From an uncultured Gammaproteobacteria bacterium (GTDB lineage Bacteria > Pseudomonadota > Gammaproteobacteria > JAURND01), in contig CAWCOU010000006.1 of assembly GCA_963797335.1 (NCBI GenBank), positions 1,148,413 to 1,212,412 on the forward strand: a DNA stretch of 64,000 nt. Direction: 5' to 3'. Positions 1 through 64,000 of the stretch are shown here, piece by piece. Under the pieces are notes generated by a model. The model worked only from the letters and a program-made list of their open reading frames with translations, searched no databases and had not been told where the DNA came from. Position 1 is the stretch's first letter. Every line of letters starts with the position of its first letter. A program made the translations under genes and the position numbers.

Positions 1-385
1 AGATATTGATGATATTTTATCGCATAGCCTTGCGCTACCATAGAACCATAAGACGTCCCTAATAGGAAAATTTTCTCAAATCCAAAATGCTTTCTCACTG
101 CTTCGACATCTTCGATATACACTTGAATGCTGTATTCGATATTTTGACTGCAAGGACTACTTTTCCCGCAGCCACGAGGATCGATATACACTACATGTGC
201 GAACTCCTCAAAACCGCGAGAATGTCCTTTGTATCCAACATGATCAAAACCTGGGCCGCCTGGTAACAGTAACAGGATGGGCCTACCATCATCTAAGTTA
301 TCTGCATCTGTTATCTCGCAGTAAATCTTTGCAGTTTCAATTTTAGTGGCATTTATTATATGTGGTTGGGTGTATACAAACATAA
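1..385 (-). CDS. alpha/beta-fold hydrolase (proline iminopeptidase-like), N-terminal part; gene continues past window start
   Basis: Minus-strand translation from ATG at 385: MFVYTQPHI...LLLLPGGPGFDH...IDPRGCGKSS...GTSYGSMVAQGY. Shows the HGGPG-like oxyanion motif and the GxSxG nucleophile elbow. Not in the ORF track because it is truncated by the window edge. Confidence 0.6.
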
Positions 386-660
386 TGATTATCTGCAAAG
401 CCTCAACATTTTGATTCAGGTCGATGCATGTTAAAAATATTCGCTTTGGTAAAAAAAGCATATTGTCGAATAGCTTGAGTCATAATATCACTTTAAAGGT
501 TAAATGAACTCTTCTATTATATAACGGTAATTAGATAAGCGACAACGTCAATCCTTCTGATTTAGCCTTAAAATAGTCAAGCGCCACATAAGCTACTGAT
601 TGGTTTGCATTTCTCTGAAATGAGTACTAAGGGTAGTCAATGAACGATATGATGAACTAA

Positions 661-894
661 CTTCTTTTTCCTAATATTCCAAGTCTTCTCGTTGTCGGTG
701 ATACTGACCCAGTAGTTTCCCCCGAACTGTCCGCAAAACTTGTTGAACTCAATCAACGCTTGGAGGTTGTGCAGATCACCAAAGCTGGTCATGGGATTCA
801 CCATGATCATCCCAAGCATTTTTCAGGCGTTGTTCAAACTTTTTTGCGCGGGCAAACTGCACTCAAGCATTTGCCTACATTTAAATTTCAATGA
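661..894 (+). pseudogene. C-terminal remnant of an alpha/beta hydrolase (no start codon, no N-terminal domain)
   Basis: + frame after the TAA at 658-660 reads LLVVGDTDPVVSPELSAKLVELNQRLEVVQITKAGHGIHHDHPKHF, a typical hydrolase C-terminus with Asp/His catalytic residues. The upstream sequence is noncoding. The track ORF 637..819(-) is its antisense shadow. Confidence 0.5.
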
Positions 895-972
895 TTTATC
901 CTATAATTGACTTGTGTGTTATTGTGAACAAATTGTCTATTATAACCCAATTTCATAATAGGAGTAATCATT

Positions 973-1188
973 ATGAACAAAGATATTATTCACGGGAAAT
1001 GGAAAGAAATAAAAGGACAAATTAAACAACAGTGGGGTAAATTAACGGACGATGATATTTCAAAATTAAAAGGATCTTATGAGGAATTACATGGTTTAAT
1101 TCAAAAAAAATATGGATATGAACAAGACAAAACTGATAAACAAATTGAAGAATTTGTTAAAAAGAATAAATGGGACGAAAAGGAGTAA
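973..1188 (+). CDS. CsbD-family general stress protein
   Basis: 71 aa: HGKWKEIKGQIKQQWGKLTDDDI...LIQKKYG. This is the CsbD signature. Confidence 0.8.
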   Translation: MNKDIIHGKWKEIKGQIKQQWGKLTDDDISKLKGSYEELHGLIQKKYGYEQDKTDKQIEEFVKKNKWDEKE

Positions 1189-1800
1189 CGTAACTATTAT
1201 GCTCAAACTAAAAATGCTATTGATGCAGATGTTAAATTAAGGCGACGCACAAGAGATAATGATAGATAAGCCCATTTTAAAAATTCATTACATTTTTTTA
1301 TCTACTGGCTTGGAGGGAATTTAAATTTTATGTGATCAAGCCTGCAAGATAAAAATTGAGTACTACAAAATCCTGGCAATTAGACTTAATTTAATTGTCA
1401 GGATTCATTTTGGCCTACAATTATTATTCGTGATACTCATCAAGTAATAACCATTCCTGTTACTGTCATTAGCATTCCACAAAAGTCCAAATTAATAGAT
1501 TATTTATGGATTACTTTTATTGTTTAAATTCCATTTCTTAAAAAAATCTATGGCATGAAAGCCATGAAGACACGCACCCTCAAAAATTACTATGATATCT
1601 GCCTGTAATGAAGGATGCTTTTTTCACCTTGAAGCGGCTATCCTCTGTATTTTTATTTCTGTATACAAATTGAGCAAAGCCCCTTAAAATAGCTTCAGAT
1701 GCACTGTAATCTTGACAAATTTATAAAATATGCGCACACTCATCTTTGGTAGCATTAAATTATAGGTAAGTTAATTCTATTATACAATACGGAGGTTATT

Positions 1801-1881
1801 ATGGGATACTTAATCGGCTGGATTCTGGGTGTTCCTCTCAGCATTCTTCTTTTGATTTGGTTATTTGCACACTTATTATAA
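1801..1881 (+). CDS. 26-aa hydrophobic peptide (MGYLIGWILGVPLSILLLIWLFAHLL)
   Basis: GGAGG lies 7 nt upstream of the ATG. Single TM helix. Below the ORF-track size cutoff. Confidence 0.3.
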   Translation: MGYLIGWILGVPLSILLLIWLFAHLL

Positions 1882-1931
1882 AATTTGAAAATACCTTAAC
1901 TTGTCTTTACTTTTTAATTAAGGAGAATTAA

Positions 1932-2564
1932 ATGTTAGCTCAAGAAGAAGTTATTACTCAATCACCCCACTCTCGTAAATTTTGCACAAAAAAAATTTGT
2001 TGGAAATCGATTTTTGCAGGTGCTTTAGTTGGCTTTGGACTCACTTTTTTATTACAACTGTTTGATAAAGCGATTGGAATCACTATCTTCAGTGTTAATA
2101 CATCCGGTGCTGAGGCAATTGTTCTTGGTGGTTTCTTAGGAAGTATCGTTGGAATAATTGCTTCTATGTTCTTTTCAGGTTGGATTGCAAGCTATTTGTC
2201 ACGGTCCTATTTTTTTGATCGTCGTATCGGTGCTTTGTATGGCTTACTTGTTTGGTGCTTAACCTTATTGATTAGCCTGTTTTTTATGAACCATATGAGC
2301 TTTTCTTCTAATGAAACGCAAAATAATTCTGAGCGACCCTCTGAATCTATCGTAGGCATGAATACCATTCAAACTGCGGCAATTATCTCATCTCAGAGCA
2401 CAGAAAAACCAAATTCTAACTTGATTGGAAATAAACCCATTGAAAAAGAGGGGCTATCTTTATATTTAAGTTTTATTCTTTTTTTTCTTGGAGCAGTATC
2501 TGCCTGTTTTGGTGGCTATTTTGGATTAAAAGAAGAAAAAGAGAGAGATTTCATACCCAAATAA
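1932..2564 (+). CDS. hypothetical multi-pass membrane protein
   Basis: 210-aa ORF with several hydrophobic helices. RBS aaggag upstream. Confidence 0.55.
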   Translation: MLAQEEVITQSPHSRKFCTKKICWKSIFAGALVGFGLTFLLQLFDKAIGITIFSVNTSGAEAIVLGGFLGSIVGIIASMFFSGWIASYLSRSYFFDRRIGALYGLLVWCLTLLISLFFMNHMSFSSNETQNNSERPSESIVGMNTIQTAAIISSQSTEKPNSNLIGNKPIEKEGLSLYLSFILFFLGAVSACFGGYFGLKEEKERDFIPK

Positions 2565-2592
2565 TTTTTTCAACTACATAAGGAGATGTTCC

Positions 2593-3024
2593 ATGAAAAT
2601 TTGTAAAATTTTTGTAATGATGATTTTTGGATTAGGCTGTCTATCTGCTTTTGCGGATGATATGCCCGCTAAATCTTTACCAATGACGGAGATTATACAT
2701 AATTTAGAATCCAAAGGTTACACGGCTAAGGAGATTAAATTCGATGACAATATGTATAAGATTGATGCCGTAGATAAACAGGGAAAAGAAGTCGATGTCG
2801 AAATCAATCCAGAAACAGGCGCTCTTAATCAAACGACTAAAAATAACACCACCTTAACCTTACAAGCAGCGGCCAAAAAGGTCGAGTCCGCAGGTTATCA
2901 TTCCATATATTATATCAAAGCTGATGACAGCAAGTACGTTGTAAAAGCTTTAGATAAAGACGGTAACAAGGTTTCTCTCGATGTCGATGGCACTTCTGGC
3001 GCTATCTCCAAAAATCTATTTTAA
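2593..3024 (+). CDS. secreted PepSY-domain protein (two PepSY repeats)
   Basis: Signal peptide. Repeats YKIDAVDKQGKEVDVEINPETGAL and YVVKALDKDGNKVSLDVDGTSGAI. Confidence 0.7.
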   Translation: MKICKIFVMMIFGLGCLSAFADDMPAKSLPMTEIIHNLESKGYTAKEIKFDDNMYKIDAVDKQGKEVDVEINPETGALNQTTKNNTTLTLQAAAKKVESAGYHSIYYIKADDSKYVVKALDKDGNKVSLDVDGTSGAISKNLF

Positions 3025-3034
3025 GGACAATGGA

Positions 3035-3187
3035 ATGATAACCTTATTATTAATCATTTTAATTATATTAGCTATCGGAGCTTTTCCTGCGTGGCCGTAT
3101 AGTCGTGGCTGGGGATATTATCCCGTCGGTGGATTAGGTTTAATTGTTATTATATTAATTATTCTTCTGCTTCTGGGAAGGATTTAG
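3035..3187 (+). CDS. DUF3309-like small membrane protein
   Basis: MITLLLIILIILAIGAFPAWPYSRGWGYYPVGGLGLIVIILIILLLLGRI. The ATG at 3035 follows GGA. The track gives a longer 2981 start. Confidence 0.6.
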   Translation: MITLLLIILIILAIGAFPAWPYSRGWGYYPVGGLGLIVIILIILLLLGRI

Positions 3188-3264
3188 CTTTATTCGTCAA
3201 ATAATCTGGACATTAGCAAACTAGCAAACACATACATCATTTAATCAGCACATGTATGTGTTTG

Positions 3265-4629
3265 CTAACCAAGCTGTTGCACGTATTCTTCCATCATCTT
3301 TTCTGGCTTACTCAGAGTAACCAATGCAGCGGAATTATGGCATAGATTTTGAGCGAGTATTTTTGTGATTTCCCCAACATCGAGGCCTTGGAAAAAAATC
3401 GAGGGGTTGGTTTCTCGAATGAATAATTTGTTCATATACATGATCGTGCGTGAAGAACATGGTCCAACAAAGGTATGAGAAGGCGCGTCTTGATTAGCCG
3501 CTGAAAAACCTTTTTGACTCGAATCATATCCGTAAATGCGCGCAGGGGTCGCTCCAAAAATGCCAATCACTGATGTTTTATTGCGTAGCGGTGTCCCATC
3601 ATGCGTATATTTTCGTGCCGCAGCAATATGCAAAGGTCCCGTATCCCCGGTAATGAAAACATCGCAAGCATCGACAATCGCACAGTAAGTTTCTAAAGCG
3701 ACGGTTTTGGGGACGACGGTAATTTTTTTGCGGGCATGGTCGGAAACACAGGCAAGAATTTTTTCCTCGATTCCTTTCTCGCTGTGCCCAGCACCGAGCA
3801 AAAGGTCAGCGCTTTCGTGAGCAAGTGAATTAAGAATGGCGACTTGTAGATCAATTGGCATGCGGGTAAACTGCGAGGTGGTGTCTGGGTTGATTAAAAT
3901 TTTGGGTCGCGAGGGATTTAAATGATGATCTTCAAAAAATTTCTGTGCATCTGAAACCGCGAAAGGATTGAGGAAAATTGTTGCCCCTTCGAGTGCAACC
4001 CTCTTGGAATCTACCCCAGGGCCAAAGAGCTCAAAAATAATATCGTGCATTGCCGACACTATATTCGGCGAAGATTTTTTATATCGATCCAAAAGTAAAA
4101 TCGCAAGGCACGAAGGCCCAAGGACAGCAACGGATTTTGAAACACCTAATTTCTTGCGGGAAAGAAAAGGGCAGAAATTCACAATTACATCGTAATCTCC
4201 ACTCCGAATAACCTCACGCACACGTTCGCAATCTTCCGCACTTGGATACGGGACTGTCGTAAAAATACCGTAAACGTGATCAATGAAAAAATTTTCCTTG
4301 GTCAGCCGTGAAGATTGTACGCTAGCAATAACATCGATGCGTGCATCCGGAAATCGTTTTCTTACACCCAATGCGGTTGCAGTATTGAAAATAGCATCGC
4401 CTAAATTTACATCAGATATGATACAAACACGGCTTGGGGAAGAAAAATTTTTTAATGCTCTTTTGCTCTTTAATTCCACTAGAAACCTAACGATATAATT
4501 TTCTGCGAGCCCAAGAATAATCGCATCAAGTAATTTTCCGCCCCGCTTAGGAAACACGCGAACAATAACGTAAACAGCCGAGTATAATACTTTCCATCCG
4601 TGTCTATTTTTCATGTTATCCCAGTCCAT
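3265..4629 (-). CDS. GT9-family glycosyltransferase (heptosyltransferase-like)
   Basis: 454 aa. Contains FITGDTGPLHIAAA, the GT9 ADP-heptose transferase motif. Confidence 0.6.
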   Translation of the reverse strand: MDWDNMKNRHGWKVLYSAVYVIVRVFPKRGGKLLDAIILGLAENYIVRFLVELKSKRALKNFSSPSRVCIISDVNLGDAIFNTATALGVRKRFPDARIDVIASVQSSRLTKENFFIDHVYGIFTTVPYPSAEDCERVREVIRSGDYDVIVNFCPFLSRKKLGVSKSVAVLGPSCLAILLLDRYKKSSPNIVSAMHDIIFELFGPGVDSKRVALEGATIFLNPFAVSDAQKFFEDHHLNPSRPKILINPDTTSQFTRMPIDLQVAILNSLAHESADLLLGAGHSEKGIEEKILACVSDHARKKITVVPKTVALETYCAIVDACDVFITGDTGPLHIAAARKYTHDGTPLRNKTSVIGIFGATPARIYGYDSSQKGFSAANQDAPSHTFVGPCSSRTIMYMNKLFIRETNPSIFFQGLDVGEITKILAQNLCHNSAALVTLSKPEKMMEEYVQQLG

Positions 4630-5221
4630 TCTTATGCGAAATGGATGCCGTTATTCTTTGATAAGCAAAAACAAGAATAGCAATCAAAGGTACGACGGCA
4701 AACAAAATATACTGCCCCATTGAAATTGCTCCGCTAAATTTTTCATAAGCACGGCCAGCGAAAAATCCAATAAGGGCAAAAACGACCAATTTGGGAATGG
4801 TGATCAGAAGTGATACTTGAATGAATCTTATAAATGGCACGCGCATCATGCCGACCGTGATTAATCCGGGAACAGGAATCAGAGGCGACAGCTTGATAAC
4901 AATCATCGCCTTGCCTGTGTGATTGAGCAGCAGCCTCTTAATCTTTTCGATACGTTCTCGTGTAAGGCCAATAGATTTCCCGTAGCGATCGGCAAAGCGC
5001 GACCCGCCATAATAACCGAGCGCGTAACACACGACATCAGCCGAAACATCTCCTGCAATCGAAATTAGAATAACCAGCGGAAGTGAAAAATAGCCAAACG
5101 ACGCTGCAACGCCAGCTGCGGACGTAACCACAGGGCCTTCAAAAAACGTCGCGAGGAAAAACAAAAAATAACCGTGTGTCAAAATCCATTGAACAAGTGA
5201 ACCAAACGTTGAAGTTTCCAT
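4616..5221 (-). CDS. DedA/SNARE-associated family membrane protein
   Basis: 201 aa: FFEGPVVTSAAGVAASFG...YGGSRFADRYGK. DedA signature. Confidence 0.7.
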   Translation of the reverse strand: METSTFGSLVQWILTHGYFLFFLATFFEGPVVTSAAGVAASFGYFSLPLVILISIAGDVSADVVCYALGYYGGSRFADRYGKSIGLTRERIEKIKRLLLNHTGKAMIVIKLSPLIPVPGLITVGMMRVPFIRFIQVSLLITIPKLVVFALIGFFAGRAYEKFSGAISMGQYILFAVVPLIAILVFAYQRITASISHKNGLG

Positions 5222-5972
5222 GCTGGATTACCGTGTAACTTTTTCCCGATTAATGAACTCAGTAATCATCTCGCTTCTTTTTGATATTTTTACAAGTATG
5301 TTGCCGGACTAGGAGTCGACCCTAGTACCAGGCGCCCAAACCTTGTGTCTTGCCTAGACGATCTGGCAATAAGTTGCTACGTAAAGCGAAAAATGCACTA
5401 ACAGTTTGCGTGAGAAAATGACAAAAATCAAGGCCTTTATTTCAGCCTACCCGTTTGTTTTCTCGTATGTCTTTGAGAATAGCTGCATGAGGTGAATTAT
5501 TATTTACTATTTTTTAATAAAATTTTGTGCTAAGCAAATTTGTTTGGATACACACCACTTAATAATAACCAGGTCTGATTTCATTGATTATATTCCAAGT
5601 TTTGCCAGTAGCCATGCCCGTATATCTAATTTACGGTATTGATTTTTGATTATGAATCTCGCTCTAAACCATTGATTGATATTTGTGGACAAATGGCTAT
5701 TGTAGATGGTGGAAATAAATACCTTAAGCCAAAAAAATGTTGGGCTAATGTTCTTCAATGATGAACCCGACAAGTTTTTCCGCATGCACAAATTGATGTG
5801 TTCTATTTTCCCGATGATGAGGACGGAAGTATTATCACCTAGGCGCATTCGCAGGCTCTGGACATTTAATGTTCAGTTAACTTTAATTAATTATTATTCG
5901 GATGTTGATATTAGGCGCATTGCAGGACATCTATTGCCAAGTCATACCCTGAATGCATTTTAGATATTTAAT

Positions 5973-6458
5973 TTGAGTATTCTGATGGGTACAGACGAAA
6001 AGTCAATTCAAATACCAGGGTCATCTCCTCCTAAGCCAGTCGAAAATTCCAGCCACAGCCTAGATGAGATGAGTTTCGAGCCTATAATTTCAACCCCGAA
6101 CCCACTGTTCGAGTTAGAATCAGATTGCTCTCTGGCCTCCACTCCGCTCGCTGATCAAGACTCACTATTTGACATTAATCCCCTTTCACCATTGCCATCA
6201 TCAAGTTTATCTCAGGCGTCCACTCCACTACCTGGGGTGAAATCTGGAATTAGCAATCGAAAAAGGGTTATTGCCAGTGAAGTAATCGATTTAGATCCTC
6301 CTCATAAAAGATTATCACCAAAAACTGGAGCTGTATCTCGTGTTTCCAGCACTGGACAGCATCAAGGACTTAGTCAACTAGAATACAGTGATTTAATAAC
6401 ATTGGGCTCTAAAATCCCTATGAGTTTTCAAGAGCTTACTAGAACCCACGTCTATTAG
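5973..6458 (+). CDS. Ser/Pro/Leu-rich intrinsically disordered protein (eukaryote-like; effector candidate)
   Basis: 161 aa low-complexity SPxxP-rich sequence. Lies in an AT-rich block. No known domain recognised. Confidence 0.4.
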   Translation: MSILMGTDEKSIQIPGSSPPKPVENSSHSLDEMSFEPIISTPNPLFELESDCSLASTPLADQDSLFDINPLSPLPSSSLSQASTPLPGVKSGISNRKRVIASEVIDLDPPHKRLSPKTGAVSRVSSTGQHQGLSQLEYSDLITLGSKIPMSFQELTRTHVY

Positions 6459-6711
6459 GCATTATCTATGCCTAACTATTGGATATAGGGCAGAGAAGTC
6501 CATAGGCGCCATTAAATGCTTAAAAGAAGACCAATCGTTGATACCTTGGCTCGCAGAAAAATATGATTACTTGGCTTCATAAAGCTTCAGCAAGCCTGCT
6601 TCTTTCATTATGAGCCTAGGCTTGTTGTGGAGCTTCGGTTGAATTACTACATGCTTGCCTTGCTTTTGAATGGTAGCTAATTTTGAACTAGCCCTCGAAT
6701 TTCTAATAGAT

Positions 6712-6747
6712 GAGGCCCATGTGGAGGCCCAAGTCGAGGCCCAAGTG
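6712..6747. promoter_or_regulatory. three tandem 12-bp iterons GAGGCCCA(a/t)GT(g/c) ~95 bp upstream of parA: candidate centromere/operator
   Basis: gaggcccatgtg / gaggcccaagtc / gaggcccaagtg read directly. Confidence 0.45.
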
Positions 6748-6839
6748 CTGCATTTATATTAGGCTCGAAGGGCAGTAGCACCCAATAAAGTAACCGTGTA
6801 AAATACTCCCTTATAAAAGACTGCGGGAGACCAAAAATC

Positions 6840-7877
6840 GTGAACTCAAAATATTTGATATGGAATAATAAAGGTGGCGTTGGGAAAACATTTTTGACCT
6901 ACATGTTGTCCGTTGAATATGCATTAACACACCCAGAGGTTGATGTTGTTGTCCTTGATGTTTGCCCTCAATCCAATGTGTCAGAAATGATCCTTGGTGG
7001 GAATGGCAGAGGTGAAGAAAATCTGGCTCGATTGCGAGAAGCCAACCGGACAATTGCTGGATATGTTAAAGAACGTTATGAACGATCGCGTTCGGCAAAA
7101 TTGGGTAATGAAAGCGGATTTTTTGTTGAAACGTCTAGCTATAACAGCAATATGCCAAAAAATTTATATCTTCTACCGGGTGATGTTGATCTGGATATCT
7201 GTTCTGCCATAATTAACTACTTGGGATCGGCGCCAGAGCGAGGAGCATGGAAAAAAAGCAGGTTGCTACTCAATGACCTTGTAGAGTCTTTCGAAACCAG
7301 AAAAGATGCGGACAATAGAAAGCAAATTTTTTTCATTGATTGCAATCCAAGTTTTGCCAATTACACTGAGATGGCTGTTCTAGCATCAAACCGTGTGATT
7401 GTTCCATGTACCGCCGATGCTGCTTCCGTGCGAGGTATAATAAACCTTTTTAAATTAATTTATGGAATCTCTGTTGAAGAAAATAATAAATTAGAAGACA
7501 ATTTGTTCATGGCTTTTAATGAACATAGTAAAGATAATGCTTTATTATTGCCACTTGTACAGCTTTTTGTGCTTAACCGATCAAGAACAAGTGTGAGGGA
7601 TGCAGCCAAGGCATTTAAATCTCATGTTGATAAAATTCGAGGGTTAGCAGACTCTGTAAAGCGTAATCATCCAAGTGTTTTTACGGCGACAAAAGGTGAA
7701 ATGGTTTTAAATGTTAAGGATGGCAATACGCTTGCTTCTATTGTTAATCATGAAGGTCAGGCGCTGAGCAAACTACAACAAAAGAAATACACTATTTATG
7801 AGCAAGAAACTCAGGCCAATAATTCGCAAATAAAGCCGTTGCTTGAAGATTTAAGAGCAATTATTGCCCAATTGTAG
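6840..7877 (+). CDS. parA: ParA/Soj-family partition ATPase
   Basis: Deviant Walker A NNKGGVGKT at the N-terminus, and IDCNPS. GTG start. 345 aa. Confidence 0.8.
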   Translation: MNSKYLIWNNKGGVGKTFLTYMLSVEYALTHPEVDVVVLDVCPQSNVSEMILGGNGRGEENLARLREANRTIAGYVKERYERSRSAKLGNESGFFVETSSYNSNMPKNLYLLPGDVDLDICSAIINYLGSAPERGAWKKSRLLLNDLVESFETRKDADNRKQIFFIDCNPSFANYTEMAVLASNRVIVPCTADAASVRGIINLFKLIYGISVEENNKLEDNLFMAFNEHSKDNALLLPLVQLFVLNRSRTSVRDAAKAFKSHVDKIRGLADSVKRNHPSVFTATKGEMVLNVKDGNTLASIVNHEGQALSKLQQKKYTIYEQETQANNSQIKPLLEDLRAIIAQL

Positions 7878-7936
7878 GTTACCTCTATATCCGCTGCCCA
7901 TAAAATAGGAAAGATTCAAAGCTGGAGGGCTCTCAT

Positions 7937-8365
7937 TTGAAAGTCAATTCGCGTAAAATCAAATCAGAAACTTTGAAAATAATTGAGTTAATTCAAACTA
8001 TTCCTGGTAATAAAATATTAACTCTTGCTGGGAGAACGATTTTCAAAATCGATGTTGATGAGACGGGGAAATTTGGATACGCAAAAGAACATTTGTTGGA
8101 CTTTAAGGTAAAGCTAACAAATGCCTTACGGGAAGGTGGCGGCTTGATTATTCGACAATTTCTAAATGTAAAATTTGAGCATAAGACTCAAAACGGAAAG
8201 CTAATCTGGATTCCAGCTAAGAAAATTTATGGTTTATTTCTAGGTAATAATAGCTTCCGGCTACTTTCAGCGCAGCAAGTGCAAGAAATGTTTCCCATCG
8301 ATTATCAAACAGGTCAACATATTGAAAGTGAACCTGGAATAATATTTTCGACTTTACCCCTGTAA
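7937..8365 (+). CDS. hypothetical protein
   Basis: 142-aa ORF with TTG start, downstream of parA. No recognisable domain. Could be a partition partner, but there is no ParB motif. Confidence 0.35.
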   Translation: MKVNSRKIKSETLKIIELIQTIPGNKILTLAGRTIFKIDVDETGKFGYAKEHLLDFKVKLTNALREGGGLIIRQFLNVKFEHKTQNGKLIWIPAKKIYGLFLGNNSFRLLSAQQVQEMFPIDYQTGQHIESEPGIIFSTLPL

Positions 8366-8369
8366 ATAA

Positions 8370-8430
8370 GTGGGCTGGGGTCACATCTGGATTTGTTCCT
8401 TTTGATGGCACGAATCCAGATTTGACCCCG
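8370..8430. repeat. 60-nt hairpin element (17-bp stem GGGGTCAcATCTGGATT / AATCCAGATtTGACCCC); copy 1 of a dispersed ~40-nt repeat
   Basis: Shares TGGGCTGGGG..CTGGATTT.TTCC(C)TTTTGATGG with 9322..9365. Confidence 0.5.
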
Positions 8431-8482
8431 AATGACTTGATAATTAATTGTTGGTGTAAAAATAAAGGGGGTTGGCCCAAAT

Positions 8483-9265
8483 ATGCGAAAAAAACTACAG
8501 CATGAGGAAAGTTTTTCGCGGTTATATGAACTATTTTTTAGATATTGTCAAAAAATAAACCTGTATTCATGGTGTGAGGATGGTGCAATTAGACGAGCTG
8601 CTAATCAAGCTTACATAAATAGTTTATTTGATTTACCCGGAGAAAAAAAAATTCATATTCCCATGACAATTGAGCAAATATTTCATTTTAACTTTCGAAA
8701 GAAAATGCACGATCTCTTTTGGTTCTTGCAAAAGCTTCAGATTTCCATTAGATTTTTAAAAAATTTTCCTTCAGGCCGTAAGTTTGTCGAAAAAAGTGAA
8801 TACATTAAATATCATATCGAATTTTTTCTTCATAACTTATATGCCGTTGAAGAACGACTTAGTGAATTATATGCCAAAATATACAAAAAAACTGCCATCT
8901 ACGAAGCCAAGGTAGATAAAAATATTAGAAATAAAGTTAACAAATTTTTTAAAAAGAATACTCCTATGAATTATAGGCATGATTTGGTTCATGAGTTCTA
9001 TTCCTATGATACAGAAAAATTAGGTCAGCTCAGTGACCTTGAGATTCAACTTTTAACTGAAAATAAAGAAGTGAGGGAAATATTTAGAGAAGAGGTTCAG
9101 ATCGTAATACCTGAAATAAGAGAAGATCAAGTAAAATATCTTGACAAAATACTTACAGATTTAATAAATTTCATTACCAAGTCTATCTTCGAAAGCAATA
9201 CATTCTTTGATGCTGAAGGAAACTTACAGATTCCAAAATTCGCGCCACTGACTACTGAGACCTAA
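8483..9265 (+). CDS. hypothetical protein bracketed by direct hairpin repeats; has an Rx4H (RHDLVH) HEPN-like motif
   Basis: 260-aa ORF. Motif NYRHDLVHE. No other domain recognised. Confidence 0.45.
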   Translation: MRKKLQHEESFSRLYELFFRYCQKINLYSWCEDGAIRRAANQAYINSLFDLPGEKKIHIPMTIEQIFHFNFRKKMHDLFWFLQKLQISIRFLKNFPSGRKFVEKSEYIKYHIEFFLHNLYAVEERLSELYAKIYKKTAIYEAKVDKNIRNKVNKFFKKNTPMNYRHDLVHEFYSYDTEKLGQLSDLEIQLLTENKEVREIFREEVQIVIPEIREDQVKYLDKILTDLINFITKSIFESNTFFDAEGNLQIPKFAPLTTET

Positions 9266-9321
9266 ATATACCTTTATAATTAGTGGAATGGCGACAAGAT
9301 CCGGCTTTCACCCAAACACAA

Positions 9322-9365
9322 TGGGCTGGGGGGTAAACCTGGATTTATTCCCTTTTGATGGAAAG
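9322..9365. repeat. copy 2 of the ~40-nt repeat (TGGGCTGGGGGGTAAACCTGGATTTATTCCCTTTTGATGG)
   Basis: Direct-orientation match to 8377..8416, just before the att core. Confidence 0.45.
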
Positions 9366-9435
9366 CCCGGAAATTATACAAAACATTGAGTTGAGAAAGT
9401 GCTCAGATCGCACTTATGTAAGTCTATGATTTTAC

Positions 9436-9480
9436 TGGTGGGCCGTCCGCGACTCGAACGCGGGACCAACGGATTAAAAG
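9436..9480 (-). other. 45-nt 3' portion of tRNA-Lys(UUU) (anticodon loop to CCA) lacking the 5' half: att core of the integrative element
   Basis: The reverse complement reads CTTTTAATCCGTTGGTCCCGCGTTCGAGTCGCGGACGGCCCACCA. That gives anticodon UUU, T-arm CCGCG-TTCGAGT-CGCGG and acceptor 3' strand+ACCA. No complementary 5' acceptor, D-arm or 5' anticodon-stem strand is present. Confidence 0.6.
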
Positions 9481-9623
9481 TCTCGCAACCCATCATTTTA
9501 TCTATATTGGTAATCTATAATTAATGTTGATTTTTCAATATGTTATCTGTAATATGCCTCTCATCAACTTAGACGAAATTTGATCAAATTTGACCTATTT
9601 AGTAGCAACCCAGTAGCACCATC

Positions 9624-10844
9624 ATGGAGATGCCAATGTCCTCTAGCCTCAATAAACTGAACTTCACCAAACCTGTTTTAAATTCACTGCCGCTGCCAGA
9701 ACATAATAATAAGAAGAGCTATTACTATGACTCTAAAACACATGGGCTCGGCATCAGAGTCACGAGTACTGGATATAAAACTTTTGTTGTTTATCGCAAA
9801 GTAAATGGCAAACCAGAGCGTATTAATTTAGGACGCTACCCTGATCTCTCTATTGAACAGGCTCGTAACAAAGCTATGGAAATTAATGGAGCAATCGCAC
9901 AAGGCGAAAACCCCAATGACAAGCGGCGCTCAGAACGAGCGGAGATAACTTTAGGAGGTTTATTCCACGAATATATGGAACGTCATTCCAAGCTTTGTAA
10001 AAAAACGTGGAAAGAAGATGAGTATCGATTTAAATTACATTTATTCCATTGGAACGACAAAAAAATATCCCAGATCACAAAAGCTGATATTCAGGAACTA
10101 CATGCCAAAATGGGTAAAACTCGTAAAGTTGCAGCGAATCATGTGCTTGCATTGCTCAGCATTATGTATAACAAAGCTGTTATATTTGGCTTATGGAATA
10201 AACCTAATCCTGTATTAGGTATAAAAAAATTCAAGGTAGCATCACGTGATCGTTTTTTACAGTCTGAAGAGTTGCCTCGCTTCTTTGAGGCATTAGCTAA
10301 AGAGCCTAATGAAACTATTCGAGATTATATCTTGCTGTCAATATTAACTGGAGCGCGTCGCTCCAACTTGCTTGCCATGAAGTGGGAGGAAATAAGTTTG
10401 GAACGTGCCGAGTGGCGCATCCCTGTAACGAAGAACGGCGATCCGCAAATTGTTACATTATCGGAAGAGGCTATAACCATTCTAAAACGGCGCAAAGAAA
10501 CTGCCAACAGTCCTTATGTGTTTCCTGGCAATGGTCGGACTGGACATTTAATGGAACCTAAGAAAGGTTGGTGGCGTATACTCAACAACACAGGGATTAA
10601 AAACTTGTGGATACATGATTTACGCCGCACCCTGGGCAGTTGGCAAGCAAAAACAGGCGCATCTTTAACTATTATTGGAAAATCTCTTAATCATAAGTCG
10701 CCCCAGACTACAGCCATTTATGCGCGATTAGATCTTGATCCGGTGCGTGCTTCAGTTGATAGAGCAACTGACGCTATTTTAACGGCTGCTGGATTAAAGC
10801 AGGCAGAAAAAGCGGAGACTAGTTCATTGAGTGAAATAAAATAA
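9624..10844 (+). CDS. int: P4-type tyrosine integrase (DUF4102 arm-binding N-domain + catalytic domain)
   Basis: N-terminus KSYYYDSKTHGLGIRVTSTGYKTFVVYRK. C-terminus HDLRRT...TTAIYARLD (H-x-x-R...Y). The start could be 9624, 9630 or 9636. Confidence 0.9.
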   Translation: MEMPMSSSLNKLNFTKPVLNSLPLPEHNNKKSYYYDSKTHGLGIRVTSTGYKTFVVYRKVNGKPERINLGRYPDLSIEQARNKAMEINGAIAQGENPNDKRRSERAEITLGGLFHEYMERHSKLCKKTWKEDEYRFKLHLFHWNDKKISQITKADIQELHAKMGKTRKVAANHVLALLSIMYNKAVIFGLWNKPNPVLGIKKFKVASRDRFLQSEELPRFFEALAKEPNETIRDYILLSILTGARRSNLLAMKWEEISLERAEWRIPVTKNGDPQIVTLSEEAITILKRRKETANSPYVFPGNGRTGHLMEPKKGWWRILNNTGIKNLWIHDLRRTLGSWQAKTGASLTIIGKSLNHKSPQTTAIYARLDLDPVRASVDRATDAILTAAGLKQAEKAETSSLSEIK

Positions 10845-10855
10845 GCTAAAAAACC

Positions 10856-10970
10856 TTGTCCCGCTTGTCCCACGTGTCCCGTAGCTTAAAAGTTTCATAA
10901 AATCAGTCGGTTACATTCAGGCGTTCCGGGACAAGTGACTTATAGGTACTTGTCCCGTTTGTCCCACGAC
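10856..10970. repeat. array of TGTCCC(G/A) motifs (two direct CTTGTCCCGyTTGTCCCACG units plus an inverted copy forming a 10-bp hairpin) between convergent int and dehydrogenase genes
   Basis: cttgtcccgcttgtcccacgtgtcccg ... ccgggacaagt-N11-acttgtcccgtttgtcccacg. Confidence 0.5.
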
Positions 10971-11900
10971 TTATGCTAATACCGGTGTCAAGGCTGCGCC
11001 GCTGTAGAAATAGGATTTAACATTCTGTAAAACCAGATTCAGCATCTTAATTCGGGTTTCGATCGTAGCGGTTCCGATGTGCGGCAGTGTCACAATGTTG
11101 TCCAATCTTAGAAAGTCCTCTTGGATATGAGGTTCATTTTGATATACATCCAATCCTGCGCCGGCAATGGTTTTGTCTCTTAAACAGGCTATTAAATCAT
11201 CTTCATTAACCGTTATCCCTCTCGACACGTTAATTAAAAAGCCTTTTTGGTCTAAAGCTTTCAGTATGTTCATGTCGATAATATGTTTAGTCTCTTGTCC
11301 GCCGGTACAGGAAACTACCAGAAAATCAGAAGCTCTTGCCATTTCTTCCAGGCTGCCATAATAAGAATAAGGCACATCCCTTTTGGTTCGGTTGTGGTAA
11401 ATGACCTTCAACCCAAAAGCGGCTGCTCTTTCTGCTATGCGCGTACCTATTTTACCAAGACCTAGAATACCTAATGTTTTGCCGAAAACGCATGTGCCTA
11501 AAGGGGCTGGAACGGTCTTCCAGTTGCCGGACTTCATATGCTGAATGCTGCCAACTACATTTCTTGCCAGCATCAGCAATAAGATTAGAGCTGTATCGGC
11601 AGTATCTTCAGTCACCACATCTGGGGTATTGGTTATGATAACACCTTTCTTTGCAGCAGCCTTCCGATCAACGCAGTCAATGCCTGTGCCAAAACAGCTA
11701 ATAATTTGAAGATTCGGCAATTTCGAGATTAATGCTTCATCCACCTTTACCCAGGGAGTAGCCAGAATACCTTTGATGGAGTGTTCATGCTGATTAAGAC
11801 TGTCTACAGGGATAAAGTTAAAAGTATCTGCAAATGGCTCAATAGTTGAATCAAAAAAATTACTCATGGAAAGGATATCAATTCGTTCCTGTTTATTCAT
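10971..11900 (-). CDS. D-isomer-specific 2-hydroxyacid dehydrogenase (glyoxylate/hydroxypyruvate reductase-like)
   Basis: GxGxxG NAD-binding motif LGILGLGKIGTRIA. Catalytic His in TLPHIG. Confidence 0.8.
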   Translation of the reverse strand: MNKQERIDILSMSNFFDSTIEPFADTFNFIPVDSLNQHEHSIKGILATPWVKVDEALISKLPNLQIISCFGTGIDCVDRKAAAKKGVIITNTPDVVTEDTADTALILLLMLARNVVGSIQHMKSGNWKTVPAPLGTCVFGKTLGILGLGKIGTRIAERAAAFGLKVIYHNRTKRDVPYSYYGSLEEMARASDFLVVSCTGGQETKHIIDMNILKALDQKGFLINVSRGITVNEDDLIACLRDKTIAGAGLDVYQNEPHIQEDFLRLDNIVTLPHIGTATIETRIKMLNLVLQNVKSYFYSGAALTPVLA

Positions 11901-12829
11901 GCGGGTATTCTCATTAAATTGGTTGAGTTGAATATCTTTGAGGCAATGGAGCCGATAATCAGGTTCAATACTGCAAAAAGAACCACCGGCAAGGTGCCGA
12001 TCATGCCAATAATCTGGATCGTCAATAAAATGCCCAATACGCCGTCAAATGTGCCGACCTCAAAAGACATCGCCACAGAATTTTCCCAGCTGGAGTTAAT
12101 CAGTCTTGAAAACAAGAAGCCTAATGACAGAAATAAAGTAATTAAACCGGCGCAGATAATAGGCAAGCCTATATTCAATCTCAGTATGGTATCGGCATGT
12201 TGTGACAATATGGCTGCAATGATAATGGAAACCGATAAAATTCCTATTGAAGGAATAACGGGTTTCAACTTATCTATTTTTTGGGGGAAAAAGTAAGCCA
12301 ATGCCATGCCGACCAGCATGGGGATGGCAATACCGCTTACGATAGTTAACATGACGACACTGAACTGAATATGCACAATCTTGTGTAGCAGAACAAAAAT
12401 AATGACGGGTGTGACCAATGGAGATAATAAAGCCCCGGTAATGGTGGTGGTAATAATCATGGCCGTATTGCCTCTTGCCAGGTAGCACATGATGTTCCCG
12501 GTATTAGCGGCAGGACAGCAAGTCAGAGTTACTAATCCTACGATGTATTCTGTGGGCAACTTGGCTAGAGAGCAGATAAGAAACGTGGAAAGCGGCGCAA
12601 TGGCATATTTAAATGCTAGAGTGCTAAAGATTAATTTTTTATTGTAAAAAACGTTTTTGTAATTCTGAGGTTTTAAGGTAAGTCCAACGCAAAAAGCGAT
12701 CAGAGACAACATGGGATGAACCATGCTGCTCGTCCAATAGATGTATTTAGAAAAAAACAAACCAATCAGTGAAAAAATCAGAAGCGTAGCTAAAAAATGT
12801 CTTTCTATCAAGTTCATTGAGTTTTTCAT
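11897..12829 (-). CDS. polytopic membrane transporter (BASS/AEC-like Na+-dependent permease; family uncertain)
   Basis: 310 aa with ~9 TM helices. Start overlaps the downstream gene by 4 nt, suggesting an operon. Confidence 0.45.
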   Translation of the reverse strand: MKNSMNLIERHFLATLLIFSLIGLFFSKYIYWTSSMVHPMLSLIAFCVGLTLKPQNYKNVFYNKKLIFSTLAFKYAIAPLSTFLICSLAKLPTEYIVGLVTLTCCPAANTGNIMCYLARGNTAMIITTTITGALLSPLVTPVIIFVLLHKIVHIQFSVVMLTIVSGIAIPMLVGMALAYFFPQKIDKLKPVIPSIGILSVSIIIAAILSQHADTILRLNIGLPIICAGLITLFLSLGFLFSRLINSSWENSVAMSFEVGTFDGVLGILLTIQIIGMIGTLPVVLFAVLNLIIGSIASKIFNSTNLMRIPA

Positions 12830-12843
12830 AAAAAATCTCCATT

Positions 12844-13869
12844 TTATTTTTTCCTAGATGAAATACATACAAACTCCGGCAAGGTTTGAATGCTATTTTC
12901 TTGAGATATGTGGTCTCTGATTTTAGAAATGATACTGTCCATTTCGTCTTCTGTCGCAAGATTTTTTTCAATATATCTGCTGGCACATTCAGAAGTAATC
13001 ATTTCGAGCCAGGATTTCTCCAGCTTTGAAACACCTATGCCATGATATATAAACGCTTTAAAATCGGTCAATTTATTTGTGCTGTACAGATGATGATATA
13101 ACTTATGGCCTATATTAAAATCTAATCCCAGACCTTCTCCCAGCTTAATATACAGATCAATCGCTTTTTGGGTTTCCGCTATCTCAGGATAAGCGAAAAA
13201 TGAGCTTAGAATGGGTTCCATACATACGATAATGCCGTTTTCAGGTAATAAATCGATAGCCATCTTTAATACGCCCGTCGGGTTTTTAAGATGGTGCAAA
13301 AAACAGCGCATATATATCAGATCAACCGGCTTGTTAATGGGAGCTGCTCTGGAATTGATTTCAGTTCTGATAATTTCGATGTTCTTGATATTCAGCGCAC
13401 TAGCACGCCTTTCAGTCAATGATGTCTGCTCGTATCCTTTATCTATGGCGTAAACCTTACCGTTATCACCTACGAATTCCGCCAACCAGCACGACATTGC
13501 GCCAGTTCCACAAGCAAACTCAGCTACATGCATACCTTTTTGGATACCCGCCGCTTTAAGATACTGTATGGTCGTTTCATTAAGCATCTTATTGAGTAAA
13601 TTGTCTCTGGGGACTTCTCCATAGTGAAGTACGTATTTATTGATTTCTTCGTGTTCAACTCCAGCCAATAGCCAACTATCCGATACATCGAGCAACTCAG
13701 CATACCTTTTGGCTGTTTTTTGATTAAGGGGGTTTCGTCCAGATTCGTGAGCGGTATAAGTAGAAGGGGTCAATTGGAATTTTTCATAGAATTCCTTGGC
13801 AGTATGGTAGCCTGCTTGGATCCTCGCTTGTTTTAAACGCAGCCCTGTTTTGTTAATCGTTTCAGTCAT
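12844..13869 (-). CDS. fusion protein: N-terminal XRE-type HTH + class I SAM-dependent methyltransferase
   Basis: HTH: LRLKQARIQAGYHTAKEFYEKFQLTPSTYTAHESG. Methyltransferase motif I: VAEFACGTGAMS. Confidence 0.7.
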   Translation of the reverse strand: MTETINKTGLRLKQARIQAGYHTAKEFYEKFQLTPSTYTAHESGRNPLNQKTAKRYAELLDVSDSWLLAGVEHEEINKYVLHYGEVPRDNLLNKMLNETTIQYLKAAGIQKGMHVAEFACGTGAMSCWLAEFVGDNGKVYAIDKGYEQTSLTERRASALNIKNIEIIRTEINSRAAPINKPVDLIYMRCFLHHLKNPTGVLKMAIDLLPENGIIVCMEPILSSFFAYPEIAETQKAIDLYIKLGEGLGLDFNIGHKLYHHLYSTNKLTDFKAFIYHGIGVSKLEKSWLEMITSECASRYIEKNLATEDEMDSIISKIRDHISQENSIQTLPEFVCISSRKK

Positions 13870-13952
13870 TGCTCATTCCTAAGTGTAAACCTCACAATAC
13901 TTTATAACATATTATTTGAAAAATAAAGTATTGACTCTGGAATAATACCAAT

Positions 13953-13979
13953 ATACTATTATATATAGTATAATAGTAT
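13953..13979. promoter_or_regulatory. 11-bp inverted repeat ATACTATTATA-N5-TATAATAGTAT in the divergent promoter region
   Basis: Perfect palindrome overlapping a TATAAT-like box, 75 bp upstream of the HTH-methyltransferase gene. Confidence 0.4.
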
Positions 13980-14154
13980 TTATATTATAATGCTGACTTG
14001 AACGACTATTTTGCTAAAAATGTCCTTTCAAAATCCACCAGGCGCGCATAGTCGTTTAATTAGCCAGAAAGAAATCTTAACGTGTACTGTCAACATCTTA
14101 AACTAGATTTTTGCAAGTTCTTAATCAGGACTATCAGAAAACAAGGAGGTGACC

Positions 14155-14931
14155 ATGTTAGCTCTTCCGTGCGATCTCGAAGTAACTATGGTAGATAAAG
14201 TTACAAACAACCCCACTCAAACATTGATTAGAATCGTTGATAATGCTCGGCATTTATTAGAGCAGATGAATCAAATCATTTTCATTAAAGACCTCTTTTT
14301 CCGATATATCGATTGCAATAAAAAGTTAGTCGATTTTTCAAGGTTAAATCATAAAAAGCGGATAATTGGCCAAGAAGATTACGGTTTACCTTGGGCCGAG
14401 GATACGGAATTTTATAGAAAAATCGATAAAGATGTTTTAAATGGTCATGAAATGAAAATACTTATGGCGGTTAGGGTCGCGTCTGGGGAAAAAATCTGTG
14501 CCATCCAGAATAAAAAAGCAATAAAAGATCCTCATACCGGGGAACCTATTGGCATCGTAGCAAGTATGACGGAAATCCAAGATGCTTCCATTAACGAGTT
14601 TTTGCAAAACATAAAAGCCAAAGATGCTCAAATCCTATCAGATGTAGGGCGAATACCTTTAAATTATCCTATCAAACATCCCGATAAATACAATTTTACA
14701 ACCAGAGAGTTTGAATGCCTCTTTTATACGCTGCGAGGACACACTTGCAAAATGATAGCCGACATTTTAAAAATATCGCCAAGAACGGTCGAAAAGTTTA
14801 TTTGGGGCATCAAACATAAAATGGGATGCACCTATAAAACGGAATTGATTGAAAAATCCATCAAAGACGGATTGATCGATCTAATACCGCCCAGCATCAA
14901 CATTCATGGCGTGAATGTCTATATGAAATAA
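14155..14931 (+). CDS. LuxR/GerE-family transcriptional regulator with N-terminal PAS-like sensor region
   Basis: C-terminus TTREFECLFYTLRGHTCKMIADILKISPRTVEKFIWGIKHKMG. The ATG at 14155 is preferred over the track start 14149 (RBS aaggagg). Confidence 0.65.
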   Translation: MLALPCDLEVTMVDKVTNNPTQTLIRIVDNARHLLEQMNQIIFIKDLFFRYIDCNKKLVDFSRLNHKKRIIGQEDYGLPWAEDTEFYRKIDKDVLNGHEMKILMAVRVASGEKICAIQNKKAIKDPHTGEPIGIVASMTEIQDASINEFLQNIKAKDAQILSDVGRIPLNYPIKHPDKYNFTTREFECLFYTLRGHTCKMIADILKISPRTVEKFIWGIKHKMGCTYKTELIEKSIKDGLIDLIPPSINIHGVNVYMK

Positions 14932-14942
14932 GGAGAATTATT

Positions 14943-15878
14943 ATGTCCATAGCAAAAATAATTGGAAAAATTTGTCTGTCACAGCAGCAATTAACCGTTC
15001 TGTCCAGTTTAGGCGTTGACTACATAGCTGCGGACAATCCGAAGTCTCGCTCAGATGAAAATGAAATAATGGGGCGGATCGGAGATGCAGAAGCCATTAT
15101 TATCAATATATCAATTCATATTACTGAAAATATCATACAGAAGTGTAAAAATTTACGCTTTATTCAGACCTGGTCAACCGGTATGGATAATATTGATATA
15201 GCTGCCGCACAAGCCGCCGGTATTATCGTAAAAAATGTACCGGATTTTTCGGTAGAGGCTGTAGCTGAGAAGACGATGGCGTTAATGATGTTTATAGCGA
15301 ATAGAATAAGAGAGGCCAACCAAGACGTACTCAAAGGTAACTGGAATTACCAAGGTTTTCAGGGAGTAGAACTCAAAAATAAAACATTGGTCGTTATAGG
15401 ATCAGGAAGGATTGGAATTAGAGTTGTGGAATTAGCGCAGGCGTTTGGTATGAGAGTACTAGCTGCGAACTCCAAAACAGATAAAAACAACTTAAAAGAT
15501 ATGTGTTCAGAAGCCGATTTTATCACGCTGCATTGCCCTCTGAATGAAAAAACACGCTACCTGTTAAGTGGTGAAGAATTTAAGATCATGAAAAAAGGCG
15601 TTTATCTTATTAATGCTTCCCGAGGCGGTGTTGTGGATGAATCTGCACTTTTAAAAGCACTTGAAAATGAAACTGTCGCTTATGCAAGTCTTGACGTTTT
15701 AGAACAGGAACCTCCCGCTTCCGATAACCCTTTAATTTGTCACCCAAAGGTTTTTGTTACTCCTCACACCCTGTGGCACACAAAAGAATCCGTTGATAGA
15801 CTTACAGAGCATTGCATTCAAAATTTGGCGCAATATATCACCAAAACCAGAAGCGTTTCAGAAAATTGTAGAGTTTGA
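14943..15878 (+). CDS. D-isomer-specific 2-hydroxyacid dehydrogenase (PGDH-like), paralog of 10971..11900
   Basis: LVVIGSGRIGIRVV (GxGxxG). ASLDVLEQEP. HTLWHT. Confidence 0.8.
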   Translation: MSIAKIIGKICLSQQQLTVLSSLGVDYIAADNPKSRSDENEIMGRIGDAEAIIINISIHITENIIQKCKNLRFIQTWSTGMDNIDIAAAQAAGIIVKNVPDFSVEAVAEKTMALMMFIANRIREANQDVLKGNWNYQGFQGVELKNKTLVVIGSGRIGIRVVELAQAFGMRVLAANSKTDKNNLKDMCSEADFITLHCPLNEKTRYLLSGEEFKIMKKGVYLINASRGGVVDESALLKALENETVAYASLDVLEQEPPASDNPLICHPKVFVTPHTLWHTKESVDRLTEHCIQNLAQYITKTRSVSENCRV

Positions 15879-15904
15879 CTTCAATTTTCCTATCTTATGG
15901 CGTT

Positions 15905-15930
15905 AATGCCCGATTGTTAGCGCGGGCATT
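15905..15930 (+). terminator. hairpin AATGCCCG-N10-CGGGCATT followed by a T-rich tract
   Basis: Read directly, just after the dehydrogenase stop. Confidence 0.4.
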
Positions 15931-16203
15931 ATCCATAAATTTTTGATTATTTCAATACATTAGTCCTTCCCTTCTCCCAGTTCATAGTAAGCCAATTCCA
16001 TTTATAAAAATTTACTTCTGTTGATATTCATTGACGACTATTAATTACATCGTTTTTAGACTCATCTGCTAATGGGTAATTAATACCCATATCCAATTTC
16101 GCAAAAATCATTATCATGAACATCATGGTTCGTAATGGATTTTCTCGTCCATACATCACCAATTTAATGGGATTTATCTTTAATTTTTTACAAGGAGAGT
16201 GTA

Positions 16204-16464
16204 GTGAAAAACACACATTATCGGAAGTTTATAGATGAAAGATTTTCCATTTATTTTACGGCTCAGGAAGCTCGCTGTATGACCTGTTTCTTGCAAGGAT
16301 ATACTTACAAACAAGCAGCTAAATCTATCGGCCTAGCGATAGGAACGGTTTCATTTTACGCAAACAACATGCGCAGAAAACTGTCCTGCAATACAAATCT
16401 GGAAATGATTGTCAAAGTAAAGAACATTGATTTTTCTGAACCGCCAGTTATCAATAAATCCTAA
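16204..16464 (+). CDS. small LuxR/GerE-type HTH regulator
   Basis: FTAQEARCMTCFLQGYTYKQAAKSIGLAIGTVSFYANNMRRKL. GTG start. Confidence 0.55.
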   Translation: MKNTHYRKFIDERFSIYFTAQEARCMTCFLQGYTYKQAAKSIGLAIGTVSFYANNMRRKLSCNTNLEMIVKVKNIDFSEPPVINKS

Positions 16465-16541
16465 AAGAATAATGTCAGAACTTTTGTTCTGTCGATACCA
16501 ATTATGATTCCCAATAAGAGATCACGTTTGGGATATTTGTC

Positions 16542-16814
16542 ATGCAACACCAAAATGGGCTATTCAAAGCGATTAAGCATTTCGGCTCGCAAAAAGCACT
16601 GGCTAATGCCATCGGTGCTTCAGATCGGTCGATTAGCAATTGGCTTAACCGTGAAAAAAGAATTCCCTATAGATATGCCATAAGCATTTTCTATATCACT
16701 GATGGCAATATTTCTCTAAATGAGCTGTCCCCAGAAAACTTTGAAATAAATTGCAAAATAGAAAGTCAGTTTTATTTTTTTCATGATTCATCCAGAAGAA
16801 ATGAGCCGCAATGA
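16542..16814 (+). CDS. Cro/CI-type HTH protein (phage-repressor-like element regulator)
   Basis: SQKALANAIGASDRSISNWLNREKRIP. Confidence 0.55.
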   Translation: MQHQNGLFKAIKHFGSQKALANAIGASDRSISNWLNREKRIPYRYAISIFYITDGNISLNELSPENFEINCKIESQFYFFHDSSRRNEPQ

Positions 16815-17108
16815 ATGCGATATTTGGTAATTTTTCACTATAGTAGAATGTCTATGAAACCAGATGATATAAATAAATTCTGCTCTGTCATATCAAAATT
16901 AGCGGACATTTATGGACAAAGAATCACAAATAAAATAATGACTTATTACTGGAGTATTTTAGAAAAATTTACCTTGGCAGAAATACTCTTTGCTTGCAGG
17001 AACCATGTTTACGGCCGACACGGAAATTTTATGCCAAAGCCTTTTGATATAGCCAAAAAGATAACCGGCTTAAGAAGGCAATTGGTCACAGAAGGTATAG
17101 CAAAGTAA
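16815..17108 (+). CDS. hypothetical protein co-transcribed with the HTH gene
   Basis: 97-aa ORF immediately downstream. Start ambiguous (16815 or 16851). Confidence 0.35.
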   Translation: MRYLVIFHYSRMSMKPDDINKFCSVISKLADIYGQRITNKIMTYYWSILEKFTLAEILFACRNHVYGRHGNFMPKPFDIAKKITGLRRQLVTEGIAK

Positions 17109-17141
17109 TTATTCAGAGCAAAAATGAGGAGAGATTCCTAC

Positions 17142-17570
17142 ATGATGATTAGAAAGACAGTTATTTTCTTGTTGGCATTATTTGTATCAACTGACTTATT
17201 GGCCTCTGAGGCCAACATGCAGACTGGTAGGTATCTTAGTGTTACAAACAAGCCATTGCATGAGCAACAAGACTTATTGTCACAAATCTATCAAGTACAT
17301 TTTCCGAAGGAGGTTCAAACCGTTGGCGATGCCATACGTTATCTGCTGCATTACAGCGGTTACAGCCTGGTCGATGAGGCGCATCAAACAGATGCGTTAA
17401 AAAATACATTAACTAAACCATTGCCGCTCATTGATCGCAATTTCGGCCCCATGAGTTTACGAGATGCTTTAGTCACGCTGGCTGGGCCTGCCTTTACCTT
17501 AATGAGTGACTCACTCAATCGTGAAGTGAATTTCAAATTAAAGCCGAATGTAGTTTGGCAGAAAGGATAG
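17142..17570 (+). CDS. pilL: PilL-like lipoprotein/secretin-N (STN-like) protein; first gene of the GI-type T4SS operon
   Basis: Signal peptide MMIRKTVIFLLALFVS. GRY..V...PLHEQQDLLSQI..V.FP..VQTVGDA...LL..SGYSL...LP...R..GP.SLRDAL..L, the pattern of PFGI-1-class PilL. ATG at 17142 preferred over track start 17124. Confidence 0.5.
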   Translation: MMIRKTVIFLLALFVSTDLLASEANMQTGRYLSVTNKPLHEQQDLLSQIYQVHFPKEVQTVGDAIRYLLHYSGYSLVDEAHQTDALKNTLTKPLPLIDRNFGPMSLRDALVTLAGPAFTLMSDSLNREVNFKLKPNVVWQKG

Positions 17571-17576
17571 ACAGAC

Positions 17577-18236
17577 ATGACAACACTACCTGATGAGCCT
17601 GATAAATTGCCACGATGGCAATTTTTTAAACGCCTTTGGTGCGGAAGTAATCAAAAACTATATTTGATCTATATTGTGTTTTCTATCTTTGTATTGATGG
17701 TCGGTGTCATTGTCCTTTTCGATAATTTGTACAGAACTGAACAAAGTGCAAATTCTGTAGATCATCGTAGTTTGGTCATGCTAAGTCAGCTTCATGACTT
17801 ACGCGGACAATTACAACAAATAGCAGATAACACAAATAATCCAGCGACTATTCGCAATACAATTTCTTCTCTGACAGGTGAATTGGATAAAATTGAAAAA
17901 GCCGTTTCTGACAACGCTAAAACTTCTGATGTAAAGAAAGTCAGCGATCAATTGGTGACCGTTCAATCAGATTTGTCCGATTTGGAAAAAATTATTTCTA
18001 CTCAGTTCAATACAAAAAAATATATGGATGCCAAAGGATTACCGTTCCAAGTGAACCATCTGGATATGATTTCAGGCCAACCTTTTGTTTCGGTCGATTA
18101 CGACCACCACATCACTCCCTTGGGCATTGGCGACTCTCTCAACGGCTGGACACTGAGCGCAGCAGATTATGCAGGCCAAGCCGTAGAATTTTCCAATACG
18201 CAAGGTCAATACGTCAAAATTAATCTGGCAATCTGA
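17577..18236 (+). CDS. ICE conjugation-operon protein, N-terminal TM + coiled coil
   Basis: 219 aa, one TM helix. Operonic with the T4SS genes. Confidence 0.5.
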   Translation: MTTLPDEPDKLPRWQFFKRLWCGSNQKLYLIYIVFSIFVLMVGVIVLFDNLYRTEQSANSVDHRSLVMLSQLHDLRGQLQQIADNTNNPATIRNTISSLTGELDKIEKAVSDNAKTSDVKKVSDQLVTVQSDLSDLEKIISTQFNTKKYMDAKGLPFQVNHLDMISGQPFVSVDYDHHITPLGIGDSLNGWTLSAADYAGQAVEFSNTQGQYVKINLAI

Positions 18237-18238
18237 TT

Positions 18239-19027
18239 ATGAAAAACGCTATTCAATTAAATTGTACAAAGCCGCGCATAGTCGTCTTGACACTGTGCTT
18301 GATTTGCAGTTTTTCAGCCTGGGCAAATGATGTAGTAAACACTCAGGAGCAATCTACCACCACCGCCACTACTCAGGATAAAACCGTGATAAACGGTACA
18401 GCTCAGGATTGGCAGTTATCCGATGCAGAGTGGCAACATTATTTGCAGCTAATGCACGGTGCGGATGGCTTGTGGTATGCACATCTTTCACCACCCTCGG
18501 TATTGGGAATGCGCGCGGACACTGTTGAAGAACGGCAGCACTTTGCACAAATAGTAGCGAAACAAGAACACGATAAAGTCGCACGTGAATTAGCTTTTAA
18601 TCATTCAGTATGGTTGGCAATGCGCGAGTTGTATCCCGATGAGCTGATGATTAAAGACTTTGATAAAACACCGTTTAATCCAGGGAAAGCAAAAAATACG
18701 ACTGTTTCCTTACAAGCAGGCGATCGCTTAGCGTTATTTGAAAACACAACACGCGCCGATGTGGCCGTTCTCCCGAAACTGTTAGGTTTATTACAAACCA
18801 ATCCGGGCGTAAATCTTGACATCTATTGTATCGGTAACGTGAATGACAATGTGATTCGCCAATGGGCTGGCACACATCAAATACCCACTCCATTAGTGGA
18901 ATCCGGTCGCATTACTTTAAATCTGGATAAGGGACATTTAGCCAAAATTGTCACCAATCCTCAACTGCCTTATTTAGTGCTGATAAGACAAGGACAGGCC
19001 AAACCGGTTTCCGTCTGGGATTTGTAA
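18239..19027 (+). CDS. secreted PFGI-1-class ICE protein
   Basis: Signal peptide VVLTLCLICSFSAWA. 1-nt spacing from the neighbouring genes. Confidence 0.5.
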   Translation: MKNAIQLNCTKPRIVVLTLCLICSFSAWANDVVNTQEQSTTTATTQDKTVINGTAQDWQLSDAEWQHYLQLMHGADGLWYAHLSPPSVLGMRADTVEERQHFAQIVAKQEHDKVARELAFNHSVWLAMRELYPDELMIKDFDKTPFNPGKAKNTTVSLQAGDRLALFENTTRADVAVLPKLLGLLQTNPGVNLDIYCIGNVNDNVIRQWAGTHQIPTPLVESGRITLNLDKGHLAKIVTNPQLPYLVLIRQGQAKPVSVWDL

Positions 19028-19750
19028 ATGGCGACCGCGAAACCTGCCGAAAAAGTATCGCGTAGAAGACGTGGTATACCAGGTATGTTGATCGCGTTAA
19101 GTTTCAATACTTTATTAATGGGTTTACTAGTTTGGTTTTTATTATTAGTCAGTTTTGGGTGTTATCGCCTGACTCATCCAGCTGTGGATGTATATGAGCA
19201 TCTCAAAACCATAGCAAGCCCTAATGTCATTTTTTTACAACAAAGCCGACTGTTTCATCGCGAGAGTCAGCGATGGCAAGGCTGGATTCAGGGCATAAAT
19301 GGGCAAATACAGTCCAGTGGAGAGTCAAGTCTATTGAGCGGGAAAATAAAAGAAATGAAATATAAGTTTCCATATTTACAAAAAATTATTGGGAATCAAT
19401 GGAATAAAGTAAAGCAAGAAACGCTTCCTTTGATTACTGGCGTAACTGCCATCGTTGTTACACGGATTTTAGCATTATGCCTGTCTATCCCGTTATTTTT
19501 GTTGTGTGTGGCTTTAGGTTTTGTGGATGGATTAGTGCAGCGAGACATCAGAAGATTTCAGGTGGCACGTGAGAGCGCGTTGTTGTTTCACGAGTTAAAA
19601 CGAAGCAGTGCTTTCTGGTTTTATCTACCACTGTTTATTTATCTACTGTTGCCGTACCCGCTGTCACCGCAATGGTTCTTAATGCCGATGGCTATTACTT
19701 TAGGAGTCTTGGTTCAGTTGAGTACCAGGTCGTTTAAAAAATACGTATGA
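19028..19750 (+). CDS. ICE integral membrane protein (PFGI-1-class conjugation module)
   Basis: 240 aa, 4-5 TM helices. Translationally coupled to its neighbours. Confidence 0.5.
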   Translation: MATAKPAEKVSRRRRGIPGMLIALSFNTLLMGLLVWFLLLVSFGCYRLTHPAVDVYEHLKTIASPNVIFLQQSRLFHRESQRWQGWIQGINGQIQSSGESSLLSGKIKEMKYKFPYLQKIIGNQWNKVKQETLPLITGVTAIVVTRILALCLSIPLFLLCVALGFVDGLVQRDIRRFQVARESALLFHELKRSSAFWFYLPLFIYLLLPYPLSPQWFLMPMAITLGVLVQLSTRSFKKYV

Positions 19751-19760
19751 GAAACGCATC

Positions 19761-20129
19761 GTGAGCAGATTAAAAAAGATTCTACCGATAGTTTTATTTT
19801 TCATAACCGGTAGCAGTTTGGCTTCTCAAGAGCAAGAACGCATTTATTTGGTGCAATTAATGAACCAGCTGGATGCCATGACGCCTATGGTTTTAGCGGC
19901 CGAGCGAGAACAGCCGAAGAATTTGCGAGTGCAGTTTCATTACAGCACTTGGCGCGACAATAAAGGGCAACTGCATAACGGTTTGCTGGAAGATATTAAT
20001 GACATTAAAGCGGGTATTCGTCAGAAACTCAACGATACCACGATAGAGCCACGTGCAATCAACCCTGTTTTAGGCGATTACCTGGATAAAAATAAATCGG
20101 TATCGGCCACCCATGATGACAACCAATAG
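19761..20129 (+). CDS. RAQPRD-family-like ICE protein (divergent motif EREQPKN)
   Basis: Signal peptide. Pattern L..QL..L....A...Q.....R..F.Y..........L..D...I..GI matches the RAQPRD family. Confidence 0.5.
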   Translation: MSRLKKILPIVLFFITGSSLASQEQERIYLVQLMNQLDAMTPMVLAAEREQPKNLRVQFHYSTWRDNKGQLHNGLLEDINDIKAGIRQKLNDTTIEPRAINPVLGDYLDKNKSVSATHDDNQ

Positions 20130-20355
20130 TGCTTTAGAAGCATTGCAAATTGCTGCCGGAGTATCGCCGGGAAAAGTGAGTTTAACCATACGCACTATTT
20201 TGTTAACTCTGATCTTCGTATGGGCTGCTGCCTGTGTGTACAGCAAAATCCATCACTTTCGTCATCACGATGTGGATATGTTTGATGCACACAGACAATT
20301 GCTGCGAATTTTGTTCATCGTCGCTATTGCCGTTGCTCTAGTATTTATCAGTTAA
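20113..20355 (+). CDS. small 2-TM ICE membrane protein
   Basis: 80 aa. Overlaps the previous gene. Confidence 0.45.
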   Translation: MMTTNSALEALQIAAGVSPGKVSLTIRTILLTLIFVWAAACVYSKIHHFRHHDVDMFDAHRQLLRILFIVAIAVALVFIS

Positions 20356-20374
20356 TTTATTTGGGAGTCAAACT

Positions 20375-20743
20375 ATGTTTAGCCACTATATACAAAAAAT
20401 CAAATACGGATTTTATTTCTTATTGATTAATGTGATGACATCGCCGGTCTGGGCTGATTTACCTAAACCTCCAGATAGCGACATTACTCAGGATGGCACT
20501 ACCGACTGGATTGATGTGGGCGGCCATCTAACCTATAAGACTTTAAGTTATGCGTTAATTGCTTTAGGAGCAATGATTGTTGCCGGCAGCGCCTTCGGTA
20601 TCTTTAAAGCCTATCATGCAGCTCAGGAAAAGCAGGATTTAGGGCATTTTTTCAAACATTCGGCTGTCTCGGTTGCTGCTGCCGCGATCGGCGCGGGTTT
20701 GTTGTTCGCCGGTTATACAATTATCCCACACGTGGACGGCTAA
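20375..20743 (+). CDS. ICE membrane protein, pilin/VirB2-position (signal peptide + 2 TM)
   Basis: 122 aa. AMIVAGSAFGIFKAY...AAAAIGAGLLFAG. Confidence 0.45.
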   Translation: MFSHYIQKIKYGFYFLLINVMTSPVWADLPKPPDSDITQDGTTDWIDVGGHLTYKTLSYALIALGAMIVAGSAFGIFKAYHAAQEKQDLGHFFKHSAVSVAAAAIGAGLLFAGYTIIPHVDG

Positions 20744-20758
20744 GATAGGAATTTCAGA

Positions 20759-21106
20759 ATGTTACTCAATCTGATTAATCACAAAATGCCGATTTACAAA
20801 GATTGTACGCTGTTTGAATTACTGATTGTGAGTTGCGGCTATTTGATTCTAGGCGGCATTTCTTTATCTCTGCTCAGTTGGCTGTTGACAGGTTTTGCAT
20901 CCATTGGCTTTGCGTTGATCTTAATTACCTTGGTTCATAGCACTCGTTTCTTACTTGGTCGCCTGCAACGATTGAAATACGGAAAACCGTATGGATATTA
21001 CCAGCAGCTTTTTCTAAAACAGGTTATGCAGACTTCCTGGCTTGGTTCCCTTTGGAAAACCCGGCTTATTACTCGAACTGGACGCTGGTCAATCAGGAGA
21101 ATGTAA
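20759..21106 (+). CDS. ICE membrane protein, VirB3-position
   Basis: 115 aa, 2 TM. Confidence 0.45.
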   Translation: MLLNLINHKMPIYKDCTLFELLIVSCGYLILGGISLSLLSWLLTGFASIGFALILITLVHSTRFLLGRLQRLKYGKPYGYYQQLFLKQVMQTSWLGSLWKTRLITRTGRWSIRRM

Positions 21107-21733
21107 ATGGCTCTATTTAATGCCTGGAAAAAACAAGATCGTGATTATGCTGTAATTCGAGCGCAGACTGTTTTTATTGGACTGTTGTTTTTGCTCTGCG
21201 CTTTATTTTGCATTGGGTGGATGACAGCACCTTCGCGATTACGTGTTTATATTCCCCCCGACATTTCCAATGGTGCGACCCTTAAAATCAATGAAATACC
21301 CAACCCGCTGATTTACAGCTTTGCTTATGAAGTATGGCAAGAGCTGAATTATTGGCCGGAAGATGGCAGTAAAGACTATACGAAGAATCTACGTATTTTT
21401 TCTGCTTATGTGACGCCCGAGTTTCAATCGCAATTGAATCAAGAATATAACGATTTGCTGGCTGCGGGACAAATTCAGCGGCAACGCTTTATCCAAGGGA
21501 TTGCAGGCAGTGCTTATGATGCCAGCCATGTTAAAAAGCTTAGCAGCAATACATGGGAAGTGGATTTGAAAGTGCGACTCATGGAATACAAGAACAATCA
21601 GTTGGTCAAAGATACGGAGATCCTCTATCCCTTGCTGGTCACACGCCACGATGTCTCCAATAGTTTAAACCCTTATGGATTAGCTATTGCAGGATTTATC
21701 ACGCCGCCGCAACGCCTGAAGACTTATATTTAA
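21107..21733 (+). CDS. ICE protein with N-terminal TM anchor (VirB8-position)
   Basis: 208 aa. Start overlaps the previous stop. Confidence 0.45.
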   Translation: MALFNAWKKQDRDYAVIRAQTVFIGLLFLLCALFCIGWMTAPSRLRVYIPPDISNGATLKINEIPNPLIYSFAYEVWQELNYWPEDGSKDYTKNLRIFSAYVTPEFQSQLNQEYNDLLAAGQIQRQRFIQGIAGSAYDASHVKKLSSNTWEVDLKVRLMEYKNNQLVKDTEILYPLLVTRHDVSNSLNPYGLAIAGFITPPQRLKTYI

Positions 21734-21746
21734 AGGAGATGCTGAC

Positions 21747-22646
21747 ATGAAACCTATTTATCTGGCACTTCTTCTACCATTAACCCTGACGCAGACTGCC
21801 CAAGCTGAGCCGTTGCCACTATCCGCATTACCGTTATCTACCGAGCAGATTGCCGCATTACGTGCCGTACAGACTGAAGATATTACCGAAGGACAGCTAA
21901 CCTGGAGAGGTGATCCCTTATCTATTGCTCTGCCGCTGGGGAAAGAAAAAAGAGTGATTTTCCCCGAACCTGTAGAAGTCGATATCAATGGTAAGCTGAC
22001 CACCGATCAATTGCGCATTATCAATAACGATCAGAACTTATACCTCACCGCACAATCCGGTTTTCCTAAAACCCGTGTGTACGTCACATTAAAAAAGTCG
22101 CAGCAAATTATTTTGTTGGATTTACTGACGGCAGATGTCGGTAATAACATCACTCAGAAAATCGTCATATCCGACAAAAAAGTAAGCCCACCTATTGCAG
22201 AGGCTAAAAATAATTCGGCAGATTCCAGCAGTGAAGAAAAAATAATGTCGGCTGATGCGTATGTCACTGCAACCCGTTTTGCCTGGCAACAGCTATATGC
22301 TCCGCAACGCTTACTGAATTCAGATTCGGGATTCACGCGAACGCCCATGCGCAGTGAATTTTGGACGCCGGAACTAGTCTATGGCGATAAGGTTTTAGCG
22401 CATCCACAAGCCTCTTGGCAATTGGACGGGCTGTATGTCACAGCCGTGGAATTACGCAATAAATATTCGCACACGGCAACGGTGAGCCTATCGCACGATC
22501 TTTGTGGCAATTGGCAAGCCGCAACCTTATATCCAAATCGTCATTTAAAACCAATGGGGGAAAAATCGGGGGATGCTACCACTTTATTTTTAATATCGAC
22601 CCAACCCTTTGGTCAGGCAATGGAGGTCTGTCATGGCGGCACATAA
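21747..22646 (+). CDS. secreted ICE protein, VirB9-position
   Basis: Signal peptide LLLPLTLTQTAQA. 299 aa. Confidence 0.5.
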   Translation: MKPIYLALLLPLTLTQTAQAEPLPLSALPLSTEQIAALRAVQTEDITEGQLTWRGDPLSIALPLGKEKRVIFPEPVEVDINGKLTTDQLRIINNDQNLYLTAQSGFPKTRVYVTLKKSQQIILLDLLTADVGNNITQKIVISDKKVSPPIAEAKNNSADSSSEEKIMSADAYVTATRFAWQQLYAPQRLLNSDSGFTRTPMRSEFWTPELVYGDKVLAHPQASWQLDGLYVTAVELRNKYSHTATVSLSHDLCGNWQAATLYPNRHLKPMGEKSGDATTLFLISTQPFGQAMEVCHGGT

Positions 22647-23910
22647 AACGAATGGCTTGCTTAAATTTGTACTGATTCCAGTTATTGCTCTGGTTATTGT
22701 CGTTGTTTTATCAATGGCGCATGGTGGTAAAGGAAAAGAAGCCACTGCCTCACTCAATACCAACCCTAAAAACGCCAAAAATACGGCGTCTAAGGATAGT
22801 GCAGCAGAGTCTCTAGATACCCTGACCGCACAATTGTCAGCCACCCAACAACAAGTCAATACCGTAGCGAAAAACAATGCAGACCTCCAACAGCAGAATC
22901 AACAATTACTGGCACAACTGCAAAGCAAAAAGGAGAAAGAAAACGGCGATCTATCGCAGCAGTTGGCTGAACTCAAAGCACATGTTCAAACGCTTGATAA
23001 AACCGATGTCAACCATCTACCCGTCAATACGGAAAATGTCTCACAGCCGATTACCTCAGTGCCAGAATTAGCTGATACGTTAGGCGACCCTAAAGAGCGC
23101 GCCAAGCATATACAAGATAAAGAGGTGACGGCGGATGAGAAAAAACCGACACCCATTCCTTTTTATACTATCCCCGCCAATGCGACGGCAGTGGAAGACA
23201 GGCTCATGACACCACTAGTCGGTCGGATTCCAGTGAAGGGTGTAGTAACCGATCCGTACCCATTCAAGATCGTCTTTTCGGATAACACCCTTGCCGCCAA
23301 TGGGTGGCGTGTTCCTAATTTGCGACAGATGATTGTCAGTGGCTACACCGAAGGTGACTTAAATCTAGTTAGCACCCGCGGTTGGGTCACTTCATTAACG
23401 TTCGTGTTTGCCGACGGTACAATCTCAACTACCTCATCGAATGACAACAACATTGGAAAATACAGCAAAGACAATGCGTTGGGATATCTATCTGATGAAC
23501 GTGGCAATCCCGCTATTCGTGGCAAACTTATTACGAACGCACCCACTTATTTAGGCGTCAATATTGCCTTGGGTGCAGCACAAGGAGCAGCCAATGCTTA
23601 CGCGCAATCTCAGACTACTAACAGCAGTACGATAGTCGGTACTAATACTTCCAGCGTCACCGGCTCACCAGGTGCGTATGTCGCCGGTCAAGCGATGGGC
23701 AATGCCGCCGGTCAAGTACAGCAATGGTGGCACGACCGCCAAGAAAACAGTTTTGACGCCGTTTTCGTATCTACTGTTAAAGAAAACGGCGAACCACAGA
23801 TGATCGTGGTGAACTTTGCCAAACAAATCCAAATTGATTATGACCCTAACGGAAGGAAAATCGTTTATGCGCATTCCAGTGATTCTCGTGTTTCTATGCA
23901 CCTTGATTAG
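22633..23910 (+). CDS. ICE protein with N-terminal TM and coiled coil, VirB10-position
   Basis: MAAHKTNGLLKFVLIPVIALVIVVVL. Q/L-rich coiled coil. ATG at 22633 follows TGGAGG. The track TTG start 22609 is less likely. Confidence 0.5.
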   Translation: MAAHKTNGLLKFVLIPVIALVIVVVLSMAHGGKGKEATASLNTNPKNAKNTASKDSAAESLDTLTAQLSATQQQVNTVAKNNADLQQQNQQLLAQLQSKKEKENGDLSQQLAELKAHVQTLDKTDVNHLPVNTENVSQPITSVPELADTLGDPKERAKHIQDKEVTADEKKPTPIPFYTIPANATAVEDRLMTPLVGRIPVKGVVTDPYPFKIVFSDNTLAANGWRVPNLRQMIVSGYTEGDLNLVSTRGWVTSLTFVFADGTISTTSSNDNNIGKYSKDNALGYLSDERGNPAIRGKLITNAPTYLGVNIALGAAQGAANAYAQSQTTNSSTIVGTNTSSVTGSPGAYVAGQAMGNAAGQVQQWWHDRQENSFDAVFVSTVKENGEPQMIVVNFAKQIQIDYDPNGRKIVYAHSSDSRVSMHLD

Positions 23911-24325
23911 TCTGATCGGCTGTAGTTCCATGCGTGGCAATGTCGTGCCGCAAACCGGTCCCTCTATGGAGCAGGTATATGACGGTATGGGTGTTGATTC
24001 CTCGGGAACAAATCCTTCTAAAATGCCTAATTCACCGCAAGCTCTCGGTGATAACTCTACCGATCAGGGAGGAGAAGCGGACATAGCCGCAATCAGACAA
24101 ACCGTCAATACCGTAAATAATTCGGGTGTAAGAAAGACGAGTACTGCTGTTGAAACAAATACGTTTCGCAAATTACCCAACCCGGAATTAACCCTATTTG
24201 TCTATCCACACCTGGCAGGGAATGCGGAAGTTCCAATTCCCGGTTATGCAACGGTATTTAATGCCTATGACCGTGACCACTATGCGTTACCCCAGGAAAC
24301 AGTACGAGATACGCGAGATAAATGA
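23867..24325 (+). CDS. conjugal-transfer-region lipoprotein
   Basis: MRIPVILVFLCTLISLIGC: lipobox LIGC. Internal ATG at 23867 follows AGGAA. The track start 23816 would lack a signal peptide. Confidence 0.55.
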   Translation: MRIPVILVFLCTLISLIGCSSMRGNVVPQTGPSMEQVYDGMGVDSSGTNPSKMPNSPQALGDNSTDQGGEADIAAIRQTVNTVNNSGVRKTSTAVETNTFRKLPNPELTLFVYPHLAGNAEVPIPGYATVFNAYDRDHYALPQETVRDTRDK

Positions 24326-27075
24326 TGTTTGGATTAGGACGACACAAGAAATCAGCTATTGCACCGGTCGTTAAAACCGGTGACATTCAGCGCGGCTACC
24401 AAAAGCGACCTTCACTTGCCAGTTATTTACCGTGGCGTGATTATAATGAAGAACACAAAGTGTTTTTATTGGAAGACAATCAAAGCCTGGCCGTCGGTTT
24501 TCAGCTAACGCCAATTGCCTGTGAAGCACGCCCAGAAGTGATGATGGAGGCCATTGCGAAATCACTACAGGATGCGTTGCAAAATGCCGTTCCCTGTGAA
24601 AAAGGCAATCCCTGGATTCTGCAATTTTTTGTGCAGCGGCAACAAAACTTATCCGGTGTATTGGAAAAAATCAAACAAACCATACCGGAAGAGCGGCATT
24701 CTGAACCATTGGTACAGGCACATTTACAGACTATGCAAGAACATTTGGATTACGTAACACGTCCCGGCGGTATTTTTTTCGACCGCCAGGTCACGCAGCA
24801 AGTATTCCGTGGCGGTGTTATTCACATCTATGCCGTACTGTATCGGCGAGAGATTCAAAATAAAGAACATCAAACACGCCGCAGCCGATTGGAAGAAATC
24901 CAGCATATTGCACGTAAACTGGCCGATCAATGGCGTGCCTGCGGTTTGGGCGTCAAGCGAATGAGTGGCGAGATGTTTTACCGCTGGATGGTGCCTTGGT
25001 TTAATCCGCAAGCTCAGTCCAACGTAATTTTTCCTAAAGACGATGAAAAACCCTTCGGCTGGGATTTATCAGAGCAATTGTTTTTTTCTGCTCCTGAATC
25101 GGTGGAAGAAGGCTGGCTGTTTAACGACCAACCCCATAAAGTCATCACTATTCAAAACCTATCCAGTCAACCGGCTATCGGACATATAACTGCCGAGCGT
25201 AAAAAAGGTACGGATGATAAATTATTTTGCTTAATCGATCAGTTGCCAGAAGACAGCGTGTTCTCCATGAGCATCGTGTTCCAAGCGCAAAGCGAAGTCG
25301 ATCTGCATCTGAAAATCATTCATGACAGCGCGGTGGGCAGACATGCCCTAGCCATGAAAGTTAAGGGCGAAGTGGAAATTGCGCAGCAAGCTATTGCCGA
25401 TGGCGATTATCTCCTACCTGTAGTAATGGCCGTGTATATCAAAGGTGAAAACTTTGAGCAACTGCGCGCTCATGAGGCTCAGGTAGAAGTATTACTCAAT
25501 AGCAATGGTTTTAAAGTGATAACGGATGACGAACTCTACCCCGTTGATGCCTACCTTCGTTATCTGCCGATGTCTTATGATTTTCATTTCGATAAGAAAA
25601 ATACCTATCGATCACGTTATGTATTGTTGAGTGATATTGCCAAACTGTTACCAGTTTATGGCCGCAGTCGAGGTACGGAAAATCCCGGCATGTTGATGTT
25701 TAATCGCGGCGGTGAACCCTGGTTCTATGACATCATTGCTGACAGAACCAAAAACGCACATTTGCTGCTGTTGGGAGAAACCGGAACCGGCAAATCCAAT
25801 ACGCTGAACTTCCTTTTGATGCACACCTTGGCCTTGTATAACCCACGCCTGTTTATCATCGACGCAGGTGGTTCATTTGATCTATTGGCGGATTACTGTC
25901 ACAGCTTGGGCTTAAGCATTAACAAAGTCAAAATCGATCCCAAAAAACCCATTCCCTTAAATCCCTTTGCCGATGGCCTGAAAGTATTAGATCAATTAGC
26001 TGCATTAGATATCTCTCAACGTCAACAATGGTTGCAAAAAGAAGACCAAAAAATCGAAGAAGAGTTGACGCAAAGTTTAAAAGATCATTCCGCAACGGAA
26101 ATCGACGATGAGAGTCGAGACATCCTGGGCGATATGGTGTTGGCCGCATTAGTGATGATTACCGGCGGTGAAAAAAAAGAAGAAGAACGCATCCGTCGCA
26201 GTGATCGTATGTTGATTATGGATGCCATCATTCTGGCTGCTGAAATGGTTAAAAAAGCAGGCAAAACACAAATGATTGCCAGCGACATCGTCGCTGCTTT
26301 TGAAGAGTTAATCTTAAAGATGGAGCCTCACCGTGATGCCGATAAAATCCGACGCGGCCGTGAAATGGCAGACAGTTTACGCTATTTTATTAGAGATCCG
26401 GTTAGCAGCCAATTCTTTAACACAGTCGGTAATCCTTGGCCAACCTGCGACATCACCGTCGTGGATTTTGGTTTATTCGCCCAAGAAGGATACGAAGCGC
26501 AACGTTCGATAGCCTTCTGCGGTGTCTTCAATAAAATCCAAACACTCGCTGAAGCCGGTCAATACGGCAATCGGCAATTGATATCCGTGTTAGATGAAAA
26601 CCACATATTCAGCAAATTACCGCTATTGGCAGCAATGGAAACCCGCGGTGCCAAAATGGGCAGAAAGCTGGGTTGGTGGTTATGGGTCGCCACTCAAAAT
26701 ATTGGAGATTTCGCAGAAGAAGCCCGCAAAATGCTGTCGCTGATGGAAACCTGGATATGCCTTGCCGTTTCACCCGATGAAATCCAACAGGTCATGCGCT
26801 TTAAACCGCTAAGCAGTGAAGAACAAGCTCTGTTTTCTTCTGCTCGAAAAGAAAAAGGCAAATATACCGACGGTGTTCTATTAGCTCCTCGCACACAGGC
26901 ACTATTCCGTAACGTCCCACCCCGGCTTTATCTGGCGATGGCTGCTACGGAGCAGTATGAAAAACATGCGCGTCGCCAATTGATGCAGCAATTGCACTTA
27001 ACTGAATTAGAAGTACTTAAACACCAAGCCGCACAAATGATGCAACGACCAACGGAAGAGTATATCGATGTCTAA
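24322..27075 (+). CDS. traC: VirB4/TraC-like conjugative transfer ATPase (PFGI-1/ICEHin1056 GI-T4SS class)
   Basis: 917 aa. Walker A LLLLGETGTGKSNTL. Size and context match the TraC-like ATPase of this ICE class. Confidence 0.85.
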   Translation: MMFGLGRHKKSAIAPVVKTGDIQRGYQKRPSLASYLPWRDYNEEHKVFLLEDNQSLAVGFQLTPIACEARPEVMMEAIAKSLQDALQNAVPCEKGNPWILQFFVQRQQNLSGVLEKIKQTIPEERHSEPLVQAHLQTMQEHLDYVTRPGGIFFDRQVTQQVFRGGVIHIYAVLYRREIQNKEHQTRRSRLEEIQHIARKLADQWRACGLGVKRMSGEMFYRWMVPWFNPQAQSNVIFPKDDEKPFGWDLSEQLFFSAPESVEEGWLFNDQPHKVITIQNLSSQPAIGHITAERKKGTDDKLFCLIDQLPEDSVFSMSIVFQAQSEVDLHLKIIHDSAVGRHALAMKVKGEVEIAQQAIADGDYLLPVVMAVYIKGENFEQLRAHEAQVEVLLNSNGFKVITDDELYPVDAYLRYLPMSYDFHFDKKNTYRSRYVLLSDIAKLLPVYGRSRGTENPGMLMFNRGGEPWFYDIIADRTKNAHLLLLGETGTGKSNTLNFLLMHTLALYNPRLFIIDAGGSFDLLADYCHSLGLSINKVKIDPKKPIPLNPFADGLKVLDQLAALDISQRQQWLQKEDQKIEEELTQSLKDHSATEIDDESRDILGDMVLAALVMITGGEKKEEERIRRSDRMLIMDAIILAAEMVKKAGKTQMIASDIVAAFEELILKMEPHRDADKIRRGREMADSLRYFIRDPVSSQFFNTVGNPWPTCDITVVDFGLFAQEGYEAQRSIAFCGVFNKIQTLAEAGQYGNRQLISVLDENHIFSKLPLLAAMETRGAKMGRKLGWWLWVATQNIGDFAEEARKMLSLMETWICLAVSPDEIQQVMRFKPLSSEEQALFSSARKEKGKYTDGVLLAPRTQALFRNVPPRLYLAMAATEQYEKHARRQLMQQLHLTELEVLKHQAAQMMQRPTEEYIDV

Positions 27076-28045
27076 ACTTCGGCTTTTCATTTTATTTTTC
27101 TGTATCTCTCTCAGTGCATCCGCCAACAATACCAATACGGCTCTTATTACCGAAAGTACATTGGCTGCGCTGCCAAATTGCCTACACTATCAGATAAAAG
27201 GCGTGTGTTACTGGTTGACTGACACCGGAGCAACCATCACAACACCTTACGTAAGCCATTACTTGCCGGATGTGGTGGTCAGTGTCTTCAACCCGCTCAC
27301 TGACAAAAATGGCGGAAATGCTTGGCTGGAAATGGACGATACCATCGACCAGGCTGGTAAAGTTGCCGAGCAGGAAATTATCGCAGCTTTAGCACACGTT
27401 AAGGCAGGTGGCGGTCAACATGGGTTTGAAAATCCGTTACAACAAAATGTGTACTTTAAAGAAGTTGATATCGTGGGCAACTCCGCGCTGCTGCTTCTGC
27501 CCACTACACCAGCATTATTACCTTCAACCGCAGATCCTCTCAAGCCTTACTTTCAATCCATGCTTGATAGTGCTTTGTGGCGTGGATTTCCTCCCCAGGC
27601 GGAACCGGAACAAGCAGCCGCACTTACGACAGATATCACCCATTTTATCGGCAGCAACGGCGGAGCTGTCAATTGGGGTGGTGCTTATCCTTTTGAAGGA
27701 AAGGTCGAAACTACCAACGATGCTAAAGCCGCAGCAGTCATTGCACAGCGTGCCGGTATTCTGCTGACAGCTCAAAATTCCTGGGCGCATATTTATCAAT
27801 CTTTATCCACAAAATGTGGGCAAGAGTGTGATGCCGCTGTAATCCAAGAAGATAATGAAAATACACAATTTCAATTGGTGTATCCCATCCAACAATCCAG
27901 TTGCCAGGTATTTGGAAAAATCAGCAGTTACGGTGAGGACTTTGAGCAAAATGCGCAAGGAAGCTATGTCTGGGTGTTATGGCGGCATTATCAAGGCTGT
28001 ATTCAAGGTTCAGGAATTTATACTGGAAAAATAGTAATAAATTAG
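27068..28045 (+). CDS. secreted ICE conjugation protein
   Basis: Signal peptide LFILFFCISLSASA. Overlaps the traC stop. Confidence 0.5.
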   Translation: MSKLRLFILFFCISLSASANNTNTALITESTLAALPNCLHYQIKGVCYWLTDTGATITTPYVSHYLPDVVVSVFNPLTDKNGGNAWLEMDDTIDQAGKVAEQEIIAALAHVKAGGGQHGFENPLQQNVYFKEVDIVGNSALLLLPTTPALLPSTADPLKPYFQSMLDSALWRGFPPQAEPEQAAALTTDITHFIGSNGGAVNWGGAYPFEGKVETTNDAKAAAVIAQRAGILLTAQNSWAHIYQSLSTKCGQECDAAVIQEDNENTQFQLVYPIQQSSCQVFGKISSYGEDFEQNAQGSYVWVLWRHYQGCIQGSGIYTGKIVIN

Positions 28046-28278
28046 GGCAAGAAGCTTATACCTGCCCATATAAAATTCACCACTTTTGTTCTGAAGATTA
28101 TTGATACATTTGAATTTAACTATTTTTACAATAGATTTTGGCTTTCATGATTACGAGAATCATAAACGTCAACGAATATCACGAAATCCTTTTTCTGAAT
28201 TTATCGTCGATTTATTGCGGATTATTTTAGCGCAATATTTTATTGCACAAAAATGTTATCAAAATAGTGAACCAAATT

Positions 28279-29721
28279 ATGTCAATTCTATTATGTCGAT
28301 ATAAAGTTTCACCCTTTTTATTAGCGGGATTATTAATCGCTTTTAATGTTAACGTTTCAGCTTCTCCGATCATTCCCACCGGCAATAATGATAATGCACT
28401 TTATTACAAAATTGGCGGAGCCAGTGATTATGCACTTCCACCGGTACTGGATACGGCTGTCATCAATCTGGCGGCTGGAGCTGATCTAGGTCTTGGCAAT
28501 CAATGCGGTATGTTCAATCCCGCCGTGTCCATTCAAAATACGTTGAATCATCTGCAAGACAGTGTGAATAATTTAGAGCAAACCATTATTACCAGTGCCA
28601 CCGGCAGCATTGCCGAAATGCCAATGTATTTCTTAGCTCAGGCCAATCCCACCCTGTACAACTTACTGAACAATGCCTTAGCAGGTGCTCATGCTCAGAT
28701 CGACGCCTCCATGAAATCCTGCCAAACAGTCAAAGACCAGATCGCTCAAGGGAAAAACCCATACCAAGATTGGGGAACAATTTCTGTTGGCGACCTCTGG
28801 AAGCAGCATTTATCTCTTACTGCTACAGGTGATGAAGATATCAACACTGCAAATTCGGAGATTACAGAAAACGCCGGTGACAATGGCGTTGCATGGGTGC
28901 AAGGAAAAGCTGGCAGTGACGGCACTTTACGAGCCGGTGGACAATCTCAACCGCCTATCCATGTGGTGGGAGATACGATAAAAGCTGGTTATAACGCCAT
29001 GCTCAACCGAGATCTCACTTCCGACGCAACTGCACCTACTAATAGCGGATTGTCGAGTCAGTTTGCTTCACCCCAGGATGCGGTTAACTGGATTACTAAT
29101 GTGTTAGGCGATCAAGTCGTGACGACCTGCAAAGACAGTAGTTGCAAACAGGCACAGGGTGGAACGGCAGGCAGAGGGTTGTTGCCGTGGGCAACGTCCT
29201 GTAATGCGCAAAATAATAATGATTGTGTGGATACCTTGCGGAATAAATTACAAGCACTGGTTTCAGGTAGTACGCCTATAAGCAAAGATAACTTAACTGC
29301 CGTTTCAGCAGATGACTTGGTTGTCAGTCCGCAGATCATCAATGTGCTACAGAGTATGGATGCCAGTCAGCAAGGAATATTTATCAACAAATTGGCGCAG
29401 GAAGTGGCAATCCAACGTTTAATGAATAAAGCATTGACAGCACGTGATTTGCTACAGACGGGCAGTCAAGTCCCTGTCGTTGCTACCAATGACCCAGCAC
29501 AAAAACTGCTGCAACAAGCTCGTGCCAACCTGGACAAAAATATAGAATCCATTGCATTTACCTCTCAAATACGTAAGCAAATGATGTCGGATACCTTGTC
29601 TAACATCATTGATTATGCCAATTCACAACAACAGCAAGCTTTCGATGTCAGTAAAGTCAATCAATCACAACCTGTCATTCAGAACGGTGCAATTCCAAGT
29701 ACAAGCGGAGCGCATAAATGA
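28279..29721 (+). CDS. secreted ICE conjugation protein (480 aa)
   Basis: Signal peptide MSILLCRYKVSPFLLAGLLIAFNVNVSA starts at the internal ATG at 28279. Track start 28243. Confidence 0.5.
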   Translation: MSILLCRYKVSPFLLAGLLIAFNVNVSASPIIPTGNNDNALYYKIGGASDYALPPVLDTAVINLAAGADLGLGNQCGMFNPAVSIQNTLNHLQDSVNNLEQTIITSATGSIAEMPMYFLAQANPTLYNLLNNALAGAHAQIDASMKSCQTVKDQIAQGKNPYQDWGTISVGDLWKQHLSLTATGDEDINTANSEITENAGDNGVAWVQGKAGSDGTLRAGGQSQPPIHVVGDTIKAGYNAMLNRDLTSDATAPTNSGLSSQFASPQDAVNWITNVLGDQVVTTCKDSSCKQAQGGTAGRGLLPWATSCNAQNNNDCVDTLRNKLQALVSGSTPISKDNLTAVSADDLVVSPQIINVLQSMDASQQGIFINKLAQEVAIQRLMNKALTARDLLQTGSQVPVVATNDPAQKLLQQARANLDKNIESIAFTSQIRKQMMSDTLSNIIDYANSQQQQAFDVSKVNQSQPVIQNGAIPSTSGAHK

Positions 29722-31232
29722 GCATCGGTGTGCAATCCTACCCTGAGCTATATACCATGCTGTTGGGCTGGAATCTCTACGATCAGATATGGGATTTACT
29801 CTCTCAATCCGGTTTGGCTTATTTACCTTTTATCGGCATAGTCCTGAGAAACATGGCCCAGCCTTATACTTCTCAAGAAACAAAAGATGCTGGTAGTACT
29901 TCGCTACGACGCATGGAAATAGATTTTATCGGAACATTGTTATTTATCTTTTTTGGCGTATCGCCAGCATTTGTATTAGACCCCTCCCTTGTTTCATACA
30001 CTCCGTTGTGCCCGGTGGATGGGAAAAGCGACACGGTGCATCCCGGCAATACCGGCACGACATACGATTCAGCATTCACGCTACCAACAACAGAAACACG
30101 AGTACCCATCTGGTGGTATGCCGTTATGGCTATGTCTGAAGGGATTACCTCAGCTGCAAACACGATGGTGGCCTGCGTTCCGAATTTAAGAAGTATGGTA
30201 ACGCAAGCCGACATGGCCAGGATTACCGACACTGAATTGAAGCAAGAAGTGGCGAATTTTGAAAAAGATTGTTACATACCGGCACGCACTCAATATCAAG
30301 CAGATCTCCATACTAATGCCAATACGCTGTTTGTCATCAACTCAGATATATCAGAATATGGGGAAGACGATACAGAATGGGCAGGTTCTCGCGGATTTAA
30401 TCAAACGTACTATCAAACTCAGAAAGCTTCCAAACCGGTCAAAGGATTTCTCTATGATCCCAATCAAGATATCAACGCAGATACGAATCAGGATAGCCCT
30501 CCTGCCTATGGAACTCCCACTTGCTACGAATGGTGGAACGATTCTGAAAATGGCCTAAAAGCTCGGCTAGAAAATGTCATGCCTACTAATTTTTGGAATG
30601 AATTTGCAGCTAAGGTGGGTGATGAAAAAACCAGGGATGATTTATTGAAATCAATTCTTTTTAACAATACCGGTTATGACAAGGCCAATAATATGATTGG
30701 CGATGTAGGTTATTCACACCTAGCTGCGGGATTGGGTCAATGGTTTCATCAATTAGAGGCTTATCCAAAATTGTATGCTGCCGCAGAATCTGCTCCGATT
30801 ATTCAGGCGTTACTCTTGCTGATGGTCTATGCTTTTTTGCCATTGGCTTTAGTATTTACCGGGTATAAGCCTGCTGCTTTCATCTCAGGGGCAGTGATTA
30901 TTTTTTCGCTGATCTTTTGGAACTTCATTTGGCATTTAGTGAGCTGGACGGATACTGCCTTGATGGATGCACTTTATGGGAATAGTTGGTTTTCTCATCA
31001 ATCTCCGAATGCCACATTGGTGGATATGATAACCGGTACATTGATTATTGTTGCACCATTGTTTTGGTTCAGTTTCATGGGGAGTATGGGGGTGGCTGTT
31101 GGTAATTTGGTCACAGCCGCATTTAGCACTTTAAATAAGACCGGTGAGGAATCAGCAGCAAAGGGAGCTAATTTAATAAAATCTGGAGCTAAAGCTGTTT
31201 ATAACACTCTAACTAAGCCAGAGAAAAAGTAA
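29718..31232 (+). CDS. polytopic membrane protein, TraG_N-like mating-pair stabilisation candidate
   Basis: 504 aa with N- and C-terminal TM clusters. Overlaps the previous stop (ATGA). Confidence 0.45.
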   Translation: MSIGVQSYPELYTMLLGWNLYDQIWDLLSQSGLAYLPFIGIVLRNMAQPYTSQETKDAGSTSLRRMEIDFIGTLLFIFFGVSPAFVLDPSLVSYTPLCPVDGKSDTVHPGNTGTTYDSAFTLPTTETRVPIWWYAVMAMSEGITSAANTMVACVPNLRSMVTQADMARITDTELKQEVANFEKDCYIPARTQYQADLHTNANTLFVINSDISEYGEDDTEWAGSRGFNQTYYQTQKASKPVKGFLYDPNQDINADTNQDSPPAYGTPTCYEWWNDSENGLKARLENVMPTNFWNEFAAKVGDEKTRDDLLKSILFNNTGYDKANNMIGDVGYSHLAAGLGQWFHQLEAYPKLYAAAESAPIIQALLLLMVYAFLPLALVFTGYKPAAFISGAVIIFSLIFWNFIWHLVSWTDTALMDALYGNSWFSHQSPNATLVDMITGTLIIVAPLFWFSFMGSMGVAVGNLVTAAFSTLNKTGEESAAKGANLIKSGAKAVYNTLTKPEKK

Positions 31233-31472
31233 ATTAAATTTCATTTTTCTTAGGTTGATTTGAATTCAGTAAGCTCGGATCCTGATCTGCCATTTCCATA
31301 AGCATGTCATGCGTAGTTTGTAGATTTTTGGCTTCGCTTCTTTTTGCATCTTCACAAAGTGCATTAAGAATAACACCAACTATTTTCCATAAAATTTTAA
31401 ATATGAATAGAGCAGGATGTCGATTTTTAGTGACAGTTTTATCTTCCATAAAATCACCTAGGATTAAAGGAT

Positions 31473-31841
31473 ATGCTTCACAGTAAGCAGCTAAAAAAAA
31501 TTACGAAACAACTATTTTTTCTGACAGGACTAATGTTACTTGTCATTGTTCCGTTGGTCTGGTTAGGTATTAAAAATCCTAATCAAATTCAAAATTTAGA
31601 GCATATTGTCTCACAAAATAAACTATTTTTCACCTCTTTACGTTGGCTCATCATTTTAGCTATTTTCAGTGCTTGGCCGCGCTTCATTCGCCGTCGAGCA
31701 AAGCATCGCTATTGGAAACCCGAAAAAACAATGTTTTGGCTCAATCAACGATTAAAAATAACGTTTTGGCTGATTATATTTGAAGTTCTCATCTGCGAAA
31801 ACTTGCTCTTGACGTTGATCCGTTTTCTGGAGGGTCACTGA
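31473..31841 (+). CDS. ICE membrane protein preceding the coupling protein
   Basis: 122 aa, 3 TM. Stop overlaps the traD start. Confidence 0.45.
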   Translation: MLHSKQLKKITKQLFFLTGLMLLVIVPLVWLGIKNPNQIQNLEHIVSQNKLFFTSLRWLIILAIFSAWPRFIRRRAKHRYWKPEKTMFWLNQRLKITFWLIIFEVLICENLLLTLIRFLEGH

Positions 31842-33871
31842 TGTCCATGCACAAACCCTTGGAAGCTTTGCTGCGACCTCCGTTAGAGTGGTATACCTCT
31901 GTTGTTGCTGTAACGGGCATCCTATTGCTTTACAGTGCATCCAACTTATTTTTAATGCCTTCAAAACTGGAGCAAATTGCCGTCGTTAGTTTATTAATTC
32001 TGGGCTTGTATCGCTTCAAGCAAGGCTACAGAGTATTCCGTTATCAACTGAATTTAAAACGAATGCCGACGTATAAAATAACTTCTAAACAAATTCCACC
32101 TGGCAGTAGAAAACTCTTTGTAGGCAAAGGTTTTTTATGGACAACGACTCATACTCAACGTCTGCGCGATTTGGACTTACCCTATAACTTGCATTATAAA
32201 AATCCCTCTTTTTTAAAGTGCTGGGCTAGACAAAAAGAACTCCGATGGGAAAGTAATCCCTTTTTGAAGAGATTTACCAAGTACTTATCAAAAAACTCAA
32301 TCTGGAATCCTTTTAGACCGTATCCAGATATTGGCGGTCAGCCCTGTATTCATGGTGTTTCCGAGCGAGAAGAGAATATTGCTATCAATTTAGCAGATCG
32401 AGCGAGTCACATGGTGGTGGTCGGCTTACCGGGAATGGGTAAAACCCGTTTTGCGGAGATACTTATCAGCCAGGATATCCGTCGAGGCGACGTGGTCATC
32501 GTTATTGACCCTAAAGGAGATTCCGATCTGCTCAAGCGTGTGTATACCGAAGCAAAATTAGCCGGTAGAGAAGAGGACTTGCTTATTTTACATCTCGGCT
32601 TCCCCCATATATCTGCTCGTTACAATCCGGTTGGAAATTTCACTCGGGTAACTGAAGTGGCAAACCGCATTTCCAATCAACTGCCCGGCTCCGGTGATTC
32701 TGCCGCATTCCGCGAATTTGGCTGGCAGTTTATTAATTCCATCGCACTTGCTCTGGTTTCAATGGGTGAGAAACCCGATTACCAGAAGATGAAATTTTAC
32801 ATCACCAAGATGGATTTGTTGTTGGAGAAATACCTTAATTTCTGGCTTCCGTCAGTGGATAACCAACTGGAAACCTGGCTGGCTTCCTATATCCGAGATA
32901 ATAGCACCAATAAGAAGGAAATCTCTCGCCTCCAAGCATTAATTGCTTACGTACAGGCACATCAACTGATTAATAATCCGGTATTTGACGATTTACACCA
33001 CGCTTGTAAGTACGACAAAGAATATTTCAGCAAAATTACTGCCTCTTTAGGCCCCCTCCTTAAGAAACTGACCACCGGCAAAGTCGCTGAATTACTCTCT
33101 CCAGATTATCAAGATACTCAGGATAATCGTCCCGTCCTGGATTGGTTACAAGTCATCCGAAATCGGCAAATTGTGTATGTTGGTTTAGACGCCTTAACGG
33201 ATAGAGAGGTATCGACTGCCGTAGGAAACGCTTTATTCGCTGACCTGGTCGCTGTTGCCGGACGCTTATACAAGCACGGCCTATACGACGGTTTTTACAA
33301 AACAGCTATGCAAAGTAAAATCCTACCGCGTATTTGCATCCATTCCGATGAATTCAATGAAATCATCGGTGATGAGTTTATTCCTTTGCTGAATAAAGGC
33401 AGAGGTGCAGGTATCACGGTGACTGCCTATACACAAACCTGGTCGGATGTGGAAGCTCGTCTGAAAGCTGCCGCCAAGGCTGGCCAAGTGGCCGGTAATT
33501 TTGGGACGGTGGTTATGTTCCGTTGCAAAGAAGCACGTACCGTTGAGATGTTGTTGGAGCAATTGCCTAAAGTGCCGATTTTACGTGTGATTCCTGCCTC
33601 TAGCAGCAGCGATACGGCGCACGGCGAAGAAGGCATATTCTTTCGCTCCAGCAATGAAGATCGGTTGAATCACAGCGAACAGCGTTTGATTGAACAAAAT
33701 GACGTATTGAACTTATCCAAGGGGCAAGCATTTGCGCTTCTGGAAGGGGGAAAGCTGTATAAATTGCGTATGCCGCTGCCTCAGCAAGAAGCGGTGGATG
33801 TCCCTGCGGATCTGGATAACATCCTACGTGTCATGCGTACACAAGCATTCCGTTTATTAAAAACTGCATAA
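31841..33871 (+). CDS. traD: TraD/VirD4-type conjugative coupling protein
   Basis: 676 aa. N-terminal TMs. Walker A VVGLPGMGKT. Walker B IHSDEF. Confidence 0.8.
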   Translation: MSMHKPLEALLRPPLEWYTSVVAVTGILLLYSASNLFLMPSKLEQIAVVSLLILGLYRFKQGYRVFRYQLNLKRMPTYKITSKQIPPGSRKLFVGKGFLWTTTHTQRLRDLDLPYNLHYKNPSFLKCWARQKELRWESNPFLKRFTKYLSKNSIWNPFRPYPDIGGQPCIHGVSEREENIAINLADRASHMVVVGLPGMGKTRFAEILISQDIRRGDVVIVIDPKGDSDLLKRVYTEAKLAGREEDLLILHLGFPHISARYNPVGNFTRVTEVANRISNQLPGSGDSAAFREFGWQFINSIALALVSMGEKPDYQKMKFYITKMDLLLEKYLNFWLPSVDNQLETWLASYIRDNSTNKKEISRLQALIAYVQAHQLINNPVFDDLHHACKYDKEYFSKITASLGPLLKKLTTGKVAELLSPDYQDTQDNRPVLDWLQVIRNRQIVYVGLDALTDREVSTAVGNALFADLVAVAGRLYKHGLYDGFYKTAMQSKILPRICIHSDEFNEIIGDEFIPLLNKGRGAGITVTAYTQTWSDVEARLKAAAKAGQVAGNFGTVVMFRCKEARTVEMLLEQLPKVPILRVIPASSSSDTAHGEEGIFFRSSNEDRLNHSEQRLIEQNDVLNLSKGQAFALLEGGKLYKLRMPLPQQEAVDVPADLDNILRVMRTQAFRLLKTA

Positions 33872-33885
33872 ATGAGGAAAATAGT

Positions 33886-34977
33886 ATGAGTCACACACAC
33901 CCTGAGTTGATGCCTTGTTTACCGGGAGAAACCATTGCGCAGCAACCATTGATTCGACCCTTGCTGTTGCAATTAAAGTCCCTGGTCAGCGCACCGCCGG
34001 ATATCTACCGGGAATTATACCTTGCTACCTTCACTGCATTTGCAGAGTTCTGTCAAGCCATGCCCTTTGATATGCAGCAACCGCAACCCTATAGCTTATT
34101 ACAACGCCAATTGGAATTGGCCATAACCGCGCTGAAATTGCGTCGCGGTCGCATGTTGCCTCAAAACTCTGAAAGTGAGTTGATCGCGGAGCAGGAACCC
34201 TTGTGGACATACGCTGTTTTCACAGCTTGCTTATTCAGCGGGTTAAATCGCCTGCAAAAGGATCGTATCGTTGAATTGTACCTCAATGAGAATGAGAAAA
34301 TCGGTCAATGGTCGGTATTGGCCGGAAATCTATTTGAGCCGAAAACATTTTATACCGTCAGCGGATGGCCGACCCGAACATGGCTGGATCACTTCAGTTA
34401 TCTGGCTTTGCTGATCGGCAGAATTGTTCCTGCTCAAGCTCTGCGCTGGTTGACGACGGACTACGAAGTTTTTTTTAATTGGTGGGAAGCCATTACCATA
34501 AACCTCTGCGAAGAGAGAAAGGATGGATTATCACTATTGATAAAGCAAGCAGCGGAAGAAATAGATTATTCATTCCTTGGAGAAACGTTTAAGAAAAAAA
34601 ATGAACATACCTCTCCATCGGCGAATTCAGCGTTAGAAGACTTCATTGCATGGCTGAAAAAACAATGCGAAGAGAACGGTTGCGACTCTGAGCGCGATCT
34701 ATTGCTGCGTATCCCGGAAGGTTTTTTTATTGAATTACATCGTGTTGCCGATTTTCTACGGTGTCATCCTCAATATGGTTCTCCAGAGCATTTTGTACGC
34801 ATTCTAAAAGGGTATTTACTAAAAGAGAACGATTCCACGGTACACTGCTACCGTTCAGCTCGTTTTGAAGAACGTTTGCTTTTGCATGGGGTTATCCTAC
34901 CTGAAGACTATTTACCACCCATCGTGAAATCGCTGCCCTATCAATCCAGTTTTGTCAGTGAAATCCCATTATTATAG
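33886..34977 (+). CDS. hypothetical ICE protein downstream of the coupling protein
   Basis: 363 aa, no motif recognised. Same operon. Confidence 0.5.
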   Translation: MSHTHPELMPCLPGETIAQQPLIRPLLLQLKSLVSAPPDIYRELYLATFTAFAEFCQAMPFDMQQPQPYSLLQRQLELAITALKLRRGRMLPQNSESELIAEQEPLWTYAVFTACLFSGLNRLQKDRIVELYLNENEKIGQWSVLAGNLFEPKTFYTVSGWPTRTWLDHFSYLALLIGRIVPAQALRWLTTDYEVFFNWWEAITINLCEERKDGLSLLIKQAAEEIDYSFLGETFKKKNEHTSPSANSALEDFIAWLKKQCEENGCDSERDLLLRIPEGFFIELHRVADFLRCHPQYGSPEHFVRILKGYLLKENDSTVHCYRSARFEERLLLHGVILPEDYLPPIVKSLPYQSSFVSEIPLL

Positions 34978-34986
34978 GAGCTTACT

Positions 34987-35661
34987 ATGAAGACTACATC
35001 GGAAACCCAAGCGAAGAAAAAACGCTCGCCTTTTTATATGGAGGGTGAAATTAATTTGATTTTACATACGCGAATGACACAATCGCTATTGGCGGGCAAT
35101 TGGGAATATGGTCAGCTCGGCCTGTGGCAATTCGCCTTAAAAATACGGGACTTATGGACAGCACATCAGGCTGATGACCCTTATGCAGATTGGTTCTTTA
35201 TGAAAATCGATGAGAAGATACATCGCATTCGCGAACAAGCCCATGAACTGGAAAATTATTGCCAACAAAGACTGGCACAACTTCGCGGGTTTAGCATTAA
35301 AGTATTTGAAAACCCTCGTCCTATGCAGCTTGATCTTAAGTTTGTCACCCCATTCAGCTATATGGGAGCGGCTTTACTTCCCGAATTAGATTATCTATCA
35401 CGCCAAGCGTATACATTACGTCACATGGGGCAATTATTAGAACCGGAAAAATCGCCCTCCAAAATTGCCGCCAATATACGCCAATTATTTTCAATCCCGA
35501 TGGGTTGGCGGAAATTAGTGACGCGGCAAGACATCCTAGATAATACGCCTGCTGCACAAGAAGCCATAAGTAAGATGGGCAAAATCCCTTCAGCAATCCT
35601 AAACAAAGAGATTAAGTTTTTATTTTTGTTGGATAATATGGCCGGAACTCGTGTTAAATGA
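34987..35661 (+). CDS. hypothetical ICE protein
   Basis: 224 aa. Starts 9 nt after the previous stop. Confidence 0.5.
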   Translation: MKTTSETQAKKKRSPFYMEGEINLILHTRMTQSLLAGNWEYGQLGLWQFALKIRDLWTAHQADDPYADWFFMKIDEKIHRIREQAHELENYCQQRLAQLRGFSIKVFENPRPMQLDLKFVTPFSYMGAALLPELDYLSRQAYTLRHMGQLLEPEKSPSKIAANIRQLFSIPMGWRKLVTRQDILDNTPAAQEAISKMGKIPSAILNKEIKFLFLLDNMAGTRVK

Positions 35662-35853
35662 TTACTCGGGTACTATTCTGCAATTTATTTTATAGATTTA
35701 CGACAATACTAAATATATAGTTTATTGTAGAGTTTTTAATAAAATTTCCGCAAATTTTCTTCTGGTGAAACTGGCATTGGTATCTTAGCCGCCATATAAT
35801 AGAGCCATTGTTCTGAGAGTTGTTCATTGATAATAACTATAGGGGGACTGTTT

Positions 35854-36204
35854 ATGGATTCGTTAGAAAAAATTCGCCAACATCAGAAAGAATTTATAGA
35901 GGAAAGAAATTGGGGAGAATTTCAATCCCCCAAAAACCTAAGTATGGCTCTCGCAGCCGAAGCTGGAGAGTTATTGGAAGTTTTTATGTGGTTGAACGAG
36001 AAACAAGTTGAATTATTAAAAATAAAGTACCCACATCTTTATCAAAATGCACGAGAAGAAATTAGTGACGTTCTTATTTATCTTGTTCGCCTTGCTGACG
36101 TTCTTAATATCGATTTACTGCAAGCGGCGCTGGAGAAAATAGAAAAGAATAAAAAGAAATATCCGATAGAAAAAGCACATGAACTATTACAGTCCGTTGA
36201 TTAA
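35854..36204 (+). CDS. MazG-like nucleotide pyrophosphohydrolase (small all-alpha NTP-PPase)
   Basis: LAAEAGELLEVFMW...EEISDVLIYLVRLA is the MazG/NTP-PPase signature. ATG at 35854 follows AGGGGGA. Confidence 0.65.
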   Translation: MDSLEKIRQHQKEFIEERNWGEFQSPKNLSMALAAEAGELLEVFMWLNEKQVELLKIKYPHLYQNAREEISDVLIYLVRLADVLNIDLLQAALEKIEKNKKKYPIEKAHELLQSVD

Positions 36205-36263
36205 TGTGTTAAGAACATTTGTGGTAAAGAATTCAGTTAAAATAGATATGTTATAAGTCGTTT

Positions 36264-36375
36264 CACTGTGCGACTTTAAATCACAGTGAAGACCAGGTGT
36301 GCTACGATGAAATTTCCTTGGTCGTCGGGATTTTTCCCGATTCGTAGCTGTACCCATTTTTGGGGATTCTACTGT
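36264..36375 (+). other. conserved structured noncoding element, copy A, in a ~280-nt hairpin-rich leader upstream of ssb
   Basis: Hairpin CACTGTG-cGACTtTAAAtCa-CAGTG, then GCTACGATGAAA ... TTCGTAGCTGTACCCaTTTT..GGGGATTCTaCT. The same blocks recur at 47978..48098. Confidence 0.5.
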
Positions 36376-36536
36376 ATTTTTTGGGGCTTAGGCTCTTTCT
36401 ACTGATTCGCGGGTTATACCCGTTCCTCATCGCAATGTATCGCGATTTTCCACTTCCTGACAGGGAAACTACTCTTCCCTGTTGGGCAAGATGCGTTTCT
36501 CTTTTAGGTTTTTCATAACTTTTAAGGAGAAACATC

Positions 36537-36974
36537 ATGTCATCTTCATTGAACCTCGTTCAATTAATCGGTCACGTCGGCAAAGAACCCGAAGCCTTAA
36601 AATCAGGCAAAAACGGCTCTTTTGTTCGCGTTTCTTTGTCAACCACCAAAACGTACACTTCAGAAACCGGTGAACGTAAAGAAGTGGTTGATTGGCATAC
36701 TGTGTATTTCAACAATCGTCTTGGCAACGTAGTTAAGGAGCATTTAAACAAAGGTTCCTATATTTATGTTGCTGGCGAATTGCGCACCACAGTATGGCAG
36801 GATAAAGAGAATCAAAAACGGTACAACACCGCCGTTTATGCCTCTGAATTAAAGTTTTTGGATAAAAAGCCCATGAACAAATCATCTTCTAAGGAGTTGT
36901 CGCCTGAACAGGAGTCAATACCGGATGAAGCTGAACTCAATGCCTACGAGGAATATGCAGAAGCTAATAATTAG
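36537..36974 (+). CDS. ssb: single-stranded DNA-binding protein
   Basis: LVQLIGHVGKEPE...TEWH OB-fold pattern. Acidic C-terminal tail. Confidence 0.85.
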   Translation: MSSSLNLVQLIGHVGKEPEALKSGKNGSFVRVSLSTTKTYTSETGERKEVVDWHTVYFNNRLGNVVKEHLNKGSYIYVAGELRTTVWQDKENQKRYNTAVYASELKFLDKKPMNKSSSKELSPEQESIPDEAELNAYEEYAEANN

Positions 36975-37000
36975 CTTCAGTTTTCCGCGTAGTGAAATCA

Positions 37001-37040
37001 CCCATAGGGGAATACCCCTATGGGTATTTCCCCTTTATTT
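37001..37040 (+). terminator. rho-independent terminator CCCATAGGGG-aata-CCCCTATGGG + T-run
   Basis: Perfect 10-bp stem followed by tatttcccctttatttttttatt. Confidence 0.6.
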
Positions 37041-37061
37041 TTTTATTGATAAGGAGGAAAT

Positions 37062-37424
37062 ATGAGTAAATTTGCACTTTGTTTATCCGGTTTTGGCGAC
37101 ATAACCGGTATCGAACGAGTACCAAGAGGGATGATGATTAAGATCAAAGTTCTTTCCAAGTCCTCGGATGATATTGAACTGGAATGCCTGGTAGATCAGC
37201 CGGATTTAATTGATCGGTTGGATACGCTCAGTCAGTCCTGCTACGACAAAGAGTATGTGGTGATACATTTTATCGCTCATTACTCGCAACTTTCGTATTG
37301 TTATACAGGCTGGACGAAGCAAGATCCCGACCAAATGGTACGGCTCAAGGGTAAGTTGATGGAATTTAAGGGTTGGGTGCGAGACGGCGAATTGCCTGCT
37401 CCCTCATCACCTAAAGACATTTAA
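37062..37424 (+). CDS. orphan hypothetical protein (120 aa)
   Basis: Strong RBS aaggaggaaat. Flanked by terminators. No homology recognised. Confidence 0.5.
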   Translation: MSKFALCLSGFGDITGIERVPRGMMIKIKVLSKSSDDIELECLVDQPDLIDRLDTLSQSCYDKEYVVIHFIAHYSQLSYCYTGWTKQDPDQMVRLKGKLMEFKGWVRDGELPAPSSPKDI

Positions 37425-37448
37425 TCATCAACTTATCGGAGGTATACT

Positions 37449-37808
37449 ATGGGTTATCCAGATCAAGCTAAAACGTTATTCCAGTTAACGACGGAGTTGA
37501 CTGATGCCAAAGTGGAGATTGCAGTGAGCAAAGCCATTACCCAAGTAGTTGAACAGATCATCAATCTCAGACATGAGATTGGCGATCTTAGACACGATAT
37601 GATTGAGCGTTTTTCCAAAGTGGAAAGCCGCTTGTCTTCTGTTGAAACGGCCTTGGGTAAGCGTAATCAAATTCGCGGTGAAATTCGTACCCGTATGTTT
37701 GATTACAGCTTTAAAGCGGGATGGATTGTCGGCTTTGTTGTTTTGTCGGCAACCGTCTCGTCATTGGTTGTGCTGTTGCATTCGCTGGCTAACGTTTATA
37801 TCCATTAA
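37449..37808 (+). CDS. orphan hypothetical coiled-coil protein with C-terminal TM anchor
   Basis: 119 aa. RBS ggaggt. Confidence 0.5.
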   Translation: MGYPDQAKTLFQLTTELTDAKVEIAVSKAITQVVEQIINLRHEIGDLRHDMIERFSKVESRLSSVETALGKRNQIRGEIRTRMFDYSFKAGWIVGFVVLSATVSSLVVLLHSLANVYIH

Positions 37809-37848
37809 CGACGGAAATTTATTTTTCGTCGTTCTCAATTTTCCCACC

Positions 37849-37893
37849 GGGGAGGAATCTCCCTGCGCAGGGCATTTCCTCCTCTTTTATCCA
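37849..37893 (+). terminator. long imperfect G-rich hairpin GGAGGAAtctCCCTGC/GCAGGGcatTTCCTCC + T-run
   Basis: Read directly. Member of a local hairpin family. Confidence 0.5.
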
Positions 37894-37905
37894 GGAGGAA
37901 ATTCA

Positions 37906-38490
37906 ATGATTACTCTAACTGGCACTTTACAGGTCAGTACGCAACATTGTTTATTGCATTGCAGCTTAGGCCGCTTTGTTGTTAACGATCTGCGTTTTCA
38001 GAACATTGCAACCGGTAAATACAACGGATTTTTTGAAATTCAAAAAATCGAAGCAACCGTTCTGCAAAAATCCCAAGGGCAAATGCAAGTGAGTTTGTTG
38101 GCTGTTGTTAAGGAATTTTCCTTAAATACCATGCCAATCAATCACAAGCCTTCGCTGAAGGGAAAGACGGTTTTGCTAAATTCGCAGCTTTCACTTTTTG
38201 ATGAGGAGATCACTGAAGCTCAAGTGTCCCACTCCAAAAGAGAAGTACCTGTGGGTGTTGGCAATCCTTCTTCATCCGTTGAATTGGATGCGGTTATTCC
38301 CGAAACTACAGCAAGTACATCTCCTGTAGAACCGGAAATGCCGTCTACGGAAGGAAAACTGGTTTTTCCAGAGGTTGTTGAGCTTGACCCTACGTTATCA
38401 AGAGAACAACTGAGAAAAACCGTTGCACAATTGCAGTCCCAGGGCTACCGATTTGAAAAAAGTCGCCAACTCTGGCTAAAAGTTGCCTAA
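37906..38490 (+). CDS. orphan hypothetical protein (195 aa)
   Basis: ATG at 37906 follows CCAGGAGGAA. The track ORF from 37603 overlaps the previous gene and terminator and is rejected. Confidence 0.5.
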   Translation: MITLTGTLQVSTQHCLLHCSLGRFVVNDLRFQNIATGKYNGFFEIQKIEATVLQKSQGQMQVSLLAVVKEFSLNTMPINHKPSLKGKTVLLNSQLSLFDEEITEAQVSHSKREVPVGVGNPSSSVELDAVIPETTASTSPVEPEMPSTEGKLVFPEVVELDPTLSREQLRKTVAQLQSQGYRFEKSRQLWLKVA

Positions 38491-38509
38491 TGGCATTAAT
38501 TTTCATCAA

Positions 38510-38560
38510 CCCCAATCGGGAGAGAATATCCTCCCGCAAGGGGATGTCTCTCCTTTTAAT
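38510..38560 (+). terminator. G-rich imperfect hairpin GGGAGAGAatatCCTCCCgcaaGGGGatgTCTCTCC + T-run
   Basis: Same family as 37849 and 39181. Confidence 0.5.
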
Positions 38561-38579
38561 TTAAACATAGGAGAATAGT

Positions 38580-39116
38580 ATGAAAACTTTATCGAAACAA
38601 ACACTGCCGGATTCCTTACAAAATTTTATGTTGGGTTTCAAGTTGCGGTTTTATCGCCGGATTCAAATTGCTATTGATAATCTCAATATCTTAATGGTCG
38701 GTGCATTAGAAGGTATGGCAATGAATATGACCTCCGGCACATTGGAATACGATGTGTACTGGTGTCACATAGTCACGGCAAGTAATGTCAGAAGTATCCG
38801 TGGGAAAATCCCATTTAACGAGATACGTAAAACATTGCGCACCGGTGACACTATATGGTGTGTCAAACCAGCCATATCCATAAGTGATGAGCCTTGTGTA
38901 TTTTATCGTGCCAAGGAACGCAGTGCTTTTAAGCCAGACGGTGCTGTTGTGCTGGATGGGCAGTGTCTGTGGGGGAATTGGATATCCGACCACAAAATGC
39001 AGTTGAGTGATAACTCAACCATTACCGTTGACGGGAAACGCCTTCGTCCTCGCAATTACGAGGAAGAAAGGGTTTTGAAACTCAATTATTTGGGTTACAA
39101 GGCTTCGCGTCGATAG
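38580..39116 (+). CDS. orphan hypothetical protein (178 aa)
   Basis: RBS aggagaa. No homology recognised. Confidence 0.5.
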   Translation: MKTLSKQTLPDSLQNFMLGFKLRFYRRIQIAIDNLNILMVGALEGMAMNMTSGTLEYDVYWCHIVTASNVRSIRGKIPFNEIRKTLRTGDTIWCVKPAISISDEPCVFYRAKERSAFKPDGAVVLDGQCLWGNWISDHKMQLSDNSTITVDGKRLRPRNYEEERVLKLNYLGYKASRR

Positions 39117-39180
39117 GCATTTGTTCAAGACGACCGGGTTTTTCTTTATTGGAAAACCCTTCGTTTTATTTCCCATATGG

Positions 39181-39228
39181 GGAGAAACTTCTCCCTGCTG
39201 GGGCGTTTCTCTCTATATTTTATCTTTT
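39181..39228 (+). terminator. G-rich hairpin GGAGAAACttctCCCtgctGGGgcGTTTCTC + T-run
   Basis: Outer 7-bp stem GAGAAAC/GTTTCTC. Same family. Confidence 0.5.
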
Positions 39229-39240
39229 AGGAGAAACGCT

Positions 39241-40335
39241 ATGTTATTTCAACGACTCGCCCGAAATTTTGTCAAATTCGGGTATTTTCCAACCGACAGT
39301 GAAACGCTGAAACGTGTACTTGCTGCCATAGCTCCCTGCGAAAGCGGCACTATGGCTATTTTCGATCCCACCGCCGGTGAGGGTGTTGCCCTGGCCGAAT
39401 GCAAACATCATTTAGGTCAAGATCGCATTCTCGCCTACGGTGTCGAAATTGATGAAGAGCGTGCCTGGCACGCCAAAACACTATTGGATCACTGCATTCA
39501 CGGTGATTTGATGGATTGCATCATCAGTAAGAACAGTTTTGGGTTGGTTTTCTTTAATCCGCCTTACGGGGATTTGAGTAAAGATCAAAGCGGCGGCCAT
39601 TTCACAATGGAAGGCCGTGCGCGCCTGGAAAAATTGTTTTACCGGCGCACGGTGGGTCTGCTGCAAAAGGGTGGAGTCATCGTCATGATTGTTCCGCACT
39701 ATTCACTGGACAGTGCTTTTGCCGATTGGATATCGCGGCATTTCACAGCCGTTAAGACTTACCTGGCGCCTGAGCAACAATACAAGCAAGTAGTGTTGTT
39801 TGGGATCCGCCGGGAAGTCGATAACGTCAGTGATCGCCATGCTATACGACAGCGGTTAGCGCGTATAGGCCAGGGGGAATTACCGCCCGTCTTGCCGGAA
39901 ATTTGGCTGGATGAGTCTTATACGGTTCCTGCGGTCAAAACCGCTGTTTCCCGTTTCTGCATTAGCCGACTGGATGCTCGGCAGTTAGCGGAAATGCGGG
40001 ACAACACACCAGGCTTATGGTCGCAGTTTACGCTGCGTTTCAGCCAAGCTTTAACCGGTCAGAAACAACCACTGATGGATTTATCGCAGTGGCATTTGGC
40101 CTTAGCTTTGGCTGCCGGACAAATGTCGGGAGCGGTGACCAGCCGGGATGGGCGTACTTACCTGATTCGGGGCAGTACTTATAAAACCCAAACCGAGCGT
40201 GTCATCTGCGAACTGGATGAGGAAGGCAAGGAAACCTGGGTGCGTGTGCGGTTGGATCGATTTGTGCCGACCCTACGCGCTTTAGACATGACGCCGAAGA
40301 GTAATACCTTCGGTCAAGTGCTAACCATACGTTAA
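39241..40335 (+). CDS. orphan N6-adenine DNA methyltransferase (no cognate endonuclease)
   Basis: Motif I FDPTAGEGV. Motif IV FFNPPYG. ATG at 39241 follows AGGAGAAAC. The track start 39121 runs through the terminator. Confidence 0.7.
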   Translation: MLFQRLARNFVKFGYFPTDSETLKRVLAAIAPCESGTMAIFDPTAGEGVALAECKHHLGQDRILAYGVEIDEERAWHAKTLLDHCIHGDLMDCIISKNSFGLVFFNPPYGDLSKDQSGGHFTMEGRARLEKLFYRRTVGLLQKGGVIVMIVPHYSLDSAFADWISRHFTAVKTYLAPEQQYKQVVLFGIRREVDNVSDRHAIRQRLARIGQGELPPVLPEIWLDESYTVPAVKTAVSRFCISRLDARQLAEMRDNTPGLWSQFTLRFSQALTGQKQPLMDLSQWHLALALAAGQMSGAVTSRDGRTYLIRGSTYKTQTERVICELDEEGKETWVRVRLDRFVPTLRALDMTPKSNTFGQVLTIR

Positions 40336-40347
40336 GGAGACATCACA

Positions 40348-40950
40348 ATGACAACTGAATTTTTACAATCAGAGGAATTGTCGGGTCTGTTTATCGACGG
40401 TCTGGTCACTGACTCGGAGGACAATTTATTGTTTCTTTCCGCCTGGGGGAATGAATCTCAGGTGCAACACATACGGGCGCAATTATCTCTGCCTGTATGG
40501 GAAGGGCAATTGCGTCATTTTCAACTGCAAAATCCGAAGGGCTTACGTGTGGATACAGTCCGTTTAGATCGTAACGTACTGGAAGACATCACCGGCAGGC
40601 CGTTGGGAAATACGGTATTTTCCCATCTGACTCAGTTGTGGATTTATCATCGTTTAGCAGTCACGCCGGACAACGGCAATCATCAGGCCGTGTTGTTGCG
40701 TCAACACAGCGAAAGTGAAAAGCTGTTTAAAAAGCGTGTTTGGGAGGCGGTGCAAGTGATTTGTCCGGTTCCTTTGCATTTTGGCTGGGAACCCTTTTTA
40801 TTGGATAAATTGGTTTTAAATCATTGGGTGACTTTTTGTCGTGGGTTTCAAGTCGATGCTTGTTGTCTGAATTTTTCCGACTCTGAGGTAGAAGCTTTTA
40901 TCTCGGATCAGGTACGGACAGGGGCGTTAACTTTACCTTCGCTACAATAA
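40348..40950 (+). CDS. hypothetical protein between methyltransferase and helicase
   Basis: 200 aa. RBS aaggaga. Confidence 0.5.
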   Translation: MTTEFLQSEELSGLFIDGLVTDSEDNLLFLSAWGNESQVQHIRAQLSLPVWEGQLRHFQLQNPKGLRVDTVRLDRNVLEDITGRPLGNTVFSHLTQLWIYHRLAVTPDNGNHQAVLLRQHSESEKLFKKRVWEAVQVICPVPLHFGWEPFLLDKLVLNHWVTFCRGFQVDACCLNFSDSEVEAFISDQVRTGALTLPSLQ

Positions 40951-41066
40951 GTCATTTTTATCGTCGGTCGATAGCACCATCATCGACCGGCAATTTTTTT
41001 ACCCGTAGGGGTCGGCAACCCCTACGGGCTGCGTGACCTCTGCTTTTTACTAGACTGGAGAGAGCT

Positions 41067-43433
41067 ATGTCACTGGAAATCAATTCAATACCGACCGGAT
41101 TTAATATACCGGCCGTTACTTCAATCGTTGAGGAGGAGTTTGACGACAATCAGGTTGCATCATTAACGGATGACGATGCCAATCCACCTACAGTTCTGCC
41201 TTTATCACAATTCATCGATGATTTTGGGACGGGACTATTGCAAGCAGTGCGACGACAAAATCCACCGCTGTTTAATGGCTTGGTTAACGAGAAACGTGCA
41301 GCAGTTTTAGCCGGTTTAAAACGTCAGCCGTTTGTCGCTCAAGCACGAGTGGTGCAGGCCGTATCGCAATTGCTGCTCGATCGAAATGAACGAGCCGCAA
41401 TTGTGAACGGAGAAATGGGCGTGGGAAAAACGCAGATGGGTATTGCCATCGCCGCTGTGGCTCATGCGGAAGGTCATCATCGTACTTTGGTGCTTTGCCC
41501 GCCGCATTTGGTTTACAAGTGGCGTCGTGAAATTCTGGAGATTGTTCCTGATGCGCAAGTCGTTATTTTAAACGGCTCCGATACTTTGAAGAAATTGCAG
41601 GCTTTGGTCGGACAAGAGAAATTCTTGCCCAATTCAACGCCGGTATTTTATGTCATGGGTCGGGTAAGACTGCGTATGGGACATCACTGGAAGCTCTCAG
41701 TAGTGCCGCGGCGCGTTTACCACGCGTTAAACGCTCAGGAAGAAGACGGCGTGACTCAGCAGGTGGACAAACACAGCGTGTTGGCCAGTTGCGGCCATTG
41801 CGGTGCTTTTGTCGCGACGGTAACCGGTAAATATCTGAGGATGGAGCAAATATCCTCCGATCATAAGCTGAACTGTCTGCAATGCCGTGAGCCCTTATGG
41901 ACATTGGTACATCCTCGTCAACCTGCACCTTTAAAGGAACAGGTTCGTCAAGGTCTGTGCCAGTTGCCGGGGATTGGTAAGCAAATGGCCGAACGGCTGC
42001 TCAATCAGTTTGATGAAGGGTTATTGGCGAGCAGTTTAAGCGATAACCTCTACCAACTGGTGCAGCTGATGGACGATAACGGTCAGTTTGTGTTTTCCGA
42101 TCGGCAGGCAAAACGGATAGAGCGTGCATTAGGAAGCTTTGAGGTGAACATCGGCCAGGCGGGATATCAAGCGTCGGAGTATATCAAACGCTATCTCCCG
42201 AAAGGCTTTTTTTCACTGCTCATTGTGGACGAAGCGCATGAGTTTAAAAACGCCAGCAGCGCGCAAGGCCAGGCAATGGGTGTATTGGCCGGTCAGGTCA
42301 ATAAAGTCTTATTGCTGACGGGAACGCTGATGGGCGGTTATGCCGATGATCTCTTTTATTTGCTGTGGCGTATTTTACCCCACCGCATGATAGAAGATGG
42401 TTATGGCTACAACTGCCGCGGCTCCCTGGGTTCTGCCGCTATGGGGTTTATGCAGAAGCATGGCATCCTGAAGGAAGTCTATAAAACGACGGAGGAAGGC
42501 CATCACCGGACGGCTCGCGGTAAGCGTGAATACGTGCAGACCAGCAAAGCCCCCGGTTTCAGTCCGTTGGGTGTGGCGCGTTACCTGCTGCCTTATACTG
42601 CATTTTTAAAGCTGCGGGATTTGGAGCAGAATGTGTTGCCGGAGTATCGGGAACATTTTGTAAACGTGGCCATGACTTCAGAGCAATCGGCTTGCTATGA
42701 GGAATTGGAACGTGCGCTGAAAAACGAGCTGCGTGGTGCTTTACGCAGAGGAGACCATACCCTGTTAGGTGTGGTGCTAAACTGCCTGTTAGCCTGGCCG
42801 GATTGTTGTTTTCGTGAGGAAACGGTGGTTCATCCCAGACGAAACACGGTTTTAGCCCACGTCCCGATTGTCCTGGACGAGGATCCTTCTCCGAAAGAAC
42901 GGCAGATGTTGGAACTGTGTTTGCAGGCCAAACGTGAAGGTCGAAAGACATTGGTGTATACCATTTACACTGGTACTCGCGACACAACCGTGAGGCTGAA
43001 AACGTTGTTGGAGCAAGCCGGTCTGAAAACAGCCGTATTGCGTTCCACCGTAGCGGCAGATCGAAGGGAAGATTGGATTATGGAACAGGTTGACAAGGGG
43101 ATTGACGTTTTGGTTTGTCATCCCGAATTGGTAAAAACCGGCCTTGATCTTTTATCCTTTCCGACGATTGTGTTTATGCAGTCTGGGTATAATGTTTATA
43201 CTTTGCTGCAAGCGACACGACGCAGTTGGCGCATCGGTCAAACTCAACCGGTGGCTGTTCATTTTCTGGGTTATGAACGGACGGCGCAAATAGAGTGCCT
43301 TTCACTGATGGCCAAGAAGATTGCGGTGAGTCAATCCACCGCAGGGACAATGCCCGAAACCGGCCTTGATGTGTTGAACATGGAGGCTGAGAGTGTTGAA
43401 GTGGCGTTGGCTAAGCAGTTGCTTGAAGAGTAG
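41067..43433 (+). CDS. SNF2-family DEAH-box helicase
   Basis: Walker A GEMGVGKTQ. Motif II LLIVDEAHEFKN. Motif VI QATRRSWRIGQTQPV. Confidence 0.85.
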   Translation: MSLEINSIPTGFNIPAVTSIVEEEFDDNQVASLTDDDANPPTVLPLSQFIDDFGTGLLQAVRRQNPPLFNGLVNEKRAAVLAGLKRQPFVAQARVVQAVSQLLLDRNERAAIVNGEMGVGKTQMGIAIAAVAHAEGHHRTLVLCPPHLVYKWRREILEIVPDAQVVILNGSDTLKKLQALVGQEKFLPNSTPVFYVMGRVRLRMGHHWKLSVVPRRVYHALNAQEEDGVTQQVDKHSVLASCGHCGAFVATVTGKYLRMEQISSDHKLNCLQCREPLWTLVHPRQPAPLKEQVRQGLCQLPGIGKQMAERLLNQFDEGLLASSLSDNLYQLVQLMDDNGQFVFSDRQAKRIERALGSFEVNIGQAGYQASEYIKRYLPKGFFSLLIVDEAHEFKNASSAQGQAMGVLAGQVNKVLLLTGTLMGGYADDLFYLLWRILPHRMIEDGYGYNCRGSLGSAAMGFMQKHGILKEVYKTTEEGHHRTARGKREYVQTSKAPGFSPLGVARYLLPYTAFLKLRDLEQNVLPEYREHFVNVAMTSEQSACYEELERALKNELRGALRRGDHTLLGVVLNCLLAWPDCCFREETVVHPRRNTVLAHVPIVLDEDPSPKERQMLELCLQAKREGRKTLVYTIYTGTRDTTVRLKTLLEQAGLKTAVLRSTVAADRREDWIMEQVDKGIDVLVCHPELVKTGLDLLSFPTIVFMQSGYNVYTLLQATRRSWRIGQTQPVAVHFLGYERTAQIECLSLMAKKIAVSQSTAGTMPETGLDVLNMEAESVEVALAKQLLEE

Positions 43434-43441
43434 TTAATATA

Positions 43442-43480
43442 AATACCCCATTGACAATTTAGTTGATGGGGTATTTATTA
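43442..43480 (+). terminator. hairpin AATACCCCAT-N12-ATGGGGTATT + T-rich tail
   Basis: Perfect 10-bp stem just after the helicase stop. Confidence 0.55.
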
Positions 43481-43501
43481 TTCTGCGCTTAGTATTTTTA
43501 A

Positions 43502-44023
43502 ATGTTGTCTCCTGAAAGGAAAAAAATGTTCTCGAGTATCGTTCCGTTTATTATTACCATTATTATCGCAATTGCTGCATGGAATATTATCTATAAAGTA
43601 CTTCATAGAATAGATTCTAAGGTGACAGCATCTATTATTGTTTTGCTATCTTTATTTTTTATTTATCAGTTTTCCAATGAATTTTATGTCACATTAAATA
43701 AAATGTTTTTTCAATTTGACGCAGCTGGAGATGTGCAAGCTAAATATTCTCCCCTACGTGTCCCAAAAAATGCTACACCAGCAAGCTATTGTTCACAATT
43801 CACAGGCACAAAAGACATCATGTATGACAATAATTCAGATAGTTTTTACTGTGGAAAAATTTGGAATTTTACAAAAGATAAATACGCAAGAATACCATAT
43901 AAGCTATTGCCAAATGGCAAAGCCGAATATTGGATAGGTGTTGGTAATATAATTACTGGTAGACAGCCATATAACATTTACGAACTAAACAAATTATTTA
44001 ATGAACAGCCAGATATCCAATAG
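43502..44023 (+). CDS. hypothetical membrane-anchored protein (low-GC cargo)
   Basis: 173 aa, N-terminal TM. Alternative start at 43526. Confidence 0.45.
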   Translation: MLSPERKKMFSSIVPFIITIIIAIAAWNIIYKVLHRIDSKVTASIIVLLSLFFIYQFSNEFYVTLNKMFFQFDAAGDVQAKYSPLRVPKNATPASYCSQFTGTKDIMYDNNSDSFYCGKIWNFTKDKYARIPYKLLPNGKAEYWIGVGNIITGRQPYNIYELNKLFNEQPDIQ

Positions 44024-44124
44024 GACTAATATAGAATCTTCTTAATGATTTTATGAGGTCTTGGCTTTAGATTTTAATGGGTGAAAAGCAATCCAAAAAA
44101 TCCATCATAACTTGTTGCAAACAC

Positions 44125-44156
44125 CTTGTATGGACTGCGGATGCAGTCCATACAAG
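44125..44156. repeat. perfect 14-bp inverted repeat CTTGTATGGACTGC-ggat-GCAGTCCATACAAG at the edge of a ~250-bp GC-rich structured insert (44100..44345)
   Basis: Read directly. Local GC is much higher than the flanks. Confidence 0.5.
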
Positions 44157-44951
44157 CGCCTGCACAAAGCCACCATGCAAATCTGTCTGAGTTGCAGGCG
44201 CGTGACCCCTTGCTTGCAAGGGCCGGCGTTTCTGGAGGCAATGTTGGCAATGAATCCGGGGTTTAGCGAGAAGCTTCTTTATGTCCCTGAACCCATCCCT
44301 GCCAAACCCTTATGCTCGAAGCTGCTGACGCGGTTTAGTTTGGAGAATGGCTCTAACTTCAGCAGGTATTCTAATTCGTAATTTTTGAATTCATCTCTTT
44401 TGAAAAATCACCATGCGCTTCCTGAAAAAATATGTTTTCTGTTGGATTTGGATGCTTCTATCCGCCGCTGCTTTTGCCAAAATATCGGTGTAATCGGTCA
44501 GATCTATCTCATTGCTGAAGTGGTCCGTATCCCAACAGTCAGAACACTTTAAGAAGCATGTGTATTTTGATCAAGGAGGTCACTTGGTAAACCGCTTAAC
44601 ATCACGCATACGCCTGTTTTAGTCACGCAAGTGAACTAGTCTAAATGATTAATTTCAAATTTAATTTCAAATTTAATGAATTTACAAGCCGATATAAATG
44701 AGCTACACTCACCATAAAATGCCATAAAAATTGCGCTTTCTAAAAAATAATACCTCAAATTAATCCTATTCTAGATATGAATCTAACCTTACAAGCGCAT
44801 CTTATACAATTAAGCCAATGAGAATTAATTTTATCAGACTATTTTGTAGTGAAAATTTAAATAGAATTGATATCTTTTATCGTTTTTAATCAAGTATAAA
44901 ATTATTCCAACCCCGCGCCTAAAATAATAACTTTGTTTTTTAAGGGAAGAT

Positions 44952-47096
44952 ATGTCAGAAGAAGATAAAACACCAGAAAAAAAAGGAAATAAAACAGTAG
45001 CGCATGAAGACATGAGTTTACTGGGAAACAATTTAGGCTACAAAACTGTTTTTCGTCATCTAATAAGAGTTGGGACAAGTATGTCTCATTTCGAGAAGCA
45101 TTTTCAGCTTAATTCAAATCATGATGATGTAGATTATCAAAACATTTTCTTCAACACATTTATTAGAATCAGTCGCACAAAGAGATCCAATTTTGATGAC
45201 CTTATGAAATTGCTGATCAATCCAATTGATCATCCAGTAAATCCATCAAATGAATTCCCAAGATCACATCCAGTTCGACGTTGGGTTTGGAAGCGTCATC
45301 AAAAGGTATGGGTGGAGACTGAAGCAGTAGTATATTTACACTCTGAAACTGTGAAGGGATTTACACCCGCATTTGCTGCGGTTATCAGAGAAATAGAAGC
45401 TATGATTTTGCCTTATAAATTTGACTCAGTTGGCATATCTATTATAAATCATAAAGGCGATAGCAACATAGTTCTGAAATATAGCTTAAAAGATCCAAAA
45501 GAATCAATTTGCATCAATCTACACCTTAACCATGCAAATGATTTTCTACCCGAGCATACTCTTTCGGATATTCAAAATATACCCCATAAATTCTTTGCAG
45601 CTGCGTCAGCAACAATTCCGAGAAACTTGCAGTCACAATGCCCATATAATGAATCTTTCGAAACTCTTACAATAATGCAGCAAATGTCTTTGGGTAATTT
45701 TAGAAAATTAAGCGTAATTAGTCACGATTTTATAAGTTTAGCAAATTTTGGCTTCGGATATTATAATAAAAAGACTAAATCTTTTAGAGGTGCAGAGCAA
45801 TGTTATTTTTTAAATCTGGAATATAATCGAAACCGACGAACGTTGATGAGGGCGCAGCGCGCCCAAAATCAGGCTGCGATGCAAAGAAGACCTAGTGTGA
45901 GCGCTATAAGCACCCTTTCAGAAGGAAATTTAGACGATGACAAAGGCAGTGCAGATGATGAACAAAGCACCAGACCTAACACACCCTTCAATGATCCAAC
46001 CTCAACATCATCTTCCAAAAAGAATTCTATAGATTTCACCAGCTCAATGACTTCACCCTTGCCTAACGTGGTTAGCAACGAAGAAATACAACTACAAAGA
46101 GATGCTGAAAACTACGAAGTCAATAAAGAAGGTGAAATAAAATTTAAAAAACCAGCACCTGTGGCCGGAACAGTAGACTCACTAGAAGACCAAACAGAAA
46201 CTCAAGATAATGAATCAGAAGATGGGGTATTTCTTGGAGAACCCACCGATACTGGCGCAGAAACTTACGGTACTGAAAAAGAAAAAATTGGCGAAAAATT
46301 TGTTCCCCCCACGGAATATGGAGTTTCTCAGTCTTCAACCCAGACGGGCGCTCCAAGCGGAACAGAATTCCATCAAGACCCATTTAATCTAATCGGCTTG
46401 ACAGGATTGCAAATCGATCCAGAATCACAAATGCCTTTACGGGGAACCGAGAATAATGAGTACTTATTGCCACAAGAGGAAACCGAAAATTTTCCAAGCA
46501 AAGAGTTAGAAACACAAGATGCAATGGGAATTAATGAGATTCAACAGCAATTTTTAGAAACAGCTGCTGAAACATCCCATGTACATAAAGGGTCTGGATT
46601 CGTTCCGGAAGGAAAACCCATATATCCTCCTCCAATGGGTTTCTTTTCCCAACCGACATATCCTATCAATCCAATCGATGCAGGAATCCATTTTTATTTT
46701 CAAGCTAAGGAGCTTTGTGAACACCATCAATACTCAGCGGCCTTACCTCTTGTCATTGAAAGTTTAGCGTTACTAGATCATAAAATTAATCACGGGAATA
46801 AATACCTGGCTTACGCATATCATTTAGCAGGGCTAATTTATTTTAATCTTGGATGTCATGCGATGCATAATAGTTTTCTCAACGAAGCACAAGAAAATTT
46901 TTCAATATGCCATAGTTATTTTTCTGGTGCTATTCAACGTTATGAAACCTTATATTCGATCGGATGCATAACCCAACCTGATAGGGATAGATACGTACAT
47001 ACAGTTATAACGCAAAATAACATAACATTAAAAAATATCGAACTGTGTAATGAAATAGTCTCAGCCCAGCCCGCAACAACCTTGTTTTTGAGATAG
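44952..47096 (+). CDS. large eukaryote-like protein with long acidic/Ser-Thr-rich disordered region and TPR-like C-terminus (effector candidate)
   Basis: 714 aa, low GC. Disordered 300-550 segment. C-terminus YLAYAYHLAGLIYFNLG. Confidence 0.5.
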   Translation: MSEEDKTPEKKGNKTVAHEDMSLLGNNLGYKTVFRHLIRVGTSMSHFEKHFQLNSNHDDVDYQNIFFNTFIRISRTKRSNFDDLMKLLINPIDHPVNPSNEFPRSHPVRRWVWKRHQKVWVETEAVVYLHSETVKGFTPAFAAVIREIEAMILPYKFDSVGISIINHKGDSNIVLKYSLKDPKESICINLHLNHANDFLPEHTLSDIQNIPHKFFAAASATIPRNLQSQCPYNESFETLTIMQQMSLGNFRKLSVISHDFISLANFGFGYYNKKTKSFRGAEQCYFLNLEYNRNRRTLMRAQRAQNQAAMQRRPSVSAISTLSEGNLDDDKGSADDEQSTRPNTPFNDPTSTSSSKKNSIDFTSSMTSPLPNVVSNEEIQLQRDAENYEVNKEGEIKFKKPAPVAGTVDSLEDQTETQDNESEDGVFLGEPTDTGAETYGTEKEKIGEKFVPPTEYGVSQSSTQTGAPSGTEFHQDPFNLIGLTGLQIDPESQMPLRGTENNEYLLPQEETENFPSKELETQDAMGINEIQQQFLETAAETSHVHKGSGFVPEGKPIYPPPMGFFSQPTYPINPIDAGIHFYFQAKELCEHHQYSAALPLVIESLALLDHKINHGNKYLAYAYHLAGLIYFNLGCHAMHNSFLNEAQENFSICHSYFSGAIQRYETLYSIGCITQPDRDRYVHTVITQNNITLKNIELCNEIVSAQPATTLFLR

Positions 47097-47267
47097 ACAC
47101 CATTATATCCAATATATCCGAGAATTTTAATTCTCTCTCTGGCTTAGATAAGTCCTCATTTACCTCGAAATTATCTTACTCCATTGCTCCTGCGCTGACT
47201 GGCACCCGTTCGGCTCTAACTGCTCTTTCCCGTGTCTTCCTTTTTGAAGATTGACCCCATGTATTTA

Positions 47268-47315
47268 ATATCATAAAATATCGATATATTATTAAATCGA
47301 TATTTTATGATATTT
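47268..47315. promoter_or_regulatory. perfect 19-bp inverted repeat AATATCATAAAATATCGAT-N10-ATCGATATTTTATGATATT immediately upstream of the kfrA-like gene: candidate operator
   Basis: Read directly. The ATG is 14 nt downstream. Confidence 0.5.
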
Positions 47316-47328
47316 AAAGGAGATTCAC

Positions 47329-47922
47329 ATGCGTCAAGAACTCATCACCTACGATATTTTTTGCCAGGCCATCCAAAAAATGCAGGAACAGGGCGAAAAA
47401 ATGTCTGTGCGCACCATACTCAGCCACACCGGCGGCTCTTTTGCGAAGATAGCAGACTTTCTGAAACGCTGGAGAACGGAGCAAGCCTATGCTCAATCTC
47501 AGACAGGCCGGGAGATATCCCAGCATCTGACACAAGCCATACTGGCAGAAATTGGCAAAGCCGAGGAACAGGCCAAAGCTGCGTTGGAGGTGCAACTCTC
47601 CCAGGCCAATGAACAACTAGAAGAAACTCATGAGATTTTGAGCAAACAGGAGAAGTTAATAGAAGAATACGAACAACAGATCGGCCAACTTAATCAACAA
47701 GTCGCCGTGATGACTCAAGTTCAGAATCAGCAATCGGAAAGAATGCAACAGGTAGAAAAGAAATTGGAACAAACGGTAGAGGCTCAGCATACCGCCGATA
47801 AACAAGCCGCCATTGCCGAAGCTCGGTATGCCGAATTGGAGAGGCAACTGGTTAATACTCAGAAAAAAAGTGAAATGCCTAAAGAAAAGCAGGCTAAACA
47901 ACGCAAGGTTGTTCTGACTTAA
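47329..47922 (+). CDS. kfrA: KfrA-like protein: KfrA_N DNA-binding domain + long coiled coil
   Basis: N-terminus ITYDIFCQAIQKMQEQGEKMSVRTILSHTGGSFAKIADFLKRWR resembles the KfrA N-domain. The rest is E/Q/K heptads. Confidence 0.6.
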   Translation: MRQELITYDIFCQAIQKMQEQGEKMSVRTILSHTGGSFAKIADFLKRWRTEQAYAQSQTGREISQHLTQAILAEIGKAEEQAKAALEVQLSQANEQLEETHEILSKQEKLIEEYEQQIGQLNQQVAVMTQVQNQQSERMQQVEKKLEQTVEAQHTADKQAAIAEARYAELERQLVNTQKKSEMPKEKQAKQRKVVLT

Positions 47923-47977
47923 CTGCGGACCTATTGACATATCATAAGGCTGATATATGATCTAGCTAGTATGTCTA

Positions 47978-48098
47978 CACTGCAAGACTCTAAACCGCAG
48001 TGATAAATCAGGCGAAGCTACGATGAAACTCCCTGATTGCCGCTCTAAGGCTTCGTAGCTGTACCCGTTTTCTCCGGGGATTCTTCTCATACCTTTGA
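47978..48098 (+). other. conserved structured noncoding element, copy B
   Basis: CACTGC-aaGACTcTAAAcCg-CAGTG ... GCTACGATGAAA ... TTCGTAGCTGTACCCgTTTT..GGGGATTCTtCT. Followed by further hairpins up to the DUF551 gene. Confidence 0.5.
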
Positions 48099-48369
48099 TA
48101 GCTGTTCAGCTATTTTTGCTTTCGACACAAGCATATTAATCCCAAGTCTACCTAATCCGAACCTTTACCGGCGAAGAATCAGTAGATAAGGCTTTCCTCA
48201 TCGTAATTTGCAGCGACTCTGTTACCCAAGTAAGCGGCTTCGGCAGCTTATGAAATCGTCTCTCAGGAGGCGTCGTTTTCATAGCAATATGAAAATGTCA
48301 CTTAACTGTTAAGGTTGGAATACTAGTAATTAGCGTGATAATTGAATTTCATTACTGGGGGGATTATTC

Positions 48370-48816
48370 ATGAAAATTGAAATAGAGATTTTCAAAACTA
48401 GCAAACAACTGCCGAAACATGGTCAAGAAATATTATTTTATGCTCATAATGCTTGGAATTTCGGAAGTTTTTCCAAAGAATCGGATACACCTTTTGCTTC
48501 ATATCTTTTCCTCGATGATGAACCACTTCCTAAACAAGAAGTCGATTATTGGATGCCCTTGCCGAAGTTACCGGTTGATGAGACTGATTGCATGAAGACT
48601 GAGTCAGGCATTTTTAAGACTATTAAAAAATTGCCGAAAGATGGTCAAGAAATATTATATCACGCTCATGATGGCTCGTGGAATTTCGGAGATTTTACCA
48701 AAGAATCGGACACGCCTTTTACTTCATATCTATTTCTCGATGATGAACCACTTCCTAAAGAAGAAGTTGATTACTGGATGCCTCTGCCAAAATTGCCGCA
48801 AGAGAGAAATGATTAA
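48370..48816 (+). CDS. DUF551-like protein with an internal tandem duplication (2 x ~70 aa)
   Basis: Repeats LPKHGQEILFYAH..WNFG.F.KESDTPF.SYLFLDDEPLPK.EVDYWMPLPKLP occur twice. Confidence 0.6.
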   Translation: MKIEIEIFKTSKQLPKHGQEILFYAHNAWNFGSFSKESDTPFASYLFLDDEPLPKQEVDYWMPLPKLPVDETDCMKTESGIFKTIKKLPKDGQEILYHAHDGSWNFGDFTKESDTPFTSYLFLDDEPLPKEEVDYWMPLPKLPQERND

Positions 48817-48837
48817 AAAGAGCTTTCAACAATCATT

Positions 48838-49134
48838 TTAATGTCTTTGTATATTACCTGATAGCAACAGCATCATATCGGGGTGGGAATGTGTTTGGGC
48901 GACATCAAAAGGCGTCATTCCATCGGCAGTTTTAGACAAGGGATCTGCTCCTGCCTGCAATAGCAATTGTGCGCTTTGTAGCGCATTGGCTTGTGCGGCA
49001 AAATGCAGCGGAGTTAAACCAACCCAGTCTTCGTATCCGTTGGGATCAACTCCTGTTTGCAACAGCTCCTCTGTTACTGCCACATCATCAATTTCTATCG
49101 CTTCAATCAGCTCTTCCATCGGATTATTCCTCAA
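48838..49134 (-). CDS. ankyrin-repeat protein (eukaryote-like)
   Basis: 98 aa. GLTPLHFAAQANALQSAQLLLQAGADP is the ANK consensus. Confidence 0.7.
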   Translation of the reverse strand: MRNNPMEELIEAIEIDDVAVTEELLQTGVDPNGYEDWVGLTPLHFAAQANALQSAQLLLQAGADPLSKTADGMTPFDVAQTHSHPDMMLLLSGNIQRH

Positions 49135-49366
49135 GTTAAATATGTTATCAGTAGGACATATTGTTTGATTCTAACACTGCCATCAACATCCTTACAAACG
49201 CTGATTGAGAGCATTATTTTATTTATGCTGACATTTGATATTTATATGCTCAAATTCCACCAGCCTTGACAAAAACCTTGTTGCAAAGGTACAGTGTCCA
49301 AGAAGTATCAGGATAATATAAAAACGCGTTTGTTTATTTTTATTGGCAAGGGATAAATACATAGAG

Positions 49367-49582
49367 ATGAAGCAAGAGATTCCATTGCAAAACCGTTTTC
49401 TAGACACATTACTTAAAGAAAAAACACCGGTGGCGATTTACTTGGTGAAAGGCATCAAGTTGCAAGGTTACATAGAGAACTTTGACCCCGATGTAATACT
49501 CCTAAAGAATGACACCACTGTTCAAATGATCTATACGCATTCTATTTCTACCGTATATCCTTTGAAGGAAAATTTCAGTTGA
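49367..49582 (+). CDS. hfq: Hfq-family RNA chaperone paralog encoded on the element
   Basis: [60 protein letters not shown] carries the Sm1/Sm2 motifs of Hfq. ATG at 49367. Track TTG start 49343. Confidence 0.8.
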
Positions 49583-49592
49583 AAAACACATC

Positions 49593-50540
49593 CTAGCGCA
49601 GGTAGGTTTTAATTTCTGAAGCCCGATAATGCCCCATCTGCTGACTGACACATTCACGTGCTTTATCCCATGTCATTCCGGCCTGTAACATCTCTCTCAA
49701 ACGCTGCTGCGCAAACGTGTGCCGCAGACCGTGTAATCCTCTTGAGTTAAAAAGAGCCTGCATAGATGCCTCACTCCAAAGCTTGGAAAATTTAAATCCC
49801 GCCGGTAAATCATAATACTGATGGGCAACCACATTTGCCTGTCCGCGCTCTCTAAAATCCTTGGGTATTGGCAAACGAAATTCCTCTAATTTGGCTGCCG
49901 TTTCGGGAGATATAGTAGAGGTATATTCATGTCCGCCCTTGCCAGTGAATGTCACTTGAACCCAGTGTTCTCTCCCTAGAAATCGGTCTATATGCAGCTT
50001 ATTTAATCTGGCATTTTTAGCAGGTCGTTCCGCCGCTAAACATAAAGAAGCCAAGTCCTTAGCGCGGCAGCCGGATTCTAGGAGAATCTGGACGGCCAGG
50101 TTGCCATTGGCGGTATGAATTTTTTGTTTAATGGCGTTAATTTGTAATGGAGTATAAGCACGTACCTGCTGCGGTTTATCCCGTTTATCGGTAGCCCTGG
50201 AAGGAACATTTAGCTGTCCGACCAAAGGCAATAACTCCAAGGCTTTCGCATATCCTTGTACAGTACGGACTCGGATATTTTCGTGCAGCCGAGCATTAAT
50301 ATAAGCTTGTGCCTGTTGTCGGGTTATATCTTTTAGACGCTGGATACCATGTACTTTTTGTATGGTTTCTGCCGCACGACCAAGGTCACCTTGGTAACGC
50401 ATTACGGTACGATCGCTGCGGAGGACGGCTCCGCTGGCCTTGCTTTTTCCACGGTTGGCGCGGGCATCGATAAATTTTGCCGCCTGTTCTCGCATGGAGA
50501 ATTTGGCATGTCCTTGCACTTGAGTTTTCGTCTTTTCCAT
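49593..50540 (-). CDS. tyrosine site-specific recombinase (second integrase-family gene)
   Basis: 315 aa. C-terminus HGLRHTFAQQRL...HYRASEIKTYLR. Confidence 0.8.
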   Translation of the reverse strand: MEKTKTQVQGHAKFSMREQAAKFIDARANRGKSKASGAVLRSDRTVMRYQGDLGRAAETIQKVHGIQRLKDITRQQAQAYINARLHENIRVRTVQGYAKALELLPLVGQLNVPSRATDKRDKPQQVRAYTPLQINAIKQKIHTANGNLAVQILLESGCRAKDLASLCLAAERPAKNARLNKLHIDRFLGREHWVQVTFTGKGGHEYTSTISPETAAKLEEFRLPIPKDFRERGQANVVAHQYYDLPAGFKFSKLWSEASMQALFNSRGLHGLRHTFAQQRLREMLQAGMTWDKARECVSQQMGHYRASEIKTYLR

Positions 50541-50553
50541 TAACCGGTTTTAC

Positions 50554-51036
50554 TCATGTTATGTTTGAAATGGCGTTTAAATATCGTTGAATACTGTGGT
50601 GGGATATAGTCAATCCTTTCTTCATAAACAGCCATAATTTTATATCGCGGCAAGAGGCTTTTGCCGCAGATAAAGACATGATTTCCGAGTGATAGCGTTC
50701 CAATTTACGGGAGCCTGGCACCAAGGGGCGGGCATTCGCCAACCTGCGCAGTTGTTTGATTTCCAAGGTATCCATTTGAGCTTCCTCAGCAGTTAAGGGA
50801 GCCAAACAAACGGTCTTTAGATTGCGCTTCCGACCGATACGCCTAATAAGCTTTTCCGGGTGTTCGCCCCGAAGCAAAGCGGAACTTGTTGCCTCTAAAA
50901 GCCGTTTACACACCTGCCCATTCCGGTTGTTTGGCATGGCCATTATTACTTGTTTTAAGCAGGTATAAATGTCGCCAATAGCATCTATTTCCAGGTGATT
51001 TTTATCCGAGTTTTCCGTCTCAAATGCTTGTCTCAT
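50554..51036 (-). CDS. hypothetical protein co-transcribed upstream of the recombinase (accessory/directionality factor candidate)
   Basis: 160 aa. A degenerate homolog lies at 56917..57123. Confidence 0.5.
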   Translation of the reverse strand: MRQAFETENSDKNHLEIDAIGDIYTCLKQVIMAMPNNRNGQVCKRLLEATSSALLRGEHPEKLIRRIGRKRNLKTVCLAPLTAEEAQMDTLEIKQLRRLANARPLVPGSRKLERYHSEIMSLSAAKASCRDIKLWLFMKKGLTISHHSIQRYLNAISNIT

Positions 51037-51114
51037 AATGCCTGTCGCTTTTTTTCAGAAAAATTAACATTATTTCCCTTATAAATCATTAAGATAGGTA
51101 ATGCCATATAAAAG

Positions 51115-51149
51115 GGGTACCCTGACGGGCGCAGCCCGTCAGGGTACCC
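51115..51149. promoter_or_regulatory. perfect 16-bp palindrome GGGTACCCTGACGGGC-gca-GCCCGTCAGGGTACCC upstream of the recombinase operon
   Basis: Read directly, 79 bp upstream of the 50554..51036 start. Confidence 0.5.
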
Positions 51150-51350
51150 TCACGATGCTGCAAATTTTATGATTATTTTAGCAAGATTTTATCTTAAAAA
51201 GAGCTACCATTTTGTTCTGAATTTTTGATTTGCTTTAAGATGGAAAATAAAACCAGCTTTCAAAATCCAGAACGTTTGTGTATAGACAAACTAATTCAAG
51301 GTATTTATTCTGTTTTCAATTATGAAATTCACTGCTACAAGGAGCCATTT

Positions 51351-51551
51351 ATGCCAATTATCAAACCCCTTAATTTGGAAACAGTCAAAATCAGAGCCCA
51401 ATTTCCTAAATCCCTGGATGCAGAGATGGAGCAATACATTCAATGGGCGGGAGTTACAAATAAAGAATTTTTCCTAATTGAGGCAGCAAAATATTTATTA
51501 AGAATGGATCGAGAATGGAAGGCTTACAGAGGAGGCCAAAAAATGCTTTGA
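51351..51551 (+). CDS. small hypothetical protein (66 aa), possible RHH/antitoxin-like
   Basis: The internal ATG at 51351 follows AAGGAG. The longer track ORF (from 51225) lacks an RBS. Confidence 0.3.
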   Translation: MPIIKPLNLETVKIRAQFPKSLDAEMEQYIQWAGVTNKEFFLIEAAKYLLRMDREWKAYRGGQKML

Positions 51552-51712
51552 CATTAGAATTTATCATTCTGATTTTTTAAGTAAGGGGCAATTTAAAATT
51601 TGAGCATAAATAAATTTAAACGGGAGTTTCATCGTTTATTTAAAGCTCATCATTAAAGCTTACAGAAATCTGTCCAGCCTTGAGGCATACATACAGGATA
51701 AACTGGTTGAAT

Positions 51713-52720
51713 CTATTTGCCAATTTCCAGGGATGTTAATCCTACTATTTTGTCTTTGTCTATTGCTGGAATTTCACCTTTATACATTCGCATAGTGTCA
51801 AATATCTTTTCTAGTTTAAAATGTTCTACCATCGCAGAAGCATACGGGCTAGTTTCTGAAATATCGATTGAAACAGTAGCATCTTTCCCTGCGAAGCTGC
51901 ATAAACTGCGGTAAAGTTGATCGGCTACTGTTTCGCTATTAGCAAATAGAGGGGCTATTTTATAATTATTTGGCTCCACAGTGCGGCTAATTACGCCATA
52001 ACCAATTATATTTCCTTCTCTATCTAAAGCAGCCAAAGCGTGTGAATCAGGCATTTTAAGCCAGTGCGTTAAGAAAGCTTCCCTAGGGGAAGAAAATATT
52101 TTTTTATCATATTCTACGATATCTTTTGTCAAAAACTTATCGGTTAGGATAAGACCTTCTTTCTTTATTCCTCTATCGCTTGGAATTTTATCTGGTTTTC
52201 CTTTCCAACGGGTGTTTAAAAAGCTGGGATAAAAACCTGATCTGCCATATCGTTCTATTTGCTCCATGACAGCGTTTAAGCCGATGCTAGAGCAAATCTC
52301 TAATTTAGAAGTTACTGCATCCCATAACATAGACCCAAATCCTTGTCCTCTTTTGCTTGGAGTAACGATGAAGAGACCTAAAAATGCTAATTTCTGAGAG
52401 TATTTTACAGCAGCCAATGATGCTGTAGGCTCTCCGTCTACTTCCAAGATATAATAGCCTTTAGGGTCTGCCGCATAGAGTGATTCTGTTTCGTGTTTCC
52501 CAGGATTCCAGCCTTCATCTTCTGCCCACTTAAAAACTAGCTGTAAATCTTTTGGAGTCATGTTGCGGATTGAGATATCTTGTTTCAGTATTAAAGGGGT
52601 ATAAGGTGGAATAACTTTGATCGATGATATTGAGCGCAGGTGCTTTGGTGCAGATAACAAATTCTGATAGGGTAGCTGTCCTAAGCGGGTAACATTTCTA
52701 AAAAAAAGTATTTTGTACAT
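51713..52720 (-). CDS. GNAT-family N-acetyltransferase (two-domain)
   Basis: TPSKRGQGFGSMLWDAV acetyl-CoA-binding motif. Confidence 0.7.
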   Translation of the reverse strand: MYKILFFRNVTRLGQLPYQNLLSAPKHLRSISSIKVIPPYTPLILKQDISIRNMTPKDLQLVFKWAEDEGWNPGKHETESLYAADPKGYYILEVDGEPTASLAAVKYSQKLAFLGLFIVTPSKRGQGFGSMLWDAVTSKLEICSSIGLNAVMEQIERYGRSGFYPSFLNTRWKGKPDKIPSDRGIKKEGLILTDKFLTKDIVEYDKKIFSSPREAFLTHWLKMPDSHALAALDREGNIIGYGVISRTVEPNNYKIAPLFANSETVADQLYRSLCSFAGKDATVSIDISETSPYASAMVEHFKLEKIFDTMRMYKGEIPAIDKDKIVGLTSLEIGK

Positions 52721-52926
52721 GATATCTTTCTCGTAATAATAACTCGCTAATTTATTATAATTATTATTTACCGTTTTATTATTAATCAGTTGAATTCCAA
52801 GTTGCCCAAAAACCTGACTATCTATTCTTAATCATTTCTTAAATCTGATACAATAGGTTCAAAAAAATAACAAAATAATAATTCGATTAATTTGGTGCAT
52901 GGTAGGATAAATAGGAGATAAAGTAA

Positions 52927-55005
52927 ATGTCGAATCAAAAACAACAGTATAAGCCTCGCAAAATACATCATCTTGTTGAAATTCAAGCAGCAGTAAGGCC
53001 GACAGAAACTGCAATTGTTTTTTTTAATGAAACGTTAAGCTATGGAGAATTAAATTCGAGAGCAAATCAGTTTGCAAAGTACCTGGTTCATCAAGGTGTC
53101 AAGCCTGGCGATATAGTACCGATCATATCCAATAAATCCCCTGCATTATTTGTAATGATATTGGGGATATTAAAATCAGGCGCTGCTTATTCCCCATTAA
53201 ATGTGGATAGCCCCATTAAACATATTGAAGCTGTTGTTAAAGAAACCCGAGCAAAATTTATATGTATAGAATCCAATTTGGCTAACCGATTTTCGCTTGA
53301 TGAGGATGTTTTGGTCATTGAAGCTGACGATTTACAGAAAAAAATTGGTTCTTATGGTGATGATGAAGTAGATGATGGTGCGCAAACAGAATCCGATTTA
53401 GCTTATGTTATTTATACTTCTGGAACAACCGGAAATCCTAAAGGAGGAATGATTGCCCATGCTAATTTATTGCCAACTTATCTTTCTTGGAAAAAATCTT
53501 ATCAATTAACCTCATCTGACATTCATCTCCAAATGGCTCCTGTAGGCTTTGATGTATTTGCCGGGGATTGGATTAGAGCATTATGTTCTGGAGCAAAGCT
53601 TGTCTTATGTCCAAAAAACATTTTAGTAGATTCACGGCAACTATATTTATTGATCCAAAAAGAGAAAATAAATTGTGCTGAGTTTGTTCCTGCTGTTTTA
53701 AGGCAATTAATTAACTTCGTTGAAAGAAATCAATATGATCTGGCTCAATTTCGCTTATTGGTGTGTGGCTCAGATCAATGGGTTATGGGTGAATATCGGG
53801 CGGTAAAAAAACTGTGTGGAAAGGAATCGCAAGTCATAAGCTCTTATGGGTTAACTGAAACGACTATCGATAGTAGTTTTTACGAAGAAGACTCAGAAGT
53901 TCCTCTTTTAGATGATAGGTCGCCTGTTCCTATTGGCAAGCCATTTAATCATGTTAATTTCTATTTGGCTGAAGATGAAAAATTAGTGCCTCGTGGAGAA
54001 ATAGGTGAAATTTATATCGGAGGCTCTGGCGTTGGTTTGGGATATTTAAACCAACCAAAATTAACCGCAGATAAATTTGTTTTGAGAACTTTTACAGGTG
54101 ACGTTGGTGAGAGATTATATAGAACTGGAGATCAAGGGAGATTGTTAGATGATGGAAATTTTTTATTTTTAGGCAGAAACCAGGAACACATAAAAATTCA
54201 TGGCAAAAGAGTTGATCTGCCTTCGTTGGAATCTGTGATTAATCAGTATAATAAAATAAAATTTAGTATAGTGACTCCAATATTTAAAGCTGATTCCGAT
54301 CAAGTTATTTTAAAATGCTTTTTTACGCTCAAAGATAGTTCTCTCACTTTTGAAGAGCTTGCTAATCATATTAGGAGAGAACTACCGTGCTACTATGTCC
54401 CCAGGGAATTTTATCAAGTTGAGTCAATACCTTTGTCTTTAAATGGTAAAATTGATAAACGCGTTTCAGCTCAGAAGGTTGTTAAAGAACTTCGACCACA
54501 GATTCATGCTCCTACGAACGAGCTGCAAAGGTACTTAGTTGATTTATGGAAGAAAAGACTGGAATTAGAGGAAGTGGGCACAAAGAGTAGTTTTCATAAT
54601 CTTGGCGGTTCCTCTCTCTTATTTGTAGCTATGCTCAGCGATGTTAATAAAAAATTCAATTTAAGTATATCATATACCATTGACGTTGAGACCATAGAGG
54701 ATTTGGCAAAACATATAGAAAATCAACAGCTCATTCCAGCTCAACGATTGCATAACCCTGCGTCAGCATTCGCTTTTAGAGATGCAAAACAGGCAAAATA
54801 TACCTCATCGTATTTTATGGGTATTTTTTCCCCTATATTGCTTCACCCCGCAAAAAAATCCCCCAAAATTCTTTCGTCAGAAGTTCCGAAGAGATCATTT
54901 GCGTACTCAATTTTTCAGCAACCTTTGCCAAAACAACCATTGTCCTCGAAATTAACCAAGGCTACTAAGACACTTCTATCCTTGGCATTTAGAAAAGGAA
55001 AGTAA
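52927..55005 (+). CDS. stand-alone NRPS-like adenylation-thiolation (A-T) didomain protein
   Basis: AMP-binding core YVIYTSGTTGNPKG. A10 GKIDKR. Carrier-protein motif FHNLGGSSLLFV. Confidence 0.8.
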   Translation: MSNQKQQYKPRKIHHLVEIQAAVRPTETAIVFFNETLSYGELNSRANQFAKYLVHQGVKPGDIVPIISNKSPALFVMILGILKSGAAYSPLNVDSPIKHIEAVVKETRAKFICIESNLANRFSLDEDVLVIEADDLQKKIGSYGDDEVDDGAQTESDLAYVIYTSGTTGNPKGGMIAHANLLPTYLSWKKSYQLTSSDIHLQMAPVGFDVFAGDWIRALCSGAKLVLCPKNILVDSRQLYLLIQKEKINCAEFVPAVLRQLINFVERNQYDLAQFRLLVCGSDQWVMGEYRAVKKLCGKESQVISSYGLTETTIDSSFYEEDSEVPLLDDRSPVPIGKPFNHVNFYLAEDEKLVPRGEIGEIYIGGSGVGLGYLNQPKLTADKFVLRTFTGDVGERLYRTGDQGRLLDDGNFLFLGRNQEHIKIHGKRVDLPSLESVINQYNKIKFSIVTPIFKADSDQVILKCFFTLKDSSLTFEELANHIRRELPCYYVPREFYQVESIPLSLNGKIDKRVSAQKVVKELRPQIHAPTNELQRYLVDLWKKRLELEEVGTKSSFHNLGGSSLLFVAMLSDVNKKFNLSISYTIDVETIEDLAKHIENQQLIPAQRLHNPASAFAFRDAKQAKYTSSYFMGIFSPILLHPAKKSPKILSSEVPKRSFAYSIFQQPLPKQPLSSKLTKATKTLLSLAFRKGK

Positions 55006-55146
55006 TATACTTATTGAATATTTTTACAGCAATTAACGAGGCTAGGGATTGCCATAAAATACCAATTGTTAATCATTTGCTGTTATTTTTAGCATTTTAA
55101 AGCCTGTCCGAGCAGAGCTTTTCTAAAGCACAATGGAGTTGTTTTA

Positions 55147-56844
55147 ATGCTATATGATGATTCAGAGTTGATTGAGCAAATTATTCTTAATCTACCCAAT
55201 TATGTCTTTTGGCAAGATAATCGCGGTATCTTTAAAGGTTGCAATCATAATTTTGCAACCCTTCTGAGCCTGGACTCCCCAAGTAAAATTATTGGCCTAA
55301 CAGAAGATACCTTACCTTTTGTGAAACACCTGACATCCCATGCCGAAGATTTACAATTTATAAGCTCTGGAAAACCCATTTTTGTTAAAAAAGTTGATCT
55401 CGACTTTCAAGGTGAGAGTCGGCATTTTTTAATTGAAAAGAAATTTGTTTTTGATAAAAACAAGCATATTAGTGGAATAATTGGTGTTATTAGTGATATT
55501 ACTTATCAAGAAAAATTGAGTGTTTCTCTGGAGCAGGCCGCTTCTATTCAAAAGTCCTATATTGCCGATATAAATAAAGAAGTTACCGGTCAAGAACATC
55601 GTGATATGTCCATTGAGGAGTATACGGATGAAATTAGGCATCATTTAGAAAATATTATAGCTGCTATGCCCGGGAACGTGTATTGGTTAAACAGAGAATG
55701 TACCCTCTTGGGTGGTAACGATAATTTAGCCAAGATGTTCGGATTAAAATCTCGTACCGAATTGGTGGGTTTAACCTACGATCAAATGGCTGAACTTGCT
55801 CAATGGACAGAAGGACAAGGAGAATCATTTAAAAATGCAGAGTTAGAAGTTATGGCATCGGGAATGCCTCGCTTTAACGTAGAAGAACCACCCGTGGTTA
55901 TAAACGATGAAACCAGATATTACATGTCCAATAAAGTCCCCCTGTATAATAAAAAAAATAAAATCATTGGTGTTTTAGGTATTTCTTTAGATATTACAGA
56001 TAGAAAGCTTGCAGAAGAACGAGAAAAAACCGCTCTTTTGGAATCATCCCAAGCTAGAGCAAAAGCTGAGTCAGAAGAGCAGCTAAGACAAGTGGTGATG
56101 ATCTTGACGGGTAGTATTGCTCATGATTTACGCTCACCTATTAGCGTTTTAGCAATGAAAGGTGGTTTCTTGGAAACATATCTTCCTATCCTAATAAGCG
56201 GATATGACAAAGCTGTGGCTTCTCAACTTACTACAGAAGATGATGAAAACATTCCCGATCGCATGAAAGATCATCTTGCAGTAATAGGACATAAAATATG
56301 CGAGACTACCAAAGAAATGCACGATTTTATTGATATCACCCTTCAAACTTTAAGCAAAGCATTAAGCAGTAATCTTACACGAGAAGACATGGTTGTTTGC
56401 TCCATGTGGCACTGTATCCATAATACTTTATATCGATATCCTTTTACTGGTCAGCAGCGGGAACTTATAAAATGGGATCAGAACGATTTCAATTTTATGG
56501 GAAATGAATTACTGATGATTAGGGTATTTTTTAATCTAATAAAAAATTCACTTGAGCAAATTGAAAAGAATAATCGTGGCGAAATTTCTATAAGCACTGA
56601 GGTTGGTGATAATGAAAATATCATACGGTTTAAAGACACTGCTGGCGGAGCGGCTCCCGAAATAATCAATAACTTATTTTCTGGTTATCGCACTACGAAA
56701 GAAAAAGGAACTGGGGTTGGTCTGGCTTTTTGTAAAATCACTATGGAAAGCTTTGGTGGAAGCATAAGTTGTAATTCCGTTTATGGGGAATATATTGAAT
56801 TTATTCTTAGTTTTCCGTCAATTAATCCAGAAAAAAATATGTAA
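55147..56844 (+). CDS. sensor histidine kinase, PAS-PAS-HisKA-HATPase_c, cytoplasmic
   Basis: Two PAS-like segments (NYVFWQDNRGIF...; NVYWLNRECTLL...). H-box IAHDLRSPI. G-box GTGVGLAFCK. Confidence 0.75.
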   Translation: MLYDDSELIEQIILNLPNYVFWQDNRGIFKGCNHNFATLLSLDSPSKIIGLTEDTLPFVKHLTSHAEDLQFISSGKPIFVKKVDLDFQGESRHFLIEKKFVFDKNKHISGIIGVISDITYQEKLSVSLEQAASIQKSYIADINKEVTGQEHRDMSIEEYTDEIRHHLENIIAAMPGNVYWLNRECTLLGGNDNLAKMFGLKSRTELVGLTYDQMAELAQWTEGQGESFKNAELEVMASGMPRFNVEEPPVVINDETRYYMSNKVPLYNKKNKIIGVLGISLDITDRKLAEEREKTALLESSQARAKAESEEQLRQVVMILTGSIAHDLRSPISVLAMKGGFLETYLPILISGYDKAVASQLTTEDDENIPDRMKDHLAVIGHKICETTKEMHDFIDITLQTLSKALSSNLTREDMVVCSMWHCIHNTLYRYPFTGQQRELIKWDQNDFNFMGNELLMIRVFFNLIKNSLEQIEKNNRGEISISTEVGDNENIIRFKDTAGGAAPEIINNLFSGYRTTKEKGTGVGLAFCKITMESFGGSISCNSVYGEYIEFILSFPSINPEKNM

Positions 56845-56916
56845 GACAATTACATCGCATTGAAATTTTTTAGTAATTATCAAATCAACTACTGTCTAAT
56901 AGTATTAATTATATTT

Positions 56917-57123
56917 TCAATAACTCTGTATAGTTGGAATTTCTTCAGGATGCGCGCAACTTTGCTTTCCGTATAATATCACATAATACATATGAGTGAT
57001 AGACAAAAGCTTTGCTCCAATAAACAGCTTCCTGTAAAAAAGAAAAGCAAACTGTTCTCTTGATGCTTGTCGATGGATACATCTGATCAGTTTTCCCGAG
57101 TGTTCACCTTGCATTAAAGCCAA
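56917..57123 (-). pseudogene. degenerate fragment homologous to the 50554..51036 protein
   Basis: MQGEHSGKLIRCIHRQAS vs LRGEHPEKLIRRIGRKRN. Truncated, abutting the IS. Confidence 0.4.
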
Positions 57124-57237
57124 TCAATAACTAACAGGAATGATTGTTGGATTTTTTTAAAGTAAAGAATGGTATTCAACTTGGTTACGCATACCTTTAA
57201 ACATAAATATTAATTATTTATTGCTATTGTTTTTAAA

Positions 57238-58485
57238 CTCTGTAGGGTACGAAAATTGAAGAAAGAGAGGAATTAAGGGAGAGAAAAAGATAACTCGCTG
57301 ATTTTAAACAAAAACCATATAATCATTTTCGACGAAGAAAAGGAGGTTATATGGATAAAAATAAAACCAGCGAGTTAGTAGGCATTTTAGGGCAAGAATT
57401 AAAATGGAACAAGGCAAGATTAACTTGTTTTAGTCTAATGATATTAGCGCTATTAGCGGCCAGAACAATCAGTCTGTTCAAAATGGCTGTGGTGATGGAT
57501 AGTCCGGCAGAGCAATCATCGCGCTATAAACGATTAAAATGCTTTTTCCGAGAGTTTAGTATTGATACGACGACGATAGCGCGTTTGATATTTAAATGGT
57601 TTGGATTTACTGAGAAAAAGTTATATTTGACGATAGATAGGACAAATTGGTTTTTAGGTAAGTCAAAGATAAATGTATTTACTCTGGGAGTAGCGTACGA
57701 AGGAATAGCAATCCCATTATTTTGGAAATTACTACCGAAAGCGGGTAACGCTTCAGCTAAAGAGCATATGGATTTAGTAGAACGTTTCGTTTCTGTGTTT
57801 GGAAGTGAATGTATTTTAGGTATTTTGGGTGATAGAGAATTTGCCAGCAAAGCCTTTTTCAAATGGTTAAATAAGAAAAAAATTGCTTTTTATATTCGCA
57901 TCAAAGAAGGCAGTCAAGTCAATATCAAAGGGAAAAAGTGGATAAAAGCCAAAAAAATTTTCAATCATTTAAATCTTAAAGAAAAGTCGATGTATATGAT
58001 GAAAATTACTCTTTGGGATGACACTTCTGTGTTTTTAGCAGGCTCTCGTTCAGAACGCGGAGAATTGATGATAGTAGCTACCAACCAAAATCCTAAAAAT
58101 GCTATTGCCATCTATCTGAGACGCTGGGAAATTGAATCATTGTTTCAAAATTTAAAGGGACGAGGTTTTAATTTTGAGCAAACCCATATCACTGCCCTGG
58201 ATCGCTTAGAGAAAGTCATGGTCTTGCTCGCATTGACTTTGTGTTGGGCCCATAAAGTGGGCGAATGGCGAGCCATACAAAAACCTATTCCCATCAATCG
58301 TTACCGCGATAGTCAAAGACCACAATTTAGTTATTTTCGATATGGTTTGGATTTGTTACAAGAGCTTGTTTTTAAAGGGTATCAACAAACCAAAAAACAA
58401 TGGAAAGCCTGCTTAAAACTAATAACTTCTAGCTCAATATTCACTCATACGCTGGAGGTGCTATGAATTTTCGTACCCTACAGAG
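57238..58485 (+). mobile_element. intact IS4-family insertion sequence, 1248 bp, 20-bp perfect terminal inverted repeats, 9-bp target duplication GTTTTTAAA
   Basis: IRL CTCTGTAGGGTACGAAAATT (57238..57257). IRR AATTTTCGTACCCTACAGAG (58466..58485). Direct repeats at 57229..57237 and 58486..58494. Confidence 0.8.
57351..58466 (+). CDS. IS4-family DDE transposase
   Basis: 371 aa. YLRRWEIESLFQNLK motif. The stop overlaps IRR. Confidence 0.8.
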   Translation: MDKNKTSELVGILGQELKWNKARLTCFSLMILALLAARTISLFKMAVVMDSPAEQSSRYKRLKCFFREFSIDTTTIARLIFKWFGFTEKKLYLTIDRTNWFLGKSKINVFTLGVAYEGIAIPLFWKLLPKAGNASAKEHMDLVERFVSVFGSECILGILGDREFASKAFFKWLNKKKIAFYIRIKEGSQVNIKGKKWIKAKKIFNHLNLKEKSMYMMKITLWDDTSVFLAGSRSERGELMIVATNQNPKNAIAIYLRRWEIESLFQNLKGRGFNFEQTHITALDRLEKVMVLLALTLCWAHKVGEWRAIQKPIPINRYRDSQRPQFSYFRYGLDLLQELVFKGYQQTKKQWKACLKLITSSSIFTHTLEVL

Positions 58486-58816
58486 GTTTTTAAAAAAATT
58501 AATCTTTATTTTAAGCTAGCCTTAAGAATAGCAAGAAAAAATAATTCCTCGTTTTCCATTTATTTTTGTGGAAATATGGTTTAAAATACAAATAAACAAA
58601 CATTCAATCGCTCTTAAAATGCTAATCATTCTCAATAATGGTTATTATTTCCCTCAAACAGTTTTCAGGATGCAACTGTTGTATCTGAAGTGATCGCAGA
58701 AATCATTATTTCACATAATAACAATATCAAATGTCATCATGACCACAATGGATAAAAATCATGATTGAAATAGGGTATTTCTATTTTTAAAAATTAAAAA
58801 AATAAGGATTATACGT

Positions 58817-59617
58817 ATGCACAACCCAAAAAATATTGTGGAATTATATTCTGGTGAAGATTTACCAGTTTTATTTAAAGGTGGATTTATTAATTTTGGT
58901 TATTGGGATGATTCAATTGCTCAAGAAAATAAAATCACATATGACCAAGTTATTAACGCAAATAAAGCTCTATATCAAAAACTTGTTGACTTAATTTCTA
59001 TCGGAAAGACAGATCGTGTGTTAGAGGTTGGTTCAGGCTTCGGAGCTGGTTGTGCATTGATATCGAAACTGTACACACCAAATTCTATAACTGGCATTGA
59101 TTATTTTAACTCGCATGTGGAACATGCCACCAAACTTCATCAGGAATTAGTATCCCAAAAAAGAATATCTTTTCTTCAAGGTAAAGCGGAAAGCTTACCT
59201 ATCCCGGATCAATCCATAGATAAGCTTGTGACTTTGGAAGCTTTTCAACATTTTGACCCTGTAAAAGCCATTCGAGAATTCGGACGAATTTTAGTAGACA
59301 AAGGAGTTTTAGGTATATCCACATTTTTTGCGCTAAAAAAGGAATTTTTCAAAGAAATATTACAACTTCTTCCTAGACCTGCTGTTTTGTCAGATGAATC
59401 TGATGAAAAAAATTCTGCCTTACCCGAAGTAATAGAAGCTCTTAAAGTATCAGGGTTTCATGATGTAGAGGTAGTGCCAATTGGCGATCATGTTTGGTAC
59501 GGTTATGATAAGTGGGTTAAGCAAAATGAACCGGGCATTTGGGATACCAATTGGCTTCCTGCATATCAAAAAGGATTGCTAGATTATTTTATTATTAGAG
59601 CTGTTAGAAAAAGATAG
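58817..59617 (+). CDS. class I SAM-dependent methyltransferase
   Basis: Motif I VLEVGSGFGAGCALIS. Confidence 0.7.
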   Translation: MHNPKNIVELYSGEDLPVLFKGGFINFGYWDDSIAQENKITYDQVINANKALYQKLVDLISIGKTDRVLEVGSGFGAGCALISKLYTPNSITGIDYFNSHVEHATKLHQELVSQKRISFLQGKAESLPIPDQSIDKLVTLEAFQHFDPVKAIREFGRILVDKGVLGISTFFALKKEFFKEILQLLPRPAVLSDESDEKNSALPEVIEALKVSGFHDVEVVPIGDHVWYGYDKWVKQNEPGIWDTNWLPAYQKGLLDYFIIRAVRKR

Positions 59618-59653
59618 CCTATTTGGAGTTATTATTTTAGGTAGATGATATAA

Positions 59654-60661
59654 ATGTCCGATAAAGATCCTAGCGTTAAAAAAACAAAAGATTACAAAGA
59701 ATTACTACAAAAAATTGTTGTACATAGAAATGAAAAAATTGCGCCGTTGACAAGCACTATGGATAGACCAGGTATTGCTGAAAATATTTCTTTCACTCTT
59801 GAGCTTAGAAATGGAACCCAACTGCCTGTGGAAGTTTTTCGTCCGATCAATAGCACTTTGGAATTTTATCCAACTATTTTCCATATCCCAGGATCTGGGT
59901 TTAACACTTTAAATCCGTACTTTGCTTTTGTTACTTGTAGCCAGCTTGCAGAACATTCAGGCTGTCAGGTTATTGTCATTAATCATCGACTTGTTCCAGA
60001 GCATCCATTTCCCGCAGGGCAGGATGACAGCATGGAGGTATTTTGCACTTTAATGGACAATTCTATATTTTTAAAAATTGATCTTTGCAAAGTGGCTCTT
60101 TCTGGATACAGTTCTGGCGGGACTTATGCAGCTTGGGTGGCAAATCAAGAGGGTGATTGTTCACAAAGTGGACATTTAAGCAATATTAAGCATCTATTCT
60201 TGATTAGTCCTTTGGTGGATCTATCCGGTCTGATGCCGCGTATAGCGCAGGAGTCAGAGATTCAAGACCATATAGTTAGCCAACACTTTATTGAAGGAAT
60301 GAAGGAGTACTATCTGCATGGCATATCAAATCTATCTGATTCCAAGCTTTCACCGTATCTCCAAGAAATTAAAGAAAATCACCCTCCTACTCACTTTACC
60401 CGAGGTCATCACGATCGATTGGCATCTGATACAGAAGCTTATAAAAATAAGCTTAAAGCGAAAACTATGGTTTCCTCAACTAATATTCAGGGATGTCATG
60501 ATGTTTTTTGGCATAAGAAGGAAGCTATACTGGATGTTGCCGGCATGGCAAGACAAACTATAGGGGTGGTTATACCTAGATCAGTGGGTACGGCACCACA
60601 AGAAAAAGATGAGGTATTGGACAAAAGCAATAATGATACTAGTCTTGCGTCAAAAATATAA
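59654..60661 (+). CDS. alpha/beta-hydrolase fold-3 esterase/lipase
   Basis: HIPGSGF (HGGG-type oxyanion motif). GYSSGG (GxSxG). Confidence 0.7.
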   Translation: MSDKDPSVKKTKDYKELLQKIVVHRNEKIAPLTSTMDRPGIAENISFTLELRNGTQLPVEVFRPINSTLEFYPTIFHIPGSGFNTLNPYFAFVTCSQLAEHSGCQVIVINHRLVPEHPFPAGQDDSMEVFCTLMDNSIFLKIDLCKVALSGYSSGGTYAAWVANQEGDCSQSGHLSNIKHLFLISPLVDLSGLMPRIAQESEIQDHIVSQHFIEGMKEYYLHGISNLSDSKLSPYLQEIKENHPPTHFTRGHHDRLASDTEAYKNKLKAKTMVSSTNIQGCHDVFWHKKEAILDVAGMARQTIGVVIPRSVGTAPQEKDEVLDKSNNDTSLASKI

Positions 60662-60672
60662 ATAAAAGGCAA

Positions 60673-61068
60673 ATGATGACACATTATTATTTAAATGAGA
60701 TGATAAACAAGGCGGCTCAAGCACTGGACTTTTGTTACGTTCCCGTGTCTAATTTTCGAGTGAGTGCTTGCATTCTAACAGAACACAATCGAATATTTGT
60801 TGGATGTAATTTTGAGAATGCCAGTTTCCCACTAAGTGTGTGCGCTGAAACCTCCGCTATTGCCAATATGATAAGCTCAGGATCAAGAAGCATACGTGCC
60901 ATACTTATTATGAATAATGAAGCAGAGTTATGCTCTCCATGCGGTGGGTGTAGGCAGCAAATTTTTGAATTTTCACAAAAGGACACTTTAATTCATTTAT
61001 ATGGGAACGGTCAATTAAAAAAAACTTTAACTATTGAAGAATTATTACCCTGCCCGTTTCATTTATAG
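60673..61068 (+). CDS. cytidine/deoxycytidylate deaminase-family zinc enzyme
   Basis: CAETSAI...PCGGCRQ (CAE / PCxxC zinc ligands). Confidence 0.75.
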   Translation: MMTHYYLNEMINKAAQALDFCYVPVSNFRVSACILTEHNRIFVGCNFENASFPLSVCAETSAIANMISSGSRSIRAILIMNNEAELCSPCGGCRQQIFEFSQKDTLIHLYGNGQLKKTLTIEELLPCPFHL

Positions 61069-61102
61069 ATGAATTTAAAACTTATATGGAATTGGATACC
61101 TT

Positions 61103-62305
61103 ATGGCAATTACTAATGATGAGCTCCATAATGAGCTTGAAAGATTAAAACACATTATTGAGCAACAAGAGCTAGAAATAGTTAGATTGAAAAGTGTTAT
61201 TGATAACCTTCCCGGGAGTATCTATTGGAAGGATATAGATGGAAAATATTTAGGAAATAATAAATTTGCTCGCGATAAAATGGTTGGTTTAGATTTGGCC
61301 GAGTCTGTCATTGGAAAAACAGATTACGACTTATTTGCTAAAGAAGTTGCCGAAGAGTTTAGAAAAAATGATTTAGAAGTCATTGATAATAATAGTGAAA
61401 TATCACGAGAAGAGACTACCACTCTTTCTGATGGTAGAGAAATTTTTCAATTGTCAAGGAAAAGGCCGCTACATGACACCAATGGTAAAGTTATTGGAAT
61501 TGTTGGCAATACAGTTGATATTACCGAATTAAAAACAACGCAAGACAAATTACGAAATGTTGAAGATAGACTGGCCGGTATGTTATCACTCAGTGCTTCA
61601 ATTGCTCATGAATTGCGCACTCCCATTACAGCCATTCAATTTGGTGTTAGCGGCGTAAAAGAGTACCTTCCCTCCCTTGTAAAAGCATATAACACAGCTA
61701 AAAAACATCAACTCAAAGTAGACAATATCCAGAGTCAGCATCTCAAAATTCTTTCAGGCGTCTTTGATACTCTTGAGTCTGAAGTGATATATGCAGATAC
61801 TATTATCAATATGATATTGATGAATCTTAAGCATACCGATATTCCAGATGTAAATTTAAAAATACTCTCCATAAGTTCTTGCGTTGAAGAAGCCATACGA
61901 CGTTATCCATTTAAAAAAGAACAACGTGATCTTATTGAATGGTCAAGTGAGGGTGATTTTTCGTTTATGGGTGAGCAACTGCTTATGGTACATGTGTTGT
62001 TTAACTTAATGAAAAATTCTTTTTACTATATAGAAGCAGAGAACAAGGGGAAAATTCAAATATGGTTTGATTCAGATGAGTATGATAACATTCTTTACTT
62101 TAAAGATACTGCAAAAGGTATCCTAGAGGATGTGTTACCGAAATTATTTGAAAAATTTTATTCGACTACTCGACATGGTACTGGCTTAGGACTTTCGTAT
62201 TGCAAAATGATTATGACCAGTTTTGGCGGCACGATAACTTGTCAATCAACTTACGGAGAATTCACACAATTTACATTAACTTTCCCGAAAATAGAAAATA
62301 ATTAA
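61103..62305 (+). CDS. sensor histidine kinase PAS-HisKA-HATPase_c, paralog of 55147..56844
   Basis: PAS NIPGSIYWKDIDGKYLGNN. H-box IAHELRTPI. G-box GTGLGLSYCK. Confidence 0.75.
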   Translation: MAITNDELHNELERLKHIIEQQELEIVRLKSVIDNLPGSIYWKDIDGKYLGNNKFARDKMVGLDLAESVIGKTDYDLFAKEVAEEFRKNDLEVIDNNSEISREETTTLSDGREIFQLSRKRPLHDTNGKVIGIVGNTVDITELKTTQDKLRNVEDRLAGMLSLSASIAHELRTPITAIQFGVSGVKEYLPSLVKAYNTAKKHQLKVDNIQSQHLKILSGVFDTLESEVIYADTIINMILMNLKHTDIPDVNLKILSISSCVEEAIRRYPFKKEQRDLIEWSSEGDFSFMGEQLLMVHVLFNLMKNSFYYIEAENKGKIQIWFDSDEYDNILYFKDTAKGILEDVLPKLFEKFYSTTRHGTGLGLSYCKMIMTSFGGTITCQSTYGEFTQFTLTFPKIENN

Positions 62306-62363
62306 TTGCAAATTATTCTATTTTTGTAATAAAAAATCGGACTTCGTGGGGAAGAAAATCAGA

Positions 62364-63155
62364 ATGCCAATATTAAATATCAATAACGCTGAAATTTATT
62401 ATGAATTACAAGGTTCCGGTCAACCTCTAGTGCTTATATCAGGCATTATGGGCGATCATACCGTTTGGGAACCGATACTGGATGAATTGGTAAAAGATTA
62501 TCAAGTACTCATTTTTGATAATCGGGGAGTTGGACAAACAAGGGATGATGGTGAAGATTTCACAGTCGAAACTATGGCCGATGATGTTTTCGCAATCTGC
62601 GAAACTTTAAACTTTAAGCATCCCCATATTGTAGGTAGCTCCTTTGGCGGCATGATTGCCCAAATGCTAGCAAAAAAACATGGAAAATATATAAAAACAC
62701 TAACTTTATCCAATACATTTCCCAGAGTAAGCTCATCTTCAAGCATCTTATTTTCTTATATTTCTAAACTCCATGAATTATGTGATCCGCCGAGCAGCAT
62801 CTATAATGCCGTCATACCTTGGGGCTTCTCTGATGAATTTCTCACGCCCGAAGTTATTGATTCTATAAGAAGATTAAGTGACACTCACCCCTATCCACAA
62901 TCCAAAGAAGACTATACCCGCCAACTTAATGCTATGAGTGCTTTTGATTCCAGCGATTGGGTAAGTTCCATTTCAATACCTACATTAGTATTGGGTTCAG
63001 AACAAGATAGAATTGCTCCACCGGAGGAATCTATAAGACTTGCTAAGCTAATTCCAAGAGCAGAATTGAGTATTTTGCCAGGTGGGCATGTATCTCAAAT
63101 GGAGCATCAATCATTTTTTGTGGAATTATTGAAAAAATTCCATAAAATCATGTGA
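62364..63155 (+). CDS. alpha/beta hydrolase (lactonase/esterase-like)
   Basis: HIVGSSFGGMIA nucleophile elbow. Catalytic His near the C-terminus. The track GTG start 62346 is also possible. Confidence 0.7.
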   Translation: MPILNINNAEIYYELQGSGQPLVLISGIMGDHTVWEPILDELVKDYQVLIFDNRGVGQTRDDGEDFTVETMADDVFAICETLNFKHPHIVGSSFGGMIAQMLAKKHGKYIKTLTLSNTFPRVSSSSSILFSYISKLHELCDPPSSIYNAVIPWGFSDEFLTPEVIDSIRRLSDTHPYPQSKEDYTRQLNAMSAFDSSDWVSSISIPTLVLGSEQDRIAPPEESIRLAKLIPRAELSILPGGHVSQMEHQSFFVELLKKFHKIM

Positions 63156-63269
63156 TTGCATGAATAACTCGACGAATCACCCTCGGATAAAGTATAATTT
63201 TGCTAACATTTACCTATTTCAGATAAATTAAAATTTATCTTCCTCAACTTAGATTAACGGAGAGTGGAC

Positions 63270-64000
63270 ATGGATGAATACGAAATATCCTGCATTTATT
63301 ACCCAACTACGGTTGTTGTAGTCGATGATAATGAATCCGTCTTGGAAAATATCTTACTTAAAGTTGGTAAGAATATTCCTTGTAAGATATTTTCCGATCC
63401 CAAAGAAGGATTGGCCTATATTAAAAAAACACTCAAAAAAGCAGACATTCTGTCAGATATTATAGGAGTTAATGAAAGCTCTGTGGATTACAGCCACGAA
63501 TCAAATCGTTTCCCAATTCAGTATGATCTTAAAAAAATCTTCCAACATGCGTCTGATAAACAGCGATTTCAACAAATATCAGTGCTTGTCATTGATTATG
63601 CTATGCCCGGCATGAATGGTGAAGAGCTTTGTAGAGCTTTAAAAAGAGCAAAGGGAAACCCAGTGAAGATTATTATGCTAACTGGTGAAATTGATGAACC
63701 AATGGCTGTTAGATTGTTTAATGAGGGACTGATTGATAGATTTTTAAGAAAAGCTCGACCTGGAGTAGACGAAGAATTAAAAAACTGCATTATTGAAATG
63801 CAACGCCGTTATTTTCAAGATTTAACCTATCCAATTATTCGAGGCATTATTTCAGATAAAGATTCCGCTTTAGGCGACCCAGCTTTTAGAGAATTTTTTA
63901 ATAAAATTTGCCAACAAGTTTCAGCTTCCAGTTATTATCTTATAGAAACTTCCGGTAGTTTTATCTTTTTTAACAATGCTGGCAAACCCAAATGGCTGCT
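63270..64000 (+). CDS. response regulator (N-terminal REC domain), 3' end beyond window
   Basis: VVVVDDNESV...VLVIDYAMPGMNGEEL...IIMLTGE. RBS ggagag. Confidence 0.65.
   Translation, partial: MDEYEISCIYYPTTVVVVDDNESVLENILLKVGKNIPCKIFSDPKEGLAYIKKTLKKADILSDIIGVNESSVDYSHESNRFPIQYDLKKIFQHASDKQRFQQISVLVIDYAMPGMNGEELCRALKRAKGNPVKIIMLTGEIDEPMAVRLFNEGLIDRFLRKARPGVDEELKNCIIEMQRRYFQDLTYPIIRGIISDKDSALGDPAFREFFNKICQQVSASSYYLIETSGSFIFFNNAGKPKWL

What the first reader, a model, noticed from the sequence alone, without database searches (positions are those of the whole stretch)
51713..64000. Cargo cluster pairing small-molecule enzymes (GNAT, NRPS-like A-T, methyltransferase, esterase, cytidine deaminase, hydrolases) with two paralogous cytoplasmic PAS histidine kinases and a response regulator
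The two PAS-HisKA-HATPase kinases (565 and 400 aa) share PAS and H-box sequence. Each follows a set of tailoring or activation enzymes. The first set is a divergent GNAT and a stand-alone adenylation-carrier didomain. The second set is a SAM methyltransferase, a fold-3 esterase and a deaminase. A REC-domain regulator follows. This looks like a self-contained signal-production-and-sensing or modified-metabolite system carried as ICE cargo. The A-T didomain without condensation partner suggests aminoacyl or acyl transfer onto a small acceptor, and the GNAT is a possible acceptor-modifying enzyme.
Basis: inference. Interest (0 to 1): 0.6.

Follow-up and report, generated by a model that had tools for sequence, protein, structure and literature searches.

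The report
Two enzyme-plus-sensor-kinase cassettes, side by side
The region holds two separately conserved gene cassettes in Legionella-like bacteria, each pairing small-molecule enzymes with its own cytoplasmic sensor kinase; they look like uncharacterised chemical-signal or metabolite-sensing circuits that probably feed a quorum-sensing-type (LqsR-family) regulator.

Summary
The two PAS kinases are true paralogues (32% identity, E 2e-68).

The region is two independent cassettes, not one system.

**Cassette A** is a tandem GNAT, a diamino-acid-type A-T didomain and the kinase HK1.
- It recurs in about 20 Legionellales-like loci on chromosomes, plasmids and mobile elements, with variable gene order.
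- In sister cassettes a flavin monooxygenase replaces the GNAT.
- HK1's second PAS domain is 61-89% identical wherever the GNAT is present, against 40-47% for the enzymes in the more distant loci. It is only 28-34% identical in monooxygenase-type cassettes.
- The two cassette types interleave on the A-domain tree.

**Cassette B** is methyltransferase, esterase, cytidine deaminase, HK2 and an LqsR-like regulator. It is collinear in three other contigs. One 91%-identical relative lacks cassette A and the IS4 entirely.

The best reading is that each cassette makes or modifies a small molecule that its own PAS kinase senses. Both kinases carry the transmitter type that is genetically paired with LqsR-family regulators. 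The chemistry and the signalling role are inferred, not shown.

The parts
51713..52720 (-). Cassette A: tandem GNAT acyltransferase (335 aa), transcribed divergently from the A-T gene
   Evidence: Pfam Acetyltransf_1 (39.9 bits) plus Acetyltransf_18 (86.2 bits). The AlphaFold2 model has pLDDT 89.8. Foldseek against PDB gives tandem GNATs: 3ddd (TM 0.83), the clavulanate-pathway tandem GNAT 2wpw, MAB_4324, Eis and VipF. The acyl-CoA motif R124-G-Q-G-F-G129 is conserved; R124 and G129 are invariant in 44 sequences. Homologues sit next to A-domain homologues in 13 loci.
52927..55005 (+). Cassette A: stand-alone NRPS-type adenylation-thiolation didomain (692 aa) with a roughly 90-aa C-terminal tail. 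Its specificity code DVGELCSIDK is of the diamino-acid type.
   Evidence: TIGR01733 at 331.9 bits against a cut-off of 317.4; PP-binding at 32.7 bits. There is no C, TE or R domain. All ten code residues are invariant in 14 homologues at 44-100% identity and occur in both GNAT- and FMO-type cassettes. Published codes are DVGEISSIDK for Dab, with Glu4 and Asp9 essential (PMC12042044), and DVGEIGSIDK for Orn (PMC3992020).
55147..56844 (+). Cassette A: HK1, a soluble double-PAS histidine kinase. PAS-A is about aa 1-135, PAS-B about aa 161-292 (nt 55627-56022), and the transmitter about aa 300-565.
   Evidence: PAS, PAS_4 and HATPase_c. The H-box is SIAHDLRSP, and the N, G1 and G2 boxes can be read in the translation. 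PAS-B is 61-75% identical in the ten GNAT-type loci and 88.6% in L096, against 28-34% in FMO-type loci. DNA homology to other cassettes stops at about 56017-56019, the end of PAS-B. The transmitter is of the HK2/L092 type: 37% to the L092 kinase and 69% to P0188.
51560..57120 (.). Approximate extent of cassette A as an insertion/deletion relative to contig L093
   Evidence: L093 1-779 aligns to window 50824-51533. L093 820-926 aligns to window 57122-57237. L093 927-3760 aligns to window 58487-61315 at 91%. No boundary repeat of 10 nt or more was found.
57238..58485 (+). IS4-family insertion sequence (transposase ORF 57351-58466), a simple insertion between the cassettes
   Evidence: NF033591 at 225.5 bits against a cut-off of 152. 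The exact 20-nt terminal inverted repeats at 57238-57257 and 58466-58485 are the only two copies in the window. A 9-bp direct repeat GTTTTTAAA lies at 57229-57237 and 58486-58494 (read). L093 lacks the element.
58817..59617 (+). Cassette B: class I SAM-dependent methyltransferase (266 aa)
   Evidence: Methyltransf_11/25/31. The best curated matches are weak and are lipid or carboxyl O-methyltransferases (phthiotriol MT, BioC, fatty-acid O-MT Mtf2, E about 1e-14, far below the cut-offs). The best PDB matches are RebM (3bus) and MitM, E about 1e-11 to 1e-12. Orthologues are 91%, 66% and 60% identical in L093, L091 and L094.
59654..60661 (+). Cassette B: family IV (hormone-sensitive-lipase type) carboxylesterase (335 aa)
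   Evidence: Abhydrolase_3 E 1.4e-27. A GYSSG nucleophile motif can be read in the translation. PDB esterases EH1AB1 and LAE6 match at E 1e-22 to 1e-23. It is collinear in L091, L093 and L094.
60673..61068 (+). Cassette B: homotetramer-type cytidine deaminase (131 aa)
   Evidence: TIGR01354 at 134.9 bits against a cut-off of 113.65, and PRK05578 at 129.7 against 74. The CAE and PCGGC zinc motifs are present in the translation. It is collinear in L091 (70%), L093 (93%) and L094 (52%).
61103..62305 (+). Cassette B: HK2, a soluble single-PAS histidine kinase (400 aa)
   Evidence: PAS_4, HisKA and HATPase_c. Its orthologue is 69% identical in L091, directly upstream of an LqsR-like regulator. Its kinase core is 45-63% identical to the cores of kinases about 430-450 aa long; the three inspected (P0159, P0192, P0218) have multi-TM N-termini. 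One of these (P0218) is followed by an LqsR-like regulator. The best curated model is the kinase core of LuxN, far below its cut-off.
62346..63155 (+). Alpha/beta-fold hydrolase (269 aa), an extra gene between HK2 and the regulator
   Evidence: Abhydrolase_1 E 8e-33. The nearest curated model is the 3-oxoadipate enol-lactonase PcaD, at 132.8 bits against a cut-off of 255.9, so it is below the cut-off. The gene is absent from the orthologous operon in L091, where HK and RR are adjacent.
63270..64000 (+). Cassette B: LqsR-family response regulator. The first 243 aa are in the window; the rest is cut off by the window end.
   Evidence: PDB 6sy9 (L. pneumophila LqsR) matches at E 5.7e-40 over residues 2-236, extending beyond the receiver core. 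Asp109 in VLVIDYAMPG aligns to the LqsR phospho-acceptor position. It is 62% identical to the 338-aa regulator after the HK2 orthologue in L091 and 45% identical to the regulator after the membrane kinase in L092.

Best explanation
The 12-kb region holds two independent 'enzymes plus dedicated cytoplasmic sensor kinase' cassettes. They lie next to each other on a conjugative element with an IS4 insertion between them.

**Cassette A: tandem GNAT | A-T - HK1**
- The A domain activates a basic diamino acid of the Dab/Orn type. This is inferred from the specificity code.
- The amino acid is loaded on the protein's own carrier domain where one is present.
- The tandem GNAT retains an acyl-CoA-binding motif and probably N-acylates this amino acid or a derivative of it (inferred).
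- In sister cassettes a flavin monooxygenase of the lysine/ornithine N-hydroxylase type takes the GNAT's place. That points to modification of an amine on the same substrate.
- HK1's second PAS domain (PAS-B) is the cassette-specific sensor and most likely binds the cassette's product or an intermediate in the cytoplasm (inferred).

**Cassette B: MT - esterase - cytidine deaminase - HK2 - (hydrolase) - LqsR-like regulator**
- This is a separately conserved operon. A small molecule is methylated, de-esterified or deaminated, and a PAS kinase with an LqsR-family partner controls or reports on it.
- The chemistry is unknown.

**Convergence**
- HK1 and HK2 both carry the transmitter type found in kinases that are genetically paired with LqsR-family regulators.
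- On this element both kinases therefore plausibly feed the one LqsR-like regulator, as LqsS and LqsT both feed LqsR in L. pneumophila (inferred).

**Shown versus inferred**
- Shown: gene content, paralogy, independent conservation of each cassette, the indel and IS structure, the PAS/tailoring-enzyme co-variation, and LqsR-family membership.
- Inferred: substrate, product, ligand, phosphotransfer partners, and whether the molecule acts between cells.
For: **Independence of the cassettes**
- No A-T locus carries the MT, esterase, deaminase or hydrolase.
- Contig L093 joins window ~51533 to ~57122 and continues at 91% identity into MT-EST-CDA-HK2. It lacks cassette A and the IS4.
- The IS4 is a simple insertion with a 9-bp target duplication.

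**Cassette A is a conserved unit**
- An HK1-like PAS kinase lies within a few kb of the A(-T) gene in about 20 Legionellales-like loci. The contexts are chromosomal (L004, L087, L096), plasmid (L003, with RepA/ParA) and mobile element (L001, with a relaxase).
- Gene order and orientation vary, but the trio persists.
- None of the 64 other A-domain loci (ordinary NRPSs) has any of the partner genes searched for: GNAT, FMO, the HK1 PAS domains or core, or the regulator.

**Coupling of sensor and tailoring enzyme**
- PAS-B is 61-75% identical in the ten GNAT-type loci (88.6% in L096). In the seven most distant of these the A domain is 40-44% and the GNAT 37-48% identical, and the rest of the kinase is 35% or less, or undetectable.
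- PAS-B is only 28-34% identical in the seven FMO-type loci.
- The best PAS-B identity among 120 non-cassette kinases is 48%.
- On the A-domain NJ tree the two types interleave. The window clade groups with FMO-type L004 at bootstrap 100, and FMO-type L009 groups with GNAT-type L050/L031 at 89. Monophyly of the GNAT type appeared in 0 of 100 replicates.
- The same chromosomal site beside tkt-gap-pgk-pyk holds an FMO-type cassette in L004 and a GNAT-type cassette in L096.

**Substrate**
- The code DVGELCSIDK is invariant across both types.
- It matches the published Dab and Orn codes at 8 of 10 positions, including the essential Glu4 and Asp9.
- Several fused A-T-FMO homologues carry the lysine/ornithine N-monooxygenase family PF13434.

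**Cassette B is a conserved unit**
- L091 has MT 66%, EST 58%, CDA 70%, HK 69% and RR 62% identity, is collinear, and lies between folC-cvpA-purF and ctpA-iPGM.
- L093 is 91-93% identical and L094 52-60% identical, the latter with a convergent kinase.

**LqsR link**
- The regulator matches PDB 6sy9 at E 5.7e-40.
- The HK2 core is 49% and the HK1 core 37% identical to a membrane kinase (L092) that is followed by an LqsR-like regulator.
- LqsR-family regulators are known partners of the Lqs and Phc quorum-sensing systems (PMC8023197, PMC10653808).
Against: - No product, ligand or phosphotransfer has been measured.
- PAS domains sense many cues, including O2, redox state and light. High PAS-B conservation proves constraint, not ligand identity.
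- The co-variation could partly reflect co-inheritance of neighbouring genes. The A-domain tree is a neighbour-joining tree on 27 sequences.
- About half of the GNAT-type cassettes have an A protein with no carrier domain, and no carrier gene was detected nearby. Thioester tethering is therefore not obligatory.
- In L096 the A-T gene is reduced to residues 381-581 while the GNAT and HK are intact.
- No regulator is consistently adjacent to cassette A. An LqsR-like gene is adjacent only in L002 and lies 8 kb away in L. drozanskii. Close relatives L001 and L003 use a different, hybrid REC/Hpt transmitter.
- Cassette B contains a deaminase that meets the curated definition of an ordinary cytidine deaminase, so it may simply be salvage metabolism.
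- The methyltransferase domain fused to PAS kinases elsewhere (P0140) is only 24% identical to this methyltransferase.
- Promoter and terminator scans gave no more sites than shuffled sequence.
Confidence: 0.5

Rival explanations
1. Regulation only. The kinases are ordinary two-component sensors that switch on adjacent metabolic or detoxification operons in response to a substrate or an unrelated cue such as oxygen, redox state or a host metabolite. No signal molecule is made for communication. Cassette A is a small biosynthetic or salvage pathway, and cassette B is a nucleoside or ester catabolic operon.
For: - Two-component systems encoded next to the operons they control are common (established knowledge).
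- The deaminase meets the curated cytidine deaminase thresholds.
- The L091 copy of cassette B sits among housekeeping genes, including folC, cvpA and purF.
- PAS domains are generic sensors.
- No secretion or export gene lies in either cassette.
Against: - It does not by itself explain why PAS-B is far more conserved than the enzymes and the rest of the kinase. It also does not explain why PAS-B switches type together with the tailoring enzyme while the A-domain code stays the same.
- Substrate sensing would predict the same PAS type in both variants, because the A-domain code is identical.
- The regulator belongs to a family so far characterised in quorum-sensing circuits.
Confidence: 0.3
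2. Cassette A and its FMO-type sisters make a small metal-binding compound, such as a hydroxamate or N-acyl diamino-acid chelator. The PAS kinase monitors iron or redox state, or the loaded chelator.
For: - The A-domain code is of the diamino-acid type.
- Sister cassettes carry monooxygenases, some with the lysine/ornithine N-hydroxylase family PF13434.
- N-hydroxylation followed by N-acylation of Orn or Lys is the classic route to hydroxamates (established knowledge).
Against: - The GNAT and FMO are alternatives rather than partners. Only the mixed locus L049 shows both, and its GNAT is a fragment.
- No TonB-dependent receptor, exporter or Fur-type context appears in the annotated loci.
- The Pfam families found here are not the IucB-type family.
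Confidence: 0.1
3. One reading: all ten genes form one self-contained production-and-sensing system carried as a unit.
For: - The genes lie next to each other and all but the GNAT are on the same strand.
- The kinases are paralogous.
- Both transmitters are of the LqsR-partnered type.
- There is only one regulator gene in the region.
Against: - The two halves never co-occur elsewhere.
- L093 has cassette B without cassette A at the same site.
- L096, L087 and L003 have cassette A without cassette B.
- An IS4 and a gap of nearly 2 kb separate the two halves.
Confidence: 0.06
4. Chance accumulation of unrelated cargo genes, with no functional link even within each half.
For: - Cargo regions of conjugative elements are mosaics (established knowledge).
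- An IS element and an indel are present here.
Against: - The GNAT, A domain and PAS-B kinase recur in 13 independent loci despite rearrangement.
- Cassette B is collinear in three further contigs at 51-93% identity.
- Intergenic gaps within cassette B are short: 12-41 bp, and 114 bp before the regulator.
Confidence: 0.03

Closest known systems
Lqs system of Legionella pneumophila (LqsA synthase, LqsS/LqsT sensor kinases, LqsR regulator) and the related Cqs system of Vibrio
   Same: - The regulator is clearly LqsR-family (PDB 6sy9, E 5.7e-40).
- An enzyme gene set, a sensor kinase and the regulator are encoded together.
- Two paralogous kinases may converge on one LqsR-type regulator.
- The HK2 and HK1 transmitters are 49% and 37% identical to that of a multi-TM kinase encoded next to an LqsR-like gene.
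   Different: - No LqsA-type PLP-dependent synthase is present.
- The sensors are soluble PAS domains rather than a membrane receptor with six TM helices.
- The enzymes are an NRPS-like A-T with a GNAT, or a methyltransferase, esterase and deaminase, so any signal would be chemically unrelated to alpha-hydroxyketones.
- I could not compare directly with LqsS or LqsT sequences.
Phc quorum sensing of Ralstonia (PhcB methyltransferase makes a fatty-acid methyl ester; PhcS/PhcR sense it; the LqsR-family regulator PhcX is encoded next to phcBSRQ)
   Same: Cassette B combines a SAM methyltransferase, a histidine kinase and an LqsR-family regulator. An esterase could hydrolyse a methyl ester. The link between Phc and LqsR-family regulators is published (PMC10653808).
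   Different: - Orthology of the methyltransferase to PhcB was not tested.
- Its best matches are natural-product and lipid O-methyltransferases at E 1e-12 to 1e-14.
- The kinase is soluble.
- The cytidine deaminase has no counterpart in Phc.
Stand-alone NRPS A-T didomains with trans-acting tailoring enzymes, and GNAT-fold enzymes that act on carrier-bound substrates (for example Drosophila Ebony, whose C-terminal amine-selecting domain has a GNAT-like fold)
   Same: The A-T has no C, TE or R domain and is strictly linked to a GNAT-fold protein. GNAT-fold enzymes are known to catalyse condensation (Izore et al. 2019, as cited in PMC8072286).
   Different: - Here the GNAT is a separate tandem-GNAT protein with an intact acyl-CoA motif. 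That favours acyl-CoA-dependent N-acylation over aminoacyl transfer.
- Half of the cassettes lack the carrier domain.
- A dedicated sensor kinase is part of the unit.
Diamino-acid-activating NRPS modules (polymyxin Dab modules, gramicidin S and tetramate-macrolactam Orn modules)
   Same: The specificity code DVGELCSIDK shares 8 of 10 positions with DVGEISSIDK (Dab) and DVGEIGSIDK (Orn), including Glu4 and Asp9. One cassette homologue (L013) has exactly the Dab code.
   Different: The domain is not embedded in a multimodular assembly line. Positions 5 and 6 (Leu, Cys) differ from both published codes. Activity has not been tested.

Membership tests
NRPS amino-acid adenylation domain | Match to the curated model TIGR01733 above its cut-off, and core motifs A3, A5, A7, A8 and A10 | tested here: met
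   331.9 bits against a cut-off of 317.4. YTSGTTGNPKG, SYGLTE, YRTGD, GRNQEHIKIHGKRV and NGKIDK are present and conserved.
NRPS carrier (thiolation) domain | PP-binding domain with the GGxS phosphopantetheine-attachment serine | tested here: met
   PF00550 at 32.7 bits against a cut-off of 20.8. LGGSSL has G560, G561 and S563 invariant. Modification by a PPTase was not tested.
Complete NRPS module or assembly line | Condensation domain and a release domain (TE or R) in the protein or its neighbours | tested here: not met
   No C, TE or R family was found in any of the 10 ORFs. Close homologues are A-T or A only.
Diamino-acid-specific A domains (binding mode with Glu at code position 4 and Asp at position 9) | Ten-residue specificity code resembling the Dab and Orn codes | tested here: met
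   DVGELCSIDK, obtained by motif-anchored alignment. The same mapping reproduces the published code DVGEISSIDK in homologue L013. Reference codes come from PMC12042044 and PMC3992020. Substrate activation itself cannot be tested with these tools.
GNAT superfamily (tandem GNAT) | GNAT fold present twice, with the acyl-CoA pyrophosphate-binding motif Q/R-x-x-G-x-G/A | tested here: met
   Two Pfam GNAT families score above their cut-offs. The AF2 model (pLDDT 89.8) matches tandem GNAT structures at E 1e-13 to 8e-19. R124-G-Q-G-F-G129 is conserved.
Ebony-type GNAT-fold condensation enzyme | Transfer of a carrier-bound aminoacyl group to an amine acceptor | not testable with these tools
   The GNAT-A linkage is compatible with this. 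The retained acyl-CoA motif and the cassettes without a carrier domain argue against an obligatory carrier-dependent mechanism.
Sensor histidine kinase (both HK1 and HK2) | H-box histidine, with the N, G1 and G2 boxes of the HATPase_c domain | tested here: met
   HATPase_c scores 55.9 and 69.4 bits against a cut-off of 26.4. SIAHDLRSP and SIAHELRTP, NLIKNS and NLMKNS, and GTGVGL and GTGLGL can be read in the translations and align between the two proteins.
LqsS/LqsT (CqsS-type) autoinducer sensor kinases | N-terminal multi-pass membrane receptor domain | tested here: not met
   No hydrophobic segment reaches TM grade in HK1 or HK2, whereas relatives with the same core (P0159, P0218) have four N-terminal segments. 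Only the transmitter type is shared. Direct comparison with LqsS or LqsT was not possible.
LqsR-family response regulator | Receiver domain with an N-terminal insertion and the LqsR-specific C-terminal extension; phospho-acceptor Asp | tested here: met
   PDB 6sy9 matches at E 5.7e-40 over residues 2-236, the best PDB match by more than 30 orders of magnitude. VIDYAMPGM aligns with the Asp. The last ~95 residues lie outside the window. The L091 orthologue is 338 aa.
Lqs quorum-sensing cluster (lqsA-lqsR-hdeD-lqsS) | LqsA-type PLP-dependent autoinducer synthase and hdeD next to lqsR | tested here: not met
   None of the ORFs in 51.7-64 kb matches an aminotransferase or HdeD family.
Phc-type methyl-ester quorum sensing | PhcB-orthologous methyltransferase and a PhcS/PhcR sensor cascade | not tested
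The Ralstonia matches to the HK2 core lie on the megaplasmid, are 32% identical and are unannotated.
Cytidine deaminase (homotetrameric type) | Curated equivalog model above its cut-off; CAE and PCxxC zinc ligands | tested here: met
   TIGR01354 at 134.9 bits against 113.65, and PRK05578 at 129.7 against 74. The motifs VCAETSA and PCGGC are present.
IS4-family insertion sequence | DDE transposase of the IS4 family, terminal inverted repeats and a target-site duplication | tested here: met
   NF033591 at 225.5 bits against 152. It has 20-nt exact inverted repeats and a 9-bp duplication GTTTTTAAA. The site is empty in L093.
Cargo of an integrative conjugative element | Location between the attachment sites of an element that has an integrase, a relaxase and a type IV secretion system | tested here: inconclusive
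   An integrase (9624-10844), TraI_2, TraC, TraD-like and TraG_N are in the window. No tRNA or att site was found, and the right end of the element lies beyond the window.
Quorum-sensing system (functional definition) | A self-produced extracellular signal accumulates with cell density and is detected by the cognate sensor | not testable with these tools
   Only genomic association is available.

The most novel reading that the evidence does not exclude
Cassette A and its relatives are a previously unrecognised family of autoinducer circuits in Legionellales built on NRPS-like chemistry. The A domain activates Dab or Orn. The side-chain amine can close on the activated carboxyl to give an amino-lactam, which would explain why neither a release domain nor, in half the cassettes, a carrier domain is needed. 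The tandem GNAT then N-acylates the ring with an acyl-CoA. The product would be a membrane-permeant N-acyl-amino-lactam, an isostere of acyl-homoserine lactones. In the FMO variant the product would be a cyclic hydroxamate. The cognate cytoplasmic PAS-B domain reads this molecule and, on this element, passes the signal through an Lqs-type transmitter to an LqsR-family regulator. A conjugative element could thereby plug a new signal into the host's Lqs network.
Probability: 0.15. Interest if true: 0.85.

Novelty: new variant of a known kind. Interest (0 to 1): 0.62.

Why it matters
Legionella and its relatives are known to use one autoinducer system, Lqs. Many species keep LqsR and LqsS/T-type receptors without the synthase.

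This region shows LqsR-family regulators and Lqs-type kinase transmitters combined with soluble PAS sensors and with entirely different enzyme sets. One of these sets is an NRPS-like diamino-acid-activating cassette found on chromosomes, plasmids and conjugative elements.

If the enzymes make the ligands, these would be new signal chemistries and a route by which mobile elements rewire host density or virulence regulation.

The swap between GNAT-type and monooxygenase-type cassettes, each with a matching PAS type, offers a natural experiment for pairing sensor domains with ligands. The predictions are directly testable with a three-gene heterologous construct.

Tried and rejected
- **Exact-protein look-ups.** Look-ups of the window's own A-T protein failed. 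Cluster look-ups gave no organism names. The source organism therefore stays unidentified beyond 'Legionellales-like'.
- **Species-representative genome scan.** It found no close copy; the best was 54% in a MAG and 45% in L. drozanskii. 64 of its 80 hits were ordinary NRPS modules with the same specificity code, useful only as negative controls.
- **Plasmid searches.** No DNA match was found. Protein matches were ordinary NRPSs, 29%-identical kinases on L. pneumophila plasmids and Ralstonia megaplasmid kinases. None clarified function.
- **Promoter and terminator scan.** Counts equalled those in shuffled sequence, so it was uninformative.
- **Rfam scan.** No riboswitch or sRNA was found.
- **Repeats at the cassette A indel boundaries.** None of 10 nt or more was found, so no transposition or integration mechanism can be named.
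- **Methyltransferase-PAS-kinase fusions (P0140, P0145).** I considered these as a Rosetta-stone link for cassette B. I rejected them as strong evidence because the fused methyltransferase is only 24% identical to the window's.
- **PAS-A as the specific sensor of the FMO variant.** I rejected this. Identities of 32-39% are barely above those to non-cassette kinases at 31-35%.
- **Sequence search of the GNAT against PDB.** It gave only a marginal hit. The fold search was needed and shows the fold class, not the substrate.
- **Literature searches.** Searches for a described A-T/GNAT/PAS-kinase system in Legionella found nothing.

Full report
**Observation**

- A 335-aa GNAT lies on the minus strand at 51713-52720.
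- A 692-aa adenylation-thiolation protein lies at 52927-55005. It scores 331.9 bits on TIGR01733 against a cut-off of 317.4 and has a PP-binding domain. It has no C, TE or R domain.
- A 565-aa double-PAS kinase, HK1, lies at 55147-56844.
- A class I methyltransferase lies at 58817-59617.
- An Abhydrolase_3 esterase lies at 59654-60661.
- A cytidine deaminase that passes the curated equivalog thresholds lies at 60673-61068.
- A 400-aa PAS kinase, HK2, lies at 61103-62305.
- An alpha/beta hydrolase lies at 62346-63155.
- A receiver-domain protein starts at 63270 and runs off the window.

HK1 and HK2 are paralogues: 32% identity over 398 residues, E 2e-68. Neither has a membrane-grade hydrophobic segment, whereas relatives with the same kinase core have four.

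1. An intact IS4-family element sits between the two gene sets at 57238-58485. It has exact 20-nt inverted repeats and a 9-bp target duplication GTTTTTAAA.
2. The receiver protein is an LqsR-family regulator. It matches PDB 6sy9 at E 5.7e-40 over residues 2-236, and its Asp109 is in register with the phospho-acceptor.
3. The GNAT is a tandem GNAT with a conserved acyl-CoA motif. The AlphaFold2 model has pLDDT 89.8 and matches tandem-GNAT structures.

The wider window carries an integrase, ParA, TraC, a TraD-like protein, TraG_N and TraI_2. The conjugative-element setting is therefore real, although its right boundary lies outside the window.

**The region is two units, not one**

I fetched about 90 loci around homologues and searched them with every protein of the region. 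None of the loci that carry an A-T homologue contains the methyltransferase, esterase, deaminase or hydrolase.

The clearest evidence is a 3.8-kb metagenome contig, L093.
- Its first 779 bases match window 50824-51533.
- Its next stretch matches 57122-57237.
- It then continues at 91% identity from 58487 through the methyltransferase, esterase, deaminase and the start of HK2.

That relative therefore lacks the roughly 5.6 kb holding the GNAT, A-T and HK1, and also lacks the IS4. No boundary repeats explain the indel. The IS4 is a separate simple insertion.

**Cassette B**

The order methyltransferase-esterase-deaminase-PAS kinase-LqsR-like regulator is collinear in L091, with 66, 58, 70, 69 and 62% amino-acid identity. 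There it lies between folC-SPOR-cvpA-purF and ctpA-iPGM, which is a chromosomal housekeeping context.
- L093 has the same order at 91-93% identity.
- L094 has the three enzymes at 52-60% identity with a convergent kinase.
- The hydrolase at 62346-63155 is absent from L091, so it is an addition.
- Gaps within the operon are 12-41 bp, and 114 bp before the regulator.

By synteny the regulator is HK2's partner.

The chemistry is unclear.
- The methyltransferase is nearest to natural-product and lipid O-methyltransferases, at E 1e-12 to 1e-14.
- The esterase is a family IV carboxylesterase.
- The deaminase looks like an ordinary cytidine deaminase.

**Cassette A**

An HK1-like PAS kinase lies beside the A(-T) gene in about 20 Legionellales-like loci. 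They are on chromosomes (L004, L087, L096), on a plasmid with RepA/ParA (L003) and next to a relaxase (L001).

The tandem GNAT accompanies the A(-T) gene in 12 loci besides the window. Gene order and orientation vary. 17 of 49 database homologues of the GNAT share a longest-contig length with one of the 120 listed A-T hits, which I take to mean the same contig.

In a second group of loci a flavin monooxygenase replaces the GNAT. It is either a neighbouring gene (L. drozanskii, L004) or fused as A-T-FMO (L089). Several of these carry the lysine/ornithine N-monooxygenase family.

None of the 64 other loci from the genome scan, which are ordinary NRPS modules, has any of the partner genes searched for: GNAT, FMO, the HK1 PAS domains or core, or the regulator.

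**Substrate**

I anchored on the A4, A5 and A10 motifs. The specificity code is then D209 V210 G213 E252 L278 C280 S306 I314 D315 K508, which reads DVGELCSIDK.
- All ten residues are invariant in 14 homologues at 44-100% identity.
- The code is essentially constant across both cassette types.
- The same mapping returns exactly DVGEISSIDK in homologue L013. That is the published 2,4-diaminobutyrate code of the polymyxin synthetase, in which Glu4 and Asp9 are essential (PMC12042044).
- DVGEIGSIDK is the ornithine signature (PMC3992020).

A basic diamino acid is therefore the likely substrate. This is inference.

**Sensor-enzyme coupling**

This is the most informative result. HK1's second PAS domain, PAS-B (aa 161-292), is 61-75% identical in the ten GNAT-type loci, and 88.6% identical in L096.
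- In the seven most distant of those ten loci the A domain is only 40-44% and the GNAT 37-48% identical.
- The rest of the kinase is 35% or less, or not detectable.
- In the seven monooxygenase-type loci PAS-B identity is 28-34%.
- Among 120 kinases found with HK2 the best is 48%.

The two cassette types are not two clades of the A domain.
- The window clade groups with the monooxygenase-type L004 at bootstrap 100.
- The monooxygenase-type L009 groups with the GNAT-type L050/L031 at bootstrap 89.
- GNAT-type monophyly appeared in 0 of 100 replicates.
- The same chromosomal site next to tkt-gap-pgk-pyk holds a monooxygenase-type cassette in L004 and a GNAT-type cassette in L096.

The PAS type thus follows the tailoring enzyme while the amino-acid code stays fixed. 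That is what one expects if the PAS domain reads the tailored product rather than the substrate. Co-inheritance of neighbouring genes and the crude tree are caveats.

**Transmitter and regulator**

DNA and protein similarity between HK1 and the kinases of the closest cassettes (L001, L003) stops just after PAS-B. The DNA stops at about 56017-56019, and the protein at aa 333-339, just past the H-box. Those relatives continue with a hybrid HisKA-HATPase-REC(-Hpt) transmitter.

HK1's transmitter instead belongs to HK2's family.
- It is 69% identical to P0188.
- It is 37% identical to the membrane kinase of L092, which is followed by an LqsR-like regulator that is 45% identical to the window's regulator.
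- HK2's core is 49% identical to the same L092 kinase.

A full-length HK1 orthologue with this transmitter (74% identity) exists in L096, so the chimera is not unique to this element.

LqsR-family regulators are known from the Lqs system, where they are fed by two paralogous kinases. They are also known as PhcX, encoded next to the methyltransferase-based Phc system (PMC8023197, PMC10653808). It is therefore reasonable, but unproven, that HK1 and HK2 converge on the regulator at 63270.

**Mechanism proposed**

Cassette A activates a Dab/Orn-type amino acid. The GNAT N-acylates it or its derivative using an acyl-CoA, and in sister cassettes a monooxygenase oxidises an amine instead. PAS-B senses the resulting small molecule in the cytoplasm.

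Cassette B modifies a second, unknown molecule under the control of HK2 and the LqsR-like regulator.

Several findings weaken details of this model.
- About half of the GNAT-type cassettes lack any carrier domain.
- The A-T gene is truncated in L096.
- No regulator is consistently linked to cassette A.
- There are no export genes.
- The deaminase may be plain salvage metabolism.

The main rival is that the kinases merely regulate adjacent metabolic operons. That remains substantial. A metallophore reading is possible but less likely, because the GNAT and the monooxygenase are alternatives rather than partners.

**Comparison and novelty**

The parts are members of known families: NRPS A-T, tandem GNAT, PAS histidine kinases, LqsR-family regulator, cytidine deaminase and IS4.

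The system is not an Lqs cluster, because it has no LqsA or HdeD and no membrane sensor. A Phc relationship could not be tested.

I found no description of an A-T/GNAT (or monooxygenase)/PAS-kinase cassette in Legionella literature searches. I rate it a new variant of a known kind, namely synthase-sensor-regulator circuits. The interest is moderate to high because the comparative pattern yields sharp, cheap experiments. The signalling role itself is not shown.

Noticed in passing
window 54727-55005 (A-T residues ~601-692): The A-T protein ends in a tail of about 90 aa after the carrier domain. The tail has a conserved FSP motif and a basic-hydrophobic terminus, K-x-LLSL-x-F-(R/K)(R/K)GK. It is present only in the closest homologues (685-700 aa) and absent from the ~600-aa A-T proteins. 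No family match; function unknown.
   Followed up: partly
L027, L028, L031, L049, L050, L080: In about half of the GNAT-type cassettes the adenylation protein (~520 aa) has no carrier domain. No carrier-domain sequence was detectable anywhere in the 10-kb flanks.
   Followed up: partly
L096 9105-9830 (JGI contig, 491 kb): In a chromosomal copy of cassette A, the GNAT (75%) and a full-length HK1 orthologue (74%) are intact, but the A-T gene is reduced to residues ~381-581. It may be a decaying locus or an assembly artefact.
   Followed up: partly
L004 and L096: The same chromosomal neighbourhood downstream of tkt-gap-pgk-pyk holds a monooxygenase-type cassette in one genome and a GNAT-type cassette in another.
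   Followed up: partly
P0140, P0145 (homologues of HK2): These ~635-aa proteins fuse an N-terminal class I methyltransferase domain to a PAS kinase that is 48-51% identical to HK2. The fused methyltransferase is only 24% identical to the window's methyltransferase.
   Followed up: partly
L092 (ENA contig, 134,858 bp): A multi-TM kinase with an HK2-type core is followed by an LqsR-like regulator. It is flanked by a divergent FAD-dependent oxidoreductase (DAO) and a convergent methyltransferase, and lies next to KfrA, CsrA and LexA-like genes. This is another 'enzymes plus Lqs-type kinase plus LqsR-type regulator' arrangement, apparently on a mobile element.
   Followed up: partly
L089/L090 8665-9447: Upstream of a fused A-T-monooxygenase gene lies a one-component PAS-GerE (LuxR-type HTH) regulator. 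Its PAS domain is 42% identical to PAS-B, and it sits next to a stand-alone receiver.
   Followed up: no
window 62346-63155: The alpha/beta hydrolase lies between HK2 and the regulator. Its nearest curated model is 3-oxoadipate enol-lactonase, below the cut-off. The gene is absent from the orthologous operon in L091, so it was inserted into the kinase-regulator pair.
   Followed up: partly
window 51115-51149: A perfect 16-bp GC-rich hairpin (GGGTACCCTGACGGGC...GCCCGTCAGGGTACCC) followed by T-rich sequence lies downstream of the 160-aa ORF. The same palindrome occurs in L093.
   Followed up: no
window 12844-13869 (-): This 341-aa protein fuses an N-terminal HTH_19/HTH_3 DNA-binding domain to a class I methyltransferase domain. 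It lies in the left part of the element, between the integrase at 9624-10844 and the transfer genes.
   Followed up: no
window 44952-47096, 49593-50540 (-), 50554-51036 (-), 51225-51551: Several sizeable ORFs of the element backbone, including one of 714 aa, have no Pfam match. The DNA at 50824-51533 is conserved (72-83%) in L093.
   Followed up: no
L. pneumophila plasmids NZ_CP015948, CP015952, CP015943, CP021276, CP021278: A PAS kinase 29% identical to HK2 over 94% of its length is encoded on 71-77-kb L. pneumophila plasmids and is annotated there as 'response regulator'. The HK2 core also matches unannotated ORFs on Ralstonia megaplasmids at 32%.
   Followed up: no
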